From the IMG/VR virus record IMGVR_UViG_3300028886_000029, positions 174,007-238,006 of that record: a stretch of 64,000 nucleotides of DNA; one strand, written 5' to 3'. Shown here one piece after another: positions 1 through 64,000 of this stretch (the first letter of the stretch is position 1; the number at the start of each line of letters is the position of its first letter). The DNA is from a virus (Duplodnaviria; Heunggongvirae; Uroviricota; Caudoviricetes). A program made the position numbers and the translations under genes. The notes under the pieces are model-generated. The model saw only the letters and a program-made list of their open reading frames with translations. It searched no databases and had not been told where the DNA came from.

Positions 1-532
1 TATTTTTTATTATGTTATTTTTATTATTACCGTATAGTAATGACAAAATATTTTTTCTATTTTTACCCATATAGTCAATATCAAATAATGAAAAACCGTA
101 AATAGTGTCTTCTTTATTGAAACAAATAAATACTACATCATTTTCAATATATATTGTTTTATCCGTGTCATTTCCTAATTTTTCTAAAAAGATTTTTTTC
201 TTTTCCTTATCTTCAGTCAGCAAATTAATGTATTCATATTTAAGTGTCTTAATTATTTTTGATATAACCATGTTTTCAAATTTTTTGGTCATAATCTCAT
301 AATTTTCACCTCTTTCCCTTCTTGCAAAACACCAAAACAAACAGTCATTTATTTTCCAGTCTAAAATGCTTACGTTAATATCCGAACATATTTCAGACAC
401 TTTTTTCCAACCAATAATTAATGTCGGTAAACCTTCTATTAATTCATCCTTGGTTTTCACGATATTATATAAGTCACAGGCACTAAAATATGTCTGTTGA
501 CTATCCGTTATTATGTTGGCGATTTTCCTCAT
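1..532 (-). CDS. Hypothetical phage protein, partial (runs off the left edge)
   Basis: Not in the ORF track. ATG at 532 reads MRKIANIITDSQQTYFSACDLYNIVKTKDELIEGLPTLIIGWKK... and is still open in frame at the window edge. A TATTTTTG element lies at 542-549. Confidence 0.75.
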   Translation of the reverse strand, partial: MRKIANIITDSQQTYFSACDLYNIVKTKDELIEGLPTLIIGWKKVSEICSDINVSILDWKINDCLFWCFARRERGENYEIMTKKFENMVISKIIKTLKYEYINLLTEDKEKKKIFLEKLGNDTDKTIYIENDVVFICFNKEDTIYGFSLFDIDYMGKNRKNILSLLYGNNKNNIIKN

Positions 533-560
533 ATTTTTTTCCAAAAATACAAAAGAAAAA

Positions 561-3500
561 CTAATATTCAAAAGTTATCCTATTTAATCTCTTAAGCCAA
601 CCGTTAAGGTACTTGGGTTGCTTCATGTCAATGAACCATTGTTCCCTCATTTTCCATAATTTGTCAAATGTTTCTTTAGGATTTCCACTGTTAATAGCAT
701 TTAATGTCTCATTACCCATTATACCGTCATCTATACATCCTAAACAACGCTGTACATGCTTTATCGCGTTAACGATGCCACTTCCCCATCCCATATCATA
801 AACCAACAAAGCGATGCTGCTGTTGTTAATACCATCTATCATCATTCTATTGTAAAAATAATCAAACACGACTTGCCATTCCTCCGCTGTCATATTCTTT
901 ACATCCTCACATGTCTTTTTTTCACCCATAACAGATGACAATGTGCCAATAGTCACACCCCATTTAGTACAACCACCCTTATCATCTTTGTCATTCACAT
1001 AACTTTTACCCTCAGAATCTTTGATAAAATTTTCAATTCTTTTTTTCTTTGCGGTTCCACCACCTGTTGTTGATGATGGCGTATGTTCGACTTCAGTCTC
1101 TTCTTTTTTTGGTTCAGACGGTGATTTGACATTTGTCATGGAGGTGTCTAACAACCTGAACAGTTTAACAACCCATGTGCCACTATGCTCTCTAGCTCTT
1201 CCAGCGTAAACAAATTTAGTGCCATAATTATTCAACATGTCACTTGCCCAACCACAACTACACTCATAACTATCACCAGCTCTTATGTTGATATTACTAT
1301 CATAACCCTCAACACCCTTTTTATATGCGTCACCAACATAAAATTGTGTATGCATTGATTTTGTCACCGCACTATCACCACCACTACCAAAATAAAGTAA
1401 AACATCGCCATACTCAAAGTGCATGGCATCTATATTACTTGTGATTTCATTGCTTGGCACACCATCAAACGCCGCAACTTGTGTGTAACCTAAATCCTCT
1501 AATTTCTCATATAATTTGGGATTTTTAGGTCCGTCATTACCTGTCTCACTACTTACTTGCTTACAATTATCATCTTTAACAAACGCATATTTTTTGGAGA
1601 AATCTCTTGCTAAGTTAAAAGCCCATAAAGTACATAAATGTTTATATGTCCCATCATCATTTTTAGGATGAAAACATTTTTTAAAGTTTCTTTTTACCGC
1701 TTCAGTGACAGCTCTTTTTCTTGACTGATTCGCACTTTCATCTTCAACTTTATACTGATTTGAATTATCATAACCGGTACCAAGAGTCTTGTATGAGCCT
1801 AATGACACATTTTCACCGGTATCATTGTTAACACCAACATCACCATTCTTGGTTGAACCCTCATCATGTGTGTCACTCTCATCACCTGTATATGTGCTTG
1901 CTTGTCCGTCATGCATATAAATGTAGCCGTTCTTAACAAACGGTATAGCATTTCTATTTACTCTAACACCCGTAAATTTTGTTGTCATGTTACCTGCGAC
2001 AATATTGTGTTCCACCGCAATGACCATATATGCCCCATGCCACATGGAAATATTGTTCAATTGGAAATACATCAGTGGCATAATTTGCACATTACCCATC
2101 ATTTCAACAGTACACTGATATGAGTAGTTCGAATAAACACGGTACAAATCCTGTCCATATATTGTGCTTTCGGCAGGACCTTCACTCATACTTCGTCTTC
2201 CACTAATATCCATTTGAGCAATAATGGAGTGCTCTGTAATCTGTTGATTTGATGTTGTTAAACTAATGTTTTTGAAAAAACTTTGGTTTTGTTTTCCAAA
2301 ACTTACAGCAAAAGCAGGTATCGCTTTATCCGTATCTTCCAAAGTTTTTAATGACACAGGTAAATCATTAGAATTATCTGTTATGTCAAAACCATCACTT
2401 TTATAACCATATTGACCACTATCATCCCTTATGTCCAATCTTTCTGATGGTGTATAAGGATATAATGCCACATAACTTCCTGTTATTGGCGTGTTATTGA
2501 ATATTTTTGAATTAAATGGGTGTGGTTTAAACATGTTTTCAATATCACTAACACCATTCTCATTGACTGACATGCCGAATTTTTGTGGTAAAGCCAAAAA
2601 TGTCAAATTGTTTTTTTGACAAACCTCACTCATGAACTCAAAAACCGAATAATATTTATCCAGTTTTTCAGGTATGTTCATGGTATTGTTGGCCTTGAAG
2701 ATAGTGTTTTTTATAATATCACATAAATATTGCCCATTACATAACAACCTATCACCAATAGGATTATAATATGTGTCAACAAATAAAAATTTCTCATATT
2801 CATTATCAGGCTTACCCATGGTGAATGAGTCTTCTGACAAATTGGCGAAGAACTTATCATACATGTTTTTCAACATCAAATATGTTGAAAGTCTAATATC
2901 ATCATCATTTACCACACCTGTGTTCAAATCGTCAGTGTTCTCACCACCATTAGTTTGGTCTGTGGTATCTTCTCCCTCAACAGGTGTATATATCTTTTCA
3001 ATATTTGATAAGACCATGCTGTATGTTGTAGCATATTTGTCCACACCAAATTCACTTTTACCATCACTAATTGGCTTACCGTAATCTATGTATGATACCT
3101 TACTTGTTAAAAAACTAACTAATTTTCTTTGTAATTTATCATATTCCTCATCACTAACTTCCCCTTCCAATTTTCTGAACTCAGAAAACACACTATTGTT
3201 GCTTGTCGCAAAATCTATAAAGTAATCAATCAAGTTTTCTTCTCTTGCTTCCGTCACCCCATTCAAAAGCCTCTCGTCTTGAAAATCTTTCCAAGAAATA
3301 TACTCTTTTTTTTGATTTTCAATTAATGATACTACATTAAACTCCCTATTAAACAGTGATTTTAACCAACCGTCTTTTAAACATGGTACAACTTCTTCTG
3401 TATTAGTAAAACCGGGATAGTTACCTACAATTGGGTCAATCCTTTTATTATTCTTTTCGAGTTCTCTTCGTCTCCAATAATATGCGCCTTCCCTTAATAA

Positions 3501-6446
3501 GAAATATTTCAAATCAGTACCTGAATATTTTTCTTTTTTATTGTCTTTAGAGTTATTTCTTTTGTTTGTACCGATTGAGAACAAGAAAAGATATGCCTTT
3601 GCCTCATTTGTGTTTTGTTTTTCATAAAACGAGCAATTTTTGAAAATACCATTTTTTTCAAGTTTTTTAACATTTTCATTATCCCACAAACCAAATGTTA
3701 AACTTAACACATCTTTATTTGTGATAACACCATAATATGTGTTTTCATTAATCTTACTAAATTCTTTAACTTTGTCCCAAGTGTATCTTTTTTTATCAAT
3801 ATCTTCATATTTTTTCTCACAAAAATCCCCAGTATATTCCACACCAATATTGTCATTATCATATTTTAATGTCTTAAAAATATGTTTATTCTCTTTTTCG
3901 GTGTTGGAAAAATATGTTTTTAAATCAGAATTACTCTCATTAAAAATGCCTTGTTTGGGAAGTATGGCCTCCTCAATATTTTTCTCCACATTCTGAAAAT
4001 AATTACCGTATTCCTTTATAACAAAATCATCTTTAACACTATTACTTGAATTTGTATCTAATAATATGAACTGTGAAGAACCATTTTTTACATCTTCAAA
4101 ATGTTTCTTAATTAAGTTAAAATCACTTGTCTTTGGATATTGTTTGTTAGGTATAAAAGTATAATTACCATTTTTATCAATAATTCCCTTACCACCATTA
4201 TCAATTAACCATGGTGGTGTGTTTTTTGAATCAACAGAACCAACAGTTTCGTTTACTAATTCACTTGCCTTACCTTTTATTAAGAAACCTCTTAGTTCAT
4301 CAGACATATTTGAACCGAACGCCCTGTATATGTTCAATGTTTCAACATAAGACACCCATATTAAAAGATTACTGACATTATCATTCCATTTGTTGTTGTA
4401 AAACGCATAGAAACATCTTAAGACAAATGTCGCTGTTATTAACTGTGCCTTTGTCTTATCATCTTTATTAGAATCAGCGATATATTTATATGGGTTTTTA
4501 TATGTGAGATTATCATAATTACCCATATCATATAATGTTAACGGAACAAAATCCCTTTCACTGATATCACTTTCAGAGACAGTGCTTGAGTCACCGTTAT
4601 TTTCCTGTTCTTTCTTCTTTTGTTCTTCAAACGCCTTTAATGTCTCACCAACATCATTTTCGTAGTCATTTGCAGCGTTAAGCATTCTCACAACAAATTT
4701 AGTCTCCTCAGCTATTGGTAAAGACTTACCTTCACCTTCAGGCCATGCTACCACAGTCCTGACTTCTTTATTAACAGTCTCTTCTTTTAAACATAATGGA
4801 TATGGTGGAACAATACTGGTTCTGTCTTTCACAAAATCAAAGTCTATCCACTGACTAAACGGACGTGATGTCACTGGTCTTACATTATTCTCAATGTTAT
4901 GCAACGTATTATAATATGAGTGTACAAATGTGTCCAAATGTGCGAAAAGTATTTGAAACACATTTTTAATACTTAAGTTAAAACCTAATTCCTCATTGAC
5001 CTTTTTAATGTGTAGTTCAGTTAATTGTTTGTTAACTTCACCCTCCACATTTCTCTCCTCCTCAATGATTCGTTTTAATTCCTCAATAACACCATTTTCA
5101 ACCAAATGAATATAATATATATCATTTGGCTTACTATCATCATCAAAACCAAACGCTTTCTCTATTACGGTATTACTGACATTGTATTCCCTATCCTCAA
5201 TAGAAAGAACATTATCTCTTCTGAATGTAAACCCGTTTCCTTCACTGTCATATTTAGTTACAGTAATATTGTTATTATCTTTTTTGTCAACAATATATTT
5301 ACAAAAATAATCCTTTTTACTGTATTCTTCCTCACTGCCAAATGTACCAAAATCTTTATTGGGATATTTTTCTTTTAATTCTTTTAACCTGCCATAAAAC
5401 TTAACAATACTTTCCTTACTGATTTCAGCATGTATATTATTATCATTCCTTATTAAAAACTTATATGTTTTTCTACTATATTCAGTTTCCAAATCAACAA
5501 GGGGTAACTTGGTAAAAGGATACAACGCAATCACTTCCTCAATTATCTTGATGTTAGATTCAGCCTCCCCTATTTTGTTTTTCGCTTGTTCCTCCGCTTT
5601 CTTTTCTTCTTCATTCTTTGTTTCCAACGCGCTCTTCAACGCCTTATAAAACTCAACAAAAGTTAGCATTGTCGGTTTCCTGACATCACTACCAGTGAAC
5701 TTAAACCTTCCGTCTTTGTTTTCATCCCAATACTCTTTATCTATATAAGGCGCAATTGTTGTATATATTAACGGTATCTCAGTATATACGCCATACATGT
5801 TACCAATAAAATCAACACTTGCTATAATATTACCTGTCGCACCATCAAAATCAGCCCTAAATGATGACATCCTTAAATTATAACTCACAGGCTCACCATA
5901 AAATCCCTTTACTGTCAGTTTAAAAACAGGTGAGGGACAAGCGAAAATCGCTTTGAAAAATGACCCACTGTCAATTTGTGTTATGTCTCTTTCACCCCTT
6001 GCTTGCGCATCCATCATACCCTTTTCTTGCGCCATAAATAAGGATGTTCCTCTGACATCAACAAATCTTATGTTGACAATTGGATAAAACCACTGTTGAT
6101 ATGAGATATTTATTGACTCAATACCTAATGTCTCTTTATTTCCCCTGCCAATGTTTCCTGGTGTGACATCAGTATAATTCGTTGACAGATAACCTTGTTT
6201 GTTATCTTTAATATCAGTTCCACTACCCCCAAAAAATGATATTGTACCCTTGTCAGACGAAAACGACAAAGTTCTACCATTCTTACTTATATTACCACAA
6301 GAAAACCTATCTGAAATCGTTACTTCCAGATTAACACCCATAGAATAATCCTCATAAGGAAATGTTACCGCATTATCAGGTAAATTTAAGTTAGGATTTG
6401 TCGGTTCAATATAAAGAAACTTACCAACATTATGTACATCAGCCAT
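561..6446 (-). CDS. Baseplate hub / tail-associated lysin: hub regions, Cys-His amidase-like domain and C-terminal GH108 lysozyme
   Basis: 1961 aa in the tail operon. Hub-like YQCTVEMMGNVQIMPLMYFQL..GAYMVIAVEHNI segment, then HLCTLWA..GDVL..HTQFY, then GH108 signature SEGKSYVNDKDDKGGCTKWGVT with terminal KYLNGWLKRL. Confidence 0.8.
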   Translation of the reverse strand: MADVHNVGKFLYIEPTNPNLNLPDNAVTFPYEDYSMGVNLEVTISDRFSCGNISKNGRTLSFSSDKGTISFFGGSGTDIKDNKQGYLSTNYTDVTPGNIGRGNKETLGIESINISYQQWFYPIVNIRFVDVRGTSLFMAQEKGMMDAQARGERDITQIDSGSFFKAIFACPSPVFKLTVKGFYGEPVSYNLRMSSFRADFDGATGNIIASVDFIGNMYGVYTEIPLIYTTIAPYIDKEYWDENKDGRFKFTGSDVRKPTMLTFVEFYKALKSALETKNEEEKKAEEQAKNKIGEAESNIKIIEEVIALYPFTKLPLVDLETEYSRKTYKFLIRNDNNIHAEISKESIVKFYGRLKELKEKYPNKDFGTFGSEEEYSKKDYFCKYIVDKKDNNNITVTKYDSEGNGFTFRRDNVLSIEDREYNVSNTVIEKAFGFDDDSKPNDIYYIHLVENGVIEELKRIIEEERNVEGEVNKQLTELHIKKVNEELGFNLSIKNVFQILFAHLDTFVHSYYNTLHNIENNVRPVTSRPFSQWIDFDFVKDRTSIVPPYPLCLKEETVNKEVRTVVAWPEGEGKSLPIAEETKFVVRMLNAANDYENDVGETLKAFEEQKKKEQENNGDSSTVSESDISERDFVPLTLYDMGNYDNLTYKNPYKYIADSNKDDKTKAQLITATFVLRCFYAFYNNKWNDNVSNLLIWVSYVETLNIYRAFGSNMSDELRGFLIKGKASELVNETVGSVDSKNTPPWLIDNGGKGIIDKNGNYTFIPNKQYPKTSDFNLIKKHFEDVKNGSSQFILLDTNSSNSVKDDFVIKEYGNYFQNVEKNIEEAILPKQGIFNESNSDLKTYFSNTEKENKHIFKTLKYDNDNIGVEYTGDFCEKKYEDIDKKRYTWDKVKEFSKINENTYYGVITNKDVLSLTFGLWDNENVKKLEKNGIFKNCSFYEKQNTNEAKAYLFLFSIGTNKRNNSKDNKKEKYSGTDLKYFLLREGAYYWRRRELEKNNKRIDPIVGNYPGFTNTEEVVPCLKDGWLKSLFNREFNVVSLIENQKKEYISWKDFQDERLLNGVTEAREENLIDYFIDFATSNNSVFSEFRKLEGEVSDEEYDKLQRKLVSFLTSKVSYIDYGKPISDGKSEFGVDKYATTYSMVLSNIEKIYTPVEGEDTTDQTNGGENTDDLNTGVVNDDDIRLSTYLMLKNMYDKFFANLSEDSFTMGKPDNEYEKFLFVDTYYNPIGDRLLCNGQYLCDIIKNTIFKANNTMNIPEKLDKYYSVFEFMSEVCQKNNLTFLALPQKFGMSVNENGVSDIENMFKPHPFNSKIFNNTPITGSYVALYPYTPSERLDIRDDSGQYGYKSDGFDITDNSNDLPVSLKTLEDTDKAIPAFAVSFGKQNQSFFKNISLTTSNQQITEHSIIAQMDISGRRSMSEGPAESTIYGQDLYRVYSNYSYQCTVEMMGNVQIMPLMYFQLNNISMWHGAYMVIAVEHNIVAGNMTTKFTGVRVNRNAIPFVKNGYIYMHDGQASTYTGDESDTHDEGSTKNGDVGVNNDTGENVSLGSYKTLGTGYDNSNQYKVEDESANQSRKRAVTEAVKRNFKKCFHPKNDDGTYKHLCTLWAFNLARDFSKKYAFVKDDNCKQVSSETGNDGPKNPKLYEKLEDLGYTQVAAFDGVPSNEITSNIDAMHFEYGDVLLYFGSGGDSAVTKSMHTQFYVGDAYKKGVEGYDSNINIRAGDSYECSCGWASDMLNNYGTKFVYAGRAREHSGTWVVKLFRLLDTSMTNVKSPSEPKKEETEVEHTPSSTTGGGTAKKKRIENFIKDSEGKSYVNDKDDKGGCTKWGVTIGTLSSVMGEKKTCEDVKNMTAEEWQVVFDYFYNRMMIDGINNSSIALLVYDMGWGSGIVNAIKHVQRCLGCIDDGIMGNETLNAINSGNPKETFDKLWKMREQWFIDMKQPKYLNGWLKRLNRITFEY

Positions 6447-6460
6447 TCAAAAAAACAAAA

Positions 6461-6772
6461 TTAGTATAATTTATTATGTTCTTCAATAGAAACCTCATAA
6501 TCATTAATCGCCTCGGTTAACGGAAACGGTATTCTTAACATCACACTATCAGGTATCTCATATTCCATTGAACCGTATTCAGGGTTCGCTTGCATGATTA
6601 ACCAAGCATAATTAGCGTCACCATAGTATTCATAAGACAAGATATCCAATCTTGTCTTACCCCTCTCATATTTCTCATAATAATCAGTGTCCCTCGTTTT
6701 GATTTTACCAAACGGAACCATTTTAATCTCACCGTCAATTCGAAACATTGTATATCTATCGTATGTCGCCAT
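6461..6772 (-). CDS. Baseplate wedge protein, LysM/T4 gp53-like
   Basis: RLDILSYEYYGDANYAWLIMQANP...LRIP motif; lies between baseplate genes. Confidence 0.75.
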   Translation of the reverse strand: MATYDRYTMFRIDGEIKMVPFGKIKTRDTDYYEKYERGKTRLDILSYEYYGDANYAWLIMQANPEYGSMEYEIPDSVMLRIPFPLTEAINDYEVSIEEHNKLY

Positions 6773-6783
6773 ATGTCTTTCTT

Positions 6784-9700
6784 TTACTGATTATTATTTG
6801 CGTTATTTATTGTCCTGAAATCATCATGTCTACCTGTCATCACATCCCACGCTCTGGCTGTATCATCATTTTCACTGATATAATTTTCAGGTCTATAATC
6901 AGCCCTTTTATCATATACACTTGCGTTCGCATAATAATTGAACGACACAGCATTTTGTAACCTTGCGATAGGACCACTAATGTCACTTCCACCAAGGAAC
7001 TTGAACGTAATGTCAATGTTGGCAATCATTGGTTGCACTCCTGCACCTTCAGGATTTAAATCCCATGTTATACCACCATTATCATAATTTATTGACAAAG
7101 AGTCAATGATAATTTTAGTGTTAAAGAAATCACCAATTCTCAAAACACACACAGGTGGTCTACCAAAAGCCAAATTACCAGCAAACTTCGGTTGACTTCC
7201 TGATAAATCAGATTGTGCGCTTGTCGGTCCTTGTCTTGTACATTGATGTAAGAATGTGAGCCTTCCATTGAAACCTTCAGGGGTAATGGAATGGAACGCA
7301 GGGTCAAAATACTGCACTTTATCAACAATATATTTTTTCACCATATCATCAGTCTCATTGACCTTTTGGAAATAATTATATTCCTCGTCATATCTTGCTG
7401 TTCTCAATTCCTGTACCGTGGACGCTGATGTAATTAACCTGACATTATCTTTGGTTTCCTCAACCTTGTTCTGCTCATTATTTTCTTTCTTTACCTCATT
7501 ACCGGTTGTTGTGTCAAGTCTTGGTGTCTTATCTTTCCTATGCGCTCTTACTATAACTTCCGCACATCTACCTAACTTGGCCTCCAATGAACTTACATCC
7601 GCATTGGTAACCTCAATAATTGCCGGTTGTAACACATTAATTTTCTCATCCTCAATCATATTTGTTTTAGATAAGAATTTTTTAATCACTCTTGCCCTTC
7701 TTCCTGAAAGACCTGATGTTCCAGCGTTGTTTTTCTGATAACCATGTGATGAAGCGTAACCCCTAATATCAACACTTATCTCAACCTCATTATCTTGCAC
7801 AGTTCCACTCTCATCACTAAAGAATGTTGATAATTGACTGAAGTCATCCTTACCCTCATATAAATCAGCAAAAGAATGTATATTAGGTATATCATCATCT
7901 TGTATGTGTAAAATGGTTTTTATTGTCTGTCCATTCTCACCTTCCAAAAGACTTGGAAGGTCTTTGTTCAACTTGAAAGATTTCCTGTCCTCATAATTAC
8001 CCTCTTTAAGAACTTCACCCTCATATGATTTATCCACCTGATAATACCATTTGTTTGTTCCCTTGTTCCTATTTTTAGCCTCAATAAACAACTTTTCCAA
8101 ACAACCTTTTAACCCTTCCTCACCCATCTCATAACCATTAACACCAAAAACCTTACCATTGTAAAGATATTCCATAGGAGCGTTAATGTTACTGTTAATA
8201 TAGTCAATACCTGAAAAATCATTAGGGAAAAATACAAAATAATGTATTGATGCGTCAGTAACCGCACTTTCAGGTACAGGTGTGTTGTCTAATTCAGGTG
8301 TCTCATCAACAGGTACATGTGTTTTTTCCTCTTCATTAGTTTTATCTCCAATCTCATTTTCAGAAACGCTATTCCCATCACTGTTACCATCACCGTCATC
8401 ACAACCTGCGAAAAATCTTAAAATCGTTTGTTCATCTTCCTCATTTACACCACCTTGTTTACCATAAACCCATGAATCAAGTACTGATGGATGGTCAATA
8501 AGTAATGTGAAACTCAATGTGCCACTTCTTTCGGTATTGGTATAGGTATATATCTGTTCACCCCTTCCAATAAAAGCGTTTCCTTGCCAATTAGTACTTA
8601 CATTCTCATTAAATTTAAGATTATATGGCGGAAACCACATTATCCTACCACCATTAGGACCCCTTTGTTCCTTACTTAAAACACCATCTTTTTTCAACGC
8701 GTCTTTCCAAGCAAGATTTTCAATGGAAAACATGTATTTCTTTATTGTTTTATCCAAGTCAGCGGTTCTATATGGAGCAATTAACGGTAAACCGTTATCT
8801 TGCAATGTGGAGAAATCATTTAACCTTGTGGCACCATTATTTGGCCTTAAACCATCTTTTAACGGATATAATTTGTCTTGAACCTCATATCCTGAGTTTC
8901 TAATAAGGTTCTTCATCTTACTATATTGATAGTGAGATGTCCAAACCCTACAATATGGGTCTTCATAACCGTTAGAATATGTCACATTCTTTTTTCTGAG
9001 GTTCCTACCTCTTGACAGATTATATATATAATCACTTGCTGATTCTGTCAAACCTTGATTAGAGACATCAGTGTGAAACCTATTAATTATACTATGTATC
9101 TTACCTTGCTGGAACAAGGCATTTGTTTTTTTCAAGAGACTATTATTGTTGTCTCCATCTGTATCTATAAGGTCAACAACAATGTTATCACTGTAATTAG
9201 GTTTTCCTTTATCTTTCTCATAAATTTGTTCAGCTTCACCATTTCTTTCATCATATATATTGTAAACAGTGCTTGTTTTCGGACTAATCCCCTCAGTGGG
9301 ATTTTTACCACCGTATATTGGTCTTGGTTCTACAGTGTCACCAAAATCACTTGTGTCAATTGGATTATCAACAGACAATGGGTTAAACAAATTTCTTATT
9401 GAGTTTAAAGGACTGTCAACATCATATGTCTCATCAAATTTCCTTTCTTTTCCAATATAAGGCTCATTTCCCAATGATGCTGTTTGTTTAGCGTCTTCAA
9501 TGGCCTCAACAGCCTCTCTTGAAAGGTTTGGAAAAGTTCCTGTACCATCATCAAACAAATTATTTCTATTATATAGACCATTTAATTTGTTTAAATCTGA
9601 AAAAGCATTGCCATCCAAATCAGCACTAATACCATTACCGACATTTTCCTTGTAAAATATTTGGTTTTCACTATATTCCTTTTTGTCATCAACAGAATAG

Positions 9701-10611
9701 AGTTCATAAGCATCCCATTTGGCTAAATTAGGTAAGGGATTATATCGTCTAATCTCAAGGGACTTATCACTAATCGGATTAAGCGGTAAAGCAGGATTAT
9801 ATATGACATTATCAATAAATCTGTTAAACGGATTAATATTATTGTCAGGTAAACCAAAAACATCAGCATACAACTGTGTTATCCTGTTCTTTAACCCACT
9901 GACATCCCTTCCACCAAAAGCATAATTAAAACCAGGTGCTGTTGTGTATCTTGCGTCAAATTTAAAACCACCACCGTTGGTCAAGTATCTTTCCACAACT
10001 TTGGTTCCATTCCTTTTAAACAAAGTTTTTCTGGCCATTCCAACAGCCTCATCTATTTTGGCAAGTGTCCCCTGTTCAGGTGTAAGATTTCTAAACAAAC
10101 TATAATCACCACCCAAATATGTCTTGTCTATTCTGTCTAAAACTCCCTCATAAAATCCTGAGGGTTCCACACCCACATGTTGTTCAACATCATAAAGATA
10201 TTTATAGTTTTCAGTGAACAAGTCACCTTGATGCTGCCTAACCGCATCAAAATTTGTTTTAACACCAGTATTCGTGTTGTTTTCAAAACCGGGTTTTGTT
10301 GTCTCATCACCAAAAGTGAAACCGACTAAACCTTTTTCCTCATCAAGAAAATGATTTAAGCCTTTCTTGTCATTAACCCTATATATCTGTCCTATATCGT
10401 CACCACTGACATAACCCTGAGCATTCTCATGGTTTTTATATCTTAAAGTCATAGGATTGTTCATTAAATTGGCGTTTCTATATTCAGTTCCAATTGAATA
10501 TACACCACCGATTTTTTTATTAACCCTATTTCTTACCTGTTCCGTATAAACACTGCTTGACCCAATTGTTGGTTGGGTCATCATATTGTTATTTATTCTT
10601 AACTCAGCCAT
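6784..10611 (-). CDS. Large baseplate/tube-initiator protein with an OmpA-like domain
   Basis: 1275 aa. FIGRGEQIYTYTNTERSGTLSF and PPVCVLRIGDFFNTKIII tube-initiator-like motifs; internal IRGYASSHG..N..LSGRRA..IKKFL resembles the OmpA C-terminal domain. Confidence 0.65.
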   Translation of the reverse strand: MAELRINNNMMTQPTIGSSSVYTEQVRNRVNKKIGGVYSIGTEYRNANLMNNPMTLRYKNHENAQGYVSGDDIGQIYRVNDKKGLNHFLDEEKGLVGFTFGDETTKPGFENNTNTGVKTNFDAVRQHQGDLFTENYKYLYDVEQHVGVEPSGFYEGVLDRIDKTYLGGDYSLFRNLTPEQGTLAKIDEAVGMARKTLFKRNGTKVVERYLTNGGGFKFDARYTTAPGFNYAFGGRDVSGLKNRITQLYADVFGLPDNNINPFNRFIDNVIYNPALPLNPISDKSLEIRRYNPLPNLAKWDAYELYSVDDKKEYSENQIFYKENVGNGISADLDGNAFSDLNKLNGLYNRNNLFDDGTGTFPNLSREAVEAIEDAKQTASLGNEPYIGKERKFDETYDVDSPLNSIRNLFNPLSVDNPIDTSDFGDTVEPRPIYGGKNPTEGISPKTSTVYNIYDERNGEAEQIYEKDKGKPNYSDNIVVDLIDTDGDNNNSLLKKTNALFQQGKIHSIINRFHTDVSNQGLTESASDYIYNLSRGRNLRKKNVTYSNGYEDPYCRVWTSHYQYSKMKNLIRNSGYEVQDKLYPLKDGLRPNNGATRLNDFSTLQDNGLPLIAPYRTADLDKTIKKYMFSIENLAWKDALKKDGVLSKEQRGPNGGRIMWFPPYNLKFNENVSTNWQGNAFIGRGEQIYTYTNTERSGTLSFTLLIDHPSVLDSWVYGKQGGVNEEDEQTILRFFAGCDDGDGNSDGNSVSENEIGDKTNEEEKTHVPVDETPELDNTPVPESAVTDASIHYFVFFPNDFSGIDYINSNINAPMEYLYNGKVFGVNGYEMGEEGLKGCLEKLFIEAKNRNKGTNKWYYQVDKSYEGEVLKEGNYEDRKSFKLNKDLPSLLEGENGQTIKTILHIQDDDIPNIHSFADLYEGKDDFSQLSTFFSDESGTVQDNEVEISVDIRGYASSHGYQKNNAGTSGLSGRRARVIKKFLSKTNMIEDEKINVLQPAIIEVTNADVSSLEAKLGRCAEVIVRAHRKDKTPRLDTTTGNEVKKENNEQNKVEETKDNVRLITSASTVQELRTARYDEEYNYFQKVNETDDMVKKYIVDKVQYFDPAFHSITPEGFNGRLTFLHQCTRQGPTSAQSDLSGSQPKFAGNLAFGRPPVCVLRIGDFFNTKIIIDSLSINYDNGGITWDLNPEGAGVQPMIANIDITFKFLGGSDISGPIARLQNAVSFNYYANASVYDKRADYRPENYISENDDTARAWDVMTGRHDDFRTINNANNNQ

Positions 10612-10622
10612 TATATTTCAGT

Positions 10623-13600
10623 TTAATTCCAATATAATCCTTTATTAACAACGTTTCCACCCTTGGTGTTAGTTGTCATTTGTTTTTCAATTAATTTGGT
10701 TATCTGTCTCACAAACACAGGATTCTTAACCAAGTCACTTAAAATATCAACACTTACGCCATTTCCGGCATCTAATTTAATACTTCCGTTAATATTAACA
10801 TTAGCAGATGTTGTACCACCACCCATCGCCTCGCGTAATGCTTGGAATCTTTGTTTGTTAAACGCAGACATTTCACTAACAGGTTTAACTGACAACATAC
10901 CACCATTCATCAACTCTCTTGCTTTCATTACACCAGTAAAACCGGTTTTCAACGCCTTAAACAAAACAGTCTGTTGCATTTTATTCAAGAACATCTCACC
11001 ACTGTTGCTTCTTGTTAATACTTTATCTCCACTTTCCGAATTACCTGGTACAATACCACCGTCATGAAATTGTGGTGTCGCCACATTGTCATTAGATATT
11101 GTAACATTTTGTGCGTTTACCGCTTGATTTTCAACATCAATTTTTGCTTTTGCTATAGTTTCAGATAATCCTTCTAAGGCACCTGAATCACCACTCTCAT
11201 ACATTTTCCTAAGCAATTTATCATTGAGTTCGCCACTACTGATTTTTCTATCACCATATGCTTTTCTAATTTTTTTCATTTCCCTGACAGAATAATCTCC
11301 TTGTAGTTGTTTAAAATCTCTTGATTTAGCGGTGTTTCCACCACCCATCTCTTGGAAAATCTCTTCTTTCTTTTTACTTCTTCTTTTCTCTTGTGCCTTT
11401 GTAATAACGCCACCAATAATTTTACCTGCCGCTGAGCCTATCATTTGTCCAATCATTGCGCCCAATGGTCCACCAAAAGCCATACCAATTGCAGCACCAG
11501 CTGTGCTACCAATAGTATCACCCAAAGCCTTGTTTTGATTATCCCTTTCAACCGCAGTTATTGGTTTTTTAAAGTCACCAGTCATTAGGTGTTCAGCACC
11601 TGTTATAATACCACCTAAAGCGGCGGCGGCACCAACACCACCCATAGTTACTTTCCCTGCACCCAATGCTGTTTTACTCCACATTTTTCCACCAGTGTTT
11701 TTTGCAGTACCTAAAACACTTGATTTTTTAACAGGAATTTGTCTTGTGTTACCGTTTTTATCCACAACAGTTTTCATTAGGTAATCAGAACTTTTACTTT
11801 CTGTATAACCCTTTGGTAACTTGGCTTTAGCGACTTTTGTTTTACCACCAAAACCACCCTTCATACCACCAATCATATTGGCACCACCACCGATAATACT
11901 GGACATACCCATAAGAACGTTCCAACCTGTCATTATTGTGACTATGGTCTCCACATTCTTATTCATAAAATCTAACACTTTAGATACCGGTTTTTGTACT
12001 TTTTCAAACGCCTTAGCCCTAACAGCCTCTTGCTTGTTTTCAAAACCAGCAAACTGTTGTGCAAGTGTTCTTGTATCCTTGGCAATATCTCTAATATTAT
12101 CAGCCTGTGTTTGGTTTTGCGCTCTTGCCAATTCAATGTCTTGGGCTGTCATGTCATTGACATTTTTTGTTATCTCACTTCCACTTCTATCAAAGAAAGT
12201 CATTTGTGCCCTACCATCCTTAACACTTGCAGTGTTTTTAATAAACTCTTTTTGTTCATCTGTCAAATTAGTGTTATTGGATATCTGACTACTGATATAA
12301 TCTCTTCTTCCACTTGCAAGAACACTTTCCATCACCTGCCCATAGTCCATACCCATGGCCTGTGCCGCAGCCTTAATCCTCTGTCTGTTAAAAGTACTAA
12401 CATCAACTTGCCCTGTGGTACTATTAAATCTACCAAGACCACCAACCATCTTGGTAAATCTGTCCATAAGACCCTCCATGTCTGTCATACTTTCATTAAG
12501 CATACCAAGAGGGTCACTAAACTGTGCGAACGGACCACCTAAAACCTGTAACTGCGCACTTGTCTCAACAGCACCTTGTAATGTTCCGACCTTATCAGCA
12601 AAACTTGCCATTTGCTGCATGTCAATTTTCATTGCGGTCGCTTTTTTAGCCATACTTTCAAGACCTTTAAGACCATTCTTGAAAGTATAGTTTTGTGCCA
12701 TTTTAATATTTTGTAAGAAATTTTCTGAATATTTCTCAAAGGACAAACCATATTTACCTGCGTCCTTATACATTTTACCTGCTCTCTCAGCAGCCTCTGA
12801 ATAAGATAAACCAAAATTTTCAAGACTTGCGGCCAATTGTCCACCCTTTTCACCCATCACAACACTTAATGCGGCTGCATTTTCTTTGTCCATAGCACTG
12901 AAACCCATATTTCTACCAACACTTGAAACATAACCTTGTCTCAGTTTTAACAAATCTTCCATTCCAATGCCATAATTGTCAGCCAAACGGCCATTTGCAA
13001 TAGAATTAATTGTATTGTTACGTATAAGTCGCATTCCTCTGCCACCCATACCAACACTTCTTGCAAAATTGGCGGATGCGGTGTCAACTTTCATCCAAGC
13101 ATCAGCAAATTGTTTACCAATTCTAAGTAAATCCCTACCACCTTGTTTTATCTGTTGAAAACCTCTGCTTATTGCATCAGTCTTTTGCTCTATAAGATTA
13201 GTCTGTCCTTGATATTGTTTTGTTTGTTTATCAAGAAGTTTGGTCTCCTCTTCTTCAAGACTATTTTCCTTACTTTGAAGTTCGTTTTTTTTCTCTGAAA
13301 GTTTTATTAACTCTTTTACTTGTCTTTCACTTAGATTGTATTTTTTTCTGATTTCCTCAATTTCTTCACCTTTATCTAAATCAGATAAAACTTTTTTTTC
13401 TTTCTCCCTACTTTTAAAATGTTTGTCTAATTCTTCTTTTTGGTCTTTAATTGCTTTATTCTGCTCCCTTATTTCTTTCTTAACCTTCTCAACAACATCC
13501 CTTTGTTTTTCAAATTCATTTGTTGTTTTTTCAAGTTCATGCTGAAAATCTTTTAATTGTGAAGATTTATACATAGCGTCACCGAAACCAAACAATCTAC

Positions 13601-13859
13601 CAAAAACATTCCTACTGTTCTTGTTGAGTTGTGCCGCTTGGTCTCTTCTGAACTTGGCTTCTTCGTAATTACTACTTTCACCAAAATAGTTTCTTGAATA
13701 GCCAGGGTATCTACCCTTGCCATCCTGTCTTTGCATTACATTCTCTTGTATTACTCTGGATAACCCCTCAAATTTTCCACCAAGGTCGCCAATAGTCTTA
13801 ACACTTTTGTTTAACTCATTTATCGCTTTGGTTAATTCCGTAATATTTACATCAGCCAT
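10623..13859 (-). CDS. Tail tape measure protein
   Basis: 1078 aa; coiled-coil N-terminus, Gly/Ala-rich hydrophobic segments, FHDGGIVPG..GDKV..SGEM C-terminal motif; lies downstream of the chaperone pair. Confidence 0.8.
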   Translation of the reverse strand: MADVNITELTKAINELNKSVKTIGDLGGKFEGLSRVIQENVMQRQDGKGRYPGYSRNYFGESSNYEEAKFRRDQAAQLNKNSRNVFGRLFGFGDAMYKSSQLKDFQHELEKTTNEFEKQRDVVEKVKKEIREQNKAIKDQKEELDKHFKSREKEKKVLSDLDKGEEIEEIRKKYNLSERQVKELIKLSEKKNELQSKENSLEEEETKLLDKQTKQYQGQTNLIEQKTDAISRGFQQIKQGGRDLLRIGKQFADAWMKVDTASANFARSVGMGGRGMRLIRNNTINSIANGRLADNYGIGMEDLLKLRQGYVSSVGRNMGFSAMDKENAAALSVVMGEKGGQLAASLENFGLSYSEAAERAGKMYKDAGKYGLSFEKYSENFLQNIKMAQNYTFKNGLKGLESMAKKATAMKIDMQQMASFADKVGTLQGAVETSAQLQVLGGPFAQFSDPLGMLNESMTDMEGLMDRFTKMVGGLGRFNSTTGQVDVSTFNRQRIKAAAQAMGMDYGQVMESVLASGRRDYISSQISNNTNLTDEQKEFIKNTASVKDGRAQMTFFDRSGSEITKNVNDMTAQDIELARAQNQTQADNIRDIAKDTRTLAQQFAGFENKQEAVRAKAFEKVQKPVSKVLDFMNKNVETIVTIMTGWNVLMGMSSIIGGGANMIGGMKGGFGGKTKVAKAKLPKGYTESKSSDYLMKTVVDKNGNTRQIPVKKSSVLGTAKNTGGKMWSKTALGAGKVTMGGVGAAAALGGIITGAEHLMTGDFKKPITAVERDNQNKALGDTIGSTAGAAIGMAFGGPLGAMIGQMIGSAAGKIIGGVITKAQEKRRSKKKEEIFQEMGGGNTAKSRDFKQLQGDYSVREMKKIRKAYGDRKISSGELNDKLLRKMYESGDSGALEGLSETIAKAKIDVENQAVNAQNVTISNDNVATPQFHDGGIVPGNSESGDKVLTRSNSGEMFLNKMQQTVLFKALKTGFTGVMKARELMNGGMLSVKPVSEMSAFNKQRFQALREAMGGGTTSANVNINGSIKLDAGNGVSVDILSDLVKNPVFVRQITKLIEKQMTTNTKGGNVVNKGLYWN

Positions 13860-13880
13860 ATATAAATCATTTTATCATAT

Positions 13881-13887
13881 ATAAATA
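13881..13887 (-). promoter_or_regulatory. Putative late promoter TATTTAT (tape measure/baseplate operon)
   Basis: Same motif found sense-oriented a short distance upstream of 12 gene starts in the window. Confidence 0.55.
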
Positions 13888-13910
13888 TTTCACAAACAAT
13901 TTTTTTAATT

Positions 13911-13945
13911 AAAAAAAGGGGCTAACATTAAAAATTAGTCCCCTT
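13911..13945 (-). terminator. Rho-independent terminator after the tail chaperone genes
   Basis: Minus strand AAGGGG-ACTAA...TTAG-CCCCTT followed by a T tract. Confidence 0.6.
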
Positions 13946-14215
13946 ACTTCTGTTACTTTGTTCCAATCTTGCATAGGTGTTTAAATCACTGTTATTCCTC
14001 ATTGTACCACTATTCTTTTGCTCCGCCAATTTTTGTGCTGACACACTTTCTTCCTGCTCACTATTATGTTTCATTATAAAATATTTTCTATCCTGAGTAG
14101 GCATGTTATAAACTGTCTCAATAGGAATACCTATGTATTTGAAACAACCATATATCTCATCTTTAAGCCTTTTTTCATAGTCATCAGGCAATGTTGAGAA
14201 AAAGGTACTGGTCAA
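13928..14215 (-). CDS. Tail assembly chaperone C-terminal part (T4 gp51-like position); probable frameshift extension
   Basis: Only TTG starts near the 5' end; overlaps the 3' end of the 449-aa ORF; VYNMPTQDRKYFI motif; directly precedes the tape measure gene. Confidence 0.6.
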   Translation of the reverse strand: MTSTFFSTLPDDYEKRLKDEIYGCFKYIGIPIETVYNMPTQDRKYFIMKHNSEQEESVSAQKLAEQKNSGTMRNNSDLNTYARLEQSNRSKGTNF

Positions 14216-15533
14216 GTTGTAGAAACACTTTCATTGAGCCACCTCCCAGACTCTCAGGTTTTTCAACCTCAACATTATAATCAATACCAGGTTCATTTTC
14301 AGTGATATATTTTCTTAATGAACTGCTGTCCCTGACATTCATGTTCCTGATAAATTCCCTAACCATTTTTCTGTCAGTTATACCATCAACAGCCATTATG
14401 GACAACTCTAATCTATTTGTCACACTATGAGTGAAATCAGGTTCATCATCCTCCATCTCTTCTTGCCAATCATCAAGTGCCCTGATTGCTTGTTTAATCT
14501 TAACCCTCTCACTTTTCTCAAGGTTCTCATCATCCTCAACAAACCTGTCCAAATCCTCAACATATTCCTTGATTTTGCCTTTAACTGCCATTCTATCCTC
14601 TTCTTTTTCCAACTTGTCAAGCAAAACCAAATCCTTATGGGTTAAAAACCTGAACTTAATTTGTTTTTTACTGACAGGTAAAGTATAATCAAACCATCCA
14701 TTCTCATCACCCTTTAACTTAAATGGTCTGAATTTCAATTTACTTAAATCAAAAACAGTATCAAACTCAACACCTGTCTCATTGTCCTTTGCCGTAATAG
14801 GATACTCATTACCATAACCACTTGCCCTTAAAAAAATCACAATGGCTTCTCTATCACCCTCAAGCATGTCATAAGTGTCAATTCTACCATCAAGTACTTT
14901 TTCTTTGAGTATCATGTCAATAATCTTATTATCCCTATACAAATTAGGCGCAATAATCATGTTCTCATCATAAGCGGTCAAATAAGCCACAGGTACCCTA
15001 TTTATCTTACTCCTGTAACATTCACCATTAGATGGTATGGGTATAACATCATATGTTGCTTGTGGATTGTTCTCAGTTTTCTGTGTCAACTTAATCTCAT
15101 TAACCGTCTCAGTGTTAAGGTTTAGTTGACTTGTTTCCTGTCGCTCATCCTCTCTCATTGCCAATAAATCCCTTTCTTTTGTAAGATTATTCACATATTC
15201 AGCCTTAGCCTTGTCTTCAGCCTCATACTTATCCAAAAGTTCCGTAATACTTTTTCCTGTATGTTTTCTTGGTGTTCTCTTTGCTGTTTTCAGTTCTTCC
15301 TCAGTTCCACCTAAATTAAGGTATTTCTGTATAATATCAGCCTCCGCAATGTTAATTGTCTCCAATTCCCTTGCGATGTCCGCATCACTGTACATCCTGT
15401 CACCATTCTCATTTAATTTCTGTCTCATTCTTTTCTCACTTTCTTTCTTGGTTTGTTCGTACATTAAATAAGAATGTTTAAGCAAATTCAAATCTTTTTG
15501 CCTTTGCACATCTTGTGTATTATCCTCTGCCAT
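14184..15533 (-). CDS. Tail/baseplate hub assembly chaperone (T4 gp26-like)
   Basis: IPIPSNGECY..YLTAYDENMI..GDREAIVIFLRASGYG..FRFLT..EPGID motifs; upstream of the tape measure gene. Confidence 0.65.
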   Translation of the reverse strand: MAEDNTQDVQRQKDLNLLKHSYLMYEQTKKESEKRMRQKLNENGDRMYSDADIARELETINIAEADIIQKYLNLGGTEEELKTAKRTPRKHTGKSITELLDKYEAEDKAKAEYVNNLTKERDLLAMREDERQETSQLNLNTETVNEIKLTQKTENNPQATYDVIPIPSNGECYRSKINRVPVAYLTAYDENMIIAPNLYRDNKIIDMILKEKVLDGRIDTYDMLEGDREAIVIFLRASGYGNEYPITAKDNETGVEFDTVFDLSKLKFRPFKLKGDENGWFDYTLPVSKKQIKFRFLTHKDLVLLDKLEKEEDRMAVKGKIKEYVEDLDRFVEDDENLEKSERVKIKQAIRALDDWQEEMEDDEPDFTHSVTNRLELSIMAVDGITDRKMVREFIRNMNVRDSSSLRKYITENEPGIDYNVEVEKPESLGGGSMKVFLQLDQYLFLNIA

Positions 15534-15585
15534 TATATGATTTTTTTTCCTTTTATTTTTAAATAACTAGTTAGAAAACTTTTTT

Positions 15586-16068
15586 TTAATGTCTTCTATT
15601 CTTGTCTTTTTTCTTTTTATTTTTCTCATCATATTCCCCAAGCATTTCCTTTAATGTTTTCATTACCTTACTTGGATTATTATTGATGTCATGTTCCCAT
15701 ATCCTGATAATTGGTATACCGTGCATTAAAGCCCACTCATCCTTAATTCTATCAACATATTCATTGTGTTTCTGCATTGGGTTTTTTTGCTCATGTTGTA
15801 AACCGTAAGAGTGAAAATAATCCCCATCAATCTCCAGTAGTGTTTTACTACCTGACGGTAGGGTGACACAAAAATCATAATACCGACCAATTTCCTCAGC
15901 CTTATATTGATATTGATACTCAACACCTAATTTATCCAAAAAATCTTTCGCAAATCTTTCTTCTAATTTAGATGTTCCATATTCTTTGTGTTTCCTATTT
16001 TTTGGAGAACGCTGACTGTTTCCCTTAACTTGTTTGATTTTCTTATTCCTTACTGGTTGTACCATCAC
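15586..16068 (-). CDS. Vsr/DUF559-like PD-(D/E)xK endonuclease
   Basis: SKLEERF..YYDF..LLEIDGDYFH..D..KD..A..HG..IIRIWE. Confidence 0.75.
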   Translation of the reverse strand: MMVQPVRNKKIKQVKGNSQRSPKNRKHKEYGTSKLEERFAKDFLDKLGVEYQYQYKAEEIGRYYDFCVTLPSGSKTLLEIDGDYFHSYGLQHEQKNPMQKHNEYVDRIKDEWALMHGIPIIRIWEHDINNNPSKVMKTLKEMLGEYDEKNKKKKDKNRRH

Positions 16069-16756
16069 TTATTTTTTCAACAATTAACATTCCATTTTCA
16101 TATGTAACTTTTGTCCCAAGTTTTTTAATTGTATATTCAACTGTAATATCTTCTGTTTCACTATATGCACTGATTTTAATATTTCCACCATCCTCCTTTA
16201 TTATGACATTTTTTGCATCAGTTAGTTCTAAAACTTTTTTATGGGAACAAGAAGCCGTATCAGTAATATTACTATCTTCGATTTTTAATTCATTAGTACC
16301 TGAACTTTCCCTTCTTTTCACTTTTTCATCTCTTAATAACCGTGCAACCGCTTTACTTTTGTTTTTGAAATCACAGTTTTCATTAAAAATATCACCCTCA
16401 AAAGTGTCATGCACCATCCTTGTGTCAACATCAAAAGGTAAAAACCCCAACCTATCAAGAATTATAGGGTTTTCCCTTATAATTTCATTAACACTCTTTT
16501 GTATGTCATCCATCTTTTTTTGCAATGCTTGTTTTTGCACTTGATTTATCTTTTTTTCCGATACTTCCTTCGGGTTACTAAGGTCTAATGGACGCTCAAA
16601 CTCTTCTGCTTTAACTTTCTTTAAAAGTCCTAAAGCAATATTATAATCTTCAACCAAATCACTTACTTTGGTAATTGTTTCTAACTCACTCTTTATTATA
16701 GGAGTTGTCCTATTTTCTTCCATGGAACACCTTTTATTATCAATATTTTTTTCCAT
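16043..16756 (-). CDS. Hypothetical protein
   Basis: 237-aa ORF tiled with its neighbours; no motif recognised. Confidence 0.6.
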   Translation of the reverse strand: MEKNIDNKRCSMEENRTTPIIKSELETITKVSDLVEDYNIALGLLKKVKAEEFERPLDLSNPKEVSEKKINQVQKQALQKKMDDIQKSVNEIIRENPIILDRLGFLPFDVDTRMVHDTFEGDIFNENCDFKNKSKAVARLLRDEKVKRRESSGTNELKIEDSNITDTASCSHKKVLELTDAKNVIIKEDGGNIKISAYSETEDITVEYTIKKLGTKVTYENGMLIVEKISDGTTSKE

Positions 16757-17105
16757 TACTTGTTATTTTAAAAAAAGGATTATCTTCCAAATCCTTTATT
16801 ATTTTTTCTATTTCCTCACATTCTTTCCTAAAATCAAAAACTGATTCAGGTTTTAATTCAAACCACTCATTTAATTTATGTTCAGGATAATGTCTCTGAT
16901 GCATTATTTTCTCAATATAAAACGGATGTTCAGTCTCATAATAATCAACCAAAAAAATTTCATCACCATTACCTGTCTGTAGTTTTTTAATTCTTTTCTC
17001 AATGCACCCCTTGGTCACACCTATCTTAAAAACATTGTCATGACCACTGTCACATAACAGATAAACATATGCCATCTCATTCAAGTTCAACATTAATTTC
17101 CCCAC
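16740..17105 (-). CDS. GIY-YIG family nuclease (T5orf172/MUG113-like)
   Basis: YVYLL..FKIGVT..IEKRIKKLQTGN..E..MH..EWF. Confidence 0.8.
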   Translation of the reverse strand: MGKLMLNLNEMAYVYLLCDSGHDNVFKIGVTKGCIEKRIKKLQTGNGDEIFLVDYYETEHPFYIEKIMHQRHYPEHKLNEWFELKPESVFDFRKECEEIEKIIKDLEDNPFFKITSNGKKY

Positions 17106-17361
17106 ATTCAGTCCATTTAAACAAACCTAATTGGAGATTATTATACTTTCTTCTTTTTGAGTCCATATATACCACCCCCATTCCACAATCATATTGCATG
17201 GTCTCATAAAATTCGCCATCACCCATGTATATACCATAGGTTTTATTCACACCACCATAATAATGATGATTGATTTTAAATTTTCTTTTTCTTAACCAGC
17301 CTTTAATTGTGTATATCTTAACCAAACACCAATTAACTATTTTAATAATAATACTTTTCAT
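17077..17361 (-). CDS. Hypothetical protein
   Basis: 94-aa ORF, first gene of the minus-strand unit, with TTGACT upstream. Confidence 0.5.
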   Translation of the reverse strand: MKSIIIKIVNWCLVKIYTIKGWLRKRKFKINHHYYGGVNKTYGIYMGDGEFYETMQYDCGMGVVYMDSKRRKYNNLQLGLFKWTECGEINVELE

Positions 17362-17419
17362 TTTTATTGGAAAATAGAGTATTATTACTTAAAAGTCAAC
17401 ATTTTTTGTAAAACACAAC

Positions 17420-17426
17420 TATTTAT
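17420..17426 (+). promoter_or_regulatory. Putative late promoter TATTTAT
   Basis: ACTATTTATTA 19 nt before the ATG at 17446. Confidence 0.55.
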
Positions 17427-17445
17427 TATAAAAAAATATTGTGTT

Positions 17446-17796
17446 ATGAGAAAAGATATGAGAACTAATATTAATGAGATAAGAAAAATGACCACAAAAT
17501 TTCCTAAAACACTAAAAGAGGCTCTTAATTTTAATGAGACTGATGATTCTATTGAAACCGCAGAAGAACCAACAATGGAACCTGAGATTCATCATGAAGA
17601 ACCTGTTATGGACAAACCAAATGAGATAAACAATGCATCCGAAAAAGCAAAAAAACTAATTGATGATATCCGTAAAATGTCATTAAGGGCAATGGCAGAA
17701 CTTGCTGATACACCGGAAGACGAAAATTATATTATGTTAAAAAAGGTGTGGAGTATGACAGACCGTAAGCCTGAACAAGACAAGAATAGTCAATAA
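17446..17796 (+). CDS. Small acidic protein, possible head-internal protein
   Basis: 116 aa; INEIRKM..LKE..FNE leader-like motifs; late motif upstream. Confidence 0.55.
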   Translation: MRKDMRTNINEIRKMTTKFPKTLKEALNFNETDDSIETAEEPTMEPEIHHEEPVMDKPNEINNASEKAKKLIDDIRKMSLRAMAELADTPEDENYIMLKKVWSMTDRKPEQDKNSQ

Positions 17797-17847
17797 GTTA
17801 TTTTTTTTTTTGGAAATCATATGCCTATTATCAAAATTAGACGTAAG

Positions 17848-17877
17848 AAAAGGGTTGATAAAATTTTCAACCCTTTT
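17848..17877. terminator. Bidirectional terminator
   Basis: AAAAGGGTTGA-loop-TCAACCCTTTT between convergent genes. Confidence 0.75.
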
Positions 17878-17917
17878 ATTTTTCAATTCTTAATGTTCTT
17901 TTATTGTACTGGATATA

Positions 17918-19078
17918 TTATTTTTTAATTACTTTTAGTAATTTATTTAAAGACGAAAAATCATTTTCGTTTTTCACATGTTGTTTATCAGTGTAATATA
18001 AGATTTTTATTCCATGTTCTTCACATAACATTTTCTTTTTTTTATCTCTTTCTTTACATTCAAGAAAATTTTTTTCACCAAAACATTCAACTACTTGAAA
18101 ATGTTGTATTCCCTGACATTCTATTGCTATGTTATAATCAGGTAAATAAAAGTCCAAATACAAAAAAGATTTATATTTTAACCAATTAAACCTTTTTTGT
18201 GTTTCAAATTTTATTTTATTTTTACTTAAAAAATTATACATTCTTGTTTCCAATTTACTTCTTTTACATGTTGGGCAACCACTTTTACCTGTCACAAAAT
18301 TAGCCACTAATACTTTAAATTTTCCATGTTTGGGGCATATTACTGTAATTTTTCCATCTTCATCCCTATTAAGTGTATCTAAATTTTCATAGGTGTATGT
18401 TCCTTTACCATATACTTCTTCACCTCTTCTAATTATTTCTTCATTTGTCAATCTTGTTTTTAAACCGTTTTCTCTCATTGAGCATTCATAACAACCTTCA
18501 CCATTCATTAAATTCCAATATCTCATCAATTTTAAACCATGTTCAGGACAAATAACCCTTATTCTTCCTTCACAATCTTTTTCAGAGTATTTTGTCTCAG
18601 AAAAATCTAGATTAGGATGTTTTTCAGACAATTCTTTTCTGACTTTCTCATCATCTTTTTTTCTTCCATTACAATACTCACACCCTTCAACACCATTAAT
18701 AAAATGTGATGGTCTTATTAGAAATCTTCCATGCTCTTTACAGTAAATTTCCATCCTACCAAATTCATCCCTGAAACTAAAATCAATTTTGTCAAAATCA
18801 TATTTATCTAAATCCCCCCTTTTTTTAATTTTCTCTAAAAATTCATTTTTTTCTAAAACTCTACCTAACCTACGTTTTTCTTTTGCACATAATGGACAAC
18901 CTTTACCTTGTAAATGATTATGTAACCCCTGCTCATGAATATAATCATGTTTTTTACACCTATATTTTATTTTATCTATTTTACTATTTACACCTTCTGT
19001 GATTGTGTAATCATACTTATCACCATGTATTTTTCTTGCTTCTTCTATTATATATTCTCTATCATATTTCATATTCAC
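17918..19078 (-). CDS. Homing-type endonuclease with repeated zinc-ribbon modules and a Vsr-like nuclease
   Basis: Four C-x2-H(G)...G-C-x2-C repeats, then LDFYLPDYNIAIECQGIQHF..D..K..LC..HGI. Confidence 0.75.
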   Translation of the reverse strand: MNMKYDREYIIEEARKIHGDKYDYTITEGVNSKIDKIKYRCKKHDYIHEQGLHNHLQGKGCPLCAKEKRRLGRVLEKNEFLEKIKKRGDLDKYDFDKIDFSFRDEFGRMEIYCKEHGRFLIRPSHFINGVEGCEYCNGRKKDDEKVRKELSEKHPNLDFSETKYSEKDCEGRIRVICPEHGLKLMRYWNLMNGEGCYECSMRENGLKTRLTNEEIIRRGEEVYGKGTYTYENLDTLNRDEDGKITVICPKHGKFKVLVANFVTGKSGCPTCKRSKLETRMYNFLSKNKIKFETQKRFNWLKYKSFLYLDFYLPDYNIAIECQGIQHFQVVECFGEKNFLECKERDKKKKMLCEEHGIKILYYTDKQHVKNENDFSSLNKLLKVIKK

Positions 19079-19176
19079 TATTTCTTTATTAAGAAGATAA
19101 TTTTTTTTTTCTAAAAAGTCAAGAAAATATGGAAAATATCTGAAAAAAAAAAATAAATTTTTTTACTATTTAAAAC

Positions 19177-19183
19177 TATTTAT
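19177..19183 (+). promoter_or_regulatory. Putative late promoter TATTTAT
   Basis: ACTATTTATA upstream of 19215. Confidence 0.5.
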
Positions 19184-19214
19184 ATATAGAAGAAAGTAAA
19201 AAACATTATAAGCC

Positions 19215-19556
19215 ATGAAAACAAAATTAAAAGAAAGAGATGTTAATATATCCAGAGAATGGATTAAACTATTCCTTGGTATTGCACTTGCCATTTTTGG
19301 TATGGGTATCATTGCTTTCAGTTTAATTGTCCCACCTATGGGCGCAATACATGCAAGTGTTGTAACTACTTTCGGTACAATTCTTGCTTGGGTAGGCACA
19401 ATGTTCGGTATAGATTCCAATACGAAAATCAAAAAATATGAAATTGAAACCGAACATGAACTAAAGAACAAGGAACTTGAGGAAAAAATGAAACGGTTTG
19501 ATATGAGACATGGTTATAAAGATATCATAGAAGAGGATATAGAAAAAGAGGACTAA
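19215..19556 (+). CDS. Two-TM membrane protein, holin-like
   Basis: Two hydrophobic helices (LFLGIALAIFGMGIIAFSLIV; VVTTFGTILAWVGTMFG) and a charged C-terminal tail; late motif upstream. Confidence 0.5.
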   Translation: MKTKLKERDVNISREWIKLFLGIALAIFGMGIIAFSLIVPPMGAIHASVVTTFGTILAWVGTMFGIDSNTKIKKYEIETEHELKNKELEEKMKRFDMRHGYKDIIEEDIEKED

Positions 19557-19570
19557 ATTAGTCCTCTTTT
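19543..19570. terminator. Bidirectional terminator containing both stop codons
   Basis: AAAAGAGGACTAA-A-TTAGTCCTCTTTT inverted repeat. Confidence 0.7.
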
Positions 19571-20472
19571 ATTTTTTCTAAACATTCATTTAATGCTTCC
19601 AACCAATGCCTGACATATGGTTTATTTCCCTCCAACTTAATTAGTTGTTCAGTATTTAACACACTATATGGTGGTCTAATGTAATCCTCATTAAAACATG
19701 GTTTCACTAAATCACCACCGTCCCATATATCAATCACTTTCGCTAAGTCATACCATGATGCCACACCTAAATTACTGAAATTTATTAACCTTACATCCTT
19801 ATACTTTTCAATATTATTTATAACATCAATAATAAAACCAGCCAAATCCATTCCATATGTGGGTGAGCCAACCTGTGTGTTCACAACACTACATTCCTCA
19901 CCATTTTTGACTTTATTATATATGGTCTTAACAAAATTTTTACCAAATTCAGAATATAACCATGATGTTATTATCATTAAATAGTTATTCTCCATGGTAT
20001 TTTCCAATTCACACATACCGCTAAACTTCGATACACCATACCTGTTTGTTATTGTGCCTATTGATAAATCATAAAACCACTTTTCTTCACAAGGCTTTGG
20101 CTTGACTTTACCATATATATAATCAGTACTGATATGTATTAAGAAAATATTGTATTTTACAGACAAATTGGCTAAATTTTTCACACCTACACTATTTATT
20201 TTAAATGCTTGCAGTGTGTCTTTTTCAGCATCATTCACATTGGTATAAGCAGCACAATTAACAATTATCTTAATATCAGGGTTGTTTTTAATATACCCCT
20301 CCATCATATCCCCATTAGTAATATCAAACTCTTCCCTTGTTGTGAAAATATATCTTTCATTTTCATATTTTTTATTTACGGGATTAATTATTGTGGTGAC
20401 TAAATCACCAACAAGTGATTTAATGCATTGGCCTAACTGACCGTTAGAACCTGTTATTAATATTTTGCTCAT
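19558..20472 (-). CDS. rfbD: dTDP-4-dehydrorhamnose reductase
   Basis: ILITGSNGQLG, VNCAAYTNV..AE, HISTDY, YGVSK, GKNFV, Q.GSPT, SWYDLA, RP.YSVL. Confidence 0.9.
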   Translation of the reverse strand: MSKILITGSNGQLGQCIKSLVGDLVTTIINPVNKKYENERYIFTTREEFDITNGDMMEGYIKNNPDIKIIVNCAAYTNVNDAEKDTLQAFKINSVGVKNLANLSVKYNIFLIHISTDYIYGKVKPKPCEEKWFYDLSIGTITNRYGVSKFSGMCELENTMENNYLMIITSWLYSEFGKNFVKTIYNKVKNGEECSVVNTQVGSPTYGMDLAGFIIDVINNIEKYKDVRLINFSNLGVASWYDLAKVIDIWDGGDLVKPCFNEDYIRPPYSVLNTEQLIKLEGNKPYVRHWLEALNECLEKIKED

Positions 20473-20533
20473 AAAAAAATAAAATTTTTTTCTACAAAAA
20501 TACTATTTTTCCACAAAAAAAACAAAAACAACA

Positions 20534-22207
20534 CTATTTAAAGCACATCTCATATCTATATTTCCCACAATCCCATATTTTACTCAAATCTAATTTTTCT
20601 CTTGTTTCTTTTTCAGTTAAATTATAAGGTAAATTGTATTTTCTTTTTACACTTTTTTTTCTGAAAAAATATTTGTTAATTCTTTCTGTTGGTTTATCAT
20701 TTATTACATAAGTGTATTCCGGTTCCATTTCTTTTTTTAAAACAAACCCCAAATTTTCCACAGTTTTTTGTGTGAAATGTGAAAACCTTCTGTCCACAAA
20801 TGTTATAATTTTTTGAGGATTATATTTTTTAACAAAAAAATTCAATAAACCTTTATTGTCTTGACAAACATAATTATTGTTTTCTACATATGACATTATC
20901 CATTCACCTTCTTTTGAAGACTTGTAAAAACACATAACACTAACCAAGACATTGTTATAAAAACATCCAATATATTTACCGGCATTGTACTTTTCTTTTA
21001 GTGAATTTTCTTTTAAAAAAATATTAGCAGTTCCTCTATCTATTTCTTTAAAAGAACATCCTTCATTATTAACAAGAAAACAATCTTCCTTTTTAAACTG
21101 CCTCTTAAAAATATTAAATAAAATATCCTTGTGTTGTAAATACTCATCCTCAAATATGTGTATTAAACCAATACCATTTTCTTCACATAATACAGTCTTA
21201 CTTAAATGATAATTTTTCATTTTATTTTTCCTTTCTGAATGCCAATATAAACCATCAAACTCAATCCCAACTTTATATTGAGGTAAATATATGTCTATCT
21301 CCCTACCATCGCCTAAAACATCCCTATCATGTTTAATAACATTATCTTTACCAATTAAACCACATAAAAAACCATAAATTTCATTTTCACCCCTTGATTC
21401 AATCACACCACATTTGGGACAACCATGACCCGATAAATGGTCATTAGGTGTGATAAAAAACCTGCCGTGTTCAGGACAAATTATAGATACCTTTGTTTTT
21501 GCTTTTTCATAATTAACTTCTCTATAATCATATTTATCTCCATGTATTTTTTTTGATTTTTCAATAAATTCTTCGGTTGTTAATCTATGTAACTTTCCTT
21601 TACTAATATTACCACATTTCGGACAACCTTGATGCTTATGGTAGTGTTTATATGGTGTTTGCCAAAATTCACCATGTTCAGGGCATATTATACATACTTT
21701 AGTTTTACTATTGGTATATTGTACTTTACTGTAATCATATTTATCACCATGAACTTCTTTAAATTTCTTTATCCACTCTTCATTATCTAAACCAATTCCC
21801 TTACATTTTGGACAACCTTGTTTACTGTAAATATGCGCACAGGGTGTCATCCAAAACTCACCATGTTCGGGACATATTATGCACACTTTAGTACTACTGT
21901 TAATATAATTTACTTTACTGTAATCATATTTATCACCATGAACTTCTTTCGCCTTATCAATAAACTGCTGAACACTAAACCTGCCAAATCTTGCTCTTTT
22001 TAAATTAGCACACTTAGGACATTCATTTCTTAAATGTTCTGAAGGTCTTTGCCAAAATTCCCCATGCTCATTTCCTTCATTATCTTTCTCATGACATATT
22101 ATACATACTTTAGTGCTACTATTAATATAGTCTACTTTACTATAATCATACTTATCACCATGAACTTTAATAGCCTTTTCAATAAATTGTTCTTTTCTGT
22201 TACCCAT
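20534..22207 (-). CDS. Hef-like homing endonuclease: zinc-ribbon repeats, PD-(D/E)xK nuclease, GNAT-like C-terminus
   Basis: Four HGDKYDY..V.IIC..HG.F..GCPKC-type repeats; EIDIYLP..GIEFDGLYWHS; IWDCG C-terminus. Confidence 0.75.
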   Translation of the reverse strand: MGNRKEQFIEKAIKVHGDKYDYSKVDYINSSTKVCIICHEKDNEGNEHGEFWQRPSEHLRNECPKCANLKRARFGRFSVQQFIDKAKEVHGDKYDYSKVNYINSSTKVCIICPEHGEFWMTPCAHIYSKQGCPKCKGIGLDNEEWIKKFKEVHGDKYDYSKVQYTNSKTKVCIICPEHGEFWQTPYKHYHKHQGCPKCGNISKGKLHRLTTEEFIEKSKKIHGDKYDYREVNYEKAKTKVSIICPEHGRFFITPNDHLSGHGCPKCGVIESRGENEIYGFLCGLIGKDNVIKHDRDVLGDGREIDIYLPQYKVGIEFDGLYWHSERKNKMKNYHLSKTVLCEENGIGLIHIFEDEYLQHKDILFNIFKRQFKKEDCFLVNNEGCSFKEIDRGTANIFLKENSLKEKYNAGKYIGCFYNNVLVSVMCFYKSSKEGEWIMSYVENNNYVCQDNKGLLNFFVKKYNPQKIITFVDRRFSHFTQKTVENLGFVLKKEMEPEYTYVINDKPTERINKYFFRKKSVKRKYNLPYNLTEKETREKLDLSKIWDCGKYRYEMCFK

Positions 22208-22232
22208 ATTTCTTTAAAATAATGTTTTATTT

Positions 22233-22310
22233 ATAAATAGTTTCACTTTTCATAAAAATACATTTTTTATTTAAAAAACAAGAAAAAAAAAATATAATAT
22301 AACTATTTAT
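22233..22310. promoter_or_regulatory. Divergent pair of TATTTAT motifs (22233-22239 minus; 22304-22310 plus)
   Basis: ACTATTTAT on each strand, facing the endonuclease and tail tube genes respectively. Confidence 0.55.
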
Positions 22311-22352
22311 ATTAAAATTAAGATAATAAGAATTAAAAAAAACATATAACAT

Positions 22353-22838
22353 ATGGACTTACTGATTAAGAGCCCGCTTACTTATGAGCCATTAAAGAAA
22401 AACAGATGGATAATGAGATTTCCTGCTGACCTCGGTATTCAAGAATGGACACTTGAAAGTGCCTCAAGACCAAGCATTAACCAAAACCCTGTTGAAATTC
22501 AATTTTTGAACACAAGTACATGGGTTGTTGGTAGATATACTTGGGAAGACATCAGCGTCACGTTCCGCGATATGATAGGTCCCTCCACATCACAGGCACT
22601 TATGGAATGGATTAGACTCTGTTCTGAATCAGTAACTGGTAGGCAGGGATATGCTGCTGGTTATAAAAGAGATATTGAACTTGAAATGCTTGACCCTACA
22701 GGTGCTGTTGTTCAAAGATGGATTCTTAAAAATGCTTGGATTACAACATGTAATTTTAATGACCTTTCTTATGGTGATGATGGCCTTGCCACTGCACAGG
22801 CTAACCTCAAGATGGACTATGCAATTCTCTGTTACTAA
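22353..22838 (+). CDS. Tail tube protein (T4 gp19-like)
   Basis: YEPLKKNRW..SASRPS..GRYTWEDISVTFRD.IGPS..QALMEW..GYAAGYKRDI.LEMLDPTG..W.L..A. Confidence 0.9.
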   Translation: MDLLIKSPLTYEPLKKNRWIMRFPADLGIQEWTLESASRPSINQNPVEIQFLNTSTWVVGRYTWEDISVTFRDMIGPSTSQALMEWIRLCSESVTGRQGYAAGYKRDIELEMLDPTGAVVQRWILKNAWITTCNFNDLSYGDDGLATAQANLKMDYAILCY

Positions 22839-22866
22839 TTGATAATCAATAAGTTATGAAAATTAT

Positions 22867-22900
22867 AAAATATGGAAGAATTAAATTCTTCCATATTTTT
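22867..22900 (+). terminator. Rho-independent terminator after the tail tube gene
   Basis: AAAATATGGAAGAAT-TAA-ATTCTTCCATATTTT followed by a T run. Confidence 0.75.
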
Positions 22901-22949
22901 TTTTATGTATTTCATTGTTAATTTACTTGATTTTTCAAAACTTTTTTAT

Positions 22950-22957
22950 TATATTTG
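22950..22957 (+). promoter_or_regulatory. Bacteroidota-type -7 promoter element TAnnTTTG
   Basis: TATATTTG with an upstream TTG; also at 542-549(-), 20495-20502(-), 36847-36854, 40870-40877, 46479-46486, 47671-47678. Confidence 0.6.
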
Positions 22958-22979
22958 TAAAAATTCCCAATGATAAAGT

Positions 22980-24653
22980 ATGAACAAAGAAGAATTTATA
23001 ATAAAAGCAAGAGAAATACATGGTGACAAATATAACTATGATAAAGTTGAATATGTCAACAAATCAACCAAAGTTTGTATAATTTGTCCTGAGCATGGAG
23101 AATTTTGGCAGACACCTAAAGCACACATCATACAAGGTTACGGATGTAAAAAATGTGGAAGAAAAATCTGTGCCGAAAAAACAAAAAAAACCACTGAGAA
23201 ATTTATTGAGGAAGCAAAAGAGATACATGGTGACAAATATGATTATTCAAAAGTGGAATATACCAATGCTTTCGAAAAAGTATGTATAATATGTCCAGAA
23301 CATGGCGAATTTTGGCAGACACCACATGACCATCTTAAAGGTGTTGGATGTCCTTCTTGTGGGAATTCATTAAAGGGACAAACCAAAAAACTGACACAAG
23401 ATGAGTTCATTAAGAGGGCAAGAGAAATACATGGTGATAAATATGACTACAGTAAAGTAAAATATATTAATAGTAATACTAAAGTTTGTATTATATGTCC
23501 TGAACATGGTGAATTTTGGATGACACCAAGTTGTCATTTAAATGGACAAGGGTGTAAAGATTGTGGATATAAAAATATTTCACAAAAAAATAGAACAAGC
23601 TTAGATATATTAATAAAAAAATTTAATATTATTCACAACAACAAATATAAATATAATAAAATGGAATATCAAGGTACTGATATTCCAATAACAATTACAT
23701 GTCCTGTTCATGGTGACTTTCAACAAAGACCACATGACCATTTATCGGGTCATGGTTGCCCTAAATGTGGAGTAAGATTATCCAAGGCTGAAAATGAGAT
23801 ATATGAATATTGTCAAAGTTTATTTTCTGATGAAATAATACAAGGTGACAGGTCAATAATTAATCCGTTTGAATTGGATATTTATATACCCAAAACTAAA
23901 ACCGGTATTGAGTATCATGGTCTCATTTGGCATTCCACTAAATACAGAAAAGACAAAAATTATCATCTTAAAAAACTCAACGCATGTAAAGAAAAGAGTA
24001 TTAAATTACTTCAGATATTTGAAGATGAGTACATCAATCATAAGGACATTGTTTTTAACAAAATAAAACATATTCTTGGAAAATGTGATAATTCACCTAA
24101 AATTTATGGCCGAAAATGTGATGTTAAAGAGATAAACAAAAACACCGCAAGGGATTTTCTTGACAAATTTCATATTCAGGGATTTGTCCCATCCACAATA
24201 TATTTAGGGTGTTATTATAATAATGAATTAGTTGGTGTAATGACGTTTAAACAAGAAAAGAAAAAGTGTGACAAATGGGAATTAACAAGGTTTGCAAGTA
24301 ATTATAATTATATTTGTTGTGGTGTTGGTGGTAAACTATTTAGTTATTTTGTAAGGAATTACAATCCCACTGAAATAAAATCATTTGCCGACAGAAGATG
24401 GACTGTAGATGAGGAAAATAATATTTATATACAATTAGGTTTTAAGTTTGATTCTTACACAAATCCAGATTATCATTATTTCAAATTTGAGGATGGTTTA
24501 ATCAGACAACACAAGTTTGGTTTCAGGAAACAGATATTACATAAGAAATATGGTTTACCACTTACAATGACCGAAAAAGAAATGACTGAAAAATTAGGTT
24601 ACGAAAAAATATATGATTGTGGCTTGATTAAATATGTATGGAAAAAGGACTGA
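22980..24653 (+). CDS. Hef-like homing endonuclease, paralog of 20534-22207
   Basis: Four zinc-ribbon repeats; ELDIYIP..GIEYHGLIWHS; GNAT-like FHIQG..LVGVMTF..WELTRFAS..GGKLF..SFADRRW; IYDCG. Confidence 0.8.
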   Translation: MNKEEFIIKAREIHGDKYNYDKVEYVNKSTKVCIICPEHGEFWQTPKAHIIQGYGCKKCGRKICAEKTKKTTEKFIEEAKEIHGDKYDYSKVEYTNAFEKVCIICPEHGEFWQTPHDHLKGVGCPSCGNSLKGQTKKLTQDEFIKRAREIHGDKYDYSKVKYINSNTKVCIICPEHGEFWMTPSCHLNGQGCKDCGYKNISQKNRTSLDILIKKFNIIHNNKYKYNKMEYQGTDIPITITCPVHGDFQQRPHDHLSGHGCPKCGVRLSKAENEIYEYCQSLFSDEIIQGDRSIINPFELDIYIPKTKTGIEYHGLIWHSTKYRKDKNYHLKKLNACKEKSIKLLQIFEDEYINHKDIVFNKIKHILGKCDNSPKIYGRKCDVKEINKNTARDFLDKFHIQGFVPSTIYLGCYYNNELVGVMTFKQEKKKCDKWELTRFASNYNYICCGVGGKLFSYFVRNYNPTEIKSFADRRWTVDEENNIYIQLGFKFDSYTNPDYHYFKFEDGLIRQHKFGFRKQILHKKYGLPLTMTEKEMTEKLGYEKIYDCGLIKYVWKKD

Positions 24654-24669
24654 TATAATATCAGTCCTT
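24645..24669. terminator. Hairpin between convergent genes
   Basis: AAGGACTGATA-TAA-TATCAGTCCTT. Confidence 0.65.
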
Positions 24670-24673
24670 AATT

Positions 24674-25345
24674 TTACATCCTCACTCCTTGTTTATTCAT
24701 TAATTGTTCAGCATATTCCTGAAAAGTTTCACAACCTGCATTATTCCTGATATTGCAAAAATAACTATAAACATCTTTTATGTTAAGTATTTTATAATTA
24801 CTTAATACACTATCCAAACCGACATCTACCCTTAATTCATTTGATTGTATATTTAAGTTATCAATAGAACCATGGCAATGACCATGTACCATACAAGAAC
24901 CATGTGTCCGTCTATTCCAAGTTAACAGTGGATAATGACAAATTTCAATACAAAATGTCTCATTAGAATCAATCCAATCATATTGTTTGTAGTTAAATTT
25001 CACTTCTTTTATTTGATTAACTGATTCAAAATAATTTTCAAGACCAACCAATGACTTATCATGATTACCAACAATAAGATGTTTCTTACCATTTAATTTC
25101 CTAAGTAGTTTTTCGGTATTTTCCCTATTAGCAAAAGAAAAATCACCAAGAAAATAAATAGTGTCTTGTTTTTTAACGGTTTTGTTCCATAATTCAATAA
25201 GCCATTGATTTTGTTTTTCAACGGCTTCATTAACATTTTCCATATCCAATTCACTCAAACCAAGAATATTCCTTCTTTCTTCCTGAAATTTCAAAATATT
25301 ATAATGGAAAAAATGAAAATCAGATGTTATCCAAGTATTTTGCAT
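24674..25345 (-). CDS. Calcineurin-like metallophosphoesterase
   Basis: SDFHFFH, LGDF, GNHD, HYP, HGHCH. Confidence 0.9.
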   Translation of the reverse strand: MQNTWITSDFHFFHYNILKFQEERRNILGLSELDMENVNEAVEKQNQWLIELWNKTVKKQDTIYFLGDFSFANRENTEKLLRKLNGKKHLIVGNHDKSLVGLENYFESVNQIKEVKFNYKQYDWIDSNETFCIEICHYPLLTWNRRTHGSCMVHGHCHGSIDNLNIQSNELRVDVGLDSVLSNYKILNIKDVYSYFCNIRNNAGCETFQEYAEQLMNKQGVRM

Positions 25346-25347
25346 AA

Positions 25348-26073
25348 TTAAAAAATTTCTTTGTTACCAAAATTAAAAACTATTTCACCATAACCTTCTT
25401 TTCTTCTCCTAAGTTCATTTAAAGTATCCGCACATGGATTCATATAACACTCAAACTGTATTGGGTAAGAAAATCTTTTTAGTCTTTCAGGATTTTTATA
25501 GTCAAGATTATTTGACTTAATCATTGATGTATAATACTCATTGTTAGGATTATTCAAATCAATATCATCAGATATTGCCTTACCGACAATTTCACCATCT
25601 TTATTAATATAATATGGTCTTGCATTAGGCTCCTTAATAAGAACACTATCCTGATTATATTTTCCGCACATTTGTATTGCAAACAGTTTTAAATCAGAAA
25701 AATCAGTTAGTTCACCATTGTTTTTGGTGTGATTGAAAACAATAAATGATGGTTCATAACTATCTACAACACCGTCTGTCCCATGATAACCGCCATATAC
25801 AGGAAAATAACTATATTGTGATGTTTTTAAATCATTAATAAGGTTTTTTGTGTTTTTATTATTTGTCTCATTATCCAGACCACTTCTGTTTGCTGAAACA
25901 ATAACAAAACCATCCTTACCATGTTTATTAATAATTCTACTTAATGTTTCCTCATTAAGTGTTTGTAATGAGTATATATTATTAATATTATACAACTCAT
26001 TAAAAATTGTCTTTTCCTTTACCTGTTCACCAATTCGTGACATCAGGTTTTTTATCTCATTTAATTGTGTCAT
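25348..26073 (-). CDS. SAM lyase (T3 SAMase-like) with an N-terminal leader
   Basis: FVIVSANRSGL..N..L..L..GGY..E.S..A..C..NQDSVL matches the recalled T3 SAMase pattern YVLVSAFRSNL..GCY..EE..LAC..EQDCVL. The ATG at 26073 abuts the upstream stop. Confidence 0.7.
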   Translation of the reverse strand: MTQLNEIKNLMSRIGEQVKEKTIFNELYNINNIYSLQTLNEETLSRIINKHGKDGFVIVSANRSGLDNETNNKNTKNLINDLKTSQYSYFPVYGGYHGTDGVVDSYEPSFIVFNHTKNNGELTDFSDLKLFAIQMCGKYNQDSVLIKEPNARPYYINKDGEIVGKAISDDIDLNNPNNEYYTSMIKSNNLDYKNPERLKRFSYPIQFECYMNPCADTLNELRRRKEGYGEIVFNFGNKEIF

Positions 26074-26074
26074 A

Positions 26075-26359
26075 TTATCCTTCTTTAATTTCATCAAAAT
26101 CGGTTGTCCAACCGGCATTGGTTATTTTGTCAATATTCGAATTAAAAAGAATAAAATTACCAATAGTATAATCACCAAAACCACCATAACCTCTCTTTTC
26201 AAAGGTAAGAATACCATCTTCAATCAACTTATTCATTTTTGCCTCGGTATTTCTATATAAATATTCTCTATGTGAGCAATAACCAACTGTATCTGTTGTT
26301 ATATAATAAAATTCAAAACAACCATAATAATACATTTTAGATACATGTAGTTTTTTCTC
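26075..26359 (-). pseudogene. 3' half of a phage gene interrupted by the IS607-type element
   Basis: EKKLHVSKMYYYG... joins in frame with ...KKKKEW of 29533-29799 when the element is removed. Confidence 0.75.
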
Positions 26360-26540
26360 CGAAGAATTAAACATAGTCAAAAGTAGTCACACTACTTTCT
26401 ATACATTCACTACCTACATTTTGTAGGCTTCTTCGAAACGATAACAACACTTCCTTCACCTTTTCACGTTTAAGTCTCTTAGGCTCAAAAGCACCATTAT
26501 CCAATTGTTTTAAGAGCGATTCTCGTAACACGGTTACAAG
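26340..26540 (-). ncRNA. Putative TnpB omegaRNA (scaffold overlapping the tnpB 3' end, plus flank-derived guide); 5' limit approximate
   Basis: Hairpins CCTACA-AAA-TGTAGG (26413-26427) and AAAGTAGT-GTG-ACTACTTT (26380-26398); CGAAGAA pairs with terminal TTCTTCG; position at the element's right end. Confidence 0.6.
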
Positions 26541-28007
26541 CACTCTGTTCCTTATATTCTTTGCAGCGTTAAAGTCTGCATTATCTTTATATCCACATTC
26601 AATACATTCAAATGTCTCTTGGTTTGGTCTGTTCTCATCCTCAATACATCCACAAATGGGACACATCTTCGATGTATAACTTGCTTGAACTGTTGAAACC
26701 GCAATATCATATTTTCTTGCAATATGCTCAACTTCTTGTTTAAGGCTACTCAAGCCAAGGAATTTAACCTTTCTGTTGTAATTTATATCCTCATTATCCT
26801 TATCTTTAACATAGCATTTGCCAAATCCATTATCAAGGTCTTCCATTACAATATGCCCCACACCTTGTGAATGTAATGCCTTACACATATCGGCTATAAG
26901 TTGCTGTTCAGACTTAATCATCTTGGATTTGAGCGTATCGAGTTTCTGCTGTTTACGTTTACCTACTTTGTATTCTTTATCTTGTACTTTTAGTTTATCT
27001 ATTTCAAGAGATAGTTTACAGAAATCGTTAACAAGTTTTCTATCATAATCGTAAGTTGTTTCATCTGATAGGCTGAATAAGTTATGTTTGCAATTCACAT
27101 CAATACCAATAGTATCACCTTTGACTTGAGGTGTATATCTTTCACCATCCTTACATAAGTGTATATTTACTTGATGTTCCTTCTCATTAAAAGTAATTGT
27201 ATATTCGTAATCGGGATTCTTCTTTCTGTAATCCTTCATATTTCCGTGCCACCCTTTGTTGAATGTAACTGGTATGTCGAATGACTTCCTACCAATACCA
27301 CTTAGGCTTATGAACGAATTAATCCTTGAACCAAACTTGCTGTTATAATCAATTATTCTTGTTTTTCTACATCTGCCACTGAATGTTAATGACTTGAATT
27401 CAATAGGATATTCAGAATAATGCTTAACAATGCGTTTTCTTTTTGAATGGGCAAGATTATAGAGACGTTCAAATCCGAATTTATTACAGCATCTTAATAT
27501 GTTACTATAGAACTCACGTTTCTTCTCGTCACACTTGCTTATATTGTCATTGATGTAGTCTATTGTATTCTCATTACCGTATCTTGCAAGATAAGTGAGG
27601 CAGTTAGATAAAGACGTTTGTTTCTTATCAAAAACTACTTTTTTCAAGTCACCTTTATTATGCTTCTTAGTATCACGCTTATAAAACTCAAACCCTTTAA
27701 ATGTAACAACTTCAAAGACAAGTTTACGTTGTATTGCATCGAATTTATTTTGATAGCAAGTGAATACTTGTGTATAGAGTTGTGCATCAAACGAACTTGG
27801 TATGACATCTTTGAAACGTTCTCTCATTTCTTTAAGGAATTGGAACTTATTGTATTCCAAGAAATGTAAGAGGTTATCGTTGACGTATTGTGATACTGCG
27901 TTTTTATGATTTCGAATAAGTACAGCAAAGTCGTGTAACTCATCATATTTCTGACGAGTTAATTCATTTGAATGGAATATCTTTGTGTACTTACTCTTTA
28001 TTATCAT
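26367..28007 (-). CDS. tnpB: TnpB RNA-guided nuclease (long IS607 type)
   Basis: RuvC I GIDVN, RuvC II VMEDL, TSKMCPICG..FECIECG zinc finger, RuvC III NADFNAAKNI; 546 aa. Confidence 0.9.
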   Translation of the reverse strand: MIIKSKYTKIFHSNELTRQKYDELHDFAVLIRNHKNAVSQYVNDNLLHFLEYNKFQFLKEMRERFKDVIPSSFDAQLYTQVFTCYQNKFDAIQRKLVFEVVTFKGFEFYKRDTKKHNKGDLKKVVFDKKQTSLSNCLTYLARYGNENTIDYINDNISKCDEKKREFYSNILRCCNKFGFERLYNLAHSKRKRIVKHYSEYPIEFKSLTFSGRCRKTRIIDYNSKFGSRINSFISLSGIGRKSFDIPVTFNKGWHGNMKDYRKKNPDYEYTITFNEKEHQVNIHLCKDGERYTPQVKGDTIGIDVNCKHNLFSLSDETTYDYDRKLVNDFCKLSLEIDKLKVQDKEYKVGKRKQQKLDTLKSKMIKSEQQLIADMCKALHSQGVGHIVMEDLDNGFGKCYVKDKDNEDINYNRKVKFLGLSSLKQEVEHIARKYDIAVSTVQASYTSKMCPICGCIEDENRPNQETFECIECGYKDNADFNAAKNIRNRVLVTVLRESLLKQLDNGAFEPKRLKREKVKEVLLSFRRSLQNVGSECIESSVTTFDYV

Positions 28008-28009
28008 TT

Positions 28010-28171
28010 TTAATCCTCCAAATTATCAACATCTTGGCTTGAATGACCTAGTAATTCTTTATACAAGAGAATGTCATCTTCATTAAAAGAATCTTTATTC
28101 TTAAATTGTTCATATTCATTTTTAAGCCAAGAAATGTCTCCGTTTTCTCTTATTTTAATATCAACGTCCAT
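28010..28171 (-). CDS. Small acidic cargo ORF (53 aa)
   Basis: MDVDIKIRENGDISWLKNEYEQF...NLED*; overlaps the upstream stop and ends 2 nt before the tnpB ATG. Confidence 0.6.
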   Translation of the reverse strand: MDVDIKIRENGDISWLKNEYEQFKNKDSFNEDDILLYKELLGHSSQDVDNLED

Positions 28172-28343
28172 ATATCATTTTCATTTCATCATTTATCATT
28201 TCTTCAATAATAATGCTATATTCTTTATTCGTCTCTATTTTATTCTTTACTAATTTCAAGTAATATAAGCATTCTATCAATGAATGGTTTCCAAAATCAT
28301 CTGTATCATCTTCTCCTGATATACAAATTTCTTTCTCATTCAT
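28161..28343 (-). CDS. Small cargo ORF (60 aa; alternative ATG at 28352)
   Basis: MNEKEICISGEDDTDDFGNHSLIECLYYL...; ATGAATGA overlap with the upstream ORF stop. Confidence 0.55.
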   Translation of the reverse strand: MNEKEICISGEDDTDDFGNHSLIECLYYLKLVKNKIETNKEYSIIIEEMINDEMKMIYGR

Positions 28344-28476
28344 TTTTTTCATCAAACATTTTATAAACACAAATGTCTGATACACTTTCAACTGCACAAT
28401 ATATAGTATATTCATTACGCATATATCCGTACTGTTCAATATACTTTGTTTTGAATCCGCCTGTTTTAAATGCCAT
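28336..28476 (-). CDS. Small cargo ORF (46 aa)
   Basis: MAFKTGGFKTKYIEQYGYMRNEYTIYCAVESVSDICVYKMFDEKNE*; overlaps both neighbours. Confidence 0.55.
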   Translation of the reverse strand: MAFKTGGFKTKYIEQYGYMRNEYTIYCAVESVSDICVYKMFDEKNE

Positions 28477-28594
28477 TTTTCTCGATTTTTATTTCACAAT
28501 GTTGACAAAACAAATGATTATTTACATCCATATGTGAACAAAAAGTTGGAATACACTCTTGTTTATACAATTTACACCACTTATAATATTTCAT
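28466..28594 (-). CDS. Small Cys/His-rich cargo ORF (42 aa)
   Basis: MKYYKWCKLYKQECIPTFCSHMDVNNHLFCQHCEIKIEKNGI*; ATGA overlap with the tnpA stop. Confidence 0.55.
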   Translation of the reverse strand: MKYYKWCKLYKQECIPTFCSHMDVNNHLFCQHCEIKIEKNGI

Positions 28595-29220
28595 TGTTCT
28601 TGCTTTTGTTTACGTTTCTTTCTGTTTTCTTGTGCTCTCAATGAGTATACCTTACCACTAAAACTTGCAATCAACATCATCATATCATTTACAAGTTCTT
28701 CTTGCTCAGTGTATTCCTTCTTGTCAAGTAGTTCTATCTCAACACCATAACTGTTAAAGAAAAACTCTATTAGGTTATATTGAAACCTTGTAAGTCTATC
28801 CTTATGCTCAATTACTACTTTGTTAATTTTTCCATTCACAACCAAATTGCACAGTTTGATGAAACCTTTACGCTTGTCATTCAACCCACTTCCCATATCC
28901 TTTATAATGTACTCAACCTTGTATTTCTTCTTCGTACAATATTCGAATATCCTTGAAGATTGTCTGTCAATGTCACCGTGTTCTTTTTGGTCAGGTGTAG
29001 AACACCTTGCATAAGTGGCAACTATTATATCATCACTATCATTTGTGGTTTCATTACTATTTTCACCGATTAATAGTTCAATGTCAGATTGTTTATAACG
29101 CCTATGTCCTCCTTCTGTTCTTAAGGCAATTAGTTTACCGCTATTGTCCCAACGTTGAAGTGTGGATTTACTGACATTAAGTAAATGTTCAGTTTCTTTT
29201 AATGTCAGTAGTTTATCCAT
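28591..29220 (-). CDS. tnpA: IS607 serine transposase (MerR-type HTH plus resolvase)
   Basis: LNVSKSTLQRWD..G..RTEGGHRRY; YARCS..Q; GSGLN..RKG; HKDRLTRF; ELVND..SFSGKVY. ATG at 29220 preferred. Confidence 0.92.
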   Translation of the reverse strand: MDKLLTLKETEHLLNVSKSTLQRWDNSGKLIALRTEGGHRRYKQSDIELLIGENSNETTNDSDDIIVATYARCSTPDQKEHGDIDRQSSRIFEYCTKKKYKVEYIIKDMGSGLNDKRKGFIKLCNLVVNGKINKVVIEHKDRLTRFQYNLIEFFFNSYGVEIELLDKKEYTEQEELVNDMMMLIASFSGKVYSLRAQENRKKRKQKQEQ

Positions 29221-29443
29221 CTTCGTTTTCTGTTTTTTCAATTATATCAAGTGTTGCTTGTTTTGCACTGTCTATATGTTTCTGTAATTCTTCTATTGAC
29301 AATGTTTCAAGTCCATCCATCAATGGATACTCGTTACCATCGTCACAAGTATACAACATATTTTCAGTGTCAATCGAAACAACTTTAATATTCTTATGTT
29401 TCATAAGTTCACTTATTCTTTTATTATTTATCTTAGTCTTCAT
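29213..29443 (-). CDS. Cargo ORF (76 aa) at the element's left end
   Basis: Inside the element, overlapping the tnpA start; TATTTAT at 29446-29452 immediately upstream. Confidence 0.65.
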   Translation of the reverse strand: MKTKINNKRISELMKHKNIKVVSIDTENMLYTCDDGNEYPLMDGLETLSIEELQKHIDSAKQATLDIIEKTENEDG

Positions 29444-29532
29444 ATATAAATATCACGAATTTTTAAAAAGTTTGCTTATTTTTGAATATTTTTTGATATA
29501 AATGAATATTTTTCATTCGGCAGATGTTTCTC

Positions 29533-29799
29533 CCATTCTTTCTTTTTCTTTTCAATCCATTCATCTGTTTCAGGATTATCCTCAGGCTTCAAATAAACAT
29601 TACTTATTGTCAAACCTTTCACTCCATTAACTTCACTAATTTTAAACAACTTATTATTATCCTCAATAAACTGCATCAACTCAGTCTTTTTTACACCAAG
29701 TTCCTTGGCAGTATCGGTTAGTACAGCATAATTTTTACATTCTATTTTCTGAATCAGATTAACAATTCTTTTAATTTCAGTTATTTCAAGTTTTCCCAT
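29533..29799 (-). pseudogene. 5' half of the interrupted gene (HTH-like N-terminus)
   Basis: MGKLEITE..LTDTAKELGVKKTELMQFI..EWIEKKKKEW; reads through into the element end and stops at 29476. Confidence 0.7.
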
Positions 29800-29844
29800 A
29801 AAAAATATATTTAACATTATATTACTTACAAAAATCATGCCGAA

Positions 29845-30603
29845 CTATCTCCAAAAACAATAAAGACACTTATTATTACATTGGTGTGGTTTGTCTTTAA
29901 TTAATTCAGTCTTATTTTCACTACAGCCACAATGTGTTCTCACATTTTTATTGCCGATAAGTGTAATTTTGTCAGTCAAACCCAATATTTCAATATCTTT
30001 TTGGGAAAGACATGGTGTTGTTTTAAACTCAAACGGTTCCCCAACCGGTGGCTCACCACACATCTCAAGCCTCATATCCAACATTTGACAAACTTCAAAA
30101 ATTTTTGAAAATGCTTTCCACCTATTATCTTCATCAGCATGAAAAGTGTTATATGGTAACTTAATATTCTCATTTTTAAACCTTTCTTTAACGTGTTCAT
30201 ACATATCAAGAAATGATATCCTAACTCTTTTTATACCTAAATCCCTAAATAACTCAATAACACTAATCGCTGTCTCAACACCTTTTTCAGTTGGCACAAT
30301 AGGGTCAACTCTTAAAACAATTTGTTTAACAGGAAAACCTTTATCAATAAGTTTCTTTACTTGTTGATAACTCCATTCTTTTTTAGGTACAAGTGGTTCT
30401 ATTTTGCTACCACCCATTCCAGTCACAGTACAGTGTAAGATTATTTTCTCCTTATTCTCTACTATTTTATCAATAAGTTTATCAGTCAACCTTTTTGTTA
30501 TTATAAGATTTCCTGCATATAAATTATCGAAAATTTCAAGGTGAAAACTTGGGTCTGAAATCTCAGTTGTACCAAATCTTTGTGTTTTATCAGATAACGC
30601 CAT
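29845..30603 (-). CDS. DUF1848-like / radical-SAM-related Fe-S protein
   Basis: ITK, TVTGMG..IEP.VP, LRVDPI, ISFLD, C.E, CGC and C-terminal CNNKCLYCFW. Confidence 0.7.
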   Translation of the reverse strand: MALSDKTQRFGTTEISDPSFHLEIFDNLYAGNLIITKRLTDKLIDKIVENKEKIILHCTVTGMGGSKIEPLVPKKEWSYQQVKKLIDKGFPVKQIVLRVDPIVPTEKGVETAISVIELFRDLGIKRVRISFLDMYEHVKERFKNENIKLPYNTFHADEDNRWKAFSKIFEVCQMLDMRLEMCGEPPVGEPFEFKTTPCLSQKDIEILGLTDKITLIGNKNVRTHCGCSENKTELIKDKPHQCNNKCLYCFWR

Positions 30604-31027
30604 TTATTTTAAGTTTTACAATTATATTTTCTATTGTGTTTTCAAATGACCCAAACCAATCCTCATCCCTCAATATCTGTTCATATTTGCTGTCATTGTC
30701 ATTCCTTTTCCACACTGTATAAAAATAACCTGTTCTATCATTCAACGCAAAAGTATATACAGGTATCATCTCAATGACAATATTGTATTTCTCAGACAAC
30801 CAATCAAAAACCTCAGCATATGTTGGTGCTTTATAATATTTTCCATATATATAATCCTCATATTCAATTAACTGCCCTTCTTTATATTTTCTTACACCAA
30901 GATTATTATCAGTAGTACCTTCAACACCGTCCTCACCTGCGTAACTTGGTGTGTCACTATAATCCGATACTCTGTTATCTAAAATCTTTGCGATTTTAAA
31001 ACTAACTATTTCACAATATTTTTCCAT
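30590..31027 (-). CDS. Hypothetical phage protein
   Basis: VSFKIAK..APTYAEVFDWL.EK.NI pattern; tiled with neighbours. Confidence 0.6.
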   Translation of the reverse strand: MEKYCEIVSFKIAKILDNRVSDYSDTPSYAGEDGVEGTTDNNLGVRKYKEGQLIEYEDYIYGKYYKAPTYAEVFDWLSEKYNIVIEMIPVYTFALNDRTGYFYTVWKRNDNDSKYEQILRDEDWFGSFENTIENIIVKLKINGVI

Positions 31028-31039
31028 GTTACAAATAAA

Positions 31040-31831
31040 CTATATATTTTTATTAATCACTTTTATTGCCTCAGGTGGTATGTTGTCAAAAGTCCAAATG
31101 GCTCTAACTAAATTAGGGTCACCATAAAATTTTATATTACCACATTTCTCAGTATCTATTTCCAAAAGTGTATACGGAACATCTCTCTTTTTATTATTAT
31201 TTGTTGAACTATATAACTCATCAGCGAAAAAAGTATAGTTTACATCTAAATTTCTATCCAAAAAACAATATATTCTCTCAGGATGCTCACCTAATTTGTT
31301 TCCTGAATGTGGTATTAATCCGTTCTTAAGAATTTTATCTAACTTATTAGTTGGTGTTAAATGATAAACATATTTTGATGTTTTAATTATATCTTCTTGT
31401 CTGTTTTTTTCAAAAGAATATACAAAAAAATTCTTATTTTTGTAATATGGATTAACAACCGCCAATGTCCAACCACAAGCTGTGAAAAATTGTTTTATCT
31501 TTTCAATATCTTTAAATTCTTTGGGAATTATCATTGATATACTACTAACCTCATCAGAACCATATTCATGTTCATTTTTCCGATATGTGTCAAAAGTAAT
31601 ACCAATATCATTATTGTTATTCAAAAAATCATGTTCAAAACCAATATCATATTCTTTTCTAAGTATATTGAATATTTTTTCAGCATCATATGATTTAAAA
31701 ACACCTTCAGTAATTATCATATCAATTGTTTGTGGTAACTCAGTAAAATACCTCCGCAATTGTCCATTTCTTTCCGATATGATATCTATTTTTTCTATCA
31801 ATTTTTTTATTTTGTTAATTTCTTTGTCCAT
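31040..31831 (-). CDS. ADP-ribosyltransferase-fold protein (Tpt1/KptA NAD-lobe-like)
   Basis: VYHLT..ILKNGL..RIY..LLEID..FY.DPN..T.DNIPP.AI. Confidence 0.6.
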   Translation of the reverse strand: MDKEINKIKKLIEKIDIISERNGQLRRYFTELPQTIDMIITEGVFKSYDAEKIFNILRKEYDIGFEHDFLNNNNDIGITFDTYRKNEHEYGSDEVSSISMIIPKEFKDIEKIKQFFTACGWTLAVVNPYYKNKNFFVYSFEKNRQEDIIKTSKYVYHLTPTNKLDKILKNGLIPHSGNKLGEHPERIYCFLDRNLDVNYTFFADELYSSTNNNKKRDVPYTLLEIDTEKCGNIKFYGDPNLVRAIWTFDNIPPEAIKVINKNI

Positions 31832-31872
31832 TTTTTTTGTGTAAAATTACAAAATTTTTATCTTAAAAACAA

Positions 31873-31902
31873 AAAAAGTCACTAAAAATTTAGTGACTTT
31901 TT
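31873..31902 (-). terminator. Terminator after the tail sheath gene
   Basis: AAAAAGTCACTAAA-loop-TTTAGTGACTTTTT. Confidence 0.75.
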
Positions 31903-31923
31903 CGTAAGTATTTAATTATCAAT

Positions 31924-34914
31924 TTATTCTTCGAATTCTATTTGTTCTGGGTATACAACAAATGAAATCGAGATTACCTCTAATGCAGGTGTAGGTTTGA
32001 CAAGTATCTTACATGGGAGAATATGTTGGTCTCTTGTCTCAGGTGTTGATTCAGTAACAACCCTATAATCAACTATACCTCTATTTGATTTAACATCAGC
32101 AAGAATTGGCTCAACCAATGACCTGAATTGTTTTTCAAGTGTTGCATCATATTGTTCAAAGATAAGGTGTTTAGCCGCCTCTGTGACAAGTTTCTTAATT
32201 CTAAGCATTAGTCTCCTGACATTAATTCTATTAAGAGGACTTTCTTGTGTATAGAGGGTCTTGTTACCCCATACTTTAACGCCATCCTGTGCGAAAGACT
32301 TGATTGGATTAATTCTACCTTCGTAAAGTGTATCCTCATCATACAATGTTGTTTTGATATCTGCTTTAATACAGTCAACATTACCTCTTTCAGTACCAGC
32401 TGGTGCGAACCAAGGGAAACTGTTGTTATCAGTAGCGGCCATATTTCTAACAACATCCTTAGTCACAGGAAGAACAGTATACATTTTAGCGTCCGCATCA
32501 TAATATCTCACCCATGGCCAATAAGTACAAGCGTATGATGATGTCAACTCACTGTCTTCAAGTTCGTCAACTACAGCCTCAGGTGTCTTATCCTCATTGA
32601 CATCCTTAGGTGCGTTGATAATATAGAGGGCATCACCGCCTCTACCGTCCTCACTATCCTCAATCATATCAAGGGCATCCTCAACAAGAAGTGTATGATT
32701 TGAATAGTCAACACCTGGTGTTGCGAAAAGATTGATATCAACATCCTGAGGATTAGCGAACTGTTTATAACCTGCAAGATAAGCGTAATAGTCAGTATTG
32801 ATGGCATTTACAGGAAGACCTAATTTAAGTGTAGGGTCAAGCGCAAGTTCAGTTGAACTAATCACACTGAAAGGACAGCCACTAACAATAGCGTATTTAG
32901 ATGCTTTGTAATCGTCTTTATTGGTTCTTTCAGGTCTGTAAATATCCCAACCATCGAAACCACCATAAGGATAAACAGTGAATTTTCTCAAATTAATATC
33001 CTCATAAATTGTCCCGTCAACATAGTCCTCATTGAAAAGTCTTGGAATTTTTACGGACTGTGCGGCTTTCTGCATAGGGTCAACAGTTGTAAATGTATAA
33101 CCACTTTCTGAGTCAACAAAGACTGAAACACCTGACATTGGATTTTCTACTGTCTCACCTGATATGTCAGTCAAAGTCCTATAAGGCATTGAAAGAATTG
33201 CGTCAAGGTGGAAACCGTTAGTAATCTTATTAGGGTCAGCGTCACCGTTTCCGTTCTCATATGCGGTCACACCCTTATAGTTAAGAACATCAACATCAAG
33301 AATCTCATTGTTAAGACCAAAATATTGTCTCTTAGGTTTAATAGCGTCATTGAAAATCGTGTTATAGGCGATGTCAATCCTACCCTCAGCACCAAGTCCA
33401 TAAGTTGGCATTGGATAACCAAGGAAACCGCAAGGTACACAAGATTCAATACCATCCTCATCAGCGATTTCAACTGTCACATATTTTGACTTGGCTACAT
33501 AACCGCCATCAAACGTACCAATTTTATAACCAATATAATTATTGGCACCAGGAACCATTGAACAGTTAATGAATTTCTCCAAAACAACAGGTGAAGCATC
33601 TGTGTCATAGAAATCCCTAATCCAAATATCAAACAATCCCTCATCAGGTCTAATCCTTTGGATAGACACTTTCACTTGATAATTAGCGGCGTTACCGTCA
33701 GAAATTGTATAGAATTTGAAAAGTTTCTTCACATTAATTGACTTATTTGTCGCTTCCTTAACCTCAGAAACAATCCAAGGGGTTTGGGCACATCTGTAAG
33801 TCTCTTTATAATTGGTGTAATCTTCGTCGTCTTTGATTTTCACACCATCACCATTATTAATAGCCTCAAACTTAACAGGAGTTGCCACTTTCGCCAACAC
33901 TTTTCTTTCTTTGAAAGTATATTTGGTTTTAGCGGTATTGTCATATGAATCCCCATTAATAATGAATTCATCCGTATATTCTCCCCTTTCATTCTCTTTT
34001 AGCACACCTTTTTTACCATCCCATACATACCCATAAGAAAGAGTATCACCTGATGTTAATGTCTGTCCTGATTCAACAATAACCTCAGATAAAACATCTG
34101 CATTTTGAAGATAGTACTCATATGCGTAATCATATACAGCCTCAATGAACAATGGAGCCGTACCAACAAGAGGGTCAATTGAGAAAACATTATAGATGTA
34201 AGACCTGTCTGATGGATTTAATGAGACATTGTAATTAACTGTGGTTTCAGCACTCACACCACCTGTCCACTGTGTGTAAGTAACATTAAGACCGAATTTA
34301 CCAATTTCAGTTTTTCCGCTTGCATCGGCATATGCGCCTTTGGTTCCATCGCTTAACTCAACGACAACACCTTCAAGTGGAACCTCTGTCGTCTCGCCTG
34401 TAACAACACAAAGTGCGTCATACTCAGGTGCCTCAAAAGAAACAACCTCAACTTTTGTGACATATGGATTAAAAGCCTCTTGTTCCGCTTTTTCGCATTC
34501 ACCACCCTCAGTTTTAGCGTTATAATCAGCCTTAGACCTAAGGATAACCAATGGGAATTTCTTGTCACCTACGGTTGCATAGACACCGAAAGCACTACTA
34601 TTCTCATAACCTGAAAGACCAAGCACTCTCACAACATTAAGATTCTTGGATTCTTTAAGATATTCTTTAGCAACATAAGGCAACTCGTATTTAGGTAAAC
34701 CACTTCCCTTATATTTTTCAGGTGAAGTTCCACCAAAGTAGTCTACAAAGTCAGCCCAATCAGTAACAGGTACCGCTTGGAACGCAGGACCTTTCAAGGT
34801 TTCACCTGCAAGACCAAGATTAGTAATACCAAGACTTTTGGCTGAGTAGAGGACATCCTTTTCTTCTGTATAAACACCTGGTGAGACATGTCCACCTCTT
34901 GCATCACTTATCAT
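31924..34914 (-). CDS. Contractile tail sheath protein
   Basis: SPGVYTEE..GETLKGPAF..VVRVLG; WFAPAG.ERG; INPI; VWGNKTL; LNRINVRRL; KPT.ALE.I. Confidence 0.95.
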   Translation of the reverse strand: MISDARGGHVSPGVYTEEKDVLYSAKSLGITNLGLAGETLKGPAFQAVPVTDWADFVDYFGGTSPEKYKGSGLPKYELPYVAKEYLKESKNLNVVRVLGLSGYENSSAFGVYATVGDKKFPLVILRSKADYNAKTEGGECEKAEQEAFNPYVTKVEVVSFEAPEYDALCVVTGETTEVPLEGVVVELSDGTKGAYADASGKTEIGKFGLNVTYTQWTGGVSAETTVNYNVSLNPSDRSYIYNVFSIDPLVGTAPLFIEAVYDYAYEYYLQNADVLSEVIVESGQTLTSGDTLSYGYVWDGKKGVLKENERGEYTDEFIINGDSYDNTAKTKYTFKERKVLAKVATPVKFEAINNGDGVKIKDDEDYTNYKETYRCAQTPWIVSEVKEATNKSINVKKLFKFYTISDGNAANYQVKVSIQRIRPDEGLFDIWIRDFYDTDASPVVLEKFINCSMVPGANNYIGYKIGTFDGGYVAKSKYVTVEIADEDGIESCVPCGFLGYPMPTYGLGAEGRIDIAYNTIFNDAIKPKRQYFGLNNEILDVDVLNYKGVTAYENGNGDADPNKITNGFHLDAILSMPYRTLTDISGETVENPMSGVSVFVDSESGYTFTTVDPMQKAAQSVKIPRLFNEDYVDGTIYEDINLRKFTVYPYGGFDGWDIYRPERTNKDDYKASKYAIVSGCPFSVISSTELALDPTLKLGLPVNAINTDYYAYLAGYKQFANPQDVDINLFATPGVDYSNHTLLVEDALDMIEDSEDGRGGDALYIINAPKDVNEDKTPEAVVDELEDSELTSSYACTYWPWVRYYDADAKMYTVLPVTKDVVRNMAATDNNSFPWFAPAGTERGNVDCIKADIKTTLYDEDTLYEGRINPIKSFAQDGVKVWGNKTLYTQESPLNRINVRRLMLRIKKLVTEAAKHLIFEQYDATLEKQFRSLVEPILADVKSNRGIVDYRVVTESTPETRDQHILPCKILVKPTPALEVISISFVVYPEQIEFEE

Positions 34915-34955
34915 ATTCTTTATAAATTAGTTTTATTATTATTCTTAATTTTCTA

Positions 34956-34962
34956 ATAAATA
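34956..34962 (-). promoter_or_regulatory. Putative late promoter TATTTAT (sheath)
   Basis: ACTATTTATTA 41 nt upstream of the sheath ATG. Confidence 0.55.
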
Positions 34963-35001
34963 GTATGTTTAAACCAAAAAACCTAAAACACTGAAAAAAT
35001 A

Positions 35002-36153
35002 TTAGATATTTTCAACAATAATGTCCTCACCTGTTTGGTTATAACCGTCATTTTTCTTGATATCATAAACAACATCCTTGTTGTAACCTTTCAGTATTAT
35101 CATCGCGGTTTTTACTGAATTTTTTTTACCGAGTTTTTTTATTTTAATCTCATCATTTTCTTTTACGGTAAATGTTTCACCTCTTGAGATTATTTCCTTG
35201 ATGTTTATAATTTCGTCATTTACTTTAAAAACAAAACTAAAAACATTCTCATATTCAATTTCTTTAATAGTAAAATTAGTGTCAATAACAAATTTAATTT
35301 TGTCATCACAAGGCGCAAAACTCATTGTGACTGTAATGGGTTTATAATAAAAATCATTCTCAGGGCAAACAATCGCACCTTCCTCAATGTCGGCATATGT
35401 CTCTTTTCTTTCCTCCATGTCAAAACCAAGTATTCTCATGGCAGGTTTTTCCTCAACGACAAAATAGTCTTCAGGGATAATATACGCCTTAACCAAAATA
35501 GAGGCTGATTGGGAATAGAATTGTCTATCATCAATATTATAAACTGATTCGTCACTGACAGACTCAAGATTCATTGACATGAAATGTCCTTTAGGTCTAA
35601 AGTAAGCGGTAATCGCTTTAAACTTTTCCTGTATCGCTTGGTTAAACTGATTTAGTAACTCATATTTATTGGTCATCACACTGACAATATATCTGAAATC
35701 AACACCCAATGGTTGTTTCATTCTATAGTCAATATAATATTTTCTATCATTCTTATCCCTTGCCTCCACTCTTTTCATTAAGAATGTCTGCTCACCAGGG
35801 ATATTCTTAGTCACATCATTAATTGTACCTGTCTGTGGGTTACTTTCTCTTGTCACGGTTTTAAAATTCAAAACAGGATTTTTTTTCTCATCCACATGTT
35901 CCCACATTTGAAGATATTCAGAAAATCTTTGGTTTGAGAAAAGTGTATATGTTGGTAATTTTTTCCCTTCATAACTGATATCCAACTCGTCTTCCACCCA
36001 TTTTTTGAAAGCCTCATCAATGTCCTCATAAGTAACTGGATTAGGAAGTGGGGAAGAGTTAGATAACTCCTCCTTAGTTAAGTTCTGTCTTCTTTCAAGA
36101 CCGTATGATTTATCTCTTAAAACTAATTTGTTTTTAAAATTAATACTTCCCAT
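35002..36153 (-). CDS. Tail terminator/completion protein (probable)
   Basis: EDIDEAF..P..VD..Y..LNQ..LES motifs; lies between the neck and sheath genes. Confidence 0.5.
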   Translation of the reverse strand: MGSINFKNKLVLRDKSYGLERRQNLTKEELSNSSPLPNPVTYEDIDEAFKKWVEDELDISYEGKKLPTYTLFSNQRFSEYLQMWEHVDEKKNPVLNFKTVTRESNPQTGTINDVTKNIPGEQTFLMKRVEARDKNDRKYYIDYRMKQPLGVDFRYIVSVMTNKYELLNQFNQAIQEKFKAITAYFRPKGHFMSMNLESVSDESVYNIDDRQFYSQSASILVKAYIIPEDYFVVEEKPAMRILGFDMEERKETYADIEEGAIVCPENDFYYKPITVTMSFAPCDDKIKFVIDTNFTIKEIEYENVFSFVFKVNDEIINIKEIISRGETFTVKENDEIKIKKLGKKNSVKTAMIILKGYNKDVVYDIKKNDGYNQTGEDIIVENI

Positions 36154-36165
36154 TTTTTATTTTCT

Positions 36166-36711
36166 TTATCCTTGAAATTCATTTGTATCAACATAAGCAC
36201 CAATACATTCTCTAAAATATGGCATTTTTCCATAAATAGTATTTTTATTAGATGTCGTATTCATTCTTCCGTCATTAGTAACAGTGAAGAAAATCCTATA
36301 TTCAGGTGTTATGTCAATACCAATGTAATCACCTCTGTTAATATCGCAATGTTTCTGTTCCAACTCAAGATTTAAGACACTAAAAGTTAGTTTTCCTGGT
36401 TTGGCATACATACCCTTACTACTCTGTTGATTGTAGGCTTTATTTTCTGCTTCTTCTATTTGATAAACGCAAGTCAATTCCACGGGTGGTTTAAACCTAA
36501 TTTCTGATTTTTGCGCTTCTTTATATATATCATTCACCTTGGTTTTTTGTAAATCAACTTGATAGAGAACTATGGTTTGGTTTGCATCTTGTTCCATATA
36601 TTCCCTTGCGAAATCCATTTCTGTATTAAAGTCCTCACTACCGAAAAATTTATTATTTCTCTTAATTGGATTTTTTCTTCTTAACTCATATCTATCAAAC
36701 TCAATTGCCAT
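36166..36711 (-). CDS. Neck/head-closure protein (probable, T4 gp14-like position)
   Basis: NQTIVLYQVD..T..NDIY.EA..F.PPVE..GDYI; TATTTAT at 36745-36751. Confidence 0.5.
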   Translation of the reverse strand: MAIEFDRYELRRKNPIKRNNKFFGSEDFNTEMDFAREYMEQDANQTIVLYQVDLQKTKVNDIYKEAQKSEIRFKPPVELTCVYQIEEAENKAYNQQSSKGMYAKPGKLTFSVLNLELEQKHCDINRGDYIGIDITPEYRIFFTVTNDGRMNTTSNKNTIYGKMPYFRECIGAYVDTNEFQG

Positions 36712-36889
36712 GATTTTCTTTTTTTGTAACTAGTATTATATATTATAAATATATATTTTTTCTTTAAAATATATTATTATTAATATATAATATTATATAT
36801 AATATAAATAATATCTATTTATTTTGTTTTTTATTTTAAAAATTTATATATTTGTTAATAAATAAAGATTACTAGTTAATACTAGTTAT

Positions 36890-38905
36890 ATGAGAAAAAT
36901 TGACGACAAGACAAAAGCCATAGATTTACTCAAGAAATATGACGGAGAAAACCCTTATTTACTAACATTGAAAAATGATGTATTTAATAGGGGTGTGTCG
37001 CTTATTGATTTCAATGTTGAGTATATTTTAAAAAATATTGATTTTAAACCGAAACTAATCAATAAAATTGTTAAAATAAGTGATTGGTACGGCGAAAAAC
37101 TTCAAAAGGATTGGAACATTGATTTCAAACCTGAAAAACTTCGTATTAAATACCTTTTAGGAGAGACAGAGACGACATTTCATGTATTAATGAAATACAG
37201 ACAGAACATGGAATACATTTATTTGTTTTTATCTAAAAAAGGTGTAATGACAAATTTTCTTTTTGAGGATTATAAACAAGATATTGATTTTGAAAGATAT
37301 AATACTCTATCCAAAACATATAGACCTGACAAACCAAGACAAATTAAAGAACACCAAAAGGAAGGCATAAAATTTCTATTATCAAGAAAAAAGTGTATTA
37401 TCGCAGATGAAATGGGATTAGGGAAATCCCTAACTTTATCTGTTGCCTCAGTTGAGGGTAATTTTGACAGTGTACTTGTTATTTGTCCCGCATCTTTAAA
37501 AACCAATTGGTTTGATGAATTATCATACTATGTCCCAACCAGGGAAATTTCAATTATTGGAAGTGTGACCGGTATGAAGAAAAATGAATTGGAAACATAT
37601 CTTGGTTATGGTGTTGGTAAATCAGGTAAGAGTATAAGTGAATTACAGACCGAAGCGAAAGAAAGAGGTAAATGGACAGATAATAGATATGTTATAATAA
37701 ATTATGACATATTGAGTGATGTATATACTATACCAAAATCAAGAAAAAAAACAGACATTGAGGAAGCAAAAGAAAAAAGTCCTATTTTAAAGTTTATTGA
37801 AGGGAAAAAATCTTTAATAATTATTGATGAGGCTCATAGATTATCAAACATGAAGTCTCAACAATACAAAATTATTTCCCAACTAATTAAAAAAGGAAAC
37901 CCTGATAGTGTATATCTATCAACAGGCACACCAATCACGAACGACCCGACTAATTATTATAATATACTTTCCTTAATTGAAAACGATGTGACAGGAGATT
38001 GGCAATATTACATGGAAAGGTACTGTAGTGCAATAAAAATTCCAAAAGACGGAAAAGAGAAAAGAAAAAGGGACATAATCACATCTAATTTCATAAAAGA
38101 ACATAACAAAAAAAATTGGTATGACTTAACTGATGAGGAAAAAAAGGAACTGAACAATCTAATTTCAAGAAATTGTAAGATTATCACCATACCTAAAGAA
38201 GCGTCCAATCTGGAAGAACTAATGGAAAGGACAAAACATATTTATTTAAGAAGAGTTAAAGAGGACTTAGACACATTACCGTCTAAATATGTACATGAAT
38301 ATGTTTATGAATTGTCTGATAAAGAACAAGAGGAATATGGAAAACTATGGGAAGAGTATGAGAAAGAAAAAAAAGAATTAGACCCTGAAAAAGAAATCAA
38401 TAAAGAACTATTGGAAGGCGCATTATATAGAAAATATTTATCTAATCAAATGGTTCCTCATACGATTGAATTGACTAACAAATGTCTTAGAAGAGGTGAA
38501 AAAGTAATTATTGCTTGTTGTTATGACGAAGAATTATATTCTTTAAAAGATTATTATAAAGATATTTGTGTGATTTATAATGGTAAAATATCATCAAAAG
38601 AAAAAGATGAGGCCAAAAAGAAGTTTATGACAGATGATACTTGTAAGGTGTTTATTGGTAATATTATTGCTGCCGGTGTTGGACTGACATTGACTGCAAG
38701 TAGGATTATGATTTTTAACAATTTTGATTGGGTACCAGGAAATTGCCGACAAATGGAAGATAGAATTTATAGAATAGGGCAAACAAGAGATTGCCACATA
38801 TTTTATCAATTTTTTAAAAACACCCAATACGAAAAAATGTGGAACACTGTTTTAAGAAAAGAATTGGTTATTAACCAAATAATTAAGAAAGAGGAAGAAA
38901 AATAA
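36890..38905 (+). CDS. SNF2-family (HARP/SMARCAL1-like) helicase
   Basis: ADEMGLGKS, CPASLK.NW, INYD, DEAH, STGTP, LRR.K, AAGVGLTLT, QMEDRIYRIGQ. Confidence 0.92.
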   Translation: MRKIDDKTKAIDLLKKYDGENPYLLTLKNDVFNRGVSLIDFNVEYILKNIDFKPKLINKIVKISDWYGEKLQKDWNIDFKPEKLRIKYLLGETETTFHVLMKYRQNMEYIYLFLSKKGVMTNFLFEDYKQDIDFERYNTLSKTYRPDKPRQIKEHQKEGIKFLLSRKKCIIADEMGLGKSLTLSVASVEGNFDSVLVICPASLKTNWFDELSYYVPTREISIIGSVTGMKKNELETYLGYGVGKSGKSISELQTEAKERGKWTDNRYVIINYDILSDVYTIPKSRKKTDIEEAKEKSPILKFIEGKKSLIIIDEAHRLSNMKSQQYKIISQLIKKGNPDSVYLSTGTPITNDPTNYYNILSLIENDVTGDWQYYMERYCSAIKIPKDGKEKRKRDIITSNFIKEHNKKNWYDLTDEEKKELNNLISRNCKIITIPKEASNLEELMERTKHIYLRRVKEDLDTLPSKYVHEYVYELSDKEQEEYGKLWEEYEKEKKELDPEKEINKELLEGALYRKYLSNQMVPHTIELTNKCLRRGEKVIIACCYDEELYSLKDYYKDICVIYNGKISSKEKDEAKKKFMTDDTCKVFIGNIIAAGVGLTLTASRIMIFNNFDWVPGNCRQMEDRIYRIGQTRDCHIFYQFFKNTQYEKMWNTVLRKELVINQIIKKEEEK

Positions 38906-39710
38906 ATATGGAAGAATATATTTTAGTTAAAAGAAAAATCGGAAATATATTTAATGGTTTTGGTTTAGGCAAAACTTTTTCATTGAATGAAGGATTAATA
39001 AAAACTGAACCAATTGAAAAATTAGTTAAACATGCGAAAGAATACTGTAACTTTGCCTCAAGTGCTAATGAATATAACAGAGGCAATTATCAAGGGGTGA
39101 TTAGAATTGTTGACGGTAGTAATGGTACAAAAGCAATAAAAACTATTTTCCATAAATCAGAATATAACGAAAAACTAATTGACACAATGTTCAATACTTA
39201 TGGTTATTTTAAGTCTAATGTTGAAAATTTAGACAATAATTATATTGCTATTGAATATGAAGCAAAATTTGAAGAAATTTTAAATAAACAATTAGAAAGT
39301 AAAGGATATATTTATCATTTAACAACTGAAAAAAAACTAAACAATATTTTGAAAAATGGAATTAAGACACATAAGGGGAACAATACATTTAATTATCCAC
39401 ATAGAAGTTATTTTTTTACTAATTTAATGACAGATGAATTTTTTAAAATGTTTTATAATGAAAAAATTGAATATAACAATAACATTGAATGTGGAAAATT
39501 TTATAAAGTTAGTTTAGTTTTATTAAAAATAGACTTAAAAGGTTTACTTAGAAAAACGAAATTTTACGTAGACCCAAATATGGACAATGGTGTCTATACT
39601 GAAGATTATATACCGCCACAAAATATTACAGTGCAAAAAAAAATAAATTACAAAATCCTTAAAAAAGGTAACGGTGATGTAATAGAAAGAAAATAAATAT
39701 GGAAGAATAT
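38899..39710 (+). repeat. 21-bp direct repeat flanking the ART-fold gene
   Basis: AAAATAAATATGGAAGAATAT at 38899-38919 and 39690-39710. Confidence 0.8.
38908..39696 (+). CDS. ADP-ribosyltransferase-fold protein, paralog of 31040-31831
   Basis: IYHLT..ILKNGI..RSYF..LLKID..FYVDPN..VYTEDYIPP.NI. Confidence 0.6.
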   Translation: MEEYILVKRKIGNIFNGFGLGKTFSLNEGLIKTEPIEKLVKHAKEYCNFASSANEYNRGNYQGVIRIVDGSNGTKAIKTIFHKSEYNEKLIDTMFNTYGYFKSNVENLDNNYIAIEYEAKFEEILNKQLESKGYIYHLTTEKKLNNILKNGIKTHKGNNTFNYPHRSYFFTNLMTDEFFKMFYNEKIEYNNNIECGKFYKVSLVLLKIDLKGLLRKTKFYVDPNMDNGVYTEDYIPPQNITVQKKINYKILKKGNGDVIERK

Positions 39711-40469
39711 TTGGCGTTTATAGATGAAATTGGAAGAACCATAGATGGTAATTATCTTTATAGATTTGACTTCACAAAAGAACCGGAAACCGTATGGGGT
39801 GAATATTTTCATGTCATACCGTCCATTATCATACCTAATTTACAACCTGATAAAAACACTTTATCAAAAACAGGTAGGGTAATTTTACCCACCCAATTAC
39901 AGTTAGCGAAAAAAAGTGGTTGTTTTTCAATGCAAGATTGTTTTGATGATATTTTACCACTTGGATTTTCCGATATTGATGACGAATATAACATTATATT
40001 CAGATTTGGTGAAAAATATAATGATGTTATTGATTGTCTCAAGGCTTTAGGTACTGAAATGACAGATATAGAAGAAATTTCCAATAAGGCTGAAGATGTA
40101 ATTAACAATTTTATTGAAAATATTGAACCTAAAAGTGATTTTGGTACTATATTGGACGAAGCCATAGAGGAAGCCAATTTCAAAGAAATAATGACATTGA
40201 GAATAGGTGAAGAAATTTCTTTTGAGACTATTAAAAAAAGTCTTTTTGATGGTGGTTATGAAAATATTGATTTTGTTCACAAAAAAGGACAATACACAAT
40301 AAGAGGCGGCTTTATTGACATTTTTTCTTTTAACACTAAATATAATAACCCTTTCAGATTATCTTTTTTTGGTAATGAAATTGTTGACATTTTTAGTTTT
40401 GATATAATGGAACAAACACCAATAGAACATTTTAACGAAATAACAATTTACAAAAAAAACATTGATTAA
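39699..40469 (+). CDS. Phage protein fused to an Mfd/UvrB UvrA-interaction domain
   Basis: C-terminal LRIGEEI..L..GGYE.IDFV..KGQY.IRGGFIDIF..PFRLSFFGNEI..I..FD..Q; the N-terminal part is paralogous to the next gene. Confidence 0.75.
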   Translation: MEEYLAFIDEIGRTIDGNYLYRFDFTKEPETVWGEYFHVIPSIIIPNLQPDKNTLSKTGRVILPTQLQLAKKSGCFSMQDCFDDILPLGFSDIDDEYNIIFRFGEKYNDVIDCLKALGTEMTDIEEISNKAEDVINNFIENIEPKSDFGTILDEAIEEANFKEIMTLRIGEEISFETIKKSLFDGGYENIDFVHKKGQYTIRGGFIDIFSFNTKYNNPFRLSFFGNEIVDIFSFDIMEQTPIEHFNEITIYKKNID

Positions 40470-40858
40470 TGACTGATTTATACTTGGTATATGTGAAACC
40501 ATTTTACAAAAACAATGACGGTACATATGAATATGATTTGTTTTTTAGTGAAACACCTGAGGTTGTGTGGGGTATGGATTGGGATGTGGCAGTACCCAAT
40601 TCCTTGAATGACCTCACACCGGAGACATCAACATATCAGAAAGTAATTAAAATTAAAAGCCCTTTACCCTTTAAAACAATAGAAGAGATATCATGTTACT
40701 CAATGGAATATGCGGTGAACGATATAATCGCATTATCTTGGGTTGACATTGATAATATGGAAGAATTTCCTCCAAGTAGATGCGTTTTACATTTTAAAGA
40801 TAAAATAGAAAAAGTACAAGAAAAACTAAAAGAATTAAATATTGATTTGGTTTTTTAA
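40469..40858 (+). CDS. Hypothetical protein, paralog of the N-terminal domain of 39699-40469
   Basis: Shared YL..DG.Y.Y..F..PE.VWG..L.P..C.SM..DI..L pattern. Confidence 0.7.
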   Translation: MTDLYLVYVKPFYKNNDGTYEYDLFFSETPEVVWGMDWDVAVPNSLNDLTPETSTYQKVIKIKSPLPFKTIEEISCYSMEYAVNDIIALSWVDIDNMEEFPPSRCVLHFKDKIEKVQEKLKELNIDLVF

Positions 40859-40906
40859 TTTTTTTGTTATATTTTTGCCAAAAATAAATTTTTAAAAAAG
40901 TTTTAT

Positions 40907-42043
40907 ATGAGTAATTTAAAACCTTCTGTAAGTAACAGAATTATTGACGAAAAAGGTAACGCTTATAACAGTGTGAGACAACTATCAAGAAATCTTAATA
41001 TACATAAAGACAGAATTTTAAGAAAATTTAGAAAAGACGAACCTTTTATTTATCATGGTCACACATATTATCTTGAAAATAACAATGGTTACTATTCTAG
41101 TGGTAATGAAAATAAAATGGAAAACAATATTGACAACATTGATTTTGAGGGATATAATGAATATCTAAAAGCCAAAAATGTCACTGAACTTCCTTTTGAA
41201 AAATATAATTTTAAATTTAGTAAAAAGAACGGTGGTAGTAGATATGCTGTTGCTTTGTTTTCTGACGCACATATAGAAGAGACGGTTGATTCTAATAGTG
41301 TTTTAGGTTTAAATGAATATAATCTTGAAATTGCTAAAAGACGTGTTGAAAAGTACTTTGTTAATTTGGCTAACGCACTTAATGATGATGAGGTGGATGA
41401 CCTTATTTTTGCTGCCCTTGGAGATTGCATAAGTGGGTTTATACACGATGAGCTTGCCCAAACTAATAGTTGTAGCCCATTAGAAGCCACATTTATTGCT
41501 CAGAATCTTATTTATAGTGGTCTTGACTATCTTGTAAATAATACCAATTTAAGAACTATAAAATTCATTGGTATTGTTGGAAATCATAGTAGGACAACTA
41601 AGAAAATTCAACACAACAATGGCTATAAAATGTCTTATGAGTATTTAATGTATAAGAACATAGAAAAACAATGTCAGTTAACTAACTTACCGATTGAGTT
41701 CTGTATTCCTGAAAGTGAAATGGCAATTGTTGAAACGGGTGATGGAAAACGTTTTATTTTTATCCATGGTTTTCAGGTTAAAGGCGGTAATGGTATCGCA
41801 GGTATTCTTCCTTCACTAAACAGGATGGTTCTTAAATGGGAAAGGGTATTTCATCAGGATAAGGTATATCTTGGACATTTTCATAATTTCATGTCACAAA
41901 CAAATGTTGCTGTTAACGGTTCGGTGATTGGATATAACAGTTACGCACTTACAAATGCGTTGTTCTACGAAAAGCCACTCCAACTTTATGACCTATATGA
42001 TGGCAATGATTTAATTTTAACAAGAAAAATATATTGCGAATAA
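40907..42043 (+). CDS. Metallophosphoesterase/nuclease with a small N-terminal DNA-binding-like region
   Basis: SDAH, LGD, GNHSR, FIHG, GHFH, NGS.IG. Confidence 0.8.
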   Translation: MSNLKPSVSNRIIDEKGNAYNSVRQLSRNLNIHKDRILRKFRKDEPFIYHGHTYYLENNNGYYSSGNENKMENNIDNIDFEGYNEYLKAKNVTELPFEKYNFKFSKKNGGSRYAVALFSDAHIEETVDSNSVLGLNEYNLEIAKRRVEKYFVNLANALNDDEVDDLIFAALGDCISGFIHDELAQTNSCSPLEATFIAQNLIYSGLDYLVNNTNLRTIKFIGIVGNHSRTTKKIQHNNGYKMSYEYLMYKNIEKQCQLTNLPIEFCIPESEMAIVETGDGKRFIFIHGFQVKGGNGIAGILPSLNRMVLKWERVFHQDKVYLGHFHNFMSQTNVAVNGSVIGYNSYALTNALFYEKPLQLYDLYDGNDLILTRKIYCE

Positions 42044-43020
42044 TGTTAACTGAAATTTCAAAAAATCTCTTTTATTCTCACCTACTTTATGAATATAAAC
42101 ACGGTGTTAATAACAATGACATATTTTTTGAAACAAGAAGTATAGTACCGTATATTAATGAAATTGTTGAAAGTATTATAAATTCACTGAAAGAAAACAT
42201 TAGAACACTTATTAAAAATAAAGAAGATAATGTGTTGGAATATAATGAAAAAACGATAAATCTAAATAAAAACAGTTTTTTTGAAAGAATTAGCTTAACT
42301 GTTAATTTTCACTATACAACAAAAACGTCTTATAGTGGTGGTATAAAGCCATTATCTTCATTCGTTACCACTAACAATGAGATTGTGTTTAGACCTGTTA
42401 TAAACATTAATTTAAATGGTTCTAATTTTTACGATACAATAGATACGTTATCTTTTGCAATTGGTCATGAATTAACACATGGGTACGACTATTATCAATA
42501 TTTTTTGAAACACGGATTTCCACAAGACAAAACAAATATTGAAAAAAGTGGTTTATCAAGATATAATAAAGGTATGCAAAGTACAAATAGTTTAGAAAGA
42601 GCAATATCAAGTATAAATTATAGACTTTCACAAAGAGAACTAAATGCTTACATTGGACAATTGGCTATTGAGATTAAAAAATATGCTAATGAAATTAGCA
42701 ACAGTAAAGAAGCATTAAATGTTTTATATAAAACAGAATCATTTAAAACAACTTATAATTATCTTGAAAATGAAATTAATACTATTGTTTATGGTAATTT
42801 AAATGATAACACCAAAAAAGATATTATTGAACTAACCAACAAAATATGTAACAAAAACTTTACTAGTTATAATCAAGTTATAAAATATTATTTCAATAGA
42901 TGGTATAAATGGTCGGAAAAATATATGACTAAGGCATCAAAAATCATATATAACATATTTGAAGAGTATGCTGAACCAATTATTTATGATAATTTCGGAA
43001 AAAAAGAAACACTGAAATAA
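42043..43020 (+). CDS. Zincin-like metallopeptidase
   Basis: IGHELTHGY (HExxH) with downstream ELNAY; ATG overlaps the upstream stop (TAATG). Confidence 0.65.
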   Translation: MLTEISKNLFYSHLLYEYKHGVNNNDIFFETRSIVPYINEIVESIINSLKENIRTLIKNKEDNVLEYNEKTINLNKNSFFERISLTVNFHYTTKTSYSGGIKPLSSFVTTNNEIVFRPVININLNGSNFYDTIDTLSFAIGHELTHGYDYYQYFLKHGFPQDKTNIEKSGLSRYNKGMQSTNSLERAISSINYRLSQRELNAYIGQLAIEIKKYANEISNSKEALNVLYKTESFKTTYNYLENEINTIVYGNLNDNTKKDIIELTNKICNKNFTSYNQVIKYYFNRWYKWSEKYMTKASKIIYNIFEEYAEPIIYDNFGKKETLK

Positions 43021-43036
43021 TCAGTGTTTCTTTTTT
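43000..43036. terminator. Bidirectional terminator
   Basis: AAAAAAGAAACACTGA-AATAA-TCAGTGTTTCTTTTTT. Confidence 0.8.
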
Positions 43037-43037
43037 G

Positions 43038-43802
43038 TTAATATCCCTTAGTTTTGACATTTGAGTACAATATAATTTTTCCATCAATATTTGCATGAAC
43101 TGTTGCAAGCCTTCCTCTATCATGCCAGTTATCAAATTTTTGGAATAGTTTTTTCAAGTATTCCAATCTTTTATCTTCCTTATCAGGTAATATTATGTGT
43201 AAGCCACCACTTGGTGTTTCGTATTCATCCAACGGTTCAAGACCAACCATTTTAAGCATATAATGCACCTCGTCCCAAATGGTTCCACCACCCCTTGTTC
43301 TTGTTGTTTTAGGGACATCTATATCAAGGAATAGTCTTTTCCTCATACCTTTCCAATTTTCACCTTCTTTCGCTTGTCCAGGAATAATTTGGTCAGCATA
43401 TTTATACCTTGCATCATTAGGTGAAAACCTTGATTTATAGATTTTTATAAAACTATCAGTGTCTTTTTCTGACCTTGTGTTGATTGTCATATATGCTCTT
43501 GCATTGTTCTTTTCACAAATATTAATAATCTCAGATTTTAATTGTTGTAATTCTTGGACAGTATGTATTCTATAACCCTTAAGATACCAAGCACCTCCAT
43601 GATAATTACCAACACTTTTGTTATCATTTGGGTTATCTTTATATCTTTTTATTATTTGCACAAAATAGAAATCATCAGGTGAATTAAACTCCATTAATTT
43701 TTGTGCCTTATCGAAATTGTCTATAAGCTGTTGTCCTTCAGAAAGTATTCTATTAATACATTCCGAAACCATATATTTTATATCTTCTTCAGTAATTAAC
43801 AT
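43038..43802 (-). CDS. AEP primase-polymerase-like protein with an N-terminal leader
   Basis: LFLDID (DxD) and TPSGGLHII (SxxGxH) motifs; leader MLITEEDIKYMVSECINRILSE. Confidence 0.6.
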   Translation of the reverse strand: MLITEEDIKYMVSECINRILSEGQQLIDNFDKAQKLMEFNSPDDFYFVQIIKRYKDNPNDNKSVGNYHGGAWYLKGYRIHTVQELQQLKSEIINICEKNNARAYMTINTRSEKDTDSFIKIYKSRFSPNDARYKYADQIIPGQAKEGENWKGMRKRLFLDIDVPKTTRTRGGGTIWDEVHYMLKMVGLEPLDEYETPSGGLHIILPDKEDKRLEYLKKLFQKFDNWHDRGRLATVHANIDGKIILYSNVKTKGY

Positions 43803-43806
43803 AGTA

Positions 43807-44868
43807 TTAAACATTTTCCGGTAAATCATCTAAATAACAAACAGGGCATTCATCATCATCTAAAACAATAAAAACCCCATTATCGTGTTTCATTATGTAA
43901 TATTTTTCACCATTATATACAACTTTTGCGGTATCATCCTCATCAAAATCCTCACCAAAATCAAACCATACATCTGATATTAACTTATTTGTTGCTACTT
44001 CAAAATAGTTAACTTTGTTGTTTTTATAAACACGAACAAAACCATTAATACTTCTATCAGCAACATCGGAAAAGAGTTTTTTACCATTATCATCAACCCT
44101 GTTTCTAATCATTGCGTCAACATCTGTGTTATGACCTGCCCTCCAAATTAAATTTTCAGTAATACCTACAGTCCAAGTTTTACCGTTATCCGCTGAATAA
44201 CTATATGGTATAACATCAGAGAAATTTCTTACGAAACAACAGTTACCATCATGACCACCTGAGTAAATAATCCCTCTGATTTTAGTTTTGTCAATATCTT
44301 TACCCAAGATACCTGTTATTCTTACCGCAGGTACTGAAGTTTTAATATCATAACTTGTTTTATTATTGTTCATACAATGGTTAAGCCCTGGTACACCATG
44401 TAAAACTTTTTCAGCCAAATTTTTTGGCATTAACATTTTGATTTGATTAACAATAGGCCAATTTTCACCATAATATTTTTTAGCAATATCAATATTGAAA
44501 ATAAGGAAATCTTTATATCCGCCTAAAACATATGATTGAACAATATATCGTCCATAACCTGTTGCCCTATCATTTGATGACCTTAATGAATAAACATTAT
44601 AAACACCAGGTCCATACATGTTTCCACCATTGTCACCCGTATATTCTCTACTAAAACCGTTTTGCATTAAAGATTGTATAACAGAGAGAGGATTAGAATC
44701 CCTTGAATCTTGTGGCCTATGATAAACAGGTTCACCTTGTTTAATATCATCAATAGTCAAATCACCTTTAACATTGGTACCAAAATCTTCATTTGCTTCC
44801 TCAATACCTTCTGTTAAAACTTTTTCAACTATTCTTTCACAATCTTCTAATGTTAAAAATTTCTCCAT
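43807..44868 (-). CDS. PARP-like ADP-ribosyltransferase-fold protein with WG-repeat-like C-terminus
   Basis: VYH..NGFS..GNMYGPGVY..YG.YIV; C-terminal NGFVRV..NK.NY..LIS..WFD..DF. Confidence 0.55.
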   Translation of the reverse strand: MEKFLTLEDCERIVEKVLTEGIEEANEDFGTNVKGDLTIDDIKQGEPVYHRPQDSRDSNPLSVIQSLMQNGFSREYTGDNGGNMYGPGVYNVYSLRSSNDRATGYGRYIVQSYVLGGYKDFLIFNIDIAKKYYGENWPIVNQIKMLMPKNLAEKVLHGVPGLNHCMNNNKTSYDIKTSVPAVRITGILGKDIDKTKIRGIIYSGGHDGNCCFVRNFSDVIPYSYSADNGKTWTVGITENLIWRAGHNTDVDAMIRNRVDDNGKKLFSDVADRSINGFVRVYKNNKVNYFEVATNKLISDVWFDFGEDFDEDDTAKVVYNGEKYYIMKHDNGVFIVLDDDECPVCYLDDLPENV

Positions 44869-44872
44869 ATCT

Positions 44873-46426
44873 TTAATATATAATTGGATTGTTTATTCTG
44901 TTTAACATTTCATTAAAATTATTCTTAATCCGCTCAATCTCTTGATTTGGTTGTTGCTCCGTTTGTTTATCAGCAACAATTCTAATACCTAATTTTTTTA
45001 ACGCTGATTTAAACTTGTTAAGGAAATTACTGCCACCAATACCCTCATTCATTGCAATTGCCCTACCAATTTGCTCAGTTGCACCTTTAATAATATTACC
45101 TAATGTGGCTGCTTCATTTTGGGTATACTCAATTGAGTGTGTAAAATTATTTTGATTAAACGGTAAACCATTCATTAAAAGGGTGAGTTGTACACCGTCT
45201 TGTATATATTTATTAATGTTTTCAGGTTTTAAAACATTAATAGCATTTGTACCTTTTTTGTTTTCCTGAGCCTTATTATTAATTAAAAATCTATAATATT
45301 CACTCAATAAATGTATAAGTTTATCTTCAGGTGTGGCATCACTTTGTGCTATACTATCAACATTTAAACCACCATTAGAACATAATTTACTTACAACATC
45401 ATTGGCAACCGTGTACTGTTTGGTTACTTTATCTTGAAGTCCCGTGTCAATGTTACCTGACTCCATTCTTTTCTTGTTTTCAAGTTCTTGTGCCAAAGAA
45501 TTAAGTTTATAAACAACATTACTTGAAATATTAGGTTTTGATTGTAATGGATTGTCTTCTTTGGGATTATATTGATAAGTGTCCGCTATATCATAACCGT
45601 AATAAGGGAAGAAAGAAACCTTTTTACCTTTATTAGCCTCTTTCTGTGCCTCAATCATAATCGCATTTTTAACTGTTACACCTAAATCACCCATATTGTC
45701 CAACTCATGACCTAATTTGTTTTTAGCATCATCAAGTTCCTGTTGTGTTACATTGTTTTTAACAACGGGTGCCCACATTGGATATTTTTTAGCACCCCTC
45801 TTAATACCAAAACCCCAGTTGTTCCATGTTGATTCAGAGACCACAAAAGTGGCATCAGGATTTATTGCCCTAATTCTTAAAACATTGGCTAAACTTAGTG
45901 CGTGACCATAAATTGTGTTGCTATAAATTTTAGAATATAAGGCAAGTGCTTCCCTGATTGTGGGGTCATTAATGTTGTTTAAATATTTCTGCCATAGGTC
46001 TGCGACTGAAACCTCAGCGTCCGACATGGCCTTAAATTTATCTTTAAGACTATCACTTGCTTCTAATTTATGGGCAACAACATCTTCAAGCCTTAAAATG
46101 GCATCATTATTATATGTTCCTGTTGAAACTAGTGCTGAAATAACTGATTTTAAACCAGTATCAATAAAATCATTTAACTTATCTTTTTCAACTAACAAAA
46201 CAACAGCGATATTGTTTTTAGAAGTGAAATACCAACCCTTTTTAATATTCTTGTCAGGCAGACCTTTTCTTCCGAGTGTACTATCACCGGGTGTAGTTAT
46301 TCTATTTAATATTTCTTCCGCATCTTGTTTTGTTTTTATTCCCCAAAAAGTAATTTTCTTGGAAACACCATCTTTACTATCAGCAATCTGTGGTTCAACA
46401 TCCAAATATTTATTAAAATTTCCCAT
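44873..46426 (-). CDS. Protein with an ArdC-N-like ssDNA-binding domain
   Basis: LSLANVLRI..NPDATFV..W..G..IKRGAK..MWAP..F..YDIADT; TATTTAT at 46448-46454. Confidence 0.65.
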   Translation of the reverse strand: MGNFNKYLDVEPQIADSKDGVSKKITFWGIKTKQDAEEILNRITTPGDSTLGRKGLPDKNIKKGWYFTSKNNIAVVLLVEKDKLNDFIDTGLKSVISALVSTGTYNNDAILRLEDVVAHKLEASDSLKDKFKAMSDAEVSVADLWQKYLNNINDPTIREALALYSKIYSNTIYGHALSLANVLRIRAINPDATFVVSESTWNNWGFGIKRGAKKYPMWAPVVKNNVTQQELDDAKNKLGHELDNMGDLGVTVKNAIMIEAQKEANKGKKVSFFPYYGYDIADTYQYNPKEDNPLQSKPNISSNVVYKLNSLAQELENKKRMESGNIDTGLQDKVTKQYTVANDVVSKLCSNGGLNVDSIAQSDATPEDKLIHLLSEYYRFLINNKAQENKKGTNAINVLKPENINKYIQDGVQLTLLMNGLPFNQNNFTHSIEYTQNEAATLGNIIKGATEQIGRAIAMNEGIGGSNFLNKFKSALKKLGIRIVADKQTEQQPNQEIERIKNNFNEMLNRINNPIIY

Positions 46427-46503
46427 ATGTTTTCTAATTTGTTTATTATAAATATTTGTTATTTTAAAAAAAAATTTATATTTTTGTTAAAAATCAAAAT
46501 ATT

Positions 46504-46767
46504 ATGTTAGAAAAGTACGACTTGAAACCAATTAATGAGACAATTGAGGAATATGGCTTAATGCCTGATGAAAGTGATTGTAATCCTGATGAAGAAATTA
46601 AGTACAGTGAAGTTTATAGGAAAGGTAACTTAGTTCTTTATGAGTTTGATAATGACATCATGGACACAATCGTTTCAGAGGAAATTGTTAAAGAACTTTT
46701 TCCTGAGTATGAGATTAAACAAGGTAAAGGTTATCTTATAGAGGAAAACGGTAAATTTTACGCCTAA
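46504..46767 (+). CDS. Small acidic hypothetical protein
   Basis: 87 aa; TATTTTTG upstream. Confidence 0.6.
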   Translation: MLEKYDLKPINETIEEYGLMPDESDCNPDEEIKYSEVYRKGNLVLYEFDNDIMDTIVSEEIVKELFPEYEIKQGKGYLIEENGKFYA

Positions 46768-46866
46768 AAAAAAGAATTATCCCTTTTAGTGTTGTAAAAA
46801 TTCTGAACTTTTTTCATATTTCAAAGTATTTATAAAGAAAATAATGATTGTAAATAGGATTGAAAT

Positions 46867-47367
46867 ATGAAAAATACAGTTAGGCTTAATGAAGCACAAC
46901 TCAAACAAGTTATTGTTGAATCAGTAAAGAATGTTCTATCAGAACTTGATTGGAAAACATATGCAAATGCTGCAAATAAAACTGGAACAAAATGGAGTGA
47001 AACGGAAGATGCCATTTGGAGATTAGATGACGAAATTGGTAAGGCACAAGAAGATGGTGATATGGAAAAAGTAAAATCATTGAAAGCAGAACAAGAAAGA
47101 TTAGAAAATGTTTTGGCCAAACACATGAGAAGGTATAGTGATTTTAATGATGCTGCTGACAAAGCATTCACCCAAAAACACCATTTAGATTATTATGGGA
47201 CTAAACCTGATAATTTTCAAAGGTTACCTGGTAATGCACAAATGGAGAAATTCAATTTTAACGTTGGAAATTATGATTATGACAGTGAAAATGGTTGGCA
47301 TCTAAAAGAATCAGTTAATAAAACCGTAAAATCCGTATTAAGGGAATATCTCAACAAAAATAAGTAA
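46867..47367 (+). CDS. Putative head-internal protein
   Basis: Leader VRLNEAQLKQVIVESVKNVLSE, repeated at the C-terminus (LKESVNKTVKSVLRE); TATTTAT at 46827-46833. Confidence 0.6.
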   Translation: MKNTVRLNEAQLKQVIVESVKNVLSELDWKTYANAANKTGTKWSETEDAIWRLDDEIGKAQEDGDMEKVKSLKAEQERLENVLAKHMRRYSDFNDAADKAFTQKHHLDYYGTKPDNFQRLPGNAQMEKFNFNVGNYDYDSENGWHLKESVNKTVKSVLREYLNKNK

Positions 47368-47539
47368 TTGTGTAGTATGGGTAAGAAGGTAAAAGGTTTA
47401 CGGAATCTGAGTTTAGGGACTTTGTGATGGAAGTAACTAAATAGGTGCTTTAAGAATATCTAATGGTTCTTGGTCACAAGAAATGATATTGTGAATAATG
47501 TGATAATTAAAAAGGTTGGAACAATGGTATTAACGAATT

Positions 47540-47567
47540 AAGCCTCAGGATTTCTCCTGAGGCTTTT
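47540..47567 (+). terminator. Rho-independent terminator
   Basis: AAGCCTCAGG-ATTTCT-CCTGAGGCTT-TT. Confidence 0.8.
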
Positions 47568-47725
47568 CTTATAACTTATCCACAACATTCAAAGGGATAA
47601 TTCCACTAAAAAAATACAATATAACCAATCCATTTTCAAGTTTTTTTTTGTTAATGTTATTTCTTTTTTATATTTTTGAAAAAAAATAATGATGCTTGTT
47701 TATCAGGCTTTAATTAATTATTAAT

Positions 47726-50700
47726 ATGGAACAAAATTTTAAAAGAACTGAAATTACTGATGAGGTCATTGAAACCTTCTTGAATGGACATGACCCACAA
47801 GAAAGAATTGTCAACATCGAATATTCAAGTAAAGATGATTTTGTCAAGGTATTCTATCGTAACGAAGAAGATAAAAAATGCATGTCGATGCAACCATTTT
47901 ATCCTTTTGTGTGGGCAAGACTTGAAACATGTTTATCATTATGTGATGGAAACCGTAAACAACTGAAACTTCTTATGAACCAATATGGCATTGAGGTTAA
48001 ATCTCTTAATATTGTTGGTAAAGACGGTAATGAAATACCTGAGATGAAAAACGGATACAGGTATCTTTTCAGGGCAACAAGACCGATGACATATCACACA
48101 TTTCAGGATTTTTTCAAAAAATGTGGTTTTCCGATTTATAGCGACAATGACAAGACGCAACCTAAAGTAGAAAAACCATTCTTAACAGTTACCCCACAAG
48201 AACAATATCTTATTGCCACCGGTAAGAGGTTCTTTAAAGGATATGATGACTATAACCAAATACTCAAAATCACTTTTGACTTGGAGACTGAGGGTCTTGA
48301 CCCAACCAAACATAGAATTAAACTTATTGGTGTAAAAGTTAACAGACCATTTACATATCATGGTAAAAAATATGAGAACTTTGAGAGGATATATAGACTT
48401 GAAGGCGAAACTGAAAAAGAAAAAAACGCCTCTGAGTTGAAAATAATAGACACATTTCTTAGAATTATATACTCATTTAAACCTGATGTTATAACAGCGC
48501 ATAATGGTGAAAATTTCGACTGGTCTTTTATAATCGAAAGATGTAACCAACTTGGCACATCAATAGATGATATGTCAAAACCTTACTTTAATGGTAAAAC
48601 CATATATAAAAACCCAAAAGAAACCATTCTTAAACTTGGTGGTGAGGTTGAGACTTTCCATCAAACAATTGTTCCTGGTACTATTATAACAGATTCATTA
48701 CATGCGGTTAGAAGGGCACAGGCAACAGACTCAAATTTTAAAGAGGCTAATCTTAAATATTCAGCAAAGTACCTTGAGGTTGTTAAACCAAATCGTGTTT
48801 ATGTACCAGGTGATATAATTGACAAAACACTCATTGATGACACACCAACATATGCCTTCAATAATACTGATGGCAAGTGGTATAAAATAACTGATGATAA
48901 ACCACTTCAAGAAGGCTATGAAATTGTCACAGGTAAATATATTGTCGAAAGATATTTGTTTGATGACCTTCAGGAATGTAATGATGTGGAATTAACACTT
49001 AACCAAAGTGCTTTCAGTATTTGCAAACTACTTCCTCTATCATTTCAGAAATGTTGTACTATGGGTACAGCTGGTCAGTGGAAATCACTGATGATGGCAT
49101 GGTCTTATGAAAATGGCCTTGCTATTCCTTTCGCTGAAAATACCGGAAAATTCACGGGGGGCCTTTCAAGACTCTTGAAAGTGGGGTTTAGTGGTAAACA
49201 AGGTTTGGTAAAACTTGATTATAACAGCCTGTACCCGTCAATTATACTTACTTGGGCAATTGAGGATGAAAAAGATATTTCAGGTGTTACATTAAAATTT
49301 CTTAATTATATGCTTACTTCTCGTGAAGCATATAAAAAAGAAAAGAAAAATAGTGACATAATTGTTAGTAAATATGAAACTAAAATGAACAATGGTGAAA
49401 AACTAACACCTGAAGAAAACAATGAATATCATAAAGCACTTGCTGATTTTGCTAAATATGATAAACTACAGAGTGTTCGTAAAGTATTCTGTAACAGTTA
49501 CTTTGGCTCACTTTCAAGTAACAATGCGTCAGTTTATCCGTGGAAAAGTTTAAAATGTGGTGAAAGAACTACTTGTACGGGTAGACAAGCGTTAAGATTA
49601 ATGATTGGACATTTCAGTAATATTTCAACATTTAATGGTGGTAATTATAGTAAAGATTATAATTATGAACCCATCGTTGGTGATACCGATGGGTTCAATT
49701 TTGAATTACCTCTAAAATTTAGGTACACTGAAGATAATCCTTACATAAGTCCTGGTTTATCAAGAGAAACAAAGAAAGGTAAAAAATATGTCGGTTTTGA
49801 AGCTGACTTGGCTGAATTTAACGATATTTTTATGAAAGATTTCCACTACGCACCAAATGCATGTAACAAGATGGGATGTGGTTTGGACGAGAGAATTTCC
49901 AGTTCTCTGAACCTTAGTAGGAAAAATTATTGTGATTATTTTCCAGAGAAGCCATATCCAAAAGATATAAAGTATGTGGGAAACTCAATTAAAAGTAAAA
50001 AAATGAGTATTTTTATTGAAAAATTTATTAATGATGGTGTAAGGTTACTTGTTCAAAATAAAGGTAAAGAATTTCTTGACGCGTATTATGTTTATATTGA
50101 GAAAATCTATAATTATCAAATACCTTTGAAAGACATCGCAAGTAAAGGTAAAGTTAAAAAGTCAATACCTGATTATATTGCCGATTGTAACACATTAACC
50201 AAAGCTGGTAGTAAAAAATCAAGACAAGCATGGATGGAATTGGCGATTAAGAATAATCTGAAAGTTGATTTGGGTGAGACATTGTATTATATAAATACGG
50301 GAACAAAGAAAACCCATTCGGATGTCAAAAGGGTTACCCATTACAACATCATCAATGAAAATAATGAGATTAAAGACATAAAAAATCAGTTAGACAAAGA
50401 ATGGAAAAAAGCGGAAGACGGTAAGAATGGTGAAAAGAAAAAACTTAAATTTGATGAGTGGGTTAAAAAACATTATCCACAAGTAAAAGTGGAAGATGAA
50501 ATAATACTCTGCGCCGAATTACTTCCAAGAGAGATTGTTGAGTCAGAAAAAGATTATTTTTGTGAGGAAGGTAAAGAATATAATGTTGAAAAATACATTG
50601 AGCAATTCAACAAAAGAATTACACCATTATTGGTTTGTTTTGATAAGTCAATTAGGGACAAGATTCTTGTGACAAAACCGTCTGACAGACAATATTTCAC

Positions 50701-51163
50701 TGAGCAAGAAGCGACTCTTTGTTCTGGACAACCAACCAAGGAAGGTGACCAAGATACATATGAGGCACTTATGACGATGGAAGACAAGGAAATCAGATTT
50801 TGGATGGCACATCCTGAGTGGGAAATACCTTATCTTAAGGAATGTGGTATGGATTGGGAAAAAATAAAATCTGACTACATTGAAAGAACGGAAAAAGAAA
50901 GACAGTTGGGTATTGATAAAATCAGACAAGCGTTTAATGAAGCGGTACTGAATATCACACCTGAAGAGTATGATAAAATTGAGGAAGGTAAATTGCCACC
51001 TGCGATAGACAAAATCGCTGTCATTGACCCCCTCACCTTCAATTTTATGTCAAAAGATTATCCTGATGTGATTCTTGGTACAATATATGATGTGATGGAA
51101 GGAAAAGATTTCAGACATGATTCCCAAGTTACTAATATTGAGTTTTCCACTGAAAACGAATAA
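47726..51163 (+). CDS. Family B DNA polymerase with 3'-5' exonuclease
   Basis: FDLETEG, HNGENFD, DYNSLYPS, KVFCNSYFG, VGDTDG, RKNY. Confidence 0.95.
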   Translation: MEQNFKRTEITDEVIETFLNGHDPQERIVNIEYSSKDDFVKVFYRNEEDKKCMSMQPFYPFVWARLETCLSLCDGNRKQLKLLMNQYGIEVKSLNIVGKDGNEIPEMKNGYRYLFRATRPMTYHTFQDFFKKCGFPIYSDNDKTQPKVEKPFLTVTPQEQYLIATGKRFFKGYDDYNQILKITFDLETEGLDPTKHRIKLIGVKVNRPFTYHGKKYENFERIYRLEGETEKEKNASELKIIDTFLRIIYSFKPDVITAHNGENFDWSFIIERCNQLGTSIDDMSKPYFNGKTIYKNPKETILKLGGEVETFHQTIVPGTIITDSLHAVRRAQATDSNFKEANLKYSAKYLEVVKPNRVYVPGDIIDKTLIDDTPTYAFNNTDGKWYKITDDKPLQEGYEIVTGKYIVERYLFDDLQECNDVELTLNQSAFSICKLLPLSFQKCCTMGTAGQWKSLMMAWSYENGLAIPFAENTGKFTGGLSRLLKVGFSGKQGLVKLDYNSLYPSIILTWAIEDEKDISGVTLKFLNYMLTSREAYKKEKKNSDIIVSKYETKMNNGEKLTPEENNEYHKALADFAKYDKLQSVRKVFCNSYFGSLSSNNASVYPWKSLKCGERTTCTGRQALRLMIGHFSNISTFNGGNYSKDYNYEPIVGDTDGFNFELPLKFRYTEDNPYISPGLSRETKKGKKYVGFEADLAEFNDIFMKDFHYAPNACNKMGCGLDERISSSLNLSRKNYCDYFPEKPYPKDIKYVGNSIKSKKMSIFIEKFINDGVRLLVQNKGKEFLDAYYVYIEKIYNYQIPLKDIASKGKVKKSIPDYIADCNTLTKAGSKKSRQAWMELAIKNNLKVDLGETLYYINTGTKKTHSDVKRVTHYNIINENNEIKDIKNQLDKEWKKAEDGKNGEKKKLKFDEWVKKHYPQVKVEDEIILCAELLPREIVESEKDYFCEEGKEYNVEKYIEQFNKRITPLLVCFDKSIRDKILVTKPSDRQYFTEQEATLCSGQPTKEGDQDTYEALMTMEDKEIRFWMAHPEWEIPYLKECGMDWEKIKSDYIERTEKERQLGIDKIRQAFNEAVLNITPEEYDKIEEGKLPPAIDKIAVIDPLTFNFMSKDYPDVILGTIYDVMEGKDFRHDSQVTNIEFSTENE

Positions 51164-51196
51164 CAAAAATTAAGGGATATTTTCATAAATTACAAT

Positions 51197-51230
51197 AAAA
51201 AAGAAGTAGGATTTCCTACTTCTTTTTTTT
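51197..51230. terminator. Bidirectional terminator
   Basis: AAAAAAGAAGTAGG-ATTT-CCTACTTCTTTTTT. Confidence 0.8.
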
Positions 51231-51842
51231 GTCTCTTATATTTCCGTCAAATTCAAGTTGTGCGGTAAATATATTTCCCTTATTATCCACTAATTTAATT
51301 TTTCCTTCCGAAAGTCCGATTTGTCTTAATGTAGCGTTTTCATTTAACGGTTGTTTCGCCAATTCTTCTCTTATACATTCGGAGATAATATATTTAAGAT
51401 AATTGTAATCAATACCTGTGTTGTTGGTTGGCTGATATGACCGTTGTTCGGTAATCACCTGTTTTTGTTTTGTCAAATCAGTGAATGAGGGTGTTGTTTG
51501 GGGTGTTTGTGTGGTATAATTAGTAACCATTTCTTTAAGCGGGTCTGACGCTGTTATGGGATGGTTAATCAAACTTTGCTTAATTGCGTCAGGTAGTTTA
51601 CTATTTGCCACCCTTTCAGGATTAAAACTCTCATACATTTGTGTTTGAGGCACAGGAGACTCACTGGACAAAGAGAAGTTGTCCCATTCATCTGAATATG
51701 TGTTAGGGTCAACATCAACCATGTTAACACCACTTCTTTTGTTTTTTTCCATTGTTTTCATAACACCCTGTGCGTTTTCATTACAAAGTGTTTGACTGTT
51801 ATATTTGACAATACTTGCTAATTTTTCCGGTGAAAGTGCCAT
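51216..51842 (-). CDS. Hypothetical protein, possibly virion-associated
   Basis: NSKLPDAIKQS..PI; IDYNYLKYIISECIREEL..LNE leader-like motif. Confidence 0.6.
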   Translation of the reverse strand: MALSPEKLASIVKYNSQTLCNENAQGVMKTMEKNKRSGVNMVDVDPNTYSDEWDNFSLSSESPVPQTQMYESFNPERVANSKLPDAIKQSLINHPITASDPLKEMVTNYTTQTPQTTPSFTDLTKQKQVITEQRSYQPTNNTGIDYNYLKYIISECIREELAKQPLNENATLRQIGLSEGKIKLVDNKGNIFTAQLEFDGNIRDKKKK

Positions 51843-52759
51843 TATTCCTCATTTTTTCCTAAATTATTCATTCTGTTTGTCATATCCTTAAACGACCTTG
51901 TTAAGTCATTGTCTTGCACATTCTCAACATCGTCCTTAGTAATCGGTTTGTCTGTTGGCGCATTGACACTTGTCGTTTGCTGTGGTAAGCTTGTATTCAC
52001 ACCCTTCACATCTGTTTTCTCAATTGGTTTAGTGTCAGGTGCTGACAAAAGGTTGTTATTATTTAAATTAACATTAGTGTTCACATTGTCAACATTATTT
52101 TGTTGTCTTGTGAATAAATTTTTCATTGTTTGAACGGGTTTACTATTTTTAAGACGACTAATAATATTATCAATAACCTGTCTTGCCGTGTATTTTTGTT
52201 TGGGTTGTTGTGATGTTGTGTCCTGTTGAGGTATGCTAATGCCCTCCACATCAGCCTTGGTTATTGGTTTGTCATCAATTTCAACTTCCTTATTGTTAGA
52301 CATTTGTTTATCCTGATACTTTTGCTGCCTGTTGATTTGTTTGGCGTTACCGATAGGAGCGATATTATAAACAACTGACATTGAATCATCACCACCCTCA
52401 TTAAACGCCTCAAGGTTTTCACCGTCAAATGTTTGTGTTTTGTCCATGTACCAAGATTTTATTCTGTCAACCCTAAAATATTTCCATTTGGGATATTCCC
52501 TATCGTTTGGTGGTGTGGTAAGACCCCTTCTACTGTCCCCTTTTTCCTGATAAGCCCTGATGACAGGATTACCTGCCGATGTGAGACCATAAGCGACAGG
52601 ATAGATAAGTCTCCAATTCTTACCCTTCCCATCGGTTTTTCCGTCATCATAGGATATAGTTACAGGGTGCATCCCATTGATTGCCTTGTTAATCTTTGTG
52701 TTGGACACACTCTCAGTGAGCATTAAAGTCTCATTACATATTTCCTCAAATAATGTCAT
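51842..52759 (-). CDS. WYL-domain protein with a low-complexity repeat tail
   Basis: VTISY..RLIYPVAYG..IRAY..WKYFRVDRI; three KPI.K.DV repeats. Confidence 0.8.
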   Translation of the reverse strand: MTLFEEICNETLMLTESVSNTKINKAINGMHPVTISYDDGKTDGKGKNWRLIYPVAYGLTSAGNPVIRAYQEKGDSRRGLTTPPNDREYPKWKYFRVDRIKSWYMDKTQTFDGENLEAFNEGGDDSMSVVYNIAPIGNAKQINRQQKYQDKQMSNNKEVEIDDKPITKADVEGISIPQQDTTSQQPKQKYTARQVIDNIISRLKNSKPVQTMKNLFTRQQNNVDNVNTNVNLNNNNLLSAPDTKPIEKTDVKGVNTSLPQQTTSVNAPTDKPITKDDVENVQDNDLTRSFKDMTNRMNNLGKNEE

Positions 52760-53145
52760 TACTTAATAACAATTTGTCCGTCCTCAACATTTGCGGTGGT
52801 GTCAACTGAGTTGATACCATATGAATTAGATTCATTATAAATATTGATTGTACTTAAAAATTCTCTACCACCAACGCCGTTTCTACCATGAATATCGTAT
52901 GAACCACCGATGTTTTCAGCTTTTGTGTCGAAATTCGAATAATCCATCATACCTTTGGGAAGGTCACAGTTAGGGACACTGTGGGTGTGACCACCATGAC
53001 CTGACCCTTTACCTTGTGGGTCACCATCGCTTATAGCGTCCTTATGTATTGCGGAATATTCATCAAATCTTGTATAATCATTTCTTACTAATTCCTCTTG
53101 TCTCCTTTGGAGACCGGTTTTCTCAAGACATGTTTGTTTTCCCAT
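52759..53145 (-). CDS. Hypothetical Gly/His-rich protein
   Basis: H.DAISDGD.QGKGSGHGGHTH; tiled in the late operon. Confidence 0.6.
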   Translation of the reverse strand: MGKQTCLEKTGLQRRQEELVRNDYTRFDEYSAIHKDAISDGDPQGKGSGHGGHTHSVPNCDLPKGMMDYSNFDTKAENIGGSYDIHGRNGVGGREFLSTINIYNESNSYGINSVDTTANVEDGQIVIK

Positions 53146-53150
53146 AATAT

Positions 53151-54317
53151 TTATTGTTTTTTATAATCATTTTTTATTTTGTTTCTTAATTGTTCCTTGG
53201 ACGAATTGTCCCAATCTTTATAAAAGGGATTTCTGAAAGCCAAATCCTCAGCGTCTTTAGATTTCCACCTGTAATAGTTATTGTGTTTACCACTGTAAGG
53301 ATTGTTTTTTTCTCTTTCTTGTTTCTTATCCCAAGTGTCTTTGAAAGTATTAGGTTCATTTAACCGTCCTTGGTTCAAATGAGCGTTTCTTACAAAAACA
53401 AGGAGATAACTTCCATCTTGTAATTCAATACTATCAATATCATCACCAGGAATATAACCGAACTTCTTGTTTTGTTTAATGTCACGGATAGTGTTGTCAA
53501 TGTTTGAATATGTCACAACACCGATAACATCATCATCAGTTACATTATGTAAATCAGCATTGGCCATTCTGAAATCCTTATGCATCCAATTATATTCTTT
53601 ATGGAATCCACCATGTTGTTTAACCAAATCAAACAGTTTTTTAGACTTAATGGATTTGGACTCATTCATTTTTGACTCTTGGTAAACAATAACTTGTTTG
53701 TTTCCATTATTATCAAGACTCATGGTGTTTTTGGTGTACCCTGCTTTTTGATAAACATTTTGCTCACCCCTATCATGCGCTGATTTTTTTATGTTGGCAT
53801 CATTCGCCATGGCGTTATTATACTGACTCTCAATGTCCCTTATATTGGGATTGTTTTTTTCCATTGTTCTCATTGTGGACAGACCTTGTTGTCTGATTGT
53901 GGGGTCAGCACTTTGGGACTTTTTTTTTGCGGCGGCATATCTTGATTTTAATGTTGAGGCGTTGTTGTTTGTCACTCTGTTCTTATCATCACCATATGTC
54001 CTGTTCACAAGGTTTTGATTGTCTTCAGACAAGTTTCTTTGTTTCCAATCAGATTTTTTTGATTCCATATATATTGGCAAATTATAATTGGTTCCTCTAC
54101 TTACACCATAATAACCACCTGTGTCCCTTCTCATCATGTTACTGACTTTATCTGACGGTGTGGCCTCAGTGTCTTTATCCTCATATTTATCACCAGCATA
54201 AACACTGTTGGCCGCATCTTGCTTGAAATCAGAATTACTGATATTATCAAGATAAGAAGAATCACCACCAACAATCTCATCCAATTGCTTTTGTGTTATA
54301 ATAATTTTTCTTGACAT
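53151..54317 (-). CDS. Putative head-internal protein
   Basis: Leader KIIITQKQLDEI; internal LSE/MNE sites; TATTTAT at 54340-54346. Confidence 0.55.
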   Translation of the reverse strand: MSRKIIITQKQLDEIVGGDSSYLDNISNSDFKQDAANSVYAGDKYEDKDTEATPSDKVSNMMRRDTGGYYGVSRGTNYNLPIYMESKKSDWKQRNLSEDNQNLVNRTYGDDKNRVTNNNASTLKSRYAAAKKKSQSADPTIRQQGLSTMRTMEKNNPNIRDIESQYNNAMANDANIKKSAHDRGEQNVYQKAGYTKNTMSLDNNGNKQVIVYQESKMNESKSIKSKKLFDLVKQHGGFHKEYNWMHKDFRMANADLHNVTDDDVIGVVTYSNIDNTIRDIKQNKKFGYIPGDDIDSIELQDGSYLLVFVRNAHLNQGRLNEPNTFKDTWDKKQEREKNNPYSGKHNNYYRWKSKDAEDLAFRNPFYKDWDNSSKEQLRNKIKNDYKKQ

Positions 54318-54447
54318 AGTTATATAATTTTCCTATATAATAAATATCTTAAATATTGAAAATAATCAAAAAATAAAATTGACTTTGAGACGAATCTGTT
54401 TTATTTTTTTATAAAATCAGAAAAAATAATTTTTTAAACAATATTAT

Positions 54448-55695
54448 ATGAGCGAAAAAATTAAAATACTTGTTGTGCCATCCGATAGTTTCGGTGTGGG
54501 TCATTGGAGGTCAATATGGCCACATACTAAACTACAGGACTTGTACGGTGACGATTTTGATATTGAGATTAACATGAATCCCAATTGGTCTGACTTACCG
54601 TCATTTGATAAATACGACATTATTCATTTCCATAAGGGTGTTTACCAAAATATGGATGAATTTAGAACTGCTTTGAAATATTTTAAGGAACATAATATCA
54701 CAACAATAATGGACATTGATGATTATTGGGATGTGGGACAATTTCACCCCCTGTTTTACAGTAGTAGGGCAATGAATTTGCCTGAAAAAATAACAGGTAA
54801 CTTTCCTTTGGTTGATTATGTCACAACAACAACGGAAATCTTCGCTGATAAAATTAAGAAATTTAACAAAAATGTGGTTGTCTATCCCAACGCAATTGAC
54901 ACAAACCAAGAACAGTTCAAACCAATTAAAAACCCTTCTGATAGAATAAGGTTCGGTTTTGTTATGGGGTCATCGCATAAAAGGGACATGGAACAGTTTC
55001 AAGGTGTTATATCATGTCTTGGAAAAGATATCTTAGACAAAATACAAATTGTTCTATGCGGCTATGATTTGAAAGGTAGCACAACAATTATCGGAAAAAA
55101 TGGTGAGGTTGTGGGAACAAGACCCATCAAGCCGACAGAAAGTGTTTGGTTTGAATATGAAAGAAATGTCACTAATAATTACAAAATTGTCTCACCTGAA
55201 TATAAGGACTTCTTGTTTAAGTTCTTACCTGAGGCACAATGGCCTAATGTTGCTAATGAACCATATAGAAGAGAGTGGACAAAAGACCTTAACAGTTTTG
55301 GTAAACACTACCGCAATATAGATGTGCTTTTGGTGCCTCTTGAAACAAACCAATTCAGTGAGGTTAAATCTGAGTTGAAATTTGTTGAAGCAGGTTTTAC
55401 TAAAACAGCGGTTGTCGCTACAAATTTTGGTCCTTACACAATCGGTAGTAAAAGTATTTTCAAGAAAGGTGGTGGTCTTGATGAGACAGGTAACTGTATA
55501 CTTATTGACCCAGCTAAAAAACACAAGGGTTGGGCTAATGCCATTAAATGGCTTACTAACCATCCTGAATATATAACACTACTTCAAAATAACATGTACG
55601 AACATGTGAAAGACCAATATAATCTTGAAACGCAAACGAAGAGAAGGGCTGAATGGTATAAAGAAATAAGAAAAAGAAATGATGTAAATGAGTAA
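54448..55695 (+). CDS. Glycosyltransferase (GT-B, GT4-like)
   Basis: GVGHWR..P; DIDDYW; PNAID; LVPL..F..KSELKFVEAG. Confidence 0.8.
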   Translation: MSEKIKILVVPSDSFGVGHWRSIWPHTKLQDLYGDDFDIEINMNPNWSDLPSFDKYDIIHFHKGVYQNMDEFRTALKYFKEHNITTIMDIDDYWDVGQFHPLFYSSRAMNLPEKITGNFPLVDYVTTTTEIFADKIKKFNKNVVVYPNAIDTNQEQFKPIKNPSDRIRFGFVMGSSHKRDMEQFQGVISCLGKDILDKIQIVLCGYDLKGSTTIIGKNGEVVGTRPIKPTESVWFEYERNVTNNYKIVSPEYKDFLFKFLPEAQWPNVANEPYRREWTKDLNSFGKHYRNIDVLLVPLETNQFSEVKSELKFVEAGFTKTAVVATNFGPYTIGSKSIFKKGGGLDETGNCILIDPAKKHKGWANAIKWLTNHPEYITLLQNNMYEHVKDQYNLETQTKRRAEWYKEIRKRNDVNE

Positions 55696-55855
55696 AAATT
55701 TATATAAAGATTACTACGAGACAATGAATCGTGATGACGAATGGTCAAAAGTGGATGAAGACAACATAAGAAAGAAAATAAAAGAAAAAGAATATGTGTC
55801 TTCTTTTAATGAATGTGATGTGGAACATATTTCTTGGGAAGGAATGGGAAACTAA
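55688..55855 (+). CDS. Small hypothetical protein (55 aa)
   Basis: MSKNLYKDYYETMNRDDEW...; overlaps the GT stop and is followed by a hairpin near 55858-55890. Confidence 0.55.
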   Translation: MSKNLYKDYYETMNRDDEWSKVDEDNIRKKIKEKEYVSSFNECDVEHISWEGMGN

Positions 55856-55970
55856 AAGAAGAGAGAGGTAATCATTTATCTCTCTTTTTATTTTGAATAA
55901 TCATGCCATTTTTTTTTTCTAAAATTATTGACAATTTTTTTTCTCTTTTTTATCTTAAAAAGAAAAAAAT

Positions 55971-56249
55971 ATGGAACAGAAACAGGTGAATACCAAAGGA
56001 AAAAATACCAAAAGTGGGGTTAAGTATTTAAGTTTACATGAACTTATAGATTGCATAAAGGCATGTGATTTAATTATTGACAGGACAGTTAAAAGTGCTG
56101 ATTCATATAGGGGTGTGCCGACACAGTTTATGAGTGACACTGAAAAAGAAGAGTATGAAATACTCAATAAAAAGTACAAAGAGTACATTGATGTTGAGAA
56201 CAAGATACTTGGAATAATTGAAAAGAAAATTAAGGAATTAGATGTTTAA
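55971..56249 (+). CDS. Hypothetical protein
   Basis: 92 aa; first gene of a tiled operon. Confidence 0.6.
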   Translation: MEQKQVNTKGKNTKSGVKYLSLHELIDCIKACDLIIDRTVKSADSYRGVPTQFMSDTEKEEYEILNKKYKEYIDVENKILGIIEKKIKELDV

Positions 56250-57231
56250 AAAATTAATATTAAACACTAAAGTGTTTTTCCACGGTTTATTCCATGGACT
56301 TAAAGGTGCTGATGAGGTTATATCACAATCAGCGTCTTACGGTAGTAGTGACACAGAAATTTCCCAAGAGCAAGAGACACACACTGCCGTACAAGACATG
56401 TTAAGGGGTGAGGAAACGCAAAGGGTACAGGAACTGAGATATGAGTATTACAAAACCTTAATAGAATCAAAAAATTACCATGTTGACATAACAGGTGGTT
56501 TTGATGACAGTGACAGCACCCCATTAAAGGCTGTGGCAAGGAAAAAGACTGCTCTTGATTTTACGCTTAAAATTGATGTATATAATCCGGAAAAATTACC
56601 GATAAGAGTTATACAAGACAACAAACTGATTCCAAAGCATAATAATTTTGTTCCTGAAGACTTTTACAAATATGGTAATGACGATTATGTGTCACTTTTT
56701 AACTTTGAGAGAGACAATTTTATTCCGAGATTTAAATTGGAAAACTATATCAACAAAATTGTTGTGAGGAACAACGGTGAAAAGGTTTATCTTGATTTGT
56801 ATACCACAATGTACGCAAGTCAATTTGGTAAAGTGGACGCTATTTTTATTGCAAATCTCAATGAATTGAAAAAGACCGGTAATAAAAAGTCGGACATAAC
56901 AACATTAAAAGAGATTTCTTTCATTACAGATAAAGCCCATGGTGAAAATGACTTATGTGAATTTAAATTTCAAAATATAGAATATAAAGGCATATATGCG
57001 TTTGACGGTAATTTTGTTTTGACTTTTGAGGCTGACATGGTTTCTGACGGAATAAGTGTTATTGAAAAATATAAGACCAAAGAAATTGATGAGAAAATAA
57101 AAACAAAAGCGGTTAGAGACAATGCTAAGAAAAACGGTATTGACATTTTTGCGTTAAAAAGAGATATTGATAAAAAAGAGGAAAATGAATTGTCAACACA
57201 GACTTTTTCGTTAAATAAAAAAGAAAATTAA
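56242..57231 (+). CDS. Hypothetical protein
   Basis: 329 aa; no motif recognised. Confidence 0.65.
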   Translation: MFKKLILNTKVFFHGLFHGLKGADEVISQSASYGSSDTEISQEQETHTAVQDMLRGEETQRVQELRYEYYKTLIESKNYHVDITGGFDDSDSTPLKAVARKKTALDFTLKIDVYNPEKLPIRVIQDNKLIPKHNNFVPEDFYKYGNDDYVSLFNFERDNFIPRFKLENYINKIVVRNNGEKVYLDLYTTMYASQFGKVDAIFIANLNELKKTGNKKSDITTLKEISFITDKAHGENDLCEFKFQNIEYKGIYAFDGNFVLTFEADMVSDGISVIEKYKTKEIDEKIKTKAVRDNAKKNGIDIFALKRDIDKKEENELSTQTFSLNKKEN

Positions 57232-57236
57232 ATACA

Positions 57237-57836
57237 ATGAGAATCGCGATAGATTTAAACGATGTGGTCAGGGACTACACCAATAATTTTTTAAAAGAAT
57301 ACTTATTGAACTACAATAGGGAATACGATACAGAAAACTTGTCAATATGGACAAATGATATGGAAAGTGTATTACCTTTCAAAACACAAAAGGCGTATCA
57401 AAAATTTGTATATGAAGATTTTGCTTGGGAATTATATGGTAAATGTGATACCTGTACAAAAAATCTTCCTGTTGAGTTAAATACTTGGCTTCATGATTTA
57501 AAAGAAAATGAAAGTGATACACCAATTGATGTGATTTTTGTATCACCGTTCGAATATGGGGCAACCATTGGTTACACATATTTTTTCATATCAAAACTAA
57601 ACTGTGGTGTGAGAGAAGTGTTTTTACCTGTGGATTCATTAACAATATGGGACAGATGTGACATGCTCATAACAGCAAACCCAAATTTGATTAAGAGTTG
57701 TCCGAAAGGAAAAACCGTTATAAAAATCAAAGCGGAATACAATCAGGATGTTGAGACTAAATATGAGTTCAAGACATTATCCGGTTTACTTAAAGAAAAT
57801 AACATTTTAAAAATTATAGAAAATGAATCAGTTTAA
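57237..57836 (+). CDS. HAD-fold 5'(3')-deoxyribonucleotidase-like protein (degenerate motifs)
   Basis: MRIAIDLNDVVRD; CDMLITANP; YN near the C-terminus. Confidence 0.65.
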   Translation: MRIAIDLNDVVRDYTNNFLKEYLLNYNREYDTENLSIWTNDMESVLPFKTQKAYQKFVYEDFAWELYGKCDTCTKNLPVELNTWLHDLKENESDTPIDVIFVSPFEYGATIGYTYFFISKLNCGVREVFLPVDSLTIWDRCDMLITANPNLIKSCPKGKTVIKIKAEYNQDVETKYEFKTLSGLLKENNILKIIENESV

Positions 57837-58182
57837 AAATGATTATGTTGTTGTGATTAACAAGAAACCCTATTGTTTTGATTTGGAGAAGGTGAAGGAA
57901 ATTTGTTTTATTAGTGGGAAAGAGCAATTAACTGACACTAAAATCACGGATGTCTCATCGTTAGACGACGAGGAAAACAATGGGACTTTTGTCACACAAA
58001 AGGTTGTGGAGGAGAACAAATACAGTAACACACAGGTGGATGTATTAATGCAAGACATTGTGAAAAGTTTTATACTTAAACTATTGGATATGCCTGATGC
58101 TATTGGTGATGATATGGATTTTTCGTCTGCATTGGCTTTTAACACTTGTTTGAATTGTGGAATAATTAAAGAAATTGTATAG
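57823..58182 (+). CDS. Hypothetical protein
   Basis: 119 aa, tiled in the operon. Confidence 0.6.
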   Translation: MNQFKNDYVVVINKKPYCFDLEKVKEICFISGKEQLTDTKITDVSSLDDEENNGTFVTQKVVEENKYSNTQVDVLMQDIVKSFILKLLDMPDAIGDDMDFSSALAFNTCLNCGIIKEIV

Positions 58183-58187
58183 GACAT

Positions 58188-59294
58188 ATGGCTGAATTAA
58201 AAAAAGAAGATATGATAAAAACCATTGAGGAAAGTATTGAAAAAATAAAGAGCAAAGATTTTAATGTTTTCTTTTATGTACTTGATACTAAAGGTAATCC
58301 ATCAGGTTCGTTGGAATACATTTATCAAACCGCATATACATTAAAGGAAATGGGTTACAATGTAACAATGTTACATAATGAGAAAGATGAGTTTATTGGT
58401 GTTGGTGAATGGCTTGGTGAAAAATATAATGAATTGCCACACAAAAATGTTGAGAAGGAAAATGTTGAAATTTCAGCAAGTGATTTCCTTTTCATTCCCG
58501 AAATTTTCGCTACAACAGTTATGGGTAGTGTGAAAAAACTCCCTTGTGAAAAAATAGCGATTGTACAAAATTACAATAATTTACCTGAGTTTATGCCAAT
58601 ATCCACAGATTTTCTTGGTATGAAAGTATATAATGCGATTACCACATCAAAGGTACAGGAGGAAAAATTAAATGAGTATTTCCCTGGTTTAAAAACACAT
58701 GTGGTGAGACCGTCAATCAGACCTGTTTTCAGGGATAGTGATAAACCAAGGAAACTGATTGTTAATGTAATTGCAAGAAACCAAGAGGATGTTTATAGGG
58801 TTATGAAACCGTTCTATTGGAAATATCCAATTTATAAGTGGGTATCTTTTAGGGAACTAAGAGGTCTTGACCAAGAAACTTTAAGTGATGCTTTAAGGGA
58901 AACACCTTTCACGGTATGGATTGATGAAAACACTAATTTCGGATATACTGCACTTGAAGCCATGAGGTGTGGAAGTATTCTTATTGCAAAGACACCCAAA
59001 ACATTCAGTGATTGGAACATTGAAAAAGACAAGAACGGTAACGAGCATTTGACTGACGCTTGTATTTGGTTTGACCACATTGATGATTTGCCTGATATGC
59101 TTGCAAGTATTATACGAAGTTGGACTTTGGATAGGATACCTAATGAAATTTACACTAACATACATAAATTAGATAACCAATATACACAGGAGACTCAAAG
59201 AAAAGAAATTGAGCATGTATATGGAAATATTTTCCAAAAAAGAGTCAGTGATTTTGAGGAGGCTCTTTCACAAATAAAAACAAAAAATGAATAA
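58188..59294 (+). CDS. Glycosyltransferase-like protein (GT-B)
   Basis: PSGS..IY..A..L..GYNV; DFLFIPE; FGYTALEAMRCG. Confidence 0.75.
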   Translation: MAELKKEDMIKTIEESIEKIKSKDFNVFFYVLDTKGNPSGSLEYIYQTAYTLKEMGYNVTMLHNEKDEFIGVGEWLGEKYNELPHKNVEKENVEISASDFLFIPEIFATTVMGSVKKLPCEKIAIVQNYNNLPEFMPISTDFLGMKVYNAITTSKVQEEKLNEYFPGLKTHVVRPSIRPVFRDSDKPRKLIVNVIARNQEDVYRVMKPFYWKYPIYKWVSFRELRGLDQETLSDALRETPFTVWIDENTNFGYTALEAMRCGSILIAKTPKTFSDWNIEKDKNGNEHLTDACIWFDHIDDLPDMLASIIRSWTLDRIPNEIYTNIHKLDNQYTQETQRKEIEHVYGNIFQKRVSDFEEALSQIKTKNE

Positions 59295-59296
59295 AA

Positions 59297-60076
59297 ATGA
59301 AAGACTTAACAGTTATTATACCTTTAAAAGATTATAGTGATGAAACAAAGAAAATGTTATCAACAGCGATTGATAGCGTTAAAAAGGCCGCTGGTACTGA
59401 CACTGAATTACTATTTGTGTCAACCGATGATATAATTGAGTCAGTTAAAAAAGATTATTCTGAAGACAATATGACTTATTTGGGTGTCAAAAAACTTGAT
59501 TTCTGCACACAAATTAACAAGGCGGTTGAAAAATGTAAGACATATTTTTCAATTTTGGAGTTTGATGATGTATACACACCCAATTGGTTTAAAAACTTTG
59601 AGGAATATAAGGAAACGGACAAAGATATTTCAGTCTTTTTGCCACTTACCGAAATCGTTATGTACGATAAACCTGAAGACGGTGCGATAGGTTATGTTAA
59701 TGAAGCTGTTTGGGCGACATCCTTCTCTGAGAATTTGGGGTATCTTGACAATGAATCACTAATGTCGTACATGAACTTCAACACTACTGGTGGTATTTTT
59801 AAGACTGAGGATTTTGTGAGTGTCGGTAAACTCAAACCGTCAATTAAGTTAACATTTTGGTATGAGTTTTTGTTAAGATGTATTCATAACGGTAAAAAGG
59901 TTTTTGTTATTCCTAAAGTTGGCTACCAGCATATGCTTAACAGACCTGGTTCTATTTCTGATGTATATAACACGACACTCAAACCAGAAGAGGCTGATTT
60001 TTGGATTGATTTAGCCCAAAAGGACTATTTCTTCAACAAAGAAAGGGATAAATCACATTATAAGTACGAAGAATAA
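59297..60076 (+). CDS. Glycosyltransferase (GT-A, GT2-like)
   Basis: LTVIIP..AIDSV..IN.AV..YFSILEFDD..VG..EF.LR..IPK..Y.H. Confidence 0.75.
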   Translation: MKDLTVIIPLKDYSDETKKMLSTAIDSVKKAAGTDTELLFVSTDDIIESVKKDYSEDNMTYLGVKKLDFCTQINKAVEKCKTYFSILEFDDVYTPNWFKNFEEYKETDKDISVFLPLTEIVMYDKPEDGAIGYVNEAVWATSFSENLGYLDNESLMSYMNFNTTGGIFKTEDFVSVGKLKPSIKLTFWYEFLLRCIHNGKKVFVIPKVGYQHMLNRPGSISDVYNTTLKPEEADFWIDLAQKDYFFNKERDKSHYKYEE

Positions 60077-60185
60077 AAACAGTATTTTTTAATGGTAAGA
60101 CTCATCCGAGATGAGTGATTTTTTAAGGAAAGTACTTGTATAACATGTAGAAGAAAAAATATTGTTGCAATAACAAGTGCAACAA

Positions 60186-61070
60186 ATGGGTAGAGGAAGA
60201 AAACCAAAAGAGAGAAAAGGTTATTTTTATGAGAAAGAAGAACAAGCAGTAATTGATTATCTTAACACAACTGACATAAACAAAAAGAATACCATTTTCA
60301 ATGAGATACTTTTACCTGCGTTTACTAAAATGGTTGAGGCTATTATAAGACGATATAAATTATATGTGCCCGACGAACTTTTCGAAGAGACATTTAATGA
60401 CACATTTTCTTATTTGATGTCAAAATTTTCTCATTATAAACCGGTTTCTTATGAATATCAAGAAATAAGTGAGTTACCTGAAAACACAAACGCTGTCATG
60501 TGTGATATAAACGAAGGTAAAGAACTTCTAAAAAAAACTGACAAAGATTGTCCTAAATATTTAATAATATCAGAAGATGATAATATATTGTTATATAAAC
60601 TTGTTCAAAAGAAAAATAAGGCATTTTCATATTATCAAACAATATGTAAAAATTATTTGATGGCGAAAGGAATACAATATGTTAACAATCAAAAAAGAAA
60701 TGCCCCTTATGATAATGTGTCTGAAATTTATGACAATAATATCAAATATATCAATGAGGATGAAAAAGCATATTCTTTCGCTGAAAATCTCATAGAAAAA
60801 ACATCAAATGAGATAAAAAAAATGATTGACAACCCTGAGACAAATAACTTAAATGATGGGGAAATTAAAGTTGGAAAAGCACTCGTGGAATTGTTGGACA
60901 ATTGGGAAACAAGGGTTTTGTCTGAAGACAGTAATAAACTACAAAAAAACAAGGTACTATATTTTCTCAGGGAAGAAACCATGATGTCAACCAAAGTAGT
61001 CAGGGAAAACATGAAAAAATATTTTACGCTTTATTTCAATATCAAAAAAAAGGAACTTGAAGAACAATAG
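60186..61070 (+). CDS. Phage sigma-factor-like protein (candidate late sigma)
   Basis: YF..EQAVIDY..F.KMVEAII..Y..D..L..K...Y.P [insert] KAFSYYQTICKNYL resembles sigma70 region 2 as retained in T4 gp55-type factors. Confidence 0.6.
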   Translation: MGRGRKPKERKGYFYEKEEQAVIDYLNTTDINKKNTIFNEILLPAFTKMVEAIIRRYKLYVPDELFEETFNDTFSYLMSKFSHYKPVSYEYQEISELPENTNAVMCDINEGKELLKKTDKDCPKYLIISEDDNILLYKLVQKKNKAFSYYQTICKNYLMAKGIQYVNNQKRNAPYDNVSEIYDNNIKYINEDEKAYSFAENLIEKTSNEIKKMIDNPETNNLNDGEIKVGKALVELLDNWETRVLSEDSNKLQKNKVLYFLREETMMSTKVVRENMKKYFTLYFNIKKKELEEQ

Positions 61071-61119
61071 TTGTGACAAAAAAACTTGCCACAACTATTT
61101 ATAATAAAATGTGTATATT

Positions 61120-61527
61120 ATGGGAAATAAATATAAAGTAAGGCTTAATTCAATAGAGAAAATTGAGGAATTACTACAAGAAATATATGAGGAGTCTTGT
61201 AGGTTAATAAACCAAATACAGGGTGAAATGGACAAAATACAAAACAATATTGTGTTAGGTAGCGAAGGTATAACAATTGAGGAAAAAACCAAATATGCCA
61301 AAGCCATGAACGATTTTATGACAAACAAGAAAAAAGCCATTGATTCCAAATTTGAAATCGCTAAATTCATGGGTGAACTGGCTAAACATGGTGGTGATAT
61401 TAACAGCACGTTAAACGACCCTGCATTTTCCAAAGAGACAAAACTTGACATATCAATGTTGAAAAACATGGCATTAAATGATGTGGATGATAAAGACGAT
61501 TATGACTCATACAAATTGAAAAACTAA
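61120..61527 (+). CDS. Helical hypothetical late protein
   Basis: ATG at 61120; TATTTAT at 61096-61102. Confidence 0.6.
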   Translation: MGNKYKVRLNSIEKIEELLQEIYEESCRLINQIQGEMDKIQNNIVLGSEGITIEEKTKYAKAMNDFMTNKKKAIDSKFEIAKFMGELAKHGGDINSTLNDPAFSKETKLDISMLKNMALNDVDDKDDYDSYKLKN

Positions 61528-63434
61528 TGAAAGTTGATTATAACAGGTTGGCAGGAAGAATTGGTGCGATGCAAACACTCATAGAGAATTTCCCTATGGG
61601 TATTTTTTCCACATATGGTGACTCATACCAATCTCCGATTGATTTCATTTTATATGTCTTGAAATTACTTGGTCTTGATGAGATAACATTGACCAACAAC
61701 ATAATTGATTTATTTTTCAATGTGCCTAATGCTGTGGAGATTTATAAAGGTATGAACAACGCCTTTGTTTATAAAAAACTAAAAAATCCTACAGACTACC
61801 AAAAAGAAAACGCTGTCAGAGACGGTGTTATTCCTGAAGCGACAATCGCATCACCTGACTATATTCTTTACGATGGGGAATATTATTATAAAACAACAAA
61901 AATTGCCCATGACCCACAAAGTGAATTTTTAACTGGTCTTGAAAACAATGTTAAAACAATTTTGATGAATATACTGACAAGTATATTATCATGCTCATTA
62001 TTACCTAATATAGAGGAATATAACCTGGACAGTAATAATAATGAAATAACATCACCAATTGAAATACCATTAAAATACATTGACACATCAGGTTTGTTAA
62101 ATATTTGTCCTACAACAGACATCGGTCAAAATTTTTATTCGGTTGATGCCGACATGACACCCAACACATTATACAAAACGCAAGATTTAAACGCTTTTCT
62201 TTGGTATGTCTTGAACAGGGGAACACAAATAACACAAAATGAAAAAAATAAACTGATGTGGGACAGTAGATTGGTTGAACAAACAGATGCTGACTACATA
62301 AGAGATACATCAGAAAAATGGAACTATTGGTACAACAGTAAAACCACCAACATTGAAGGTGGGAATTGGAAATTGTTACCCTCAGGTTTTACGGACAACA
62401 ATATTGACGCACCACTTCATCCTATATTACAATTTTATGTCAACGGTGTTGATGGAGAAAAATCAATCAGTCTTTTGTTCCCAAGACAAACATATGAAAA
62501 CAAAACCATTTTTGATTTCAATAACGATTATCTGAAAAACATAAAGATATTCTCACCAAGGGTTATTATTTCCAATATGATTAATGAATTATTAAGTGGC
62601 AATGTACTTGGCACACTAAATGTTAGTTTAAAGTACAGTATAGAGGAAAACATACTTGACGCACAAATTAACGAAATAATCAAAAGGGCACTTGAACAAG
62701 ATGATGTTAAAATTTCAGATTGTTTTTTCAGTTTCTCCAATGACGATTACAACACTATGTTGGAACAAATGGAAATGGAACGATATGGTGGTAAAGAATT
62801 GAACAGTGAGACATCACCGGTAATGAAAATAGATGAGGACTTCGGTCTTAACGCACTTAACCAAATTAATTCCACCGCCACCATCAATGAAAAAATAGCG
62901 ACAATAACCAAAACTGTTTTTGATATTTCAGCAATACCAGGAAAAGATGCCGCAGTTGAAATATCGGACAAATGGATGTTGAACTATAATTGTGAGTGGT
63001 TGAACAATATTGTCTTTTCTATCGTAAGACCTTTGGTTAAATCACTTTTGTCCCCTAAAGTCATGTTACTTTTTATGATTAATTTCAGCGTCATGGGACT
63101 AATCAATCTTGAGGACATCAAAAGTTTTAGACAGATATTACTTGTTTTGTATAGAAAAATAATGGGAACGATTATCTCAATTGTACAATACATAAAATAT
63201 GAGTTAATATCATATCTAATTAACCTATATTACAAGTTACTTGAGCCGATAATCGCAAAATACATTGCTATTATAGGCATTGAAAAAATAAATTACTGGA
63301 GAACACTACTACTTGAAGCAAGACTATGTTTACCGACATTTAAAAGAACAAAAGTTTTGACTGAAATTGATGATGTGAATTATGCGGATATAACACAAAC
63401 AAGTAATGTTCCAGAAAGCACAGAAACATGTTAA
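61527..63434 (+). CDS. Large hypothetical protein, possibly structural
   Basis: 635 aa with a hydrophobic C-terminal region, in the late-motif operon. Confidence 0.6.
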   Translation: MKVDYNRLAGRIGAMQTLIENFPMGIFSTYGDSYQSPIDFILYVLKLLGLDEITLTNNIIDLFFNVPNAVEIYKGMNNAFVYKKLKNPTDYQKENAVRDGVIPEATIASPDYILYDGEYYYKTTKIAHDPQSEFLTGLENNVKTILMNILTSILSCSLLPNIEEYNLDSNNNEITSPIEIPLKYIDTSGLLNICPTTDIGQNFYSVDADMTPNTLYKTQDLNAFLWYVLNRGTQITQNEKNKLMWDSRLVEQTDADYIRDTSEKWNYWYNSKTTNIEGGNWKLLPSGFTDNNIDAPLHPILQFYVNGVDGEKSISLLFPRQTYENKTIFDFNNDYLKNIKIFSPRVIISNMINELLSGNVLGTLNVSLKYSIEENILDAQINEIIKRALEQDDVKISDCFFSFSNDDYNTMLEQMEMERYGGKELNSETSPVMKIDEDFGLNALNQINSTATINEKIATITKTVFDISAIPGKDAAVEISDKWMLNYNCEWLNNIVFSIVRPLVKSLLSPKVMLLFMINFSVMGLINLEDIKSFRQILLVLYRKIMGTIISIVQYIKYELISYLINLYYKLLEPIIAKYIAIIGIEKINYWRTLLLEARLCLPTFKRTKVLTEIDDVNYADITQTSNVPESTETC

Positions 63435-63832
63435 AAATGGCTATGTTTGACAAAATAATTGACTTGATGAATTCAGTCATAGATAAAATGAAGACACCTG
63501 CTGAGACACTTCCGACTTTATTATTACAGGCTGTCGCCATACAAAGACCTGGTTTATCTCCTTCAAAAATCACGGCTAACGTGATTAGTAACAATAATAC
63601 CATTGGTATCCCCACAGGAACAAATCCTGATGGCTCACCAAACAAAATAAATGAGTACACATACAATGTGGTCAAATGTATTGTTGACGCGATTAAGGAA
63701 GACGCTGTTGTGCAAGTGGCTATACCAAGTGGAAGTATTGTCGTTGAAACTACTGGTGCGAACGCAGGTGGACCATTGGTTGGGACAGGGACAAATATAA
63801 TAAACACAACAGTTAAAGGTATTATAAGATAA
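63428..63832 (+). CDS. Hypothetical protein, possibly structural
   Basis: RPGLSP..GIPTG..DGSPN..GANAGGP. Confidence 0.6.
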   Translation: MLKMAMFDKIIDLMNSVIDKMKTPAETLPTLLLQAVAIQRPGLSPSKITANVISNNNTIGIPTGTNPDGSPNKINEYTYNVVKCIVDAIKEDAVVQVAIPSGSIVVETTGANAGGPLVGTGTNIINTTVKGIIR

Positions 63833-64000
63833 TGGGAAAAAAAGACATTAAAACACTCACTAACGGTGAACTTAATATTTACAAAGTCGAATTAACCAAC
63901 AAATATGAGGTTCTGAAAAAAGATATTAAGAAACTATGTGATGAGATGGATTCCTTGGACAATGAATATAATAAGGTTGTTGAGGAAATGAATAAAAGAA
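63832..64000 (+). CDS. Coiled-coil hypothetical protein, partial
   Basis: TAATG overlap; MGKKDIKTLTNGELNIYKVEL... is open to the window edge. Confidence 0.6.
   Translation, partial: MGKKDIKTLTNGELNIYKVELTNKYEVLKKDIKKLCDEMDSLDNEYNKVVEEMNKR

Follow-up and report, generated by a model that had tools for sequence, protein, structure and literature searches.

Within the window, a stretch of 64,000 nucleotides from a jumbo (giant) phage of the cattle gut, an IS607 element of 3,173 bp interrupts a phage gene. The element encodes a TnpA, a TnpB of 546 residues, an ORF of 76 residues and a cargo of small ORFs (Table 1). We hypothesise, with a probability of about 0.62, that the intact TnpB cuts element-free copies of the insertion site using a guide taken from the right flank, and that phage recombination then copies the element into the cut site.

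Table 1 Features of the element and of the gene that it interrupts. Positions are those of the window.
Feature	Position	Strand	Remarks
Interrupted hypothetical phage gene, 5' half	29534..29799	-	Starts MGKLE; 183 aa uninterrupted
Interrupted gene, 3' half	26075..26358	-	From sequence and comparison with the empty allele
Target motif TGGG(A)	29531..29535	-	Predicted TAM TGGGA, rival TGGG; from family sites and the empty allele
Left GGAGAAA copy (7 bp)	29527..29533	-	Tip of the left end identical to target +1..+5, probably a scar of repair
Left end	29445..29531	-	ATATTCA repeat, 20 bp spacing; phage upstream motif TATTTATA at 29452-29445
76-aa ORF	29213..29443	-	Precedes tnpA in full-length elements
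tnpA, IS607 serine transposase	28591..29241	-	HTH and resolvase, YARCS serine; ATG at 29220
Variable cargo, small ORFs	28008..28590	-	87.5% identity to sister element L088
tnpB, 546 aa	26367..28007	-	RuvC D303/E389/D478, zinc finger, Cas-lambda-like predicted fold, C-terminal tail
Predicted guide-RNA scaffold	26358..26545	-	Overlaps the 3' end of tnpB; stem 26437-26429 : 26366-26358 closes it; 5' boundary provisional
Predicted guide	26340..26357	-	Right flank, matches empty allele; rival register begins 26358

On the minus strand, the left junction reads GAATGGG/AGAAACATCTG (TGGG at 29535-29532) and the right junction TTCTTCGG/AGAAAAAACTACATG (GG at 26360-26359). Removal of the element by script restores an ORF of 183 residues reading ...EW-EKKLHVSK..., in agreement with the junctions, insertion site and ORF given in a preliminary description of this DNA. 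The empty allele, which that description proposed to seek in related genomes, is found joined as predicted in IMG/VR contig L001 and in two independent read studies. L001 matches the window without mismatch between positions -86 and +70 relative to the junction; its ORF has 180 residues, with a 9-bp indel elsewhere, and its protein has no match in NCBIfam, PHROG or PADLOC. Contigs of runs X4 and X5 (a single study) and of X9/X11 (the same data set deposited under two entries) lack precisely these 3,173 bp; the empty joint is therefore present in 4/8 runs, from 2 independent data sources, and was not found in runs X6 and X10. No escape mutations were found in the empty alleles of this site. Contigs of run X1, perhaps the source sample, cross both filled junctions with 0 differences, and an assembly artefact at the left tip was rejected on these grounds. 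The joint of an excised circle was not found in contigs of the 8 runs, where rare forms are dropped. The contigs of RNA run X3 cover the element, contigs being unable to reveal transcription or RNA ends.

The assignment to IS607 made in the preliminary description is confirmed. TnpA scores 184 bits against NF033518 (cut-off 110), with the Pfam domains HTH_17 and Resolvase, and tnpB lies downstream of tnpA and reaches into the right end, which is the IS607 layout. As expected of IS607, GG is present at both ends of the element and in the target, and terminal inverted repeats are absent. The element is not an IStron: a group I intron was not found in an Rfam search of positions 24000-32000, and there are only about 90 bp ahead of the first ORF. 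Profile searches gave no family match for the 76-aa ORF.

All three RuvC acidic residues of TnpB had been described as intact. D303, E389 and D478 are indeed present together with the zinc finger, are invariant in 36/36 aligned family members and show conservation of at least 90% across 104. The protein scores 32.6 bits against NF038280 (IS607_TnpB; curated cut-off 350) and 83.5 against guided_TnpB (cut-off 100), and therefore represents a distinct TnpB clade. Nearly all close relatives sit on large phage or metagenome contigs. No close TnpB was found in named phages (213 records, all below 60% and none covering 80%), nor a close named relative for the tail sheath of the phage.

The GG core originally proposed is only part of the picture. 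A stretch of 7 bp, GGAGAAA, is common to both junctions (29533-29527 and 26360-26354), so the crossover point cannot be located from this copy alone, and comparison of insertion sites indicates that the fixed motif of the family is GGA/GA rather than GG. Across 79 sites, GGA is present in 66/69 of the right ends with GG, against a background of 30% (P 1e-30), and GA at 76/79 right ends; three have G at +1. TGGGA occurs at 24/33 left junctions, and the A is present in the target of both canonical-site empty alleles (window/L001 and L018/L015). For L024 and the L022 family (n=2), the empty alleles of relatives have T at +1 where the right ends have A, as though this A belonged to the end of the element. 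A separate clade with a shifted TAM found no support: on a quick tree of 49 proteins, the right ends of GA type require 3 changes, no different from shuffles.

Structure prediction and covariation point to a structured right-end RNA (hairpin z -5.6), with a sharp conservation boundary ahead of the variable guide. The pair 26437:26358 is formed in 72/73 right ends, with a pair probability of 0.91 for this element. Neighbouring pairs vary compatibly, one being a compensatory A-U. The U opposite the +1 A sits in codons of tnpB and is invariant, and so this pair shows no covariation. Because the near-fixed +1 A closes the predicted guide-RNA stem, we lean towards a TAM of TGGGA and a guide probably starting GAAAAAAC. 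The guide of the preliminary description thus holds as to its origin in the right flank, where it matches the empty allele, and its TAM as to the G-rich motif, but the TAM probably gains an A and the guide would start one base later.

Alternatively, the element and its drive could be the same as in CboIStron, with a GG core, a TAM of TGGG and a guide starting from the A, which would then be fixed solely by a site preference of TnpA. The clostridial precedent had been cited correctly: in the accessible part of its report, CboTnpB has the TAM TGGG and a scaffold ending UCGG (doi 10.1101/2023.11.20.567912), and the right end here is likewise TCTTCGG. The three sites with G at +1 and the lack of covariation at the A would suit this register. 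We regard it as doubtful, since the stem extends through the A with such consistency and probability, and since L024 and the L022 family have A where the empty alleles of relatives have T. In a scan for self-targets at TGGGA, AGGGA and GGGGA sites of its own genome, the best match has 5 mismatches in 16.

The left ends carry a further signal. In 7/33 elements (7/43 with no rows dropped), including the one in the window, the tip is identical to the element's own target for 5 nt or more, compared with 0.42 in shuffles (P<1e-4). These tips span the first 5-8 bases. The sister element L088 is identical over left-end positions +3..+100 (98/98), whereas +1 and +2 differ, each matching its own target. 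We consider such identity likely to be the scar of cut-and-copy repair. For the other 26/33 elements the likeness of tip to target is not significant (P 0.07). A scan for the left-end pattern gave 3 loci, all on contigs already in the data set.

The tips could also arise from transposition itself, with TnpA either making a staggered cut or inserting the element with the help of homology. Four scar cases match over exactly 5 bases, and the authors of the CboIStron work report unresolved junction chemistry (doi 10.1101/2023.11.20.567912, accessible part). This is unlikely, however, as 26/33 insertions have no such match and retain a shared tip at unrelated sites, the bases are mostly replaced in register rather than added, and IS607 makes no duplications in recA E. 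coli according to the portion of PMC6188088 available. The lack of a target-site duplication that marks IS607 is seen in 26/33 elements; the copy in the window has a 7-bp repeat that resembles a tip replacement. A preference of TnpA for tip-like targets found no support (P 0.07 and 0.32); converted targets are no closer to typical tips than other targets are (P 0.32), so that a microhomology version of tip overwriting is not specifically supported.

The scars fit cut-and-copy-like repair, and would be the same for repair during co-infection or from a sister copy within one infection. TnpB might accordingly just restore the element after excision, or fix an insertion among the genome copies of one cell, with no need for a drive between phages. 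Restoration and fixation of this kind have been demonstrated for CboIStron (doi 10.1101/2023.11.20.567912) and multicopy plasmids (PMC11870625), as far as the available text of these reports goes, and would leave the same scars. It fits less well that scars are also present in elements lacking TnpA and in very short ones (L026, L058, L069 and L117), that near-identical elements occupy one site in flanks just 74-85% alike, and that tnpB is constrained in two TnpA-less subfamilies, where dN/dS values of 0.06 and 0.13 indicate purifying selection. We therefore consider this reading rather unlikely as the whole explanation. These observations have their own limits: dS is near 1, implying that tnpB genes are exchanged, so that the selection cannot be dated to after the loss of TnpA; and different elements also occur within identical flanks, so that mosaic recombination can explain shared elements. 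Very improbable is a third possibility, that TnpB destroys competing phage genomes without the element being copied in; such marker exclusion is described for phage homing endonucleases (PMC13565253, in the part available), but it leaves the target bases inside the left end unexplained.

We thus favour cutting followed by copying, and homing between co-infecting phages is a prediction with indirect support. TnpA would insert a circular intermediate at the GG/GA core within (T)GGGA, and the phage-type motif of the left end would drive transcription of the operon. This motif lies upstream of 34/400 ORFs, against 4 for its reverse complement; a sigma-70 scan gave chance level. The scaffold would end at the +1 A, giving the TAM TGGGA and sparing the element's own right end (TCGGA). 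The victims would be excised sister genomes and co-infecting relatives. The cut end would keep the TAM and some target bases, and repair would sometimes overwrite the left tip, leaving a scar of 5-8 bp. The phage genome contains a RecA-like match. Translational rescue of the interrupted gene, by a right-end ATG in frame with the downstream half, was rejected (14/22 long ORFs against 51% background, P 0.17).

TnpB homing has been demonstrated in engineered E. coli assays and with plasmids (for the latter PMC11870625, from accessible text). In a literature search with thin coverage of subscription papers, we found no paper on TnpB homing between phage genomes or on target-converted IS607 ends, and no link between array-free TnpB transposons and the origin of Cas-lambda. 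The own-target tips are a new observation, and the scar would provide a marker, readable from sequence and scorable in metagenomes, of cut-and-copy events in the past. The element is testable at once, since its guide, target and empty allele are given and the TAM prediction has two defined outcomes.

The fold of TnpB is predicted to be closest to Cas-lambda. The model (pLDDT 93.5; 38.5 from a single sequence) best matches 8dc2 (Z 20.9, rmsd 6.4, 472 aligned), and the top four fold matches are all Cas-lambda (8dc2 and, for Cas-lambda2, 9izm/9izq/9izr; Z 19-21, 401-472 aligned, rmsd 4.3-7.9). In Cas-lambda2 too, according to the available part of PMC12141684, the scaffold ends on a paired base, and it lacks a pseudoknot. 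The Cas-lambda of L172 shares with this TnpB the G-x-D-x-N-x-K RuvC-I motif and a tail after RuvC-III, and in L037 a Cas-lambda and its array lie 5 kb from a family member. There are also differences. The TnpB is about 200 residues shorter, retains a CCCC zinc finger and is transposon-bound; no CRISPR array was found at the element, array-like repeats being present in the DNA around 4/79 loci and none at the element end. The PAM of Cas-lambda2 is TTR (PMC12141684, same part). In profile comparison Cas12f outscores Cas-lambda, and Cas-lambda was not found with the N-terminal profile; a scan of the phage's own genome also gave no match, an empty answer that is uninformative for such a scan. Tentatively and at less than even odds, we suggest a living IS607 clade specific to jumbo phages that drives itself between phages by an RNA-guided nuclease, with each cut-and-copy event recorded in its left-end tip. 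The clade would also be the lineage from which Cas-lambda arose, given the shared fold and motifs, a guide RNA closed by a stem, and occurrence in the same phages. A compact relative of Cas-lambda that needs no array would qualify as a candidate transposon ancestor, so far missing for this editor.

By analogy, the element is best seen as a phage-adapted variant of a mechanism already described for the IS607 IStron of clostridia and for the plasmid TnpB drive; the comparisons below are with the accessible parts of the reports cited. CboIStron, the precedent for IS607 cut-and-copy (doi 10.1101/2023.11.20.567912), also has a serine TnpA with TnpB, a right end in ...TCGG, TGGG at the left junction, a right-flank guide and self-protection by C versus G. 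The present element differs in having no group I intron match, a conserved extra A, a TnpB of 546 residues, the 76-aa ORF, cargo, a jumbo-phage home and natural tip conversion, the last not met in the accessible CboIStron account. ISXfa1 (doi 10.1101/2023.08.09.552727) and ISFba1/RAGATH-18 (PMC11061315) similarly have a G-rich TAM matching the insertion site, and in ISXfa1 the scaffold likewise includes the first base of the flank (doi 10.1101/2023.08.09.552727). Their TAMs are however GGG, AGGAG or GAGGG, the TnpB of ISFba1 has 387 residues (PMC11061315) and its structure matches our model with Z 15.8, compared with 20.9 for Cas-lambda; RAGATH-18 has no match at the element. In the plasmid IS605 TnpB gene drive (PMC11870625) and T4-type homing endonucleases (PMC13565253), an element-free competitor replicon is cut, as proposed here; what distinguishes the present system is an IS607 element in a lytic-type jumbo phage, with its target set anew by each insertion.

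On the minus strand the element runs from its left end through the 76-aa ORF and tnpA to a stretch of small ORFs (about 580 bp), then to the 546-aa tnpB and the right end. TnpA scores 184 bits against the IS607 transposase model (cut-off 110), and TnpB scores under the cut-offs of both curated TnpB models. The left end contains TATTTATA, which has sense-strand copies before 34 of 400 phage ORFs, against 4 for its reverse complement, and 55 of 100 sites in this phage genome are intergenic; this distribution suggests a promoter.

As the preliminary description had proposed for the insertion site, removal of the element leaves an intact gene: excision at any crossover inside the shared 7-bp GGAGAAA restores a 183-aa ORF. 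The empty allele that it suggested looking for in related genomes exists, in one locus (L001, 180 aa) out of 15 candidate stretches, and is identical to the window from -86 to +70 around the junction. It is also seen as a 3,173-bp skip in contigs of sequencing runs X4 and X5 (one study) and X9/X11 (one data set filed twice); the skip was not found in X1 (the likely source sample), X3, X6 or X10. Run X4 holds low-depth contigs of the element's cargo besides the empty allele.

The window is part of a 363-kb virus record (C1:174007-238006), and tail sheath and tube genes adjoin the split gene and element. Nearly all runs containing the stretch are bovine gut metagenomes, and no close relative was found among named phages. 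Searching with TnpB found 41 loci in IMG/VR, many of them on contigs 100-390 kb long, and 119 in metagenomes, of which 80 were kept; an end-motif query gave 42 stretches. Scanning 185,579 prokaryote genomes with six peptide patterns, which detect close relatives only, gave two loci, namely a partial 42% match and a close match located on a MAG contig of 360 kb, itself probably a phage of this kind. Full tnpA is absent from most family elements; 105 of 111 full-length tnpB matches (duplicates counted) have no stop, and two subfamilies without TnpA have dN/dS values of 0.06 and 0.13.

Coordinates of features in the window, in the whole virus record (G000) and at related loci (L-numbers, on other virus or metagenome stretches)
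Feature	Location	Remarks
76-aa acidic ORF	29213-29443	precedes tnpA; no family assignment; 313 homologues; virus-only clusters where taxa recorded; possible regulator
Closing stem of guide RNA	26437-26429 : 26366-26358	+1 A at 26358
Favoured guide start	26357	predicted
S-adenosylmethionine lyase-family gene (PF23780)	25348-26118	directly 3' of split gene; possible anti-restriction role
Two 557-aa ORFs	20534-22207, 22980-24653	repeated CPxHG motifs; either side of tail tube gene; by eye resemble homing endonucleases
Three ordinary TnpB-like genes, second IS607-like tnpA	G000 C1:85040-85825, 4763-5464, 26408-27196, 349529-349912	outside window; right-end motif common to two of the three
Repeats of 20-50 bp shared, in diverged form, by left and right flank	L022/L023/L015 (about 5800, 7650), L008/L035	may be hybrids arising from insertion at a pair of nearby GGG sites
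Diverged empty versions of L021 site	L022:11871-11613, L023, L133	78% identity; TGGT replaces TGGG; possibly escape alleles
Miniature elements	L058 (194 bp), L069 (239 bp)	both ends present, tnpB reduced to its guide-RNA part; guides could be supplied in trans
Element abutting degenerate repeat of phage CRISPR array	L006:1680-7673 (also L103)	genes beside array resemble type I cas3/cas6/cas7 by eye
Second element of L015	near 850, minus strand	right flank resembles tRNA gene 5' end, so guide would be tRNA sequence
Cas-lambda gene (772 aa) and CRISPR array	L037:4-1450 / L172:1498-3816	about nine 36-bp repeats

Right ends gave 156 hits, of which 143 were parsed (the other 13 being variant or cut), yielding 79 distinct flanks including that of the window. 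After TCTTC these read GGA (66), GA (8), GGG (3) or TGA (2), and are random beyond. Models of the left end cover 50 elements. A GG anchor is present in 43, ten of which were dropped because the end was of a second type or its register doubtful. TGGGA stands at 24 of the 33 remaining left junctions, where the GG beside the junction is fixed by the anchoring.

The predicted fold of the right-end RNA has z of -5.0 and -5.6, with compensatory changes in hairpins among 73 non-redundant right ends. Its closing stem includes the A following GG, paired in 72 of the 73, which had earlier been counted as guide base 1 behind a TGGG TAM. The TGGG-type motif stands, and CboTnpB, whose scaffold ends in UCGG, has TAM TGGG (10.1101/2023.11.20.567912); the invariant coding sequence that supplies the U partner of the A, and the G replacing A at three sites, also speak for that register. 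Nevertheless, because the closing stem runs through the A, and because ISXfa1 takes a base of the flank into its scaffold (10.1101/2023.08.09.552727) and Cas-lambda2 has a paired final scaffold base and no pseudoknot (PMC12141684), we favour, at about 60:40, a TAM of TGGGA with the guide starting one base later.

In 7 of the 33 elements the left end opens with 5-8 bases that match the right flank of the same element (shuffled expectation 0.42, P<1e-4; 7/43 when no left ends are dropped); the other 26 tips have no significant likeness to their own target. The left ends of the window and its sister L088 agree at every base from +3 to +100; at +1 and +2 they do not, and each has there the bases of its own target. 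For the window, the right flank demonstrably retains the original target sequence, so it is the tip that changed. The simplest source would be a break slightly inside the target, repaired on a filled copy as template, which would carry target bases into the tip; restorative repair would produce an identical trace. A microhomology detail of the repair is not supported by the tip/target comparison. According to PMC6188088, IS607 produces no duplication when the cells are recA, and synapsis does not require the terminal 19 bp of the IS1535 left end, so the tip could tolerate overwriting. We regard the converted tips as a likely, indirect footprint of cut-and-copy repair.

Spread between phages is suggested by near-identical elements whose flanks are only 74-85% alike (L022/L023, L015/L118, L008/L158), although L021/L128 has the reverse pattern, different elements within identical flanks.

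For a structure model of TnpB from 104 homologues (pLDDT 93.5), the top four matches by Foldseek and VIA-align are all Cas-lambda, the best at Z 20.9 with 472 residues aligned and rmsd 6.4; Z is 16.3 for Cas12f, 15.8 for ISFba1, 15.5 for TnpB 8h1j and 13.8 for Cas-phi, a longer protein. One Cas-lambda gene (L037/L172) shares a 339-kb phage contig with a member of this TnpB family, 5 kb away. It shares with the family a G-x-D-x-N-x-K motif (93/104 rows), and its alignment reaches residue 524, through the post-RuvC tail, whereas that of an ordinary TnpB encoded in this same genome ends at 489. Against this link, the E-value is better for the ordinary TnpB (8e-15) than for Cas-lambda (7e-11), sequence profiles rank Cas12f first, and the N-terminal profile of the family missed Cas-lambda. 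On the structure model, the protein is predicted to be a Cas-lambda-like nuclease. Among the largely open-access papers searched, none describes this family of phages, left-end tips converted to target sequence, or TnpB homing from one phage to another. All told, the element is a genuine natural example of a mechanism already known, unusually complete, and its predicted TAM is revised here.
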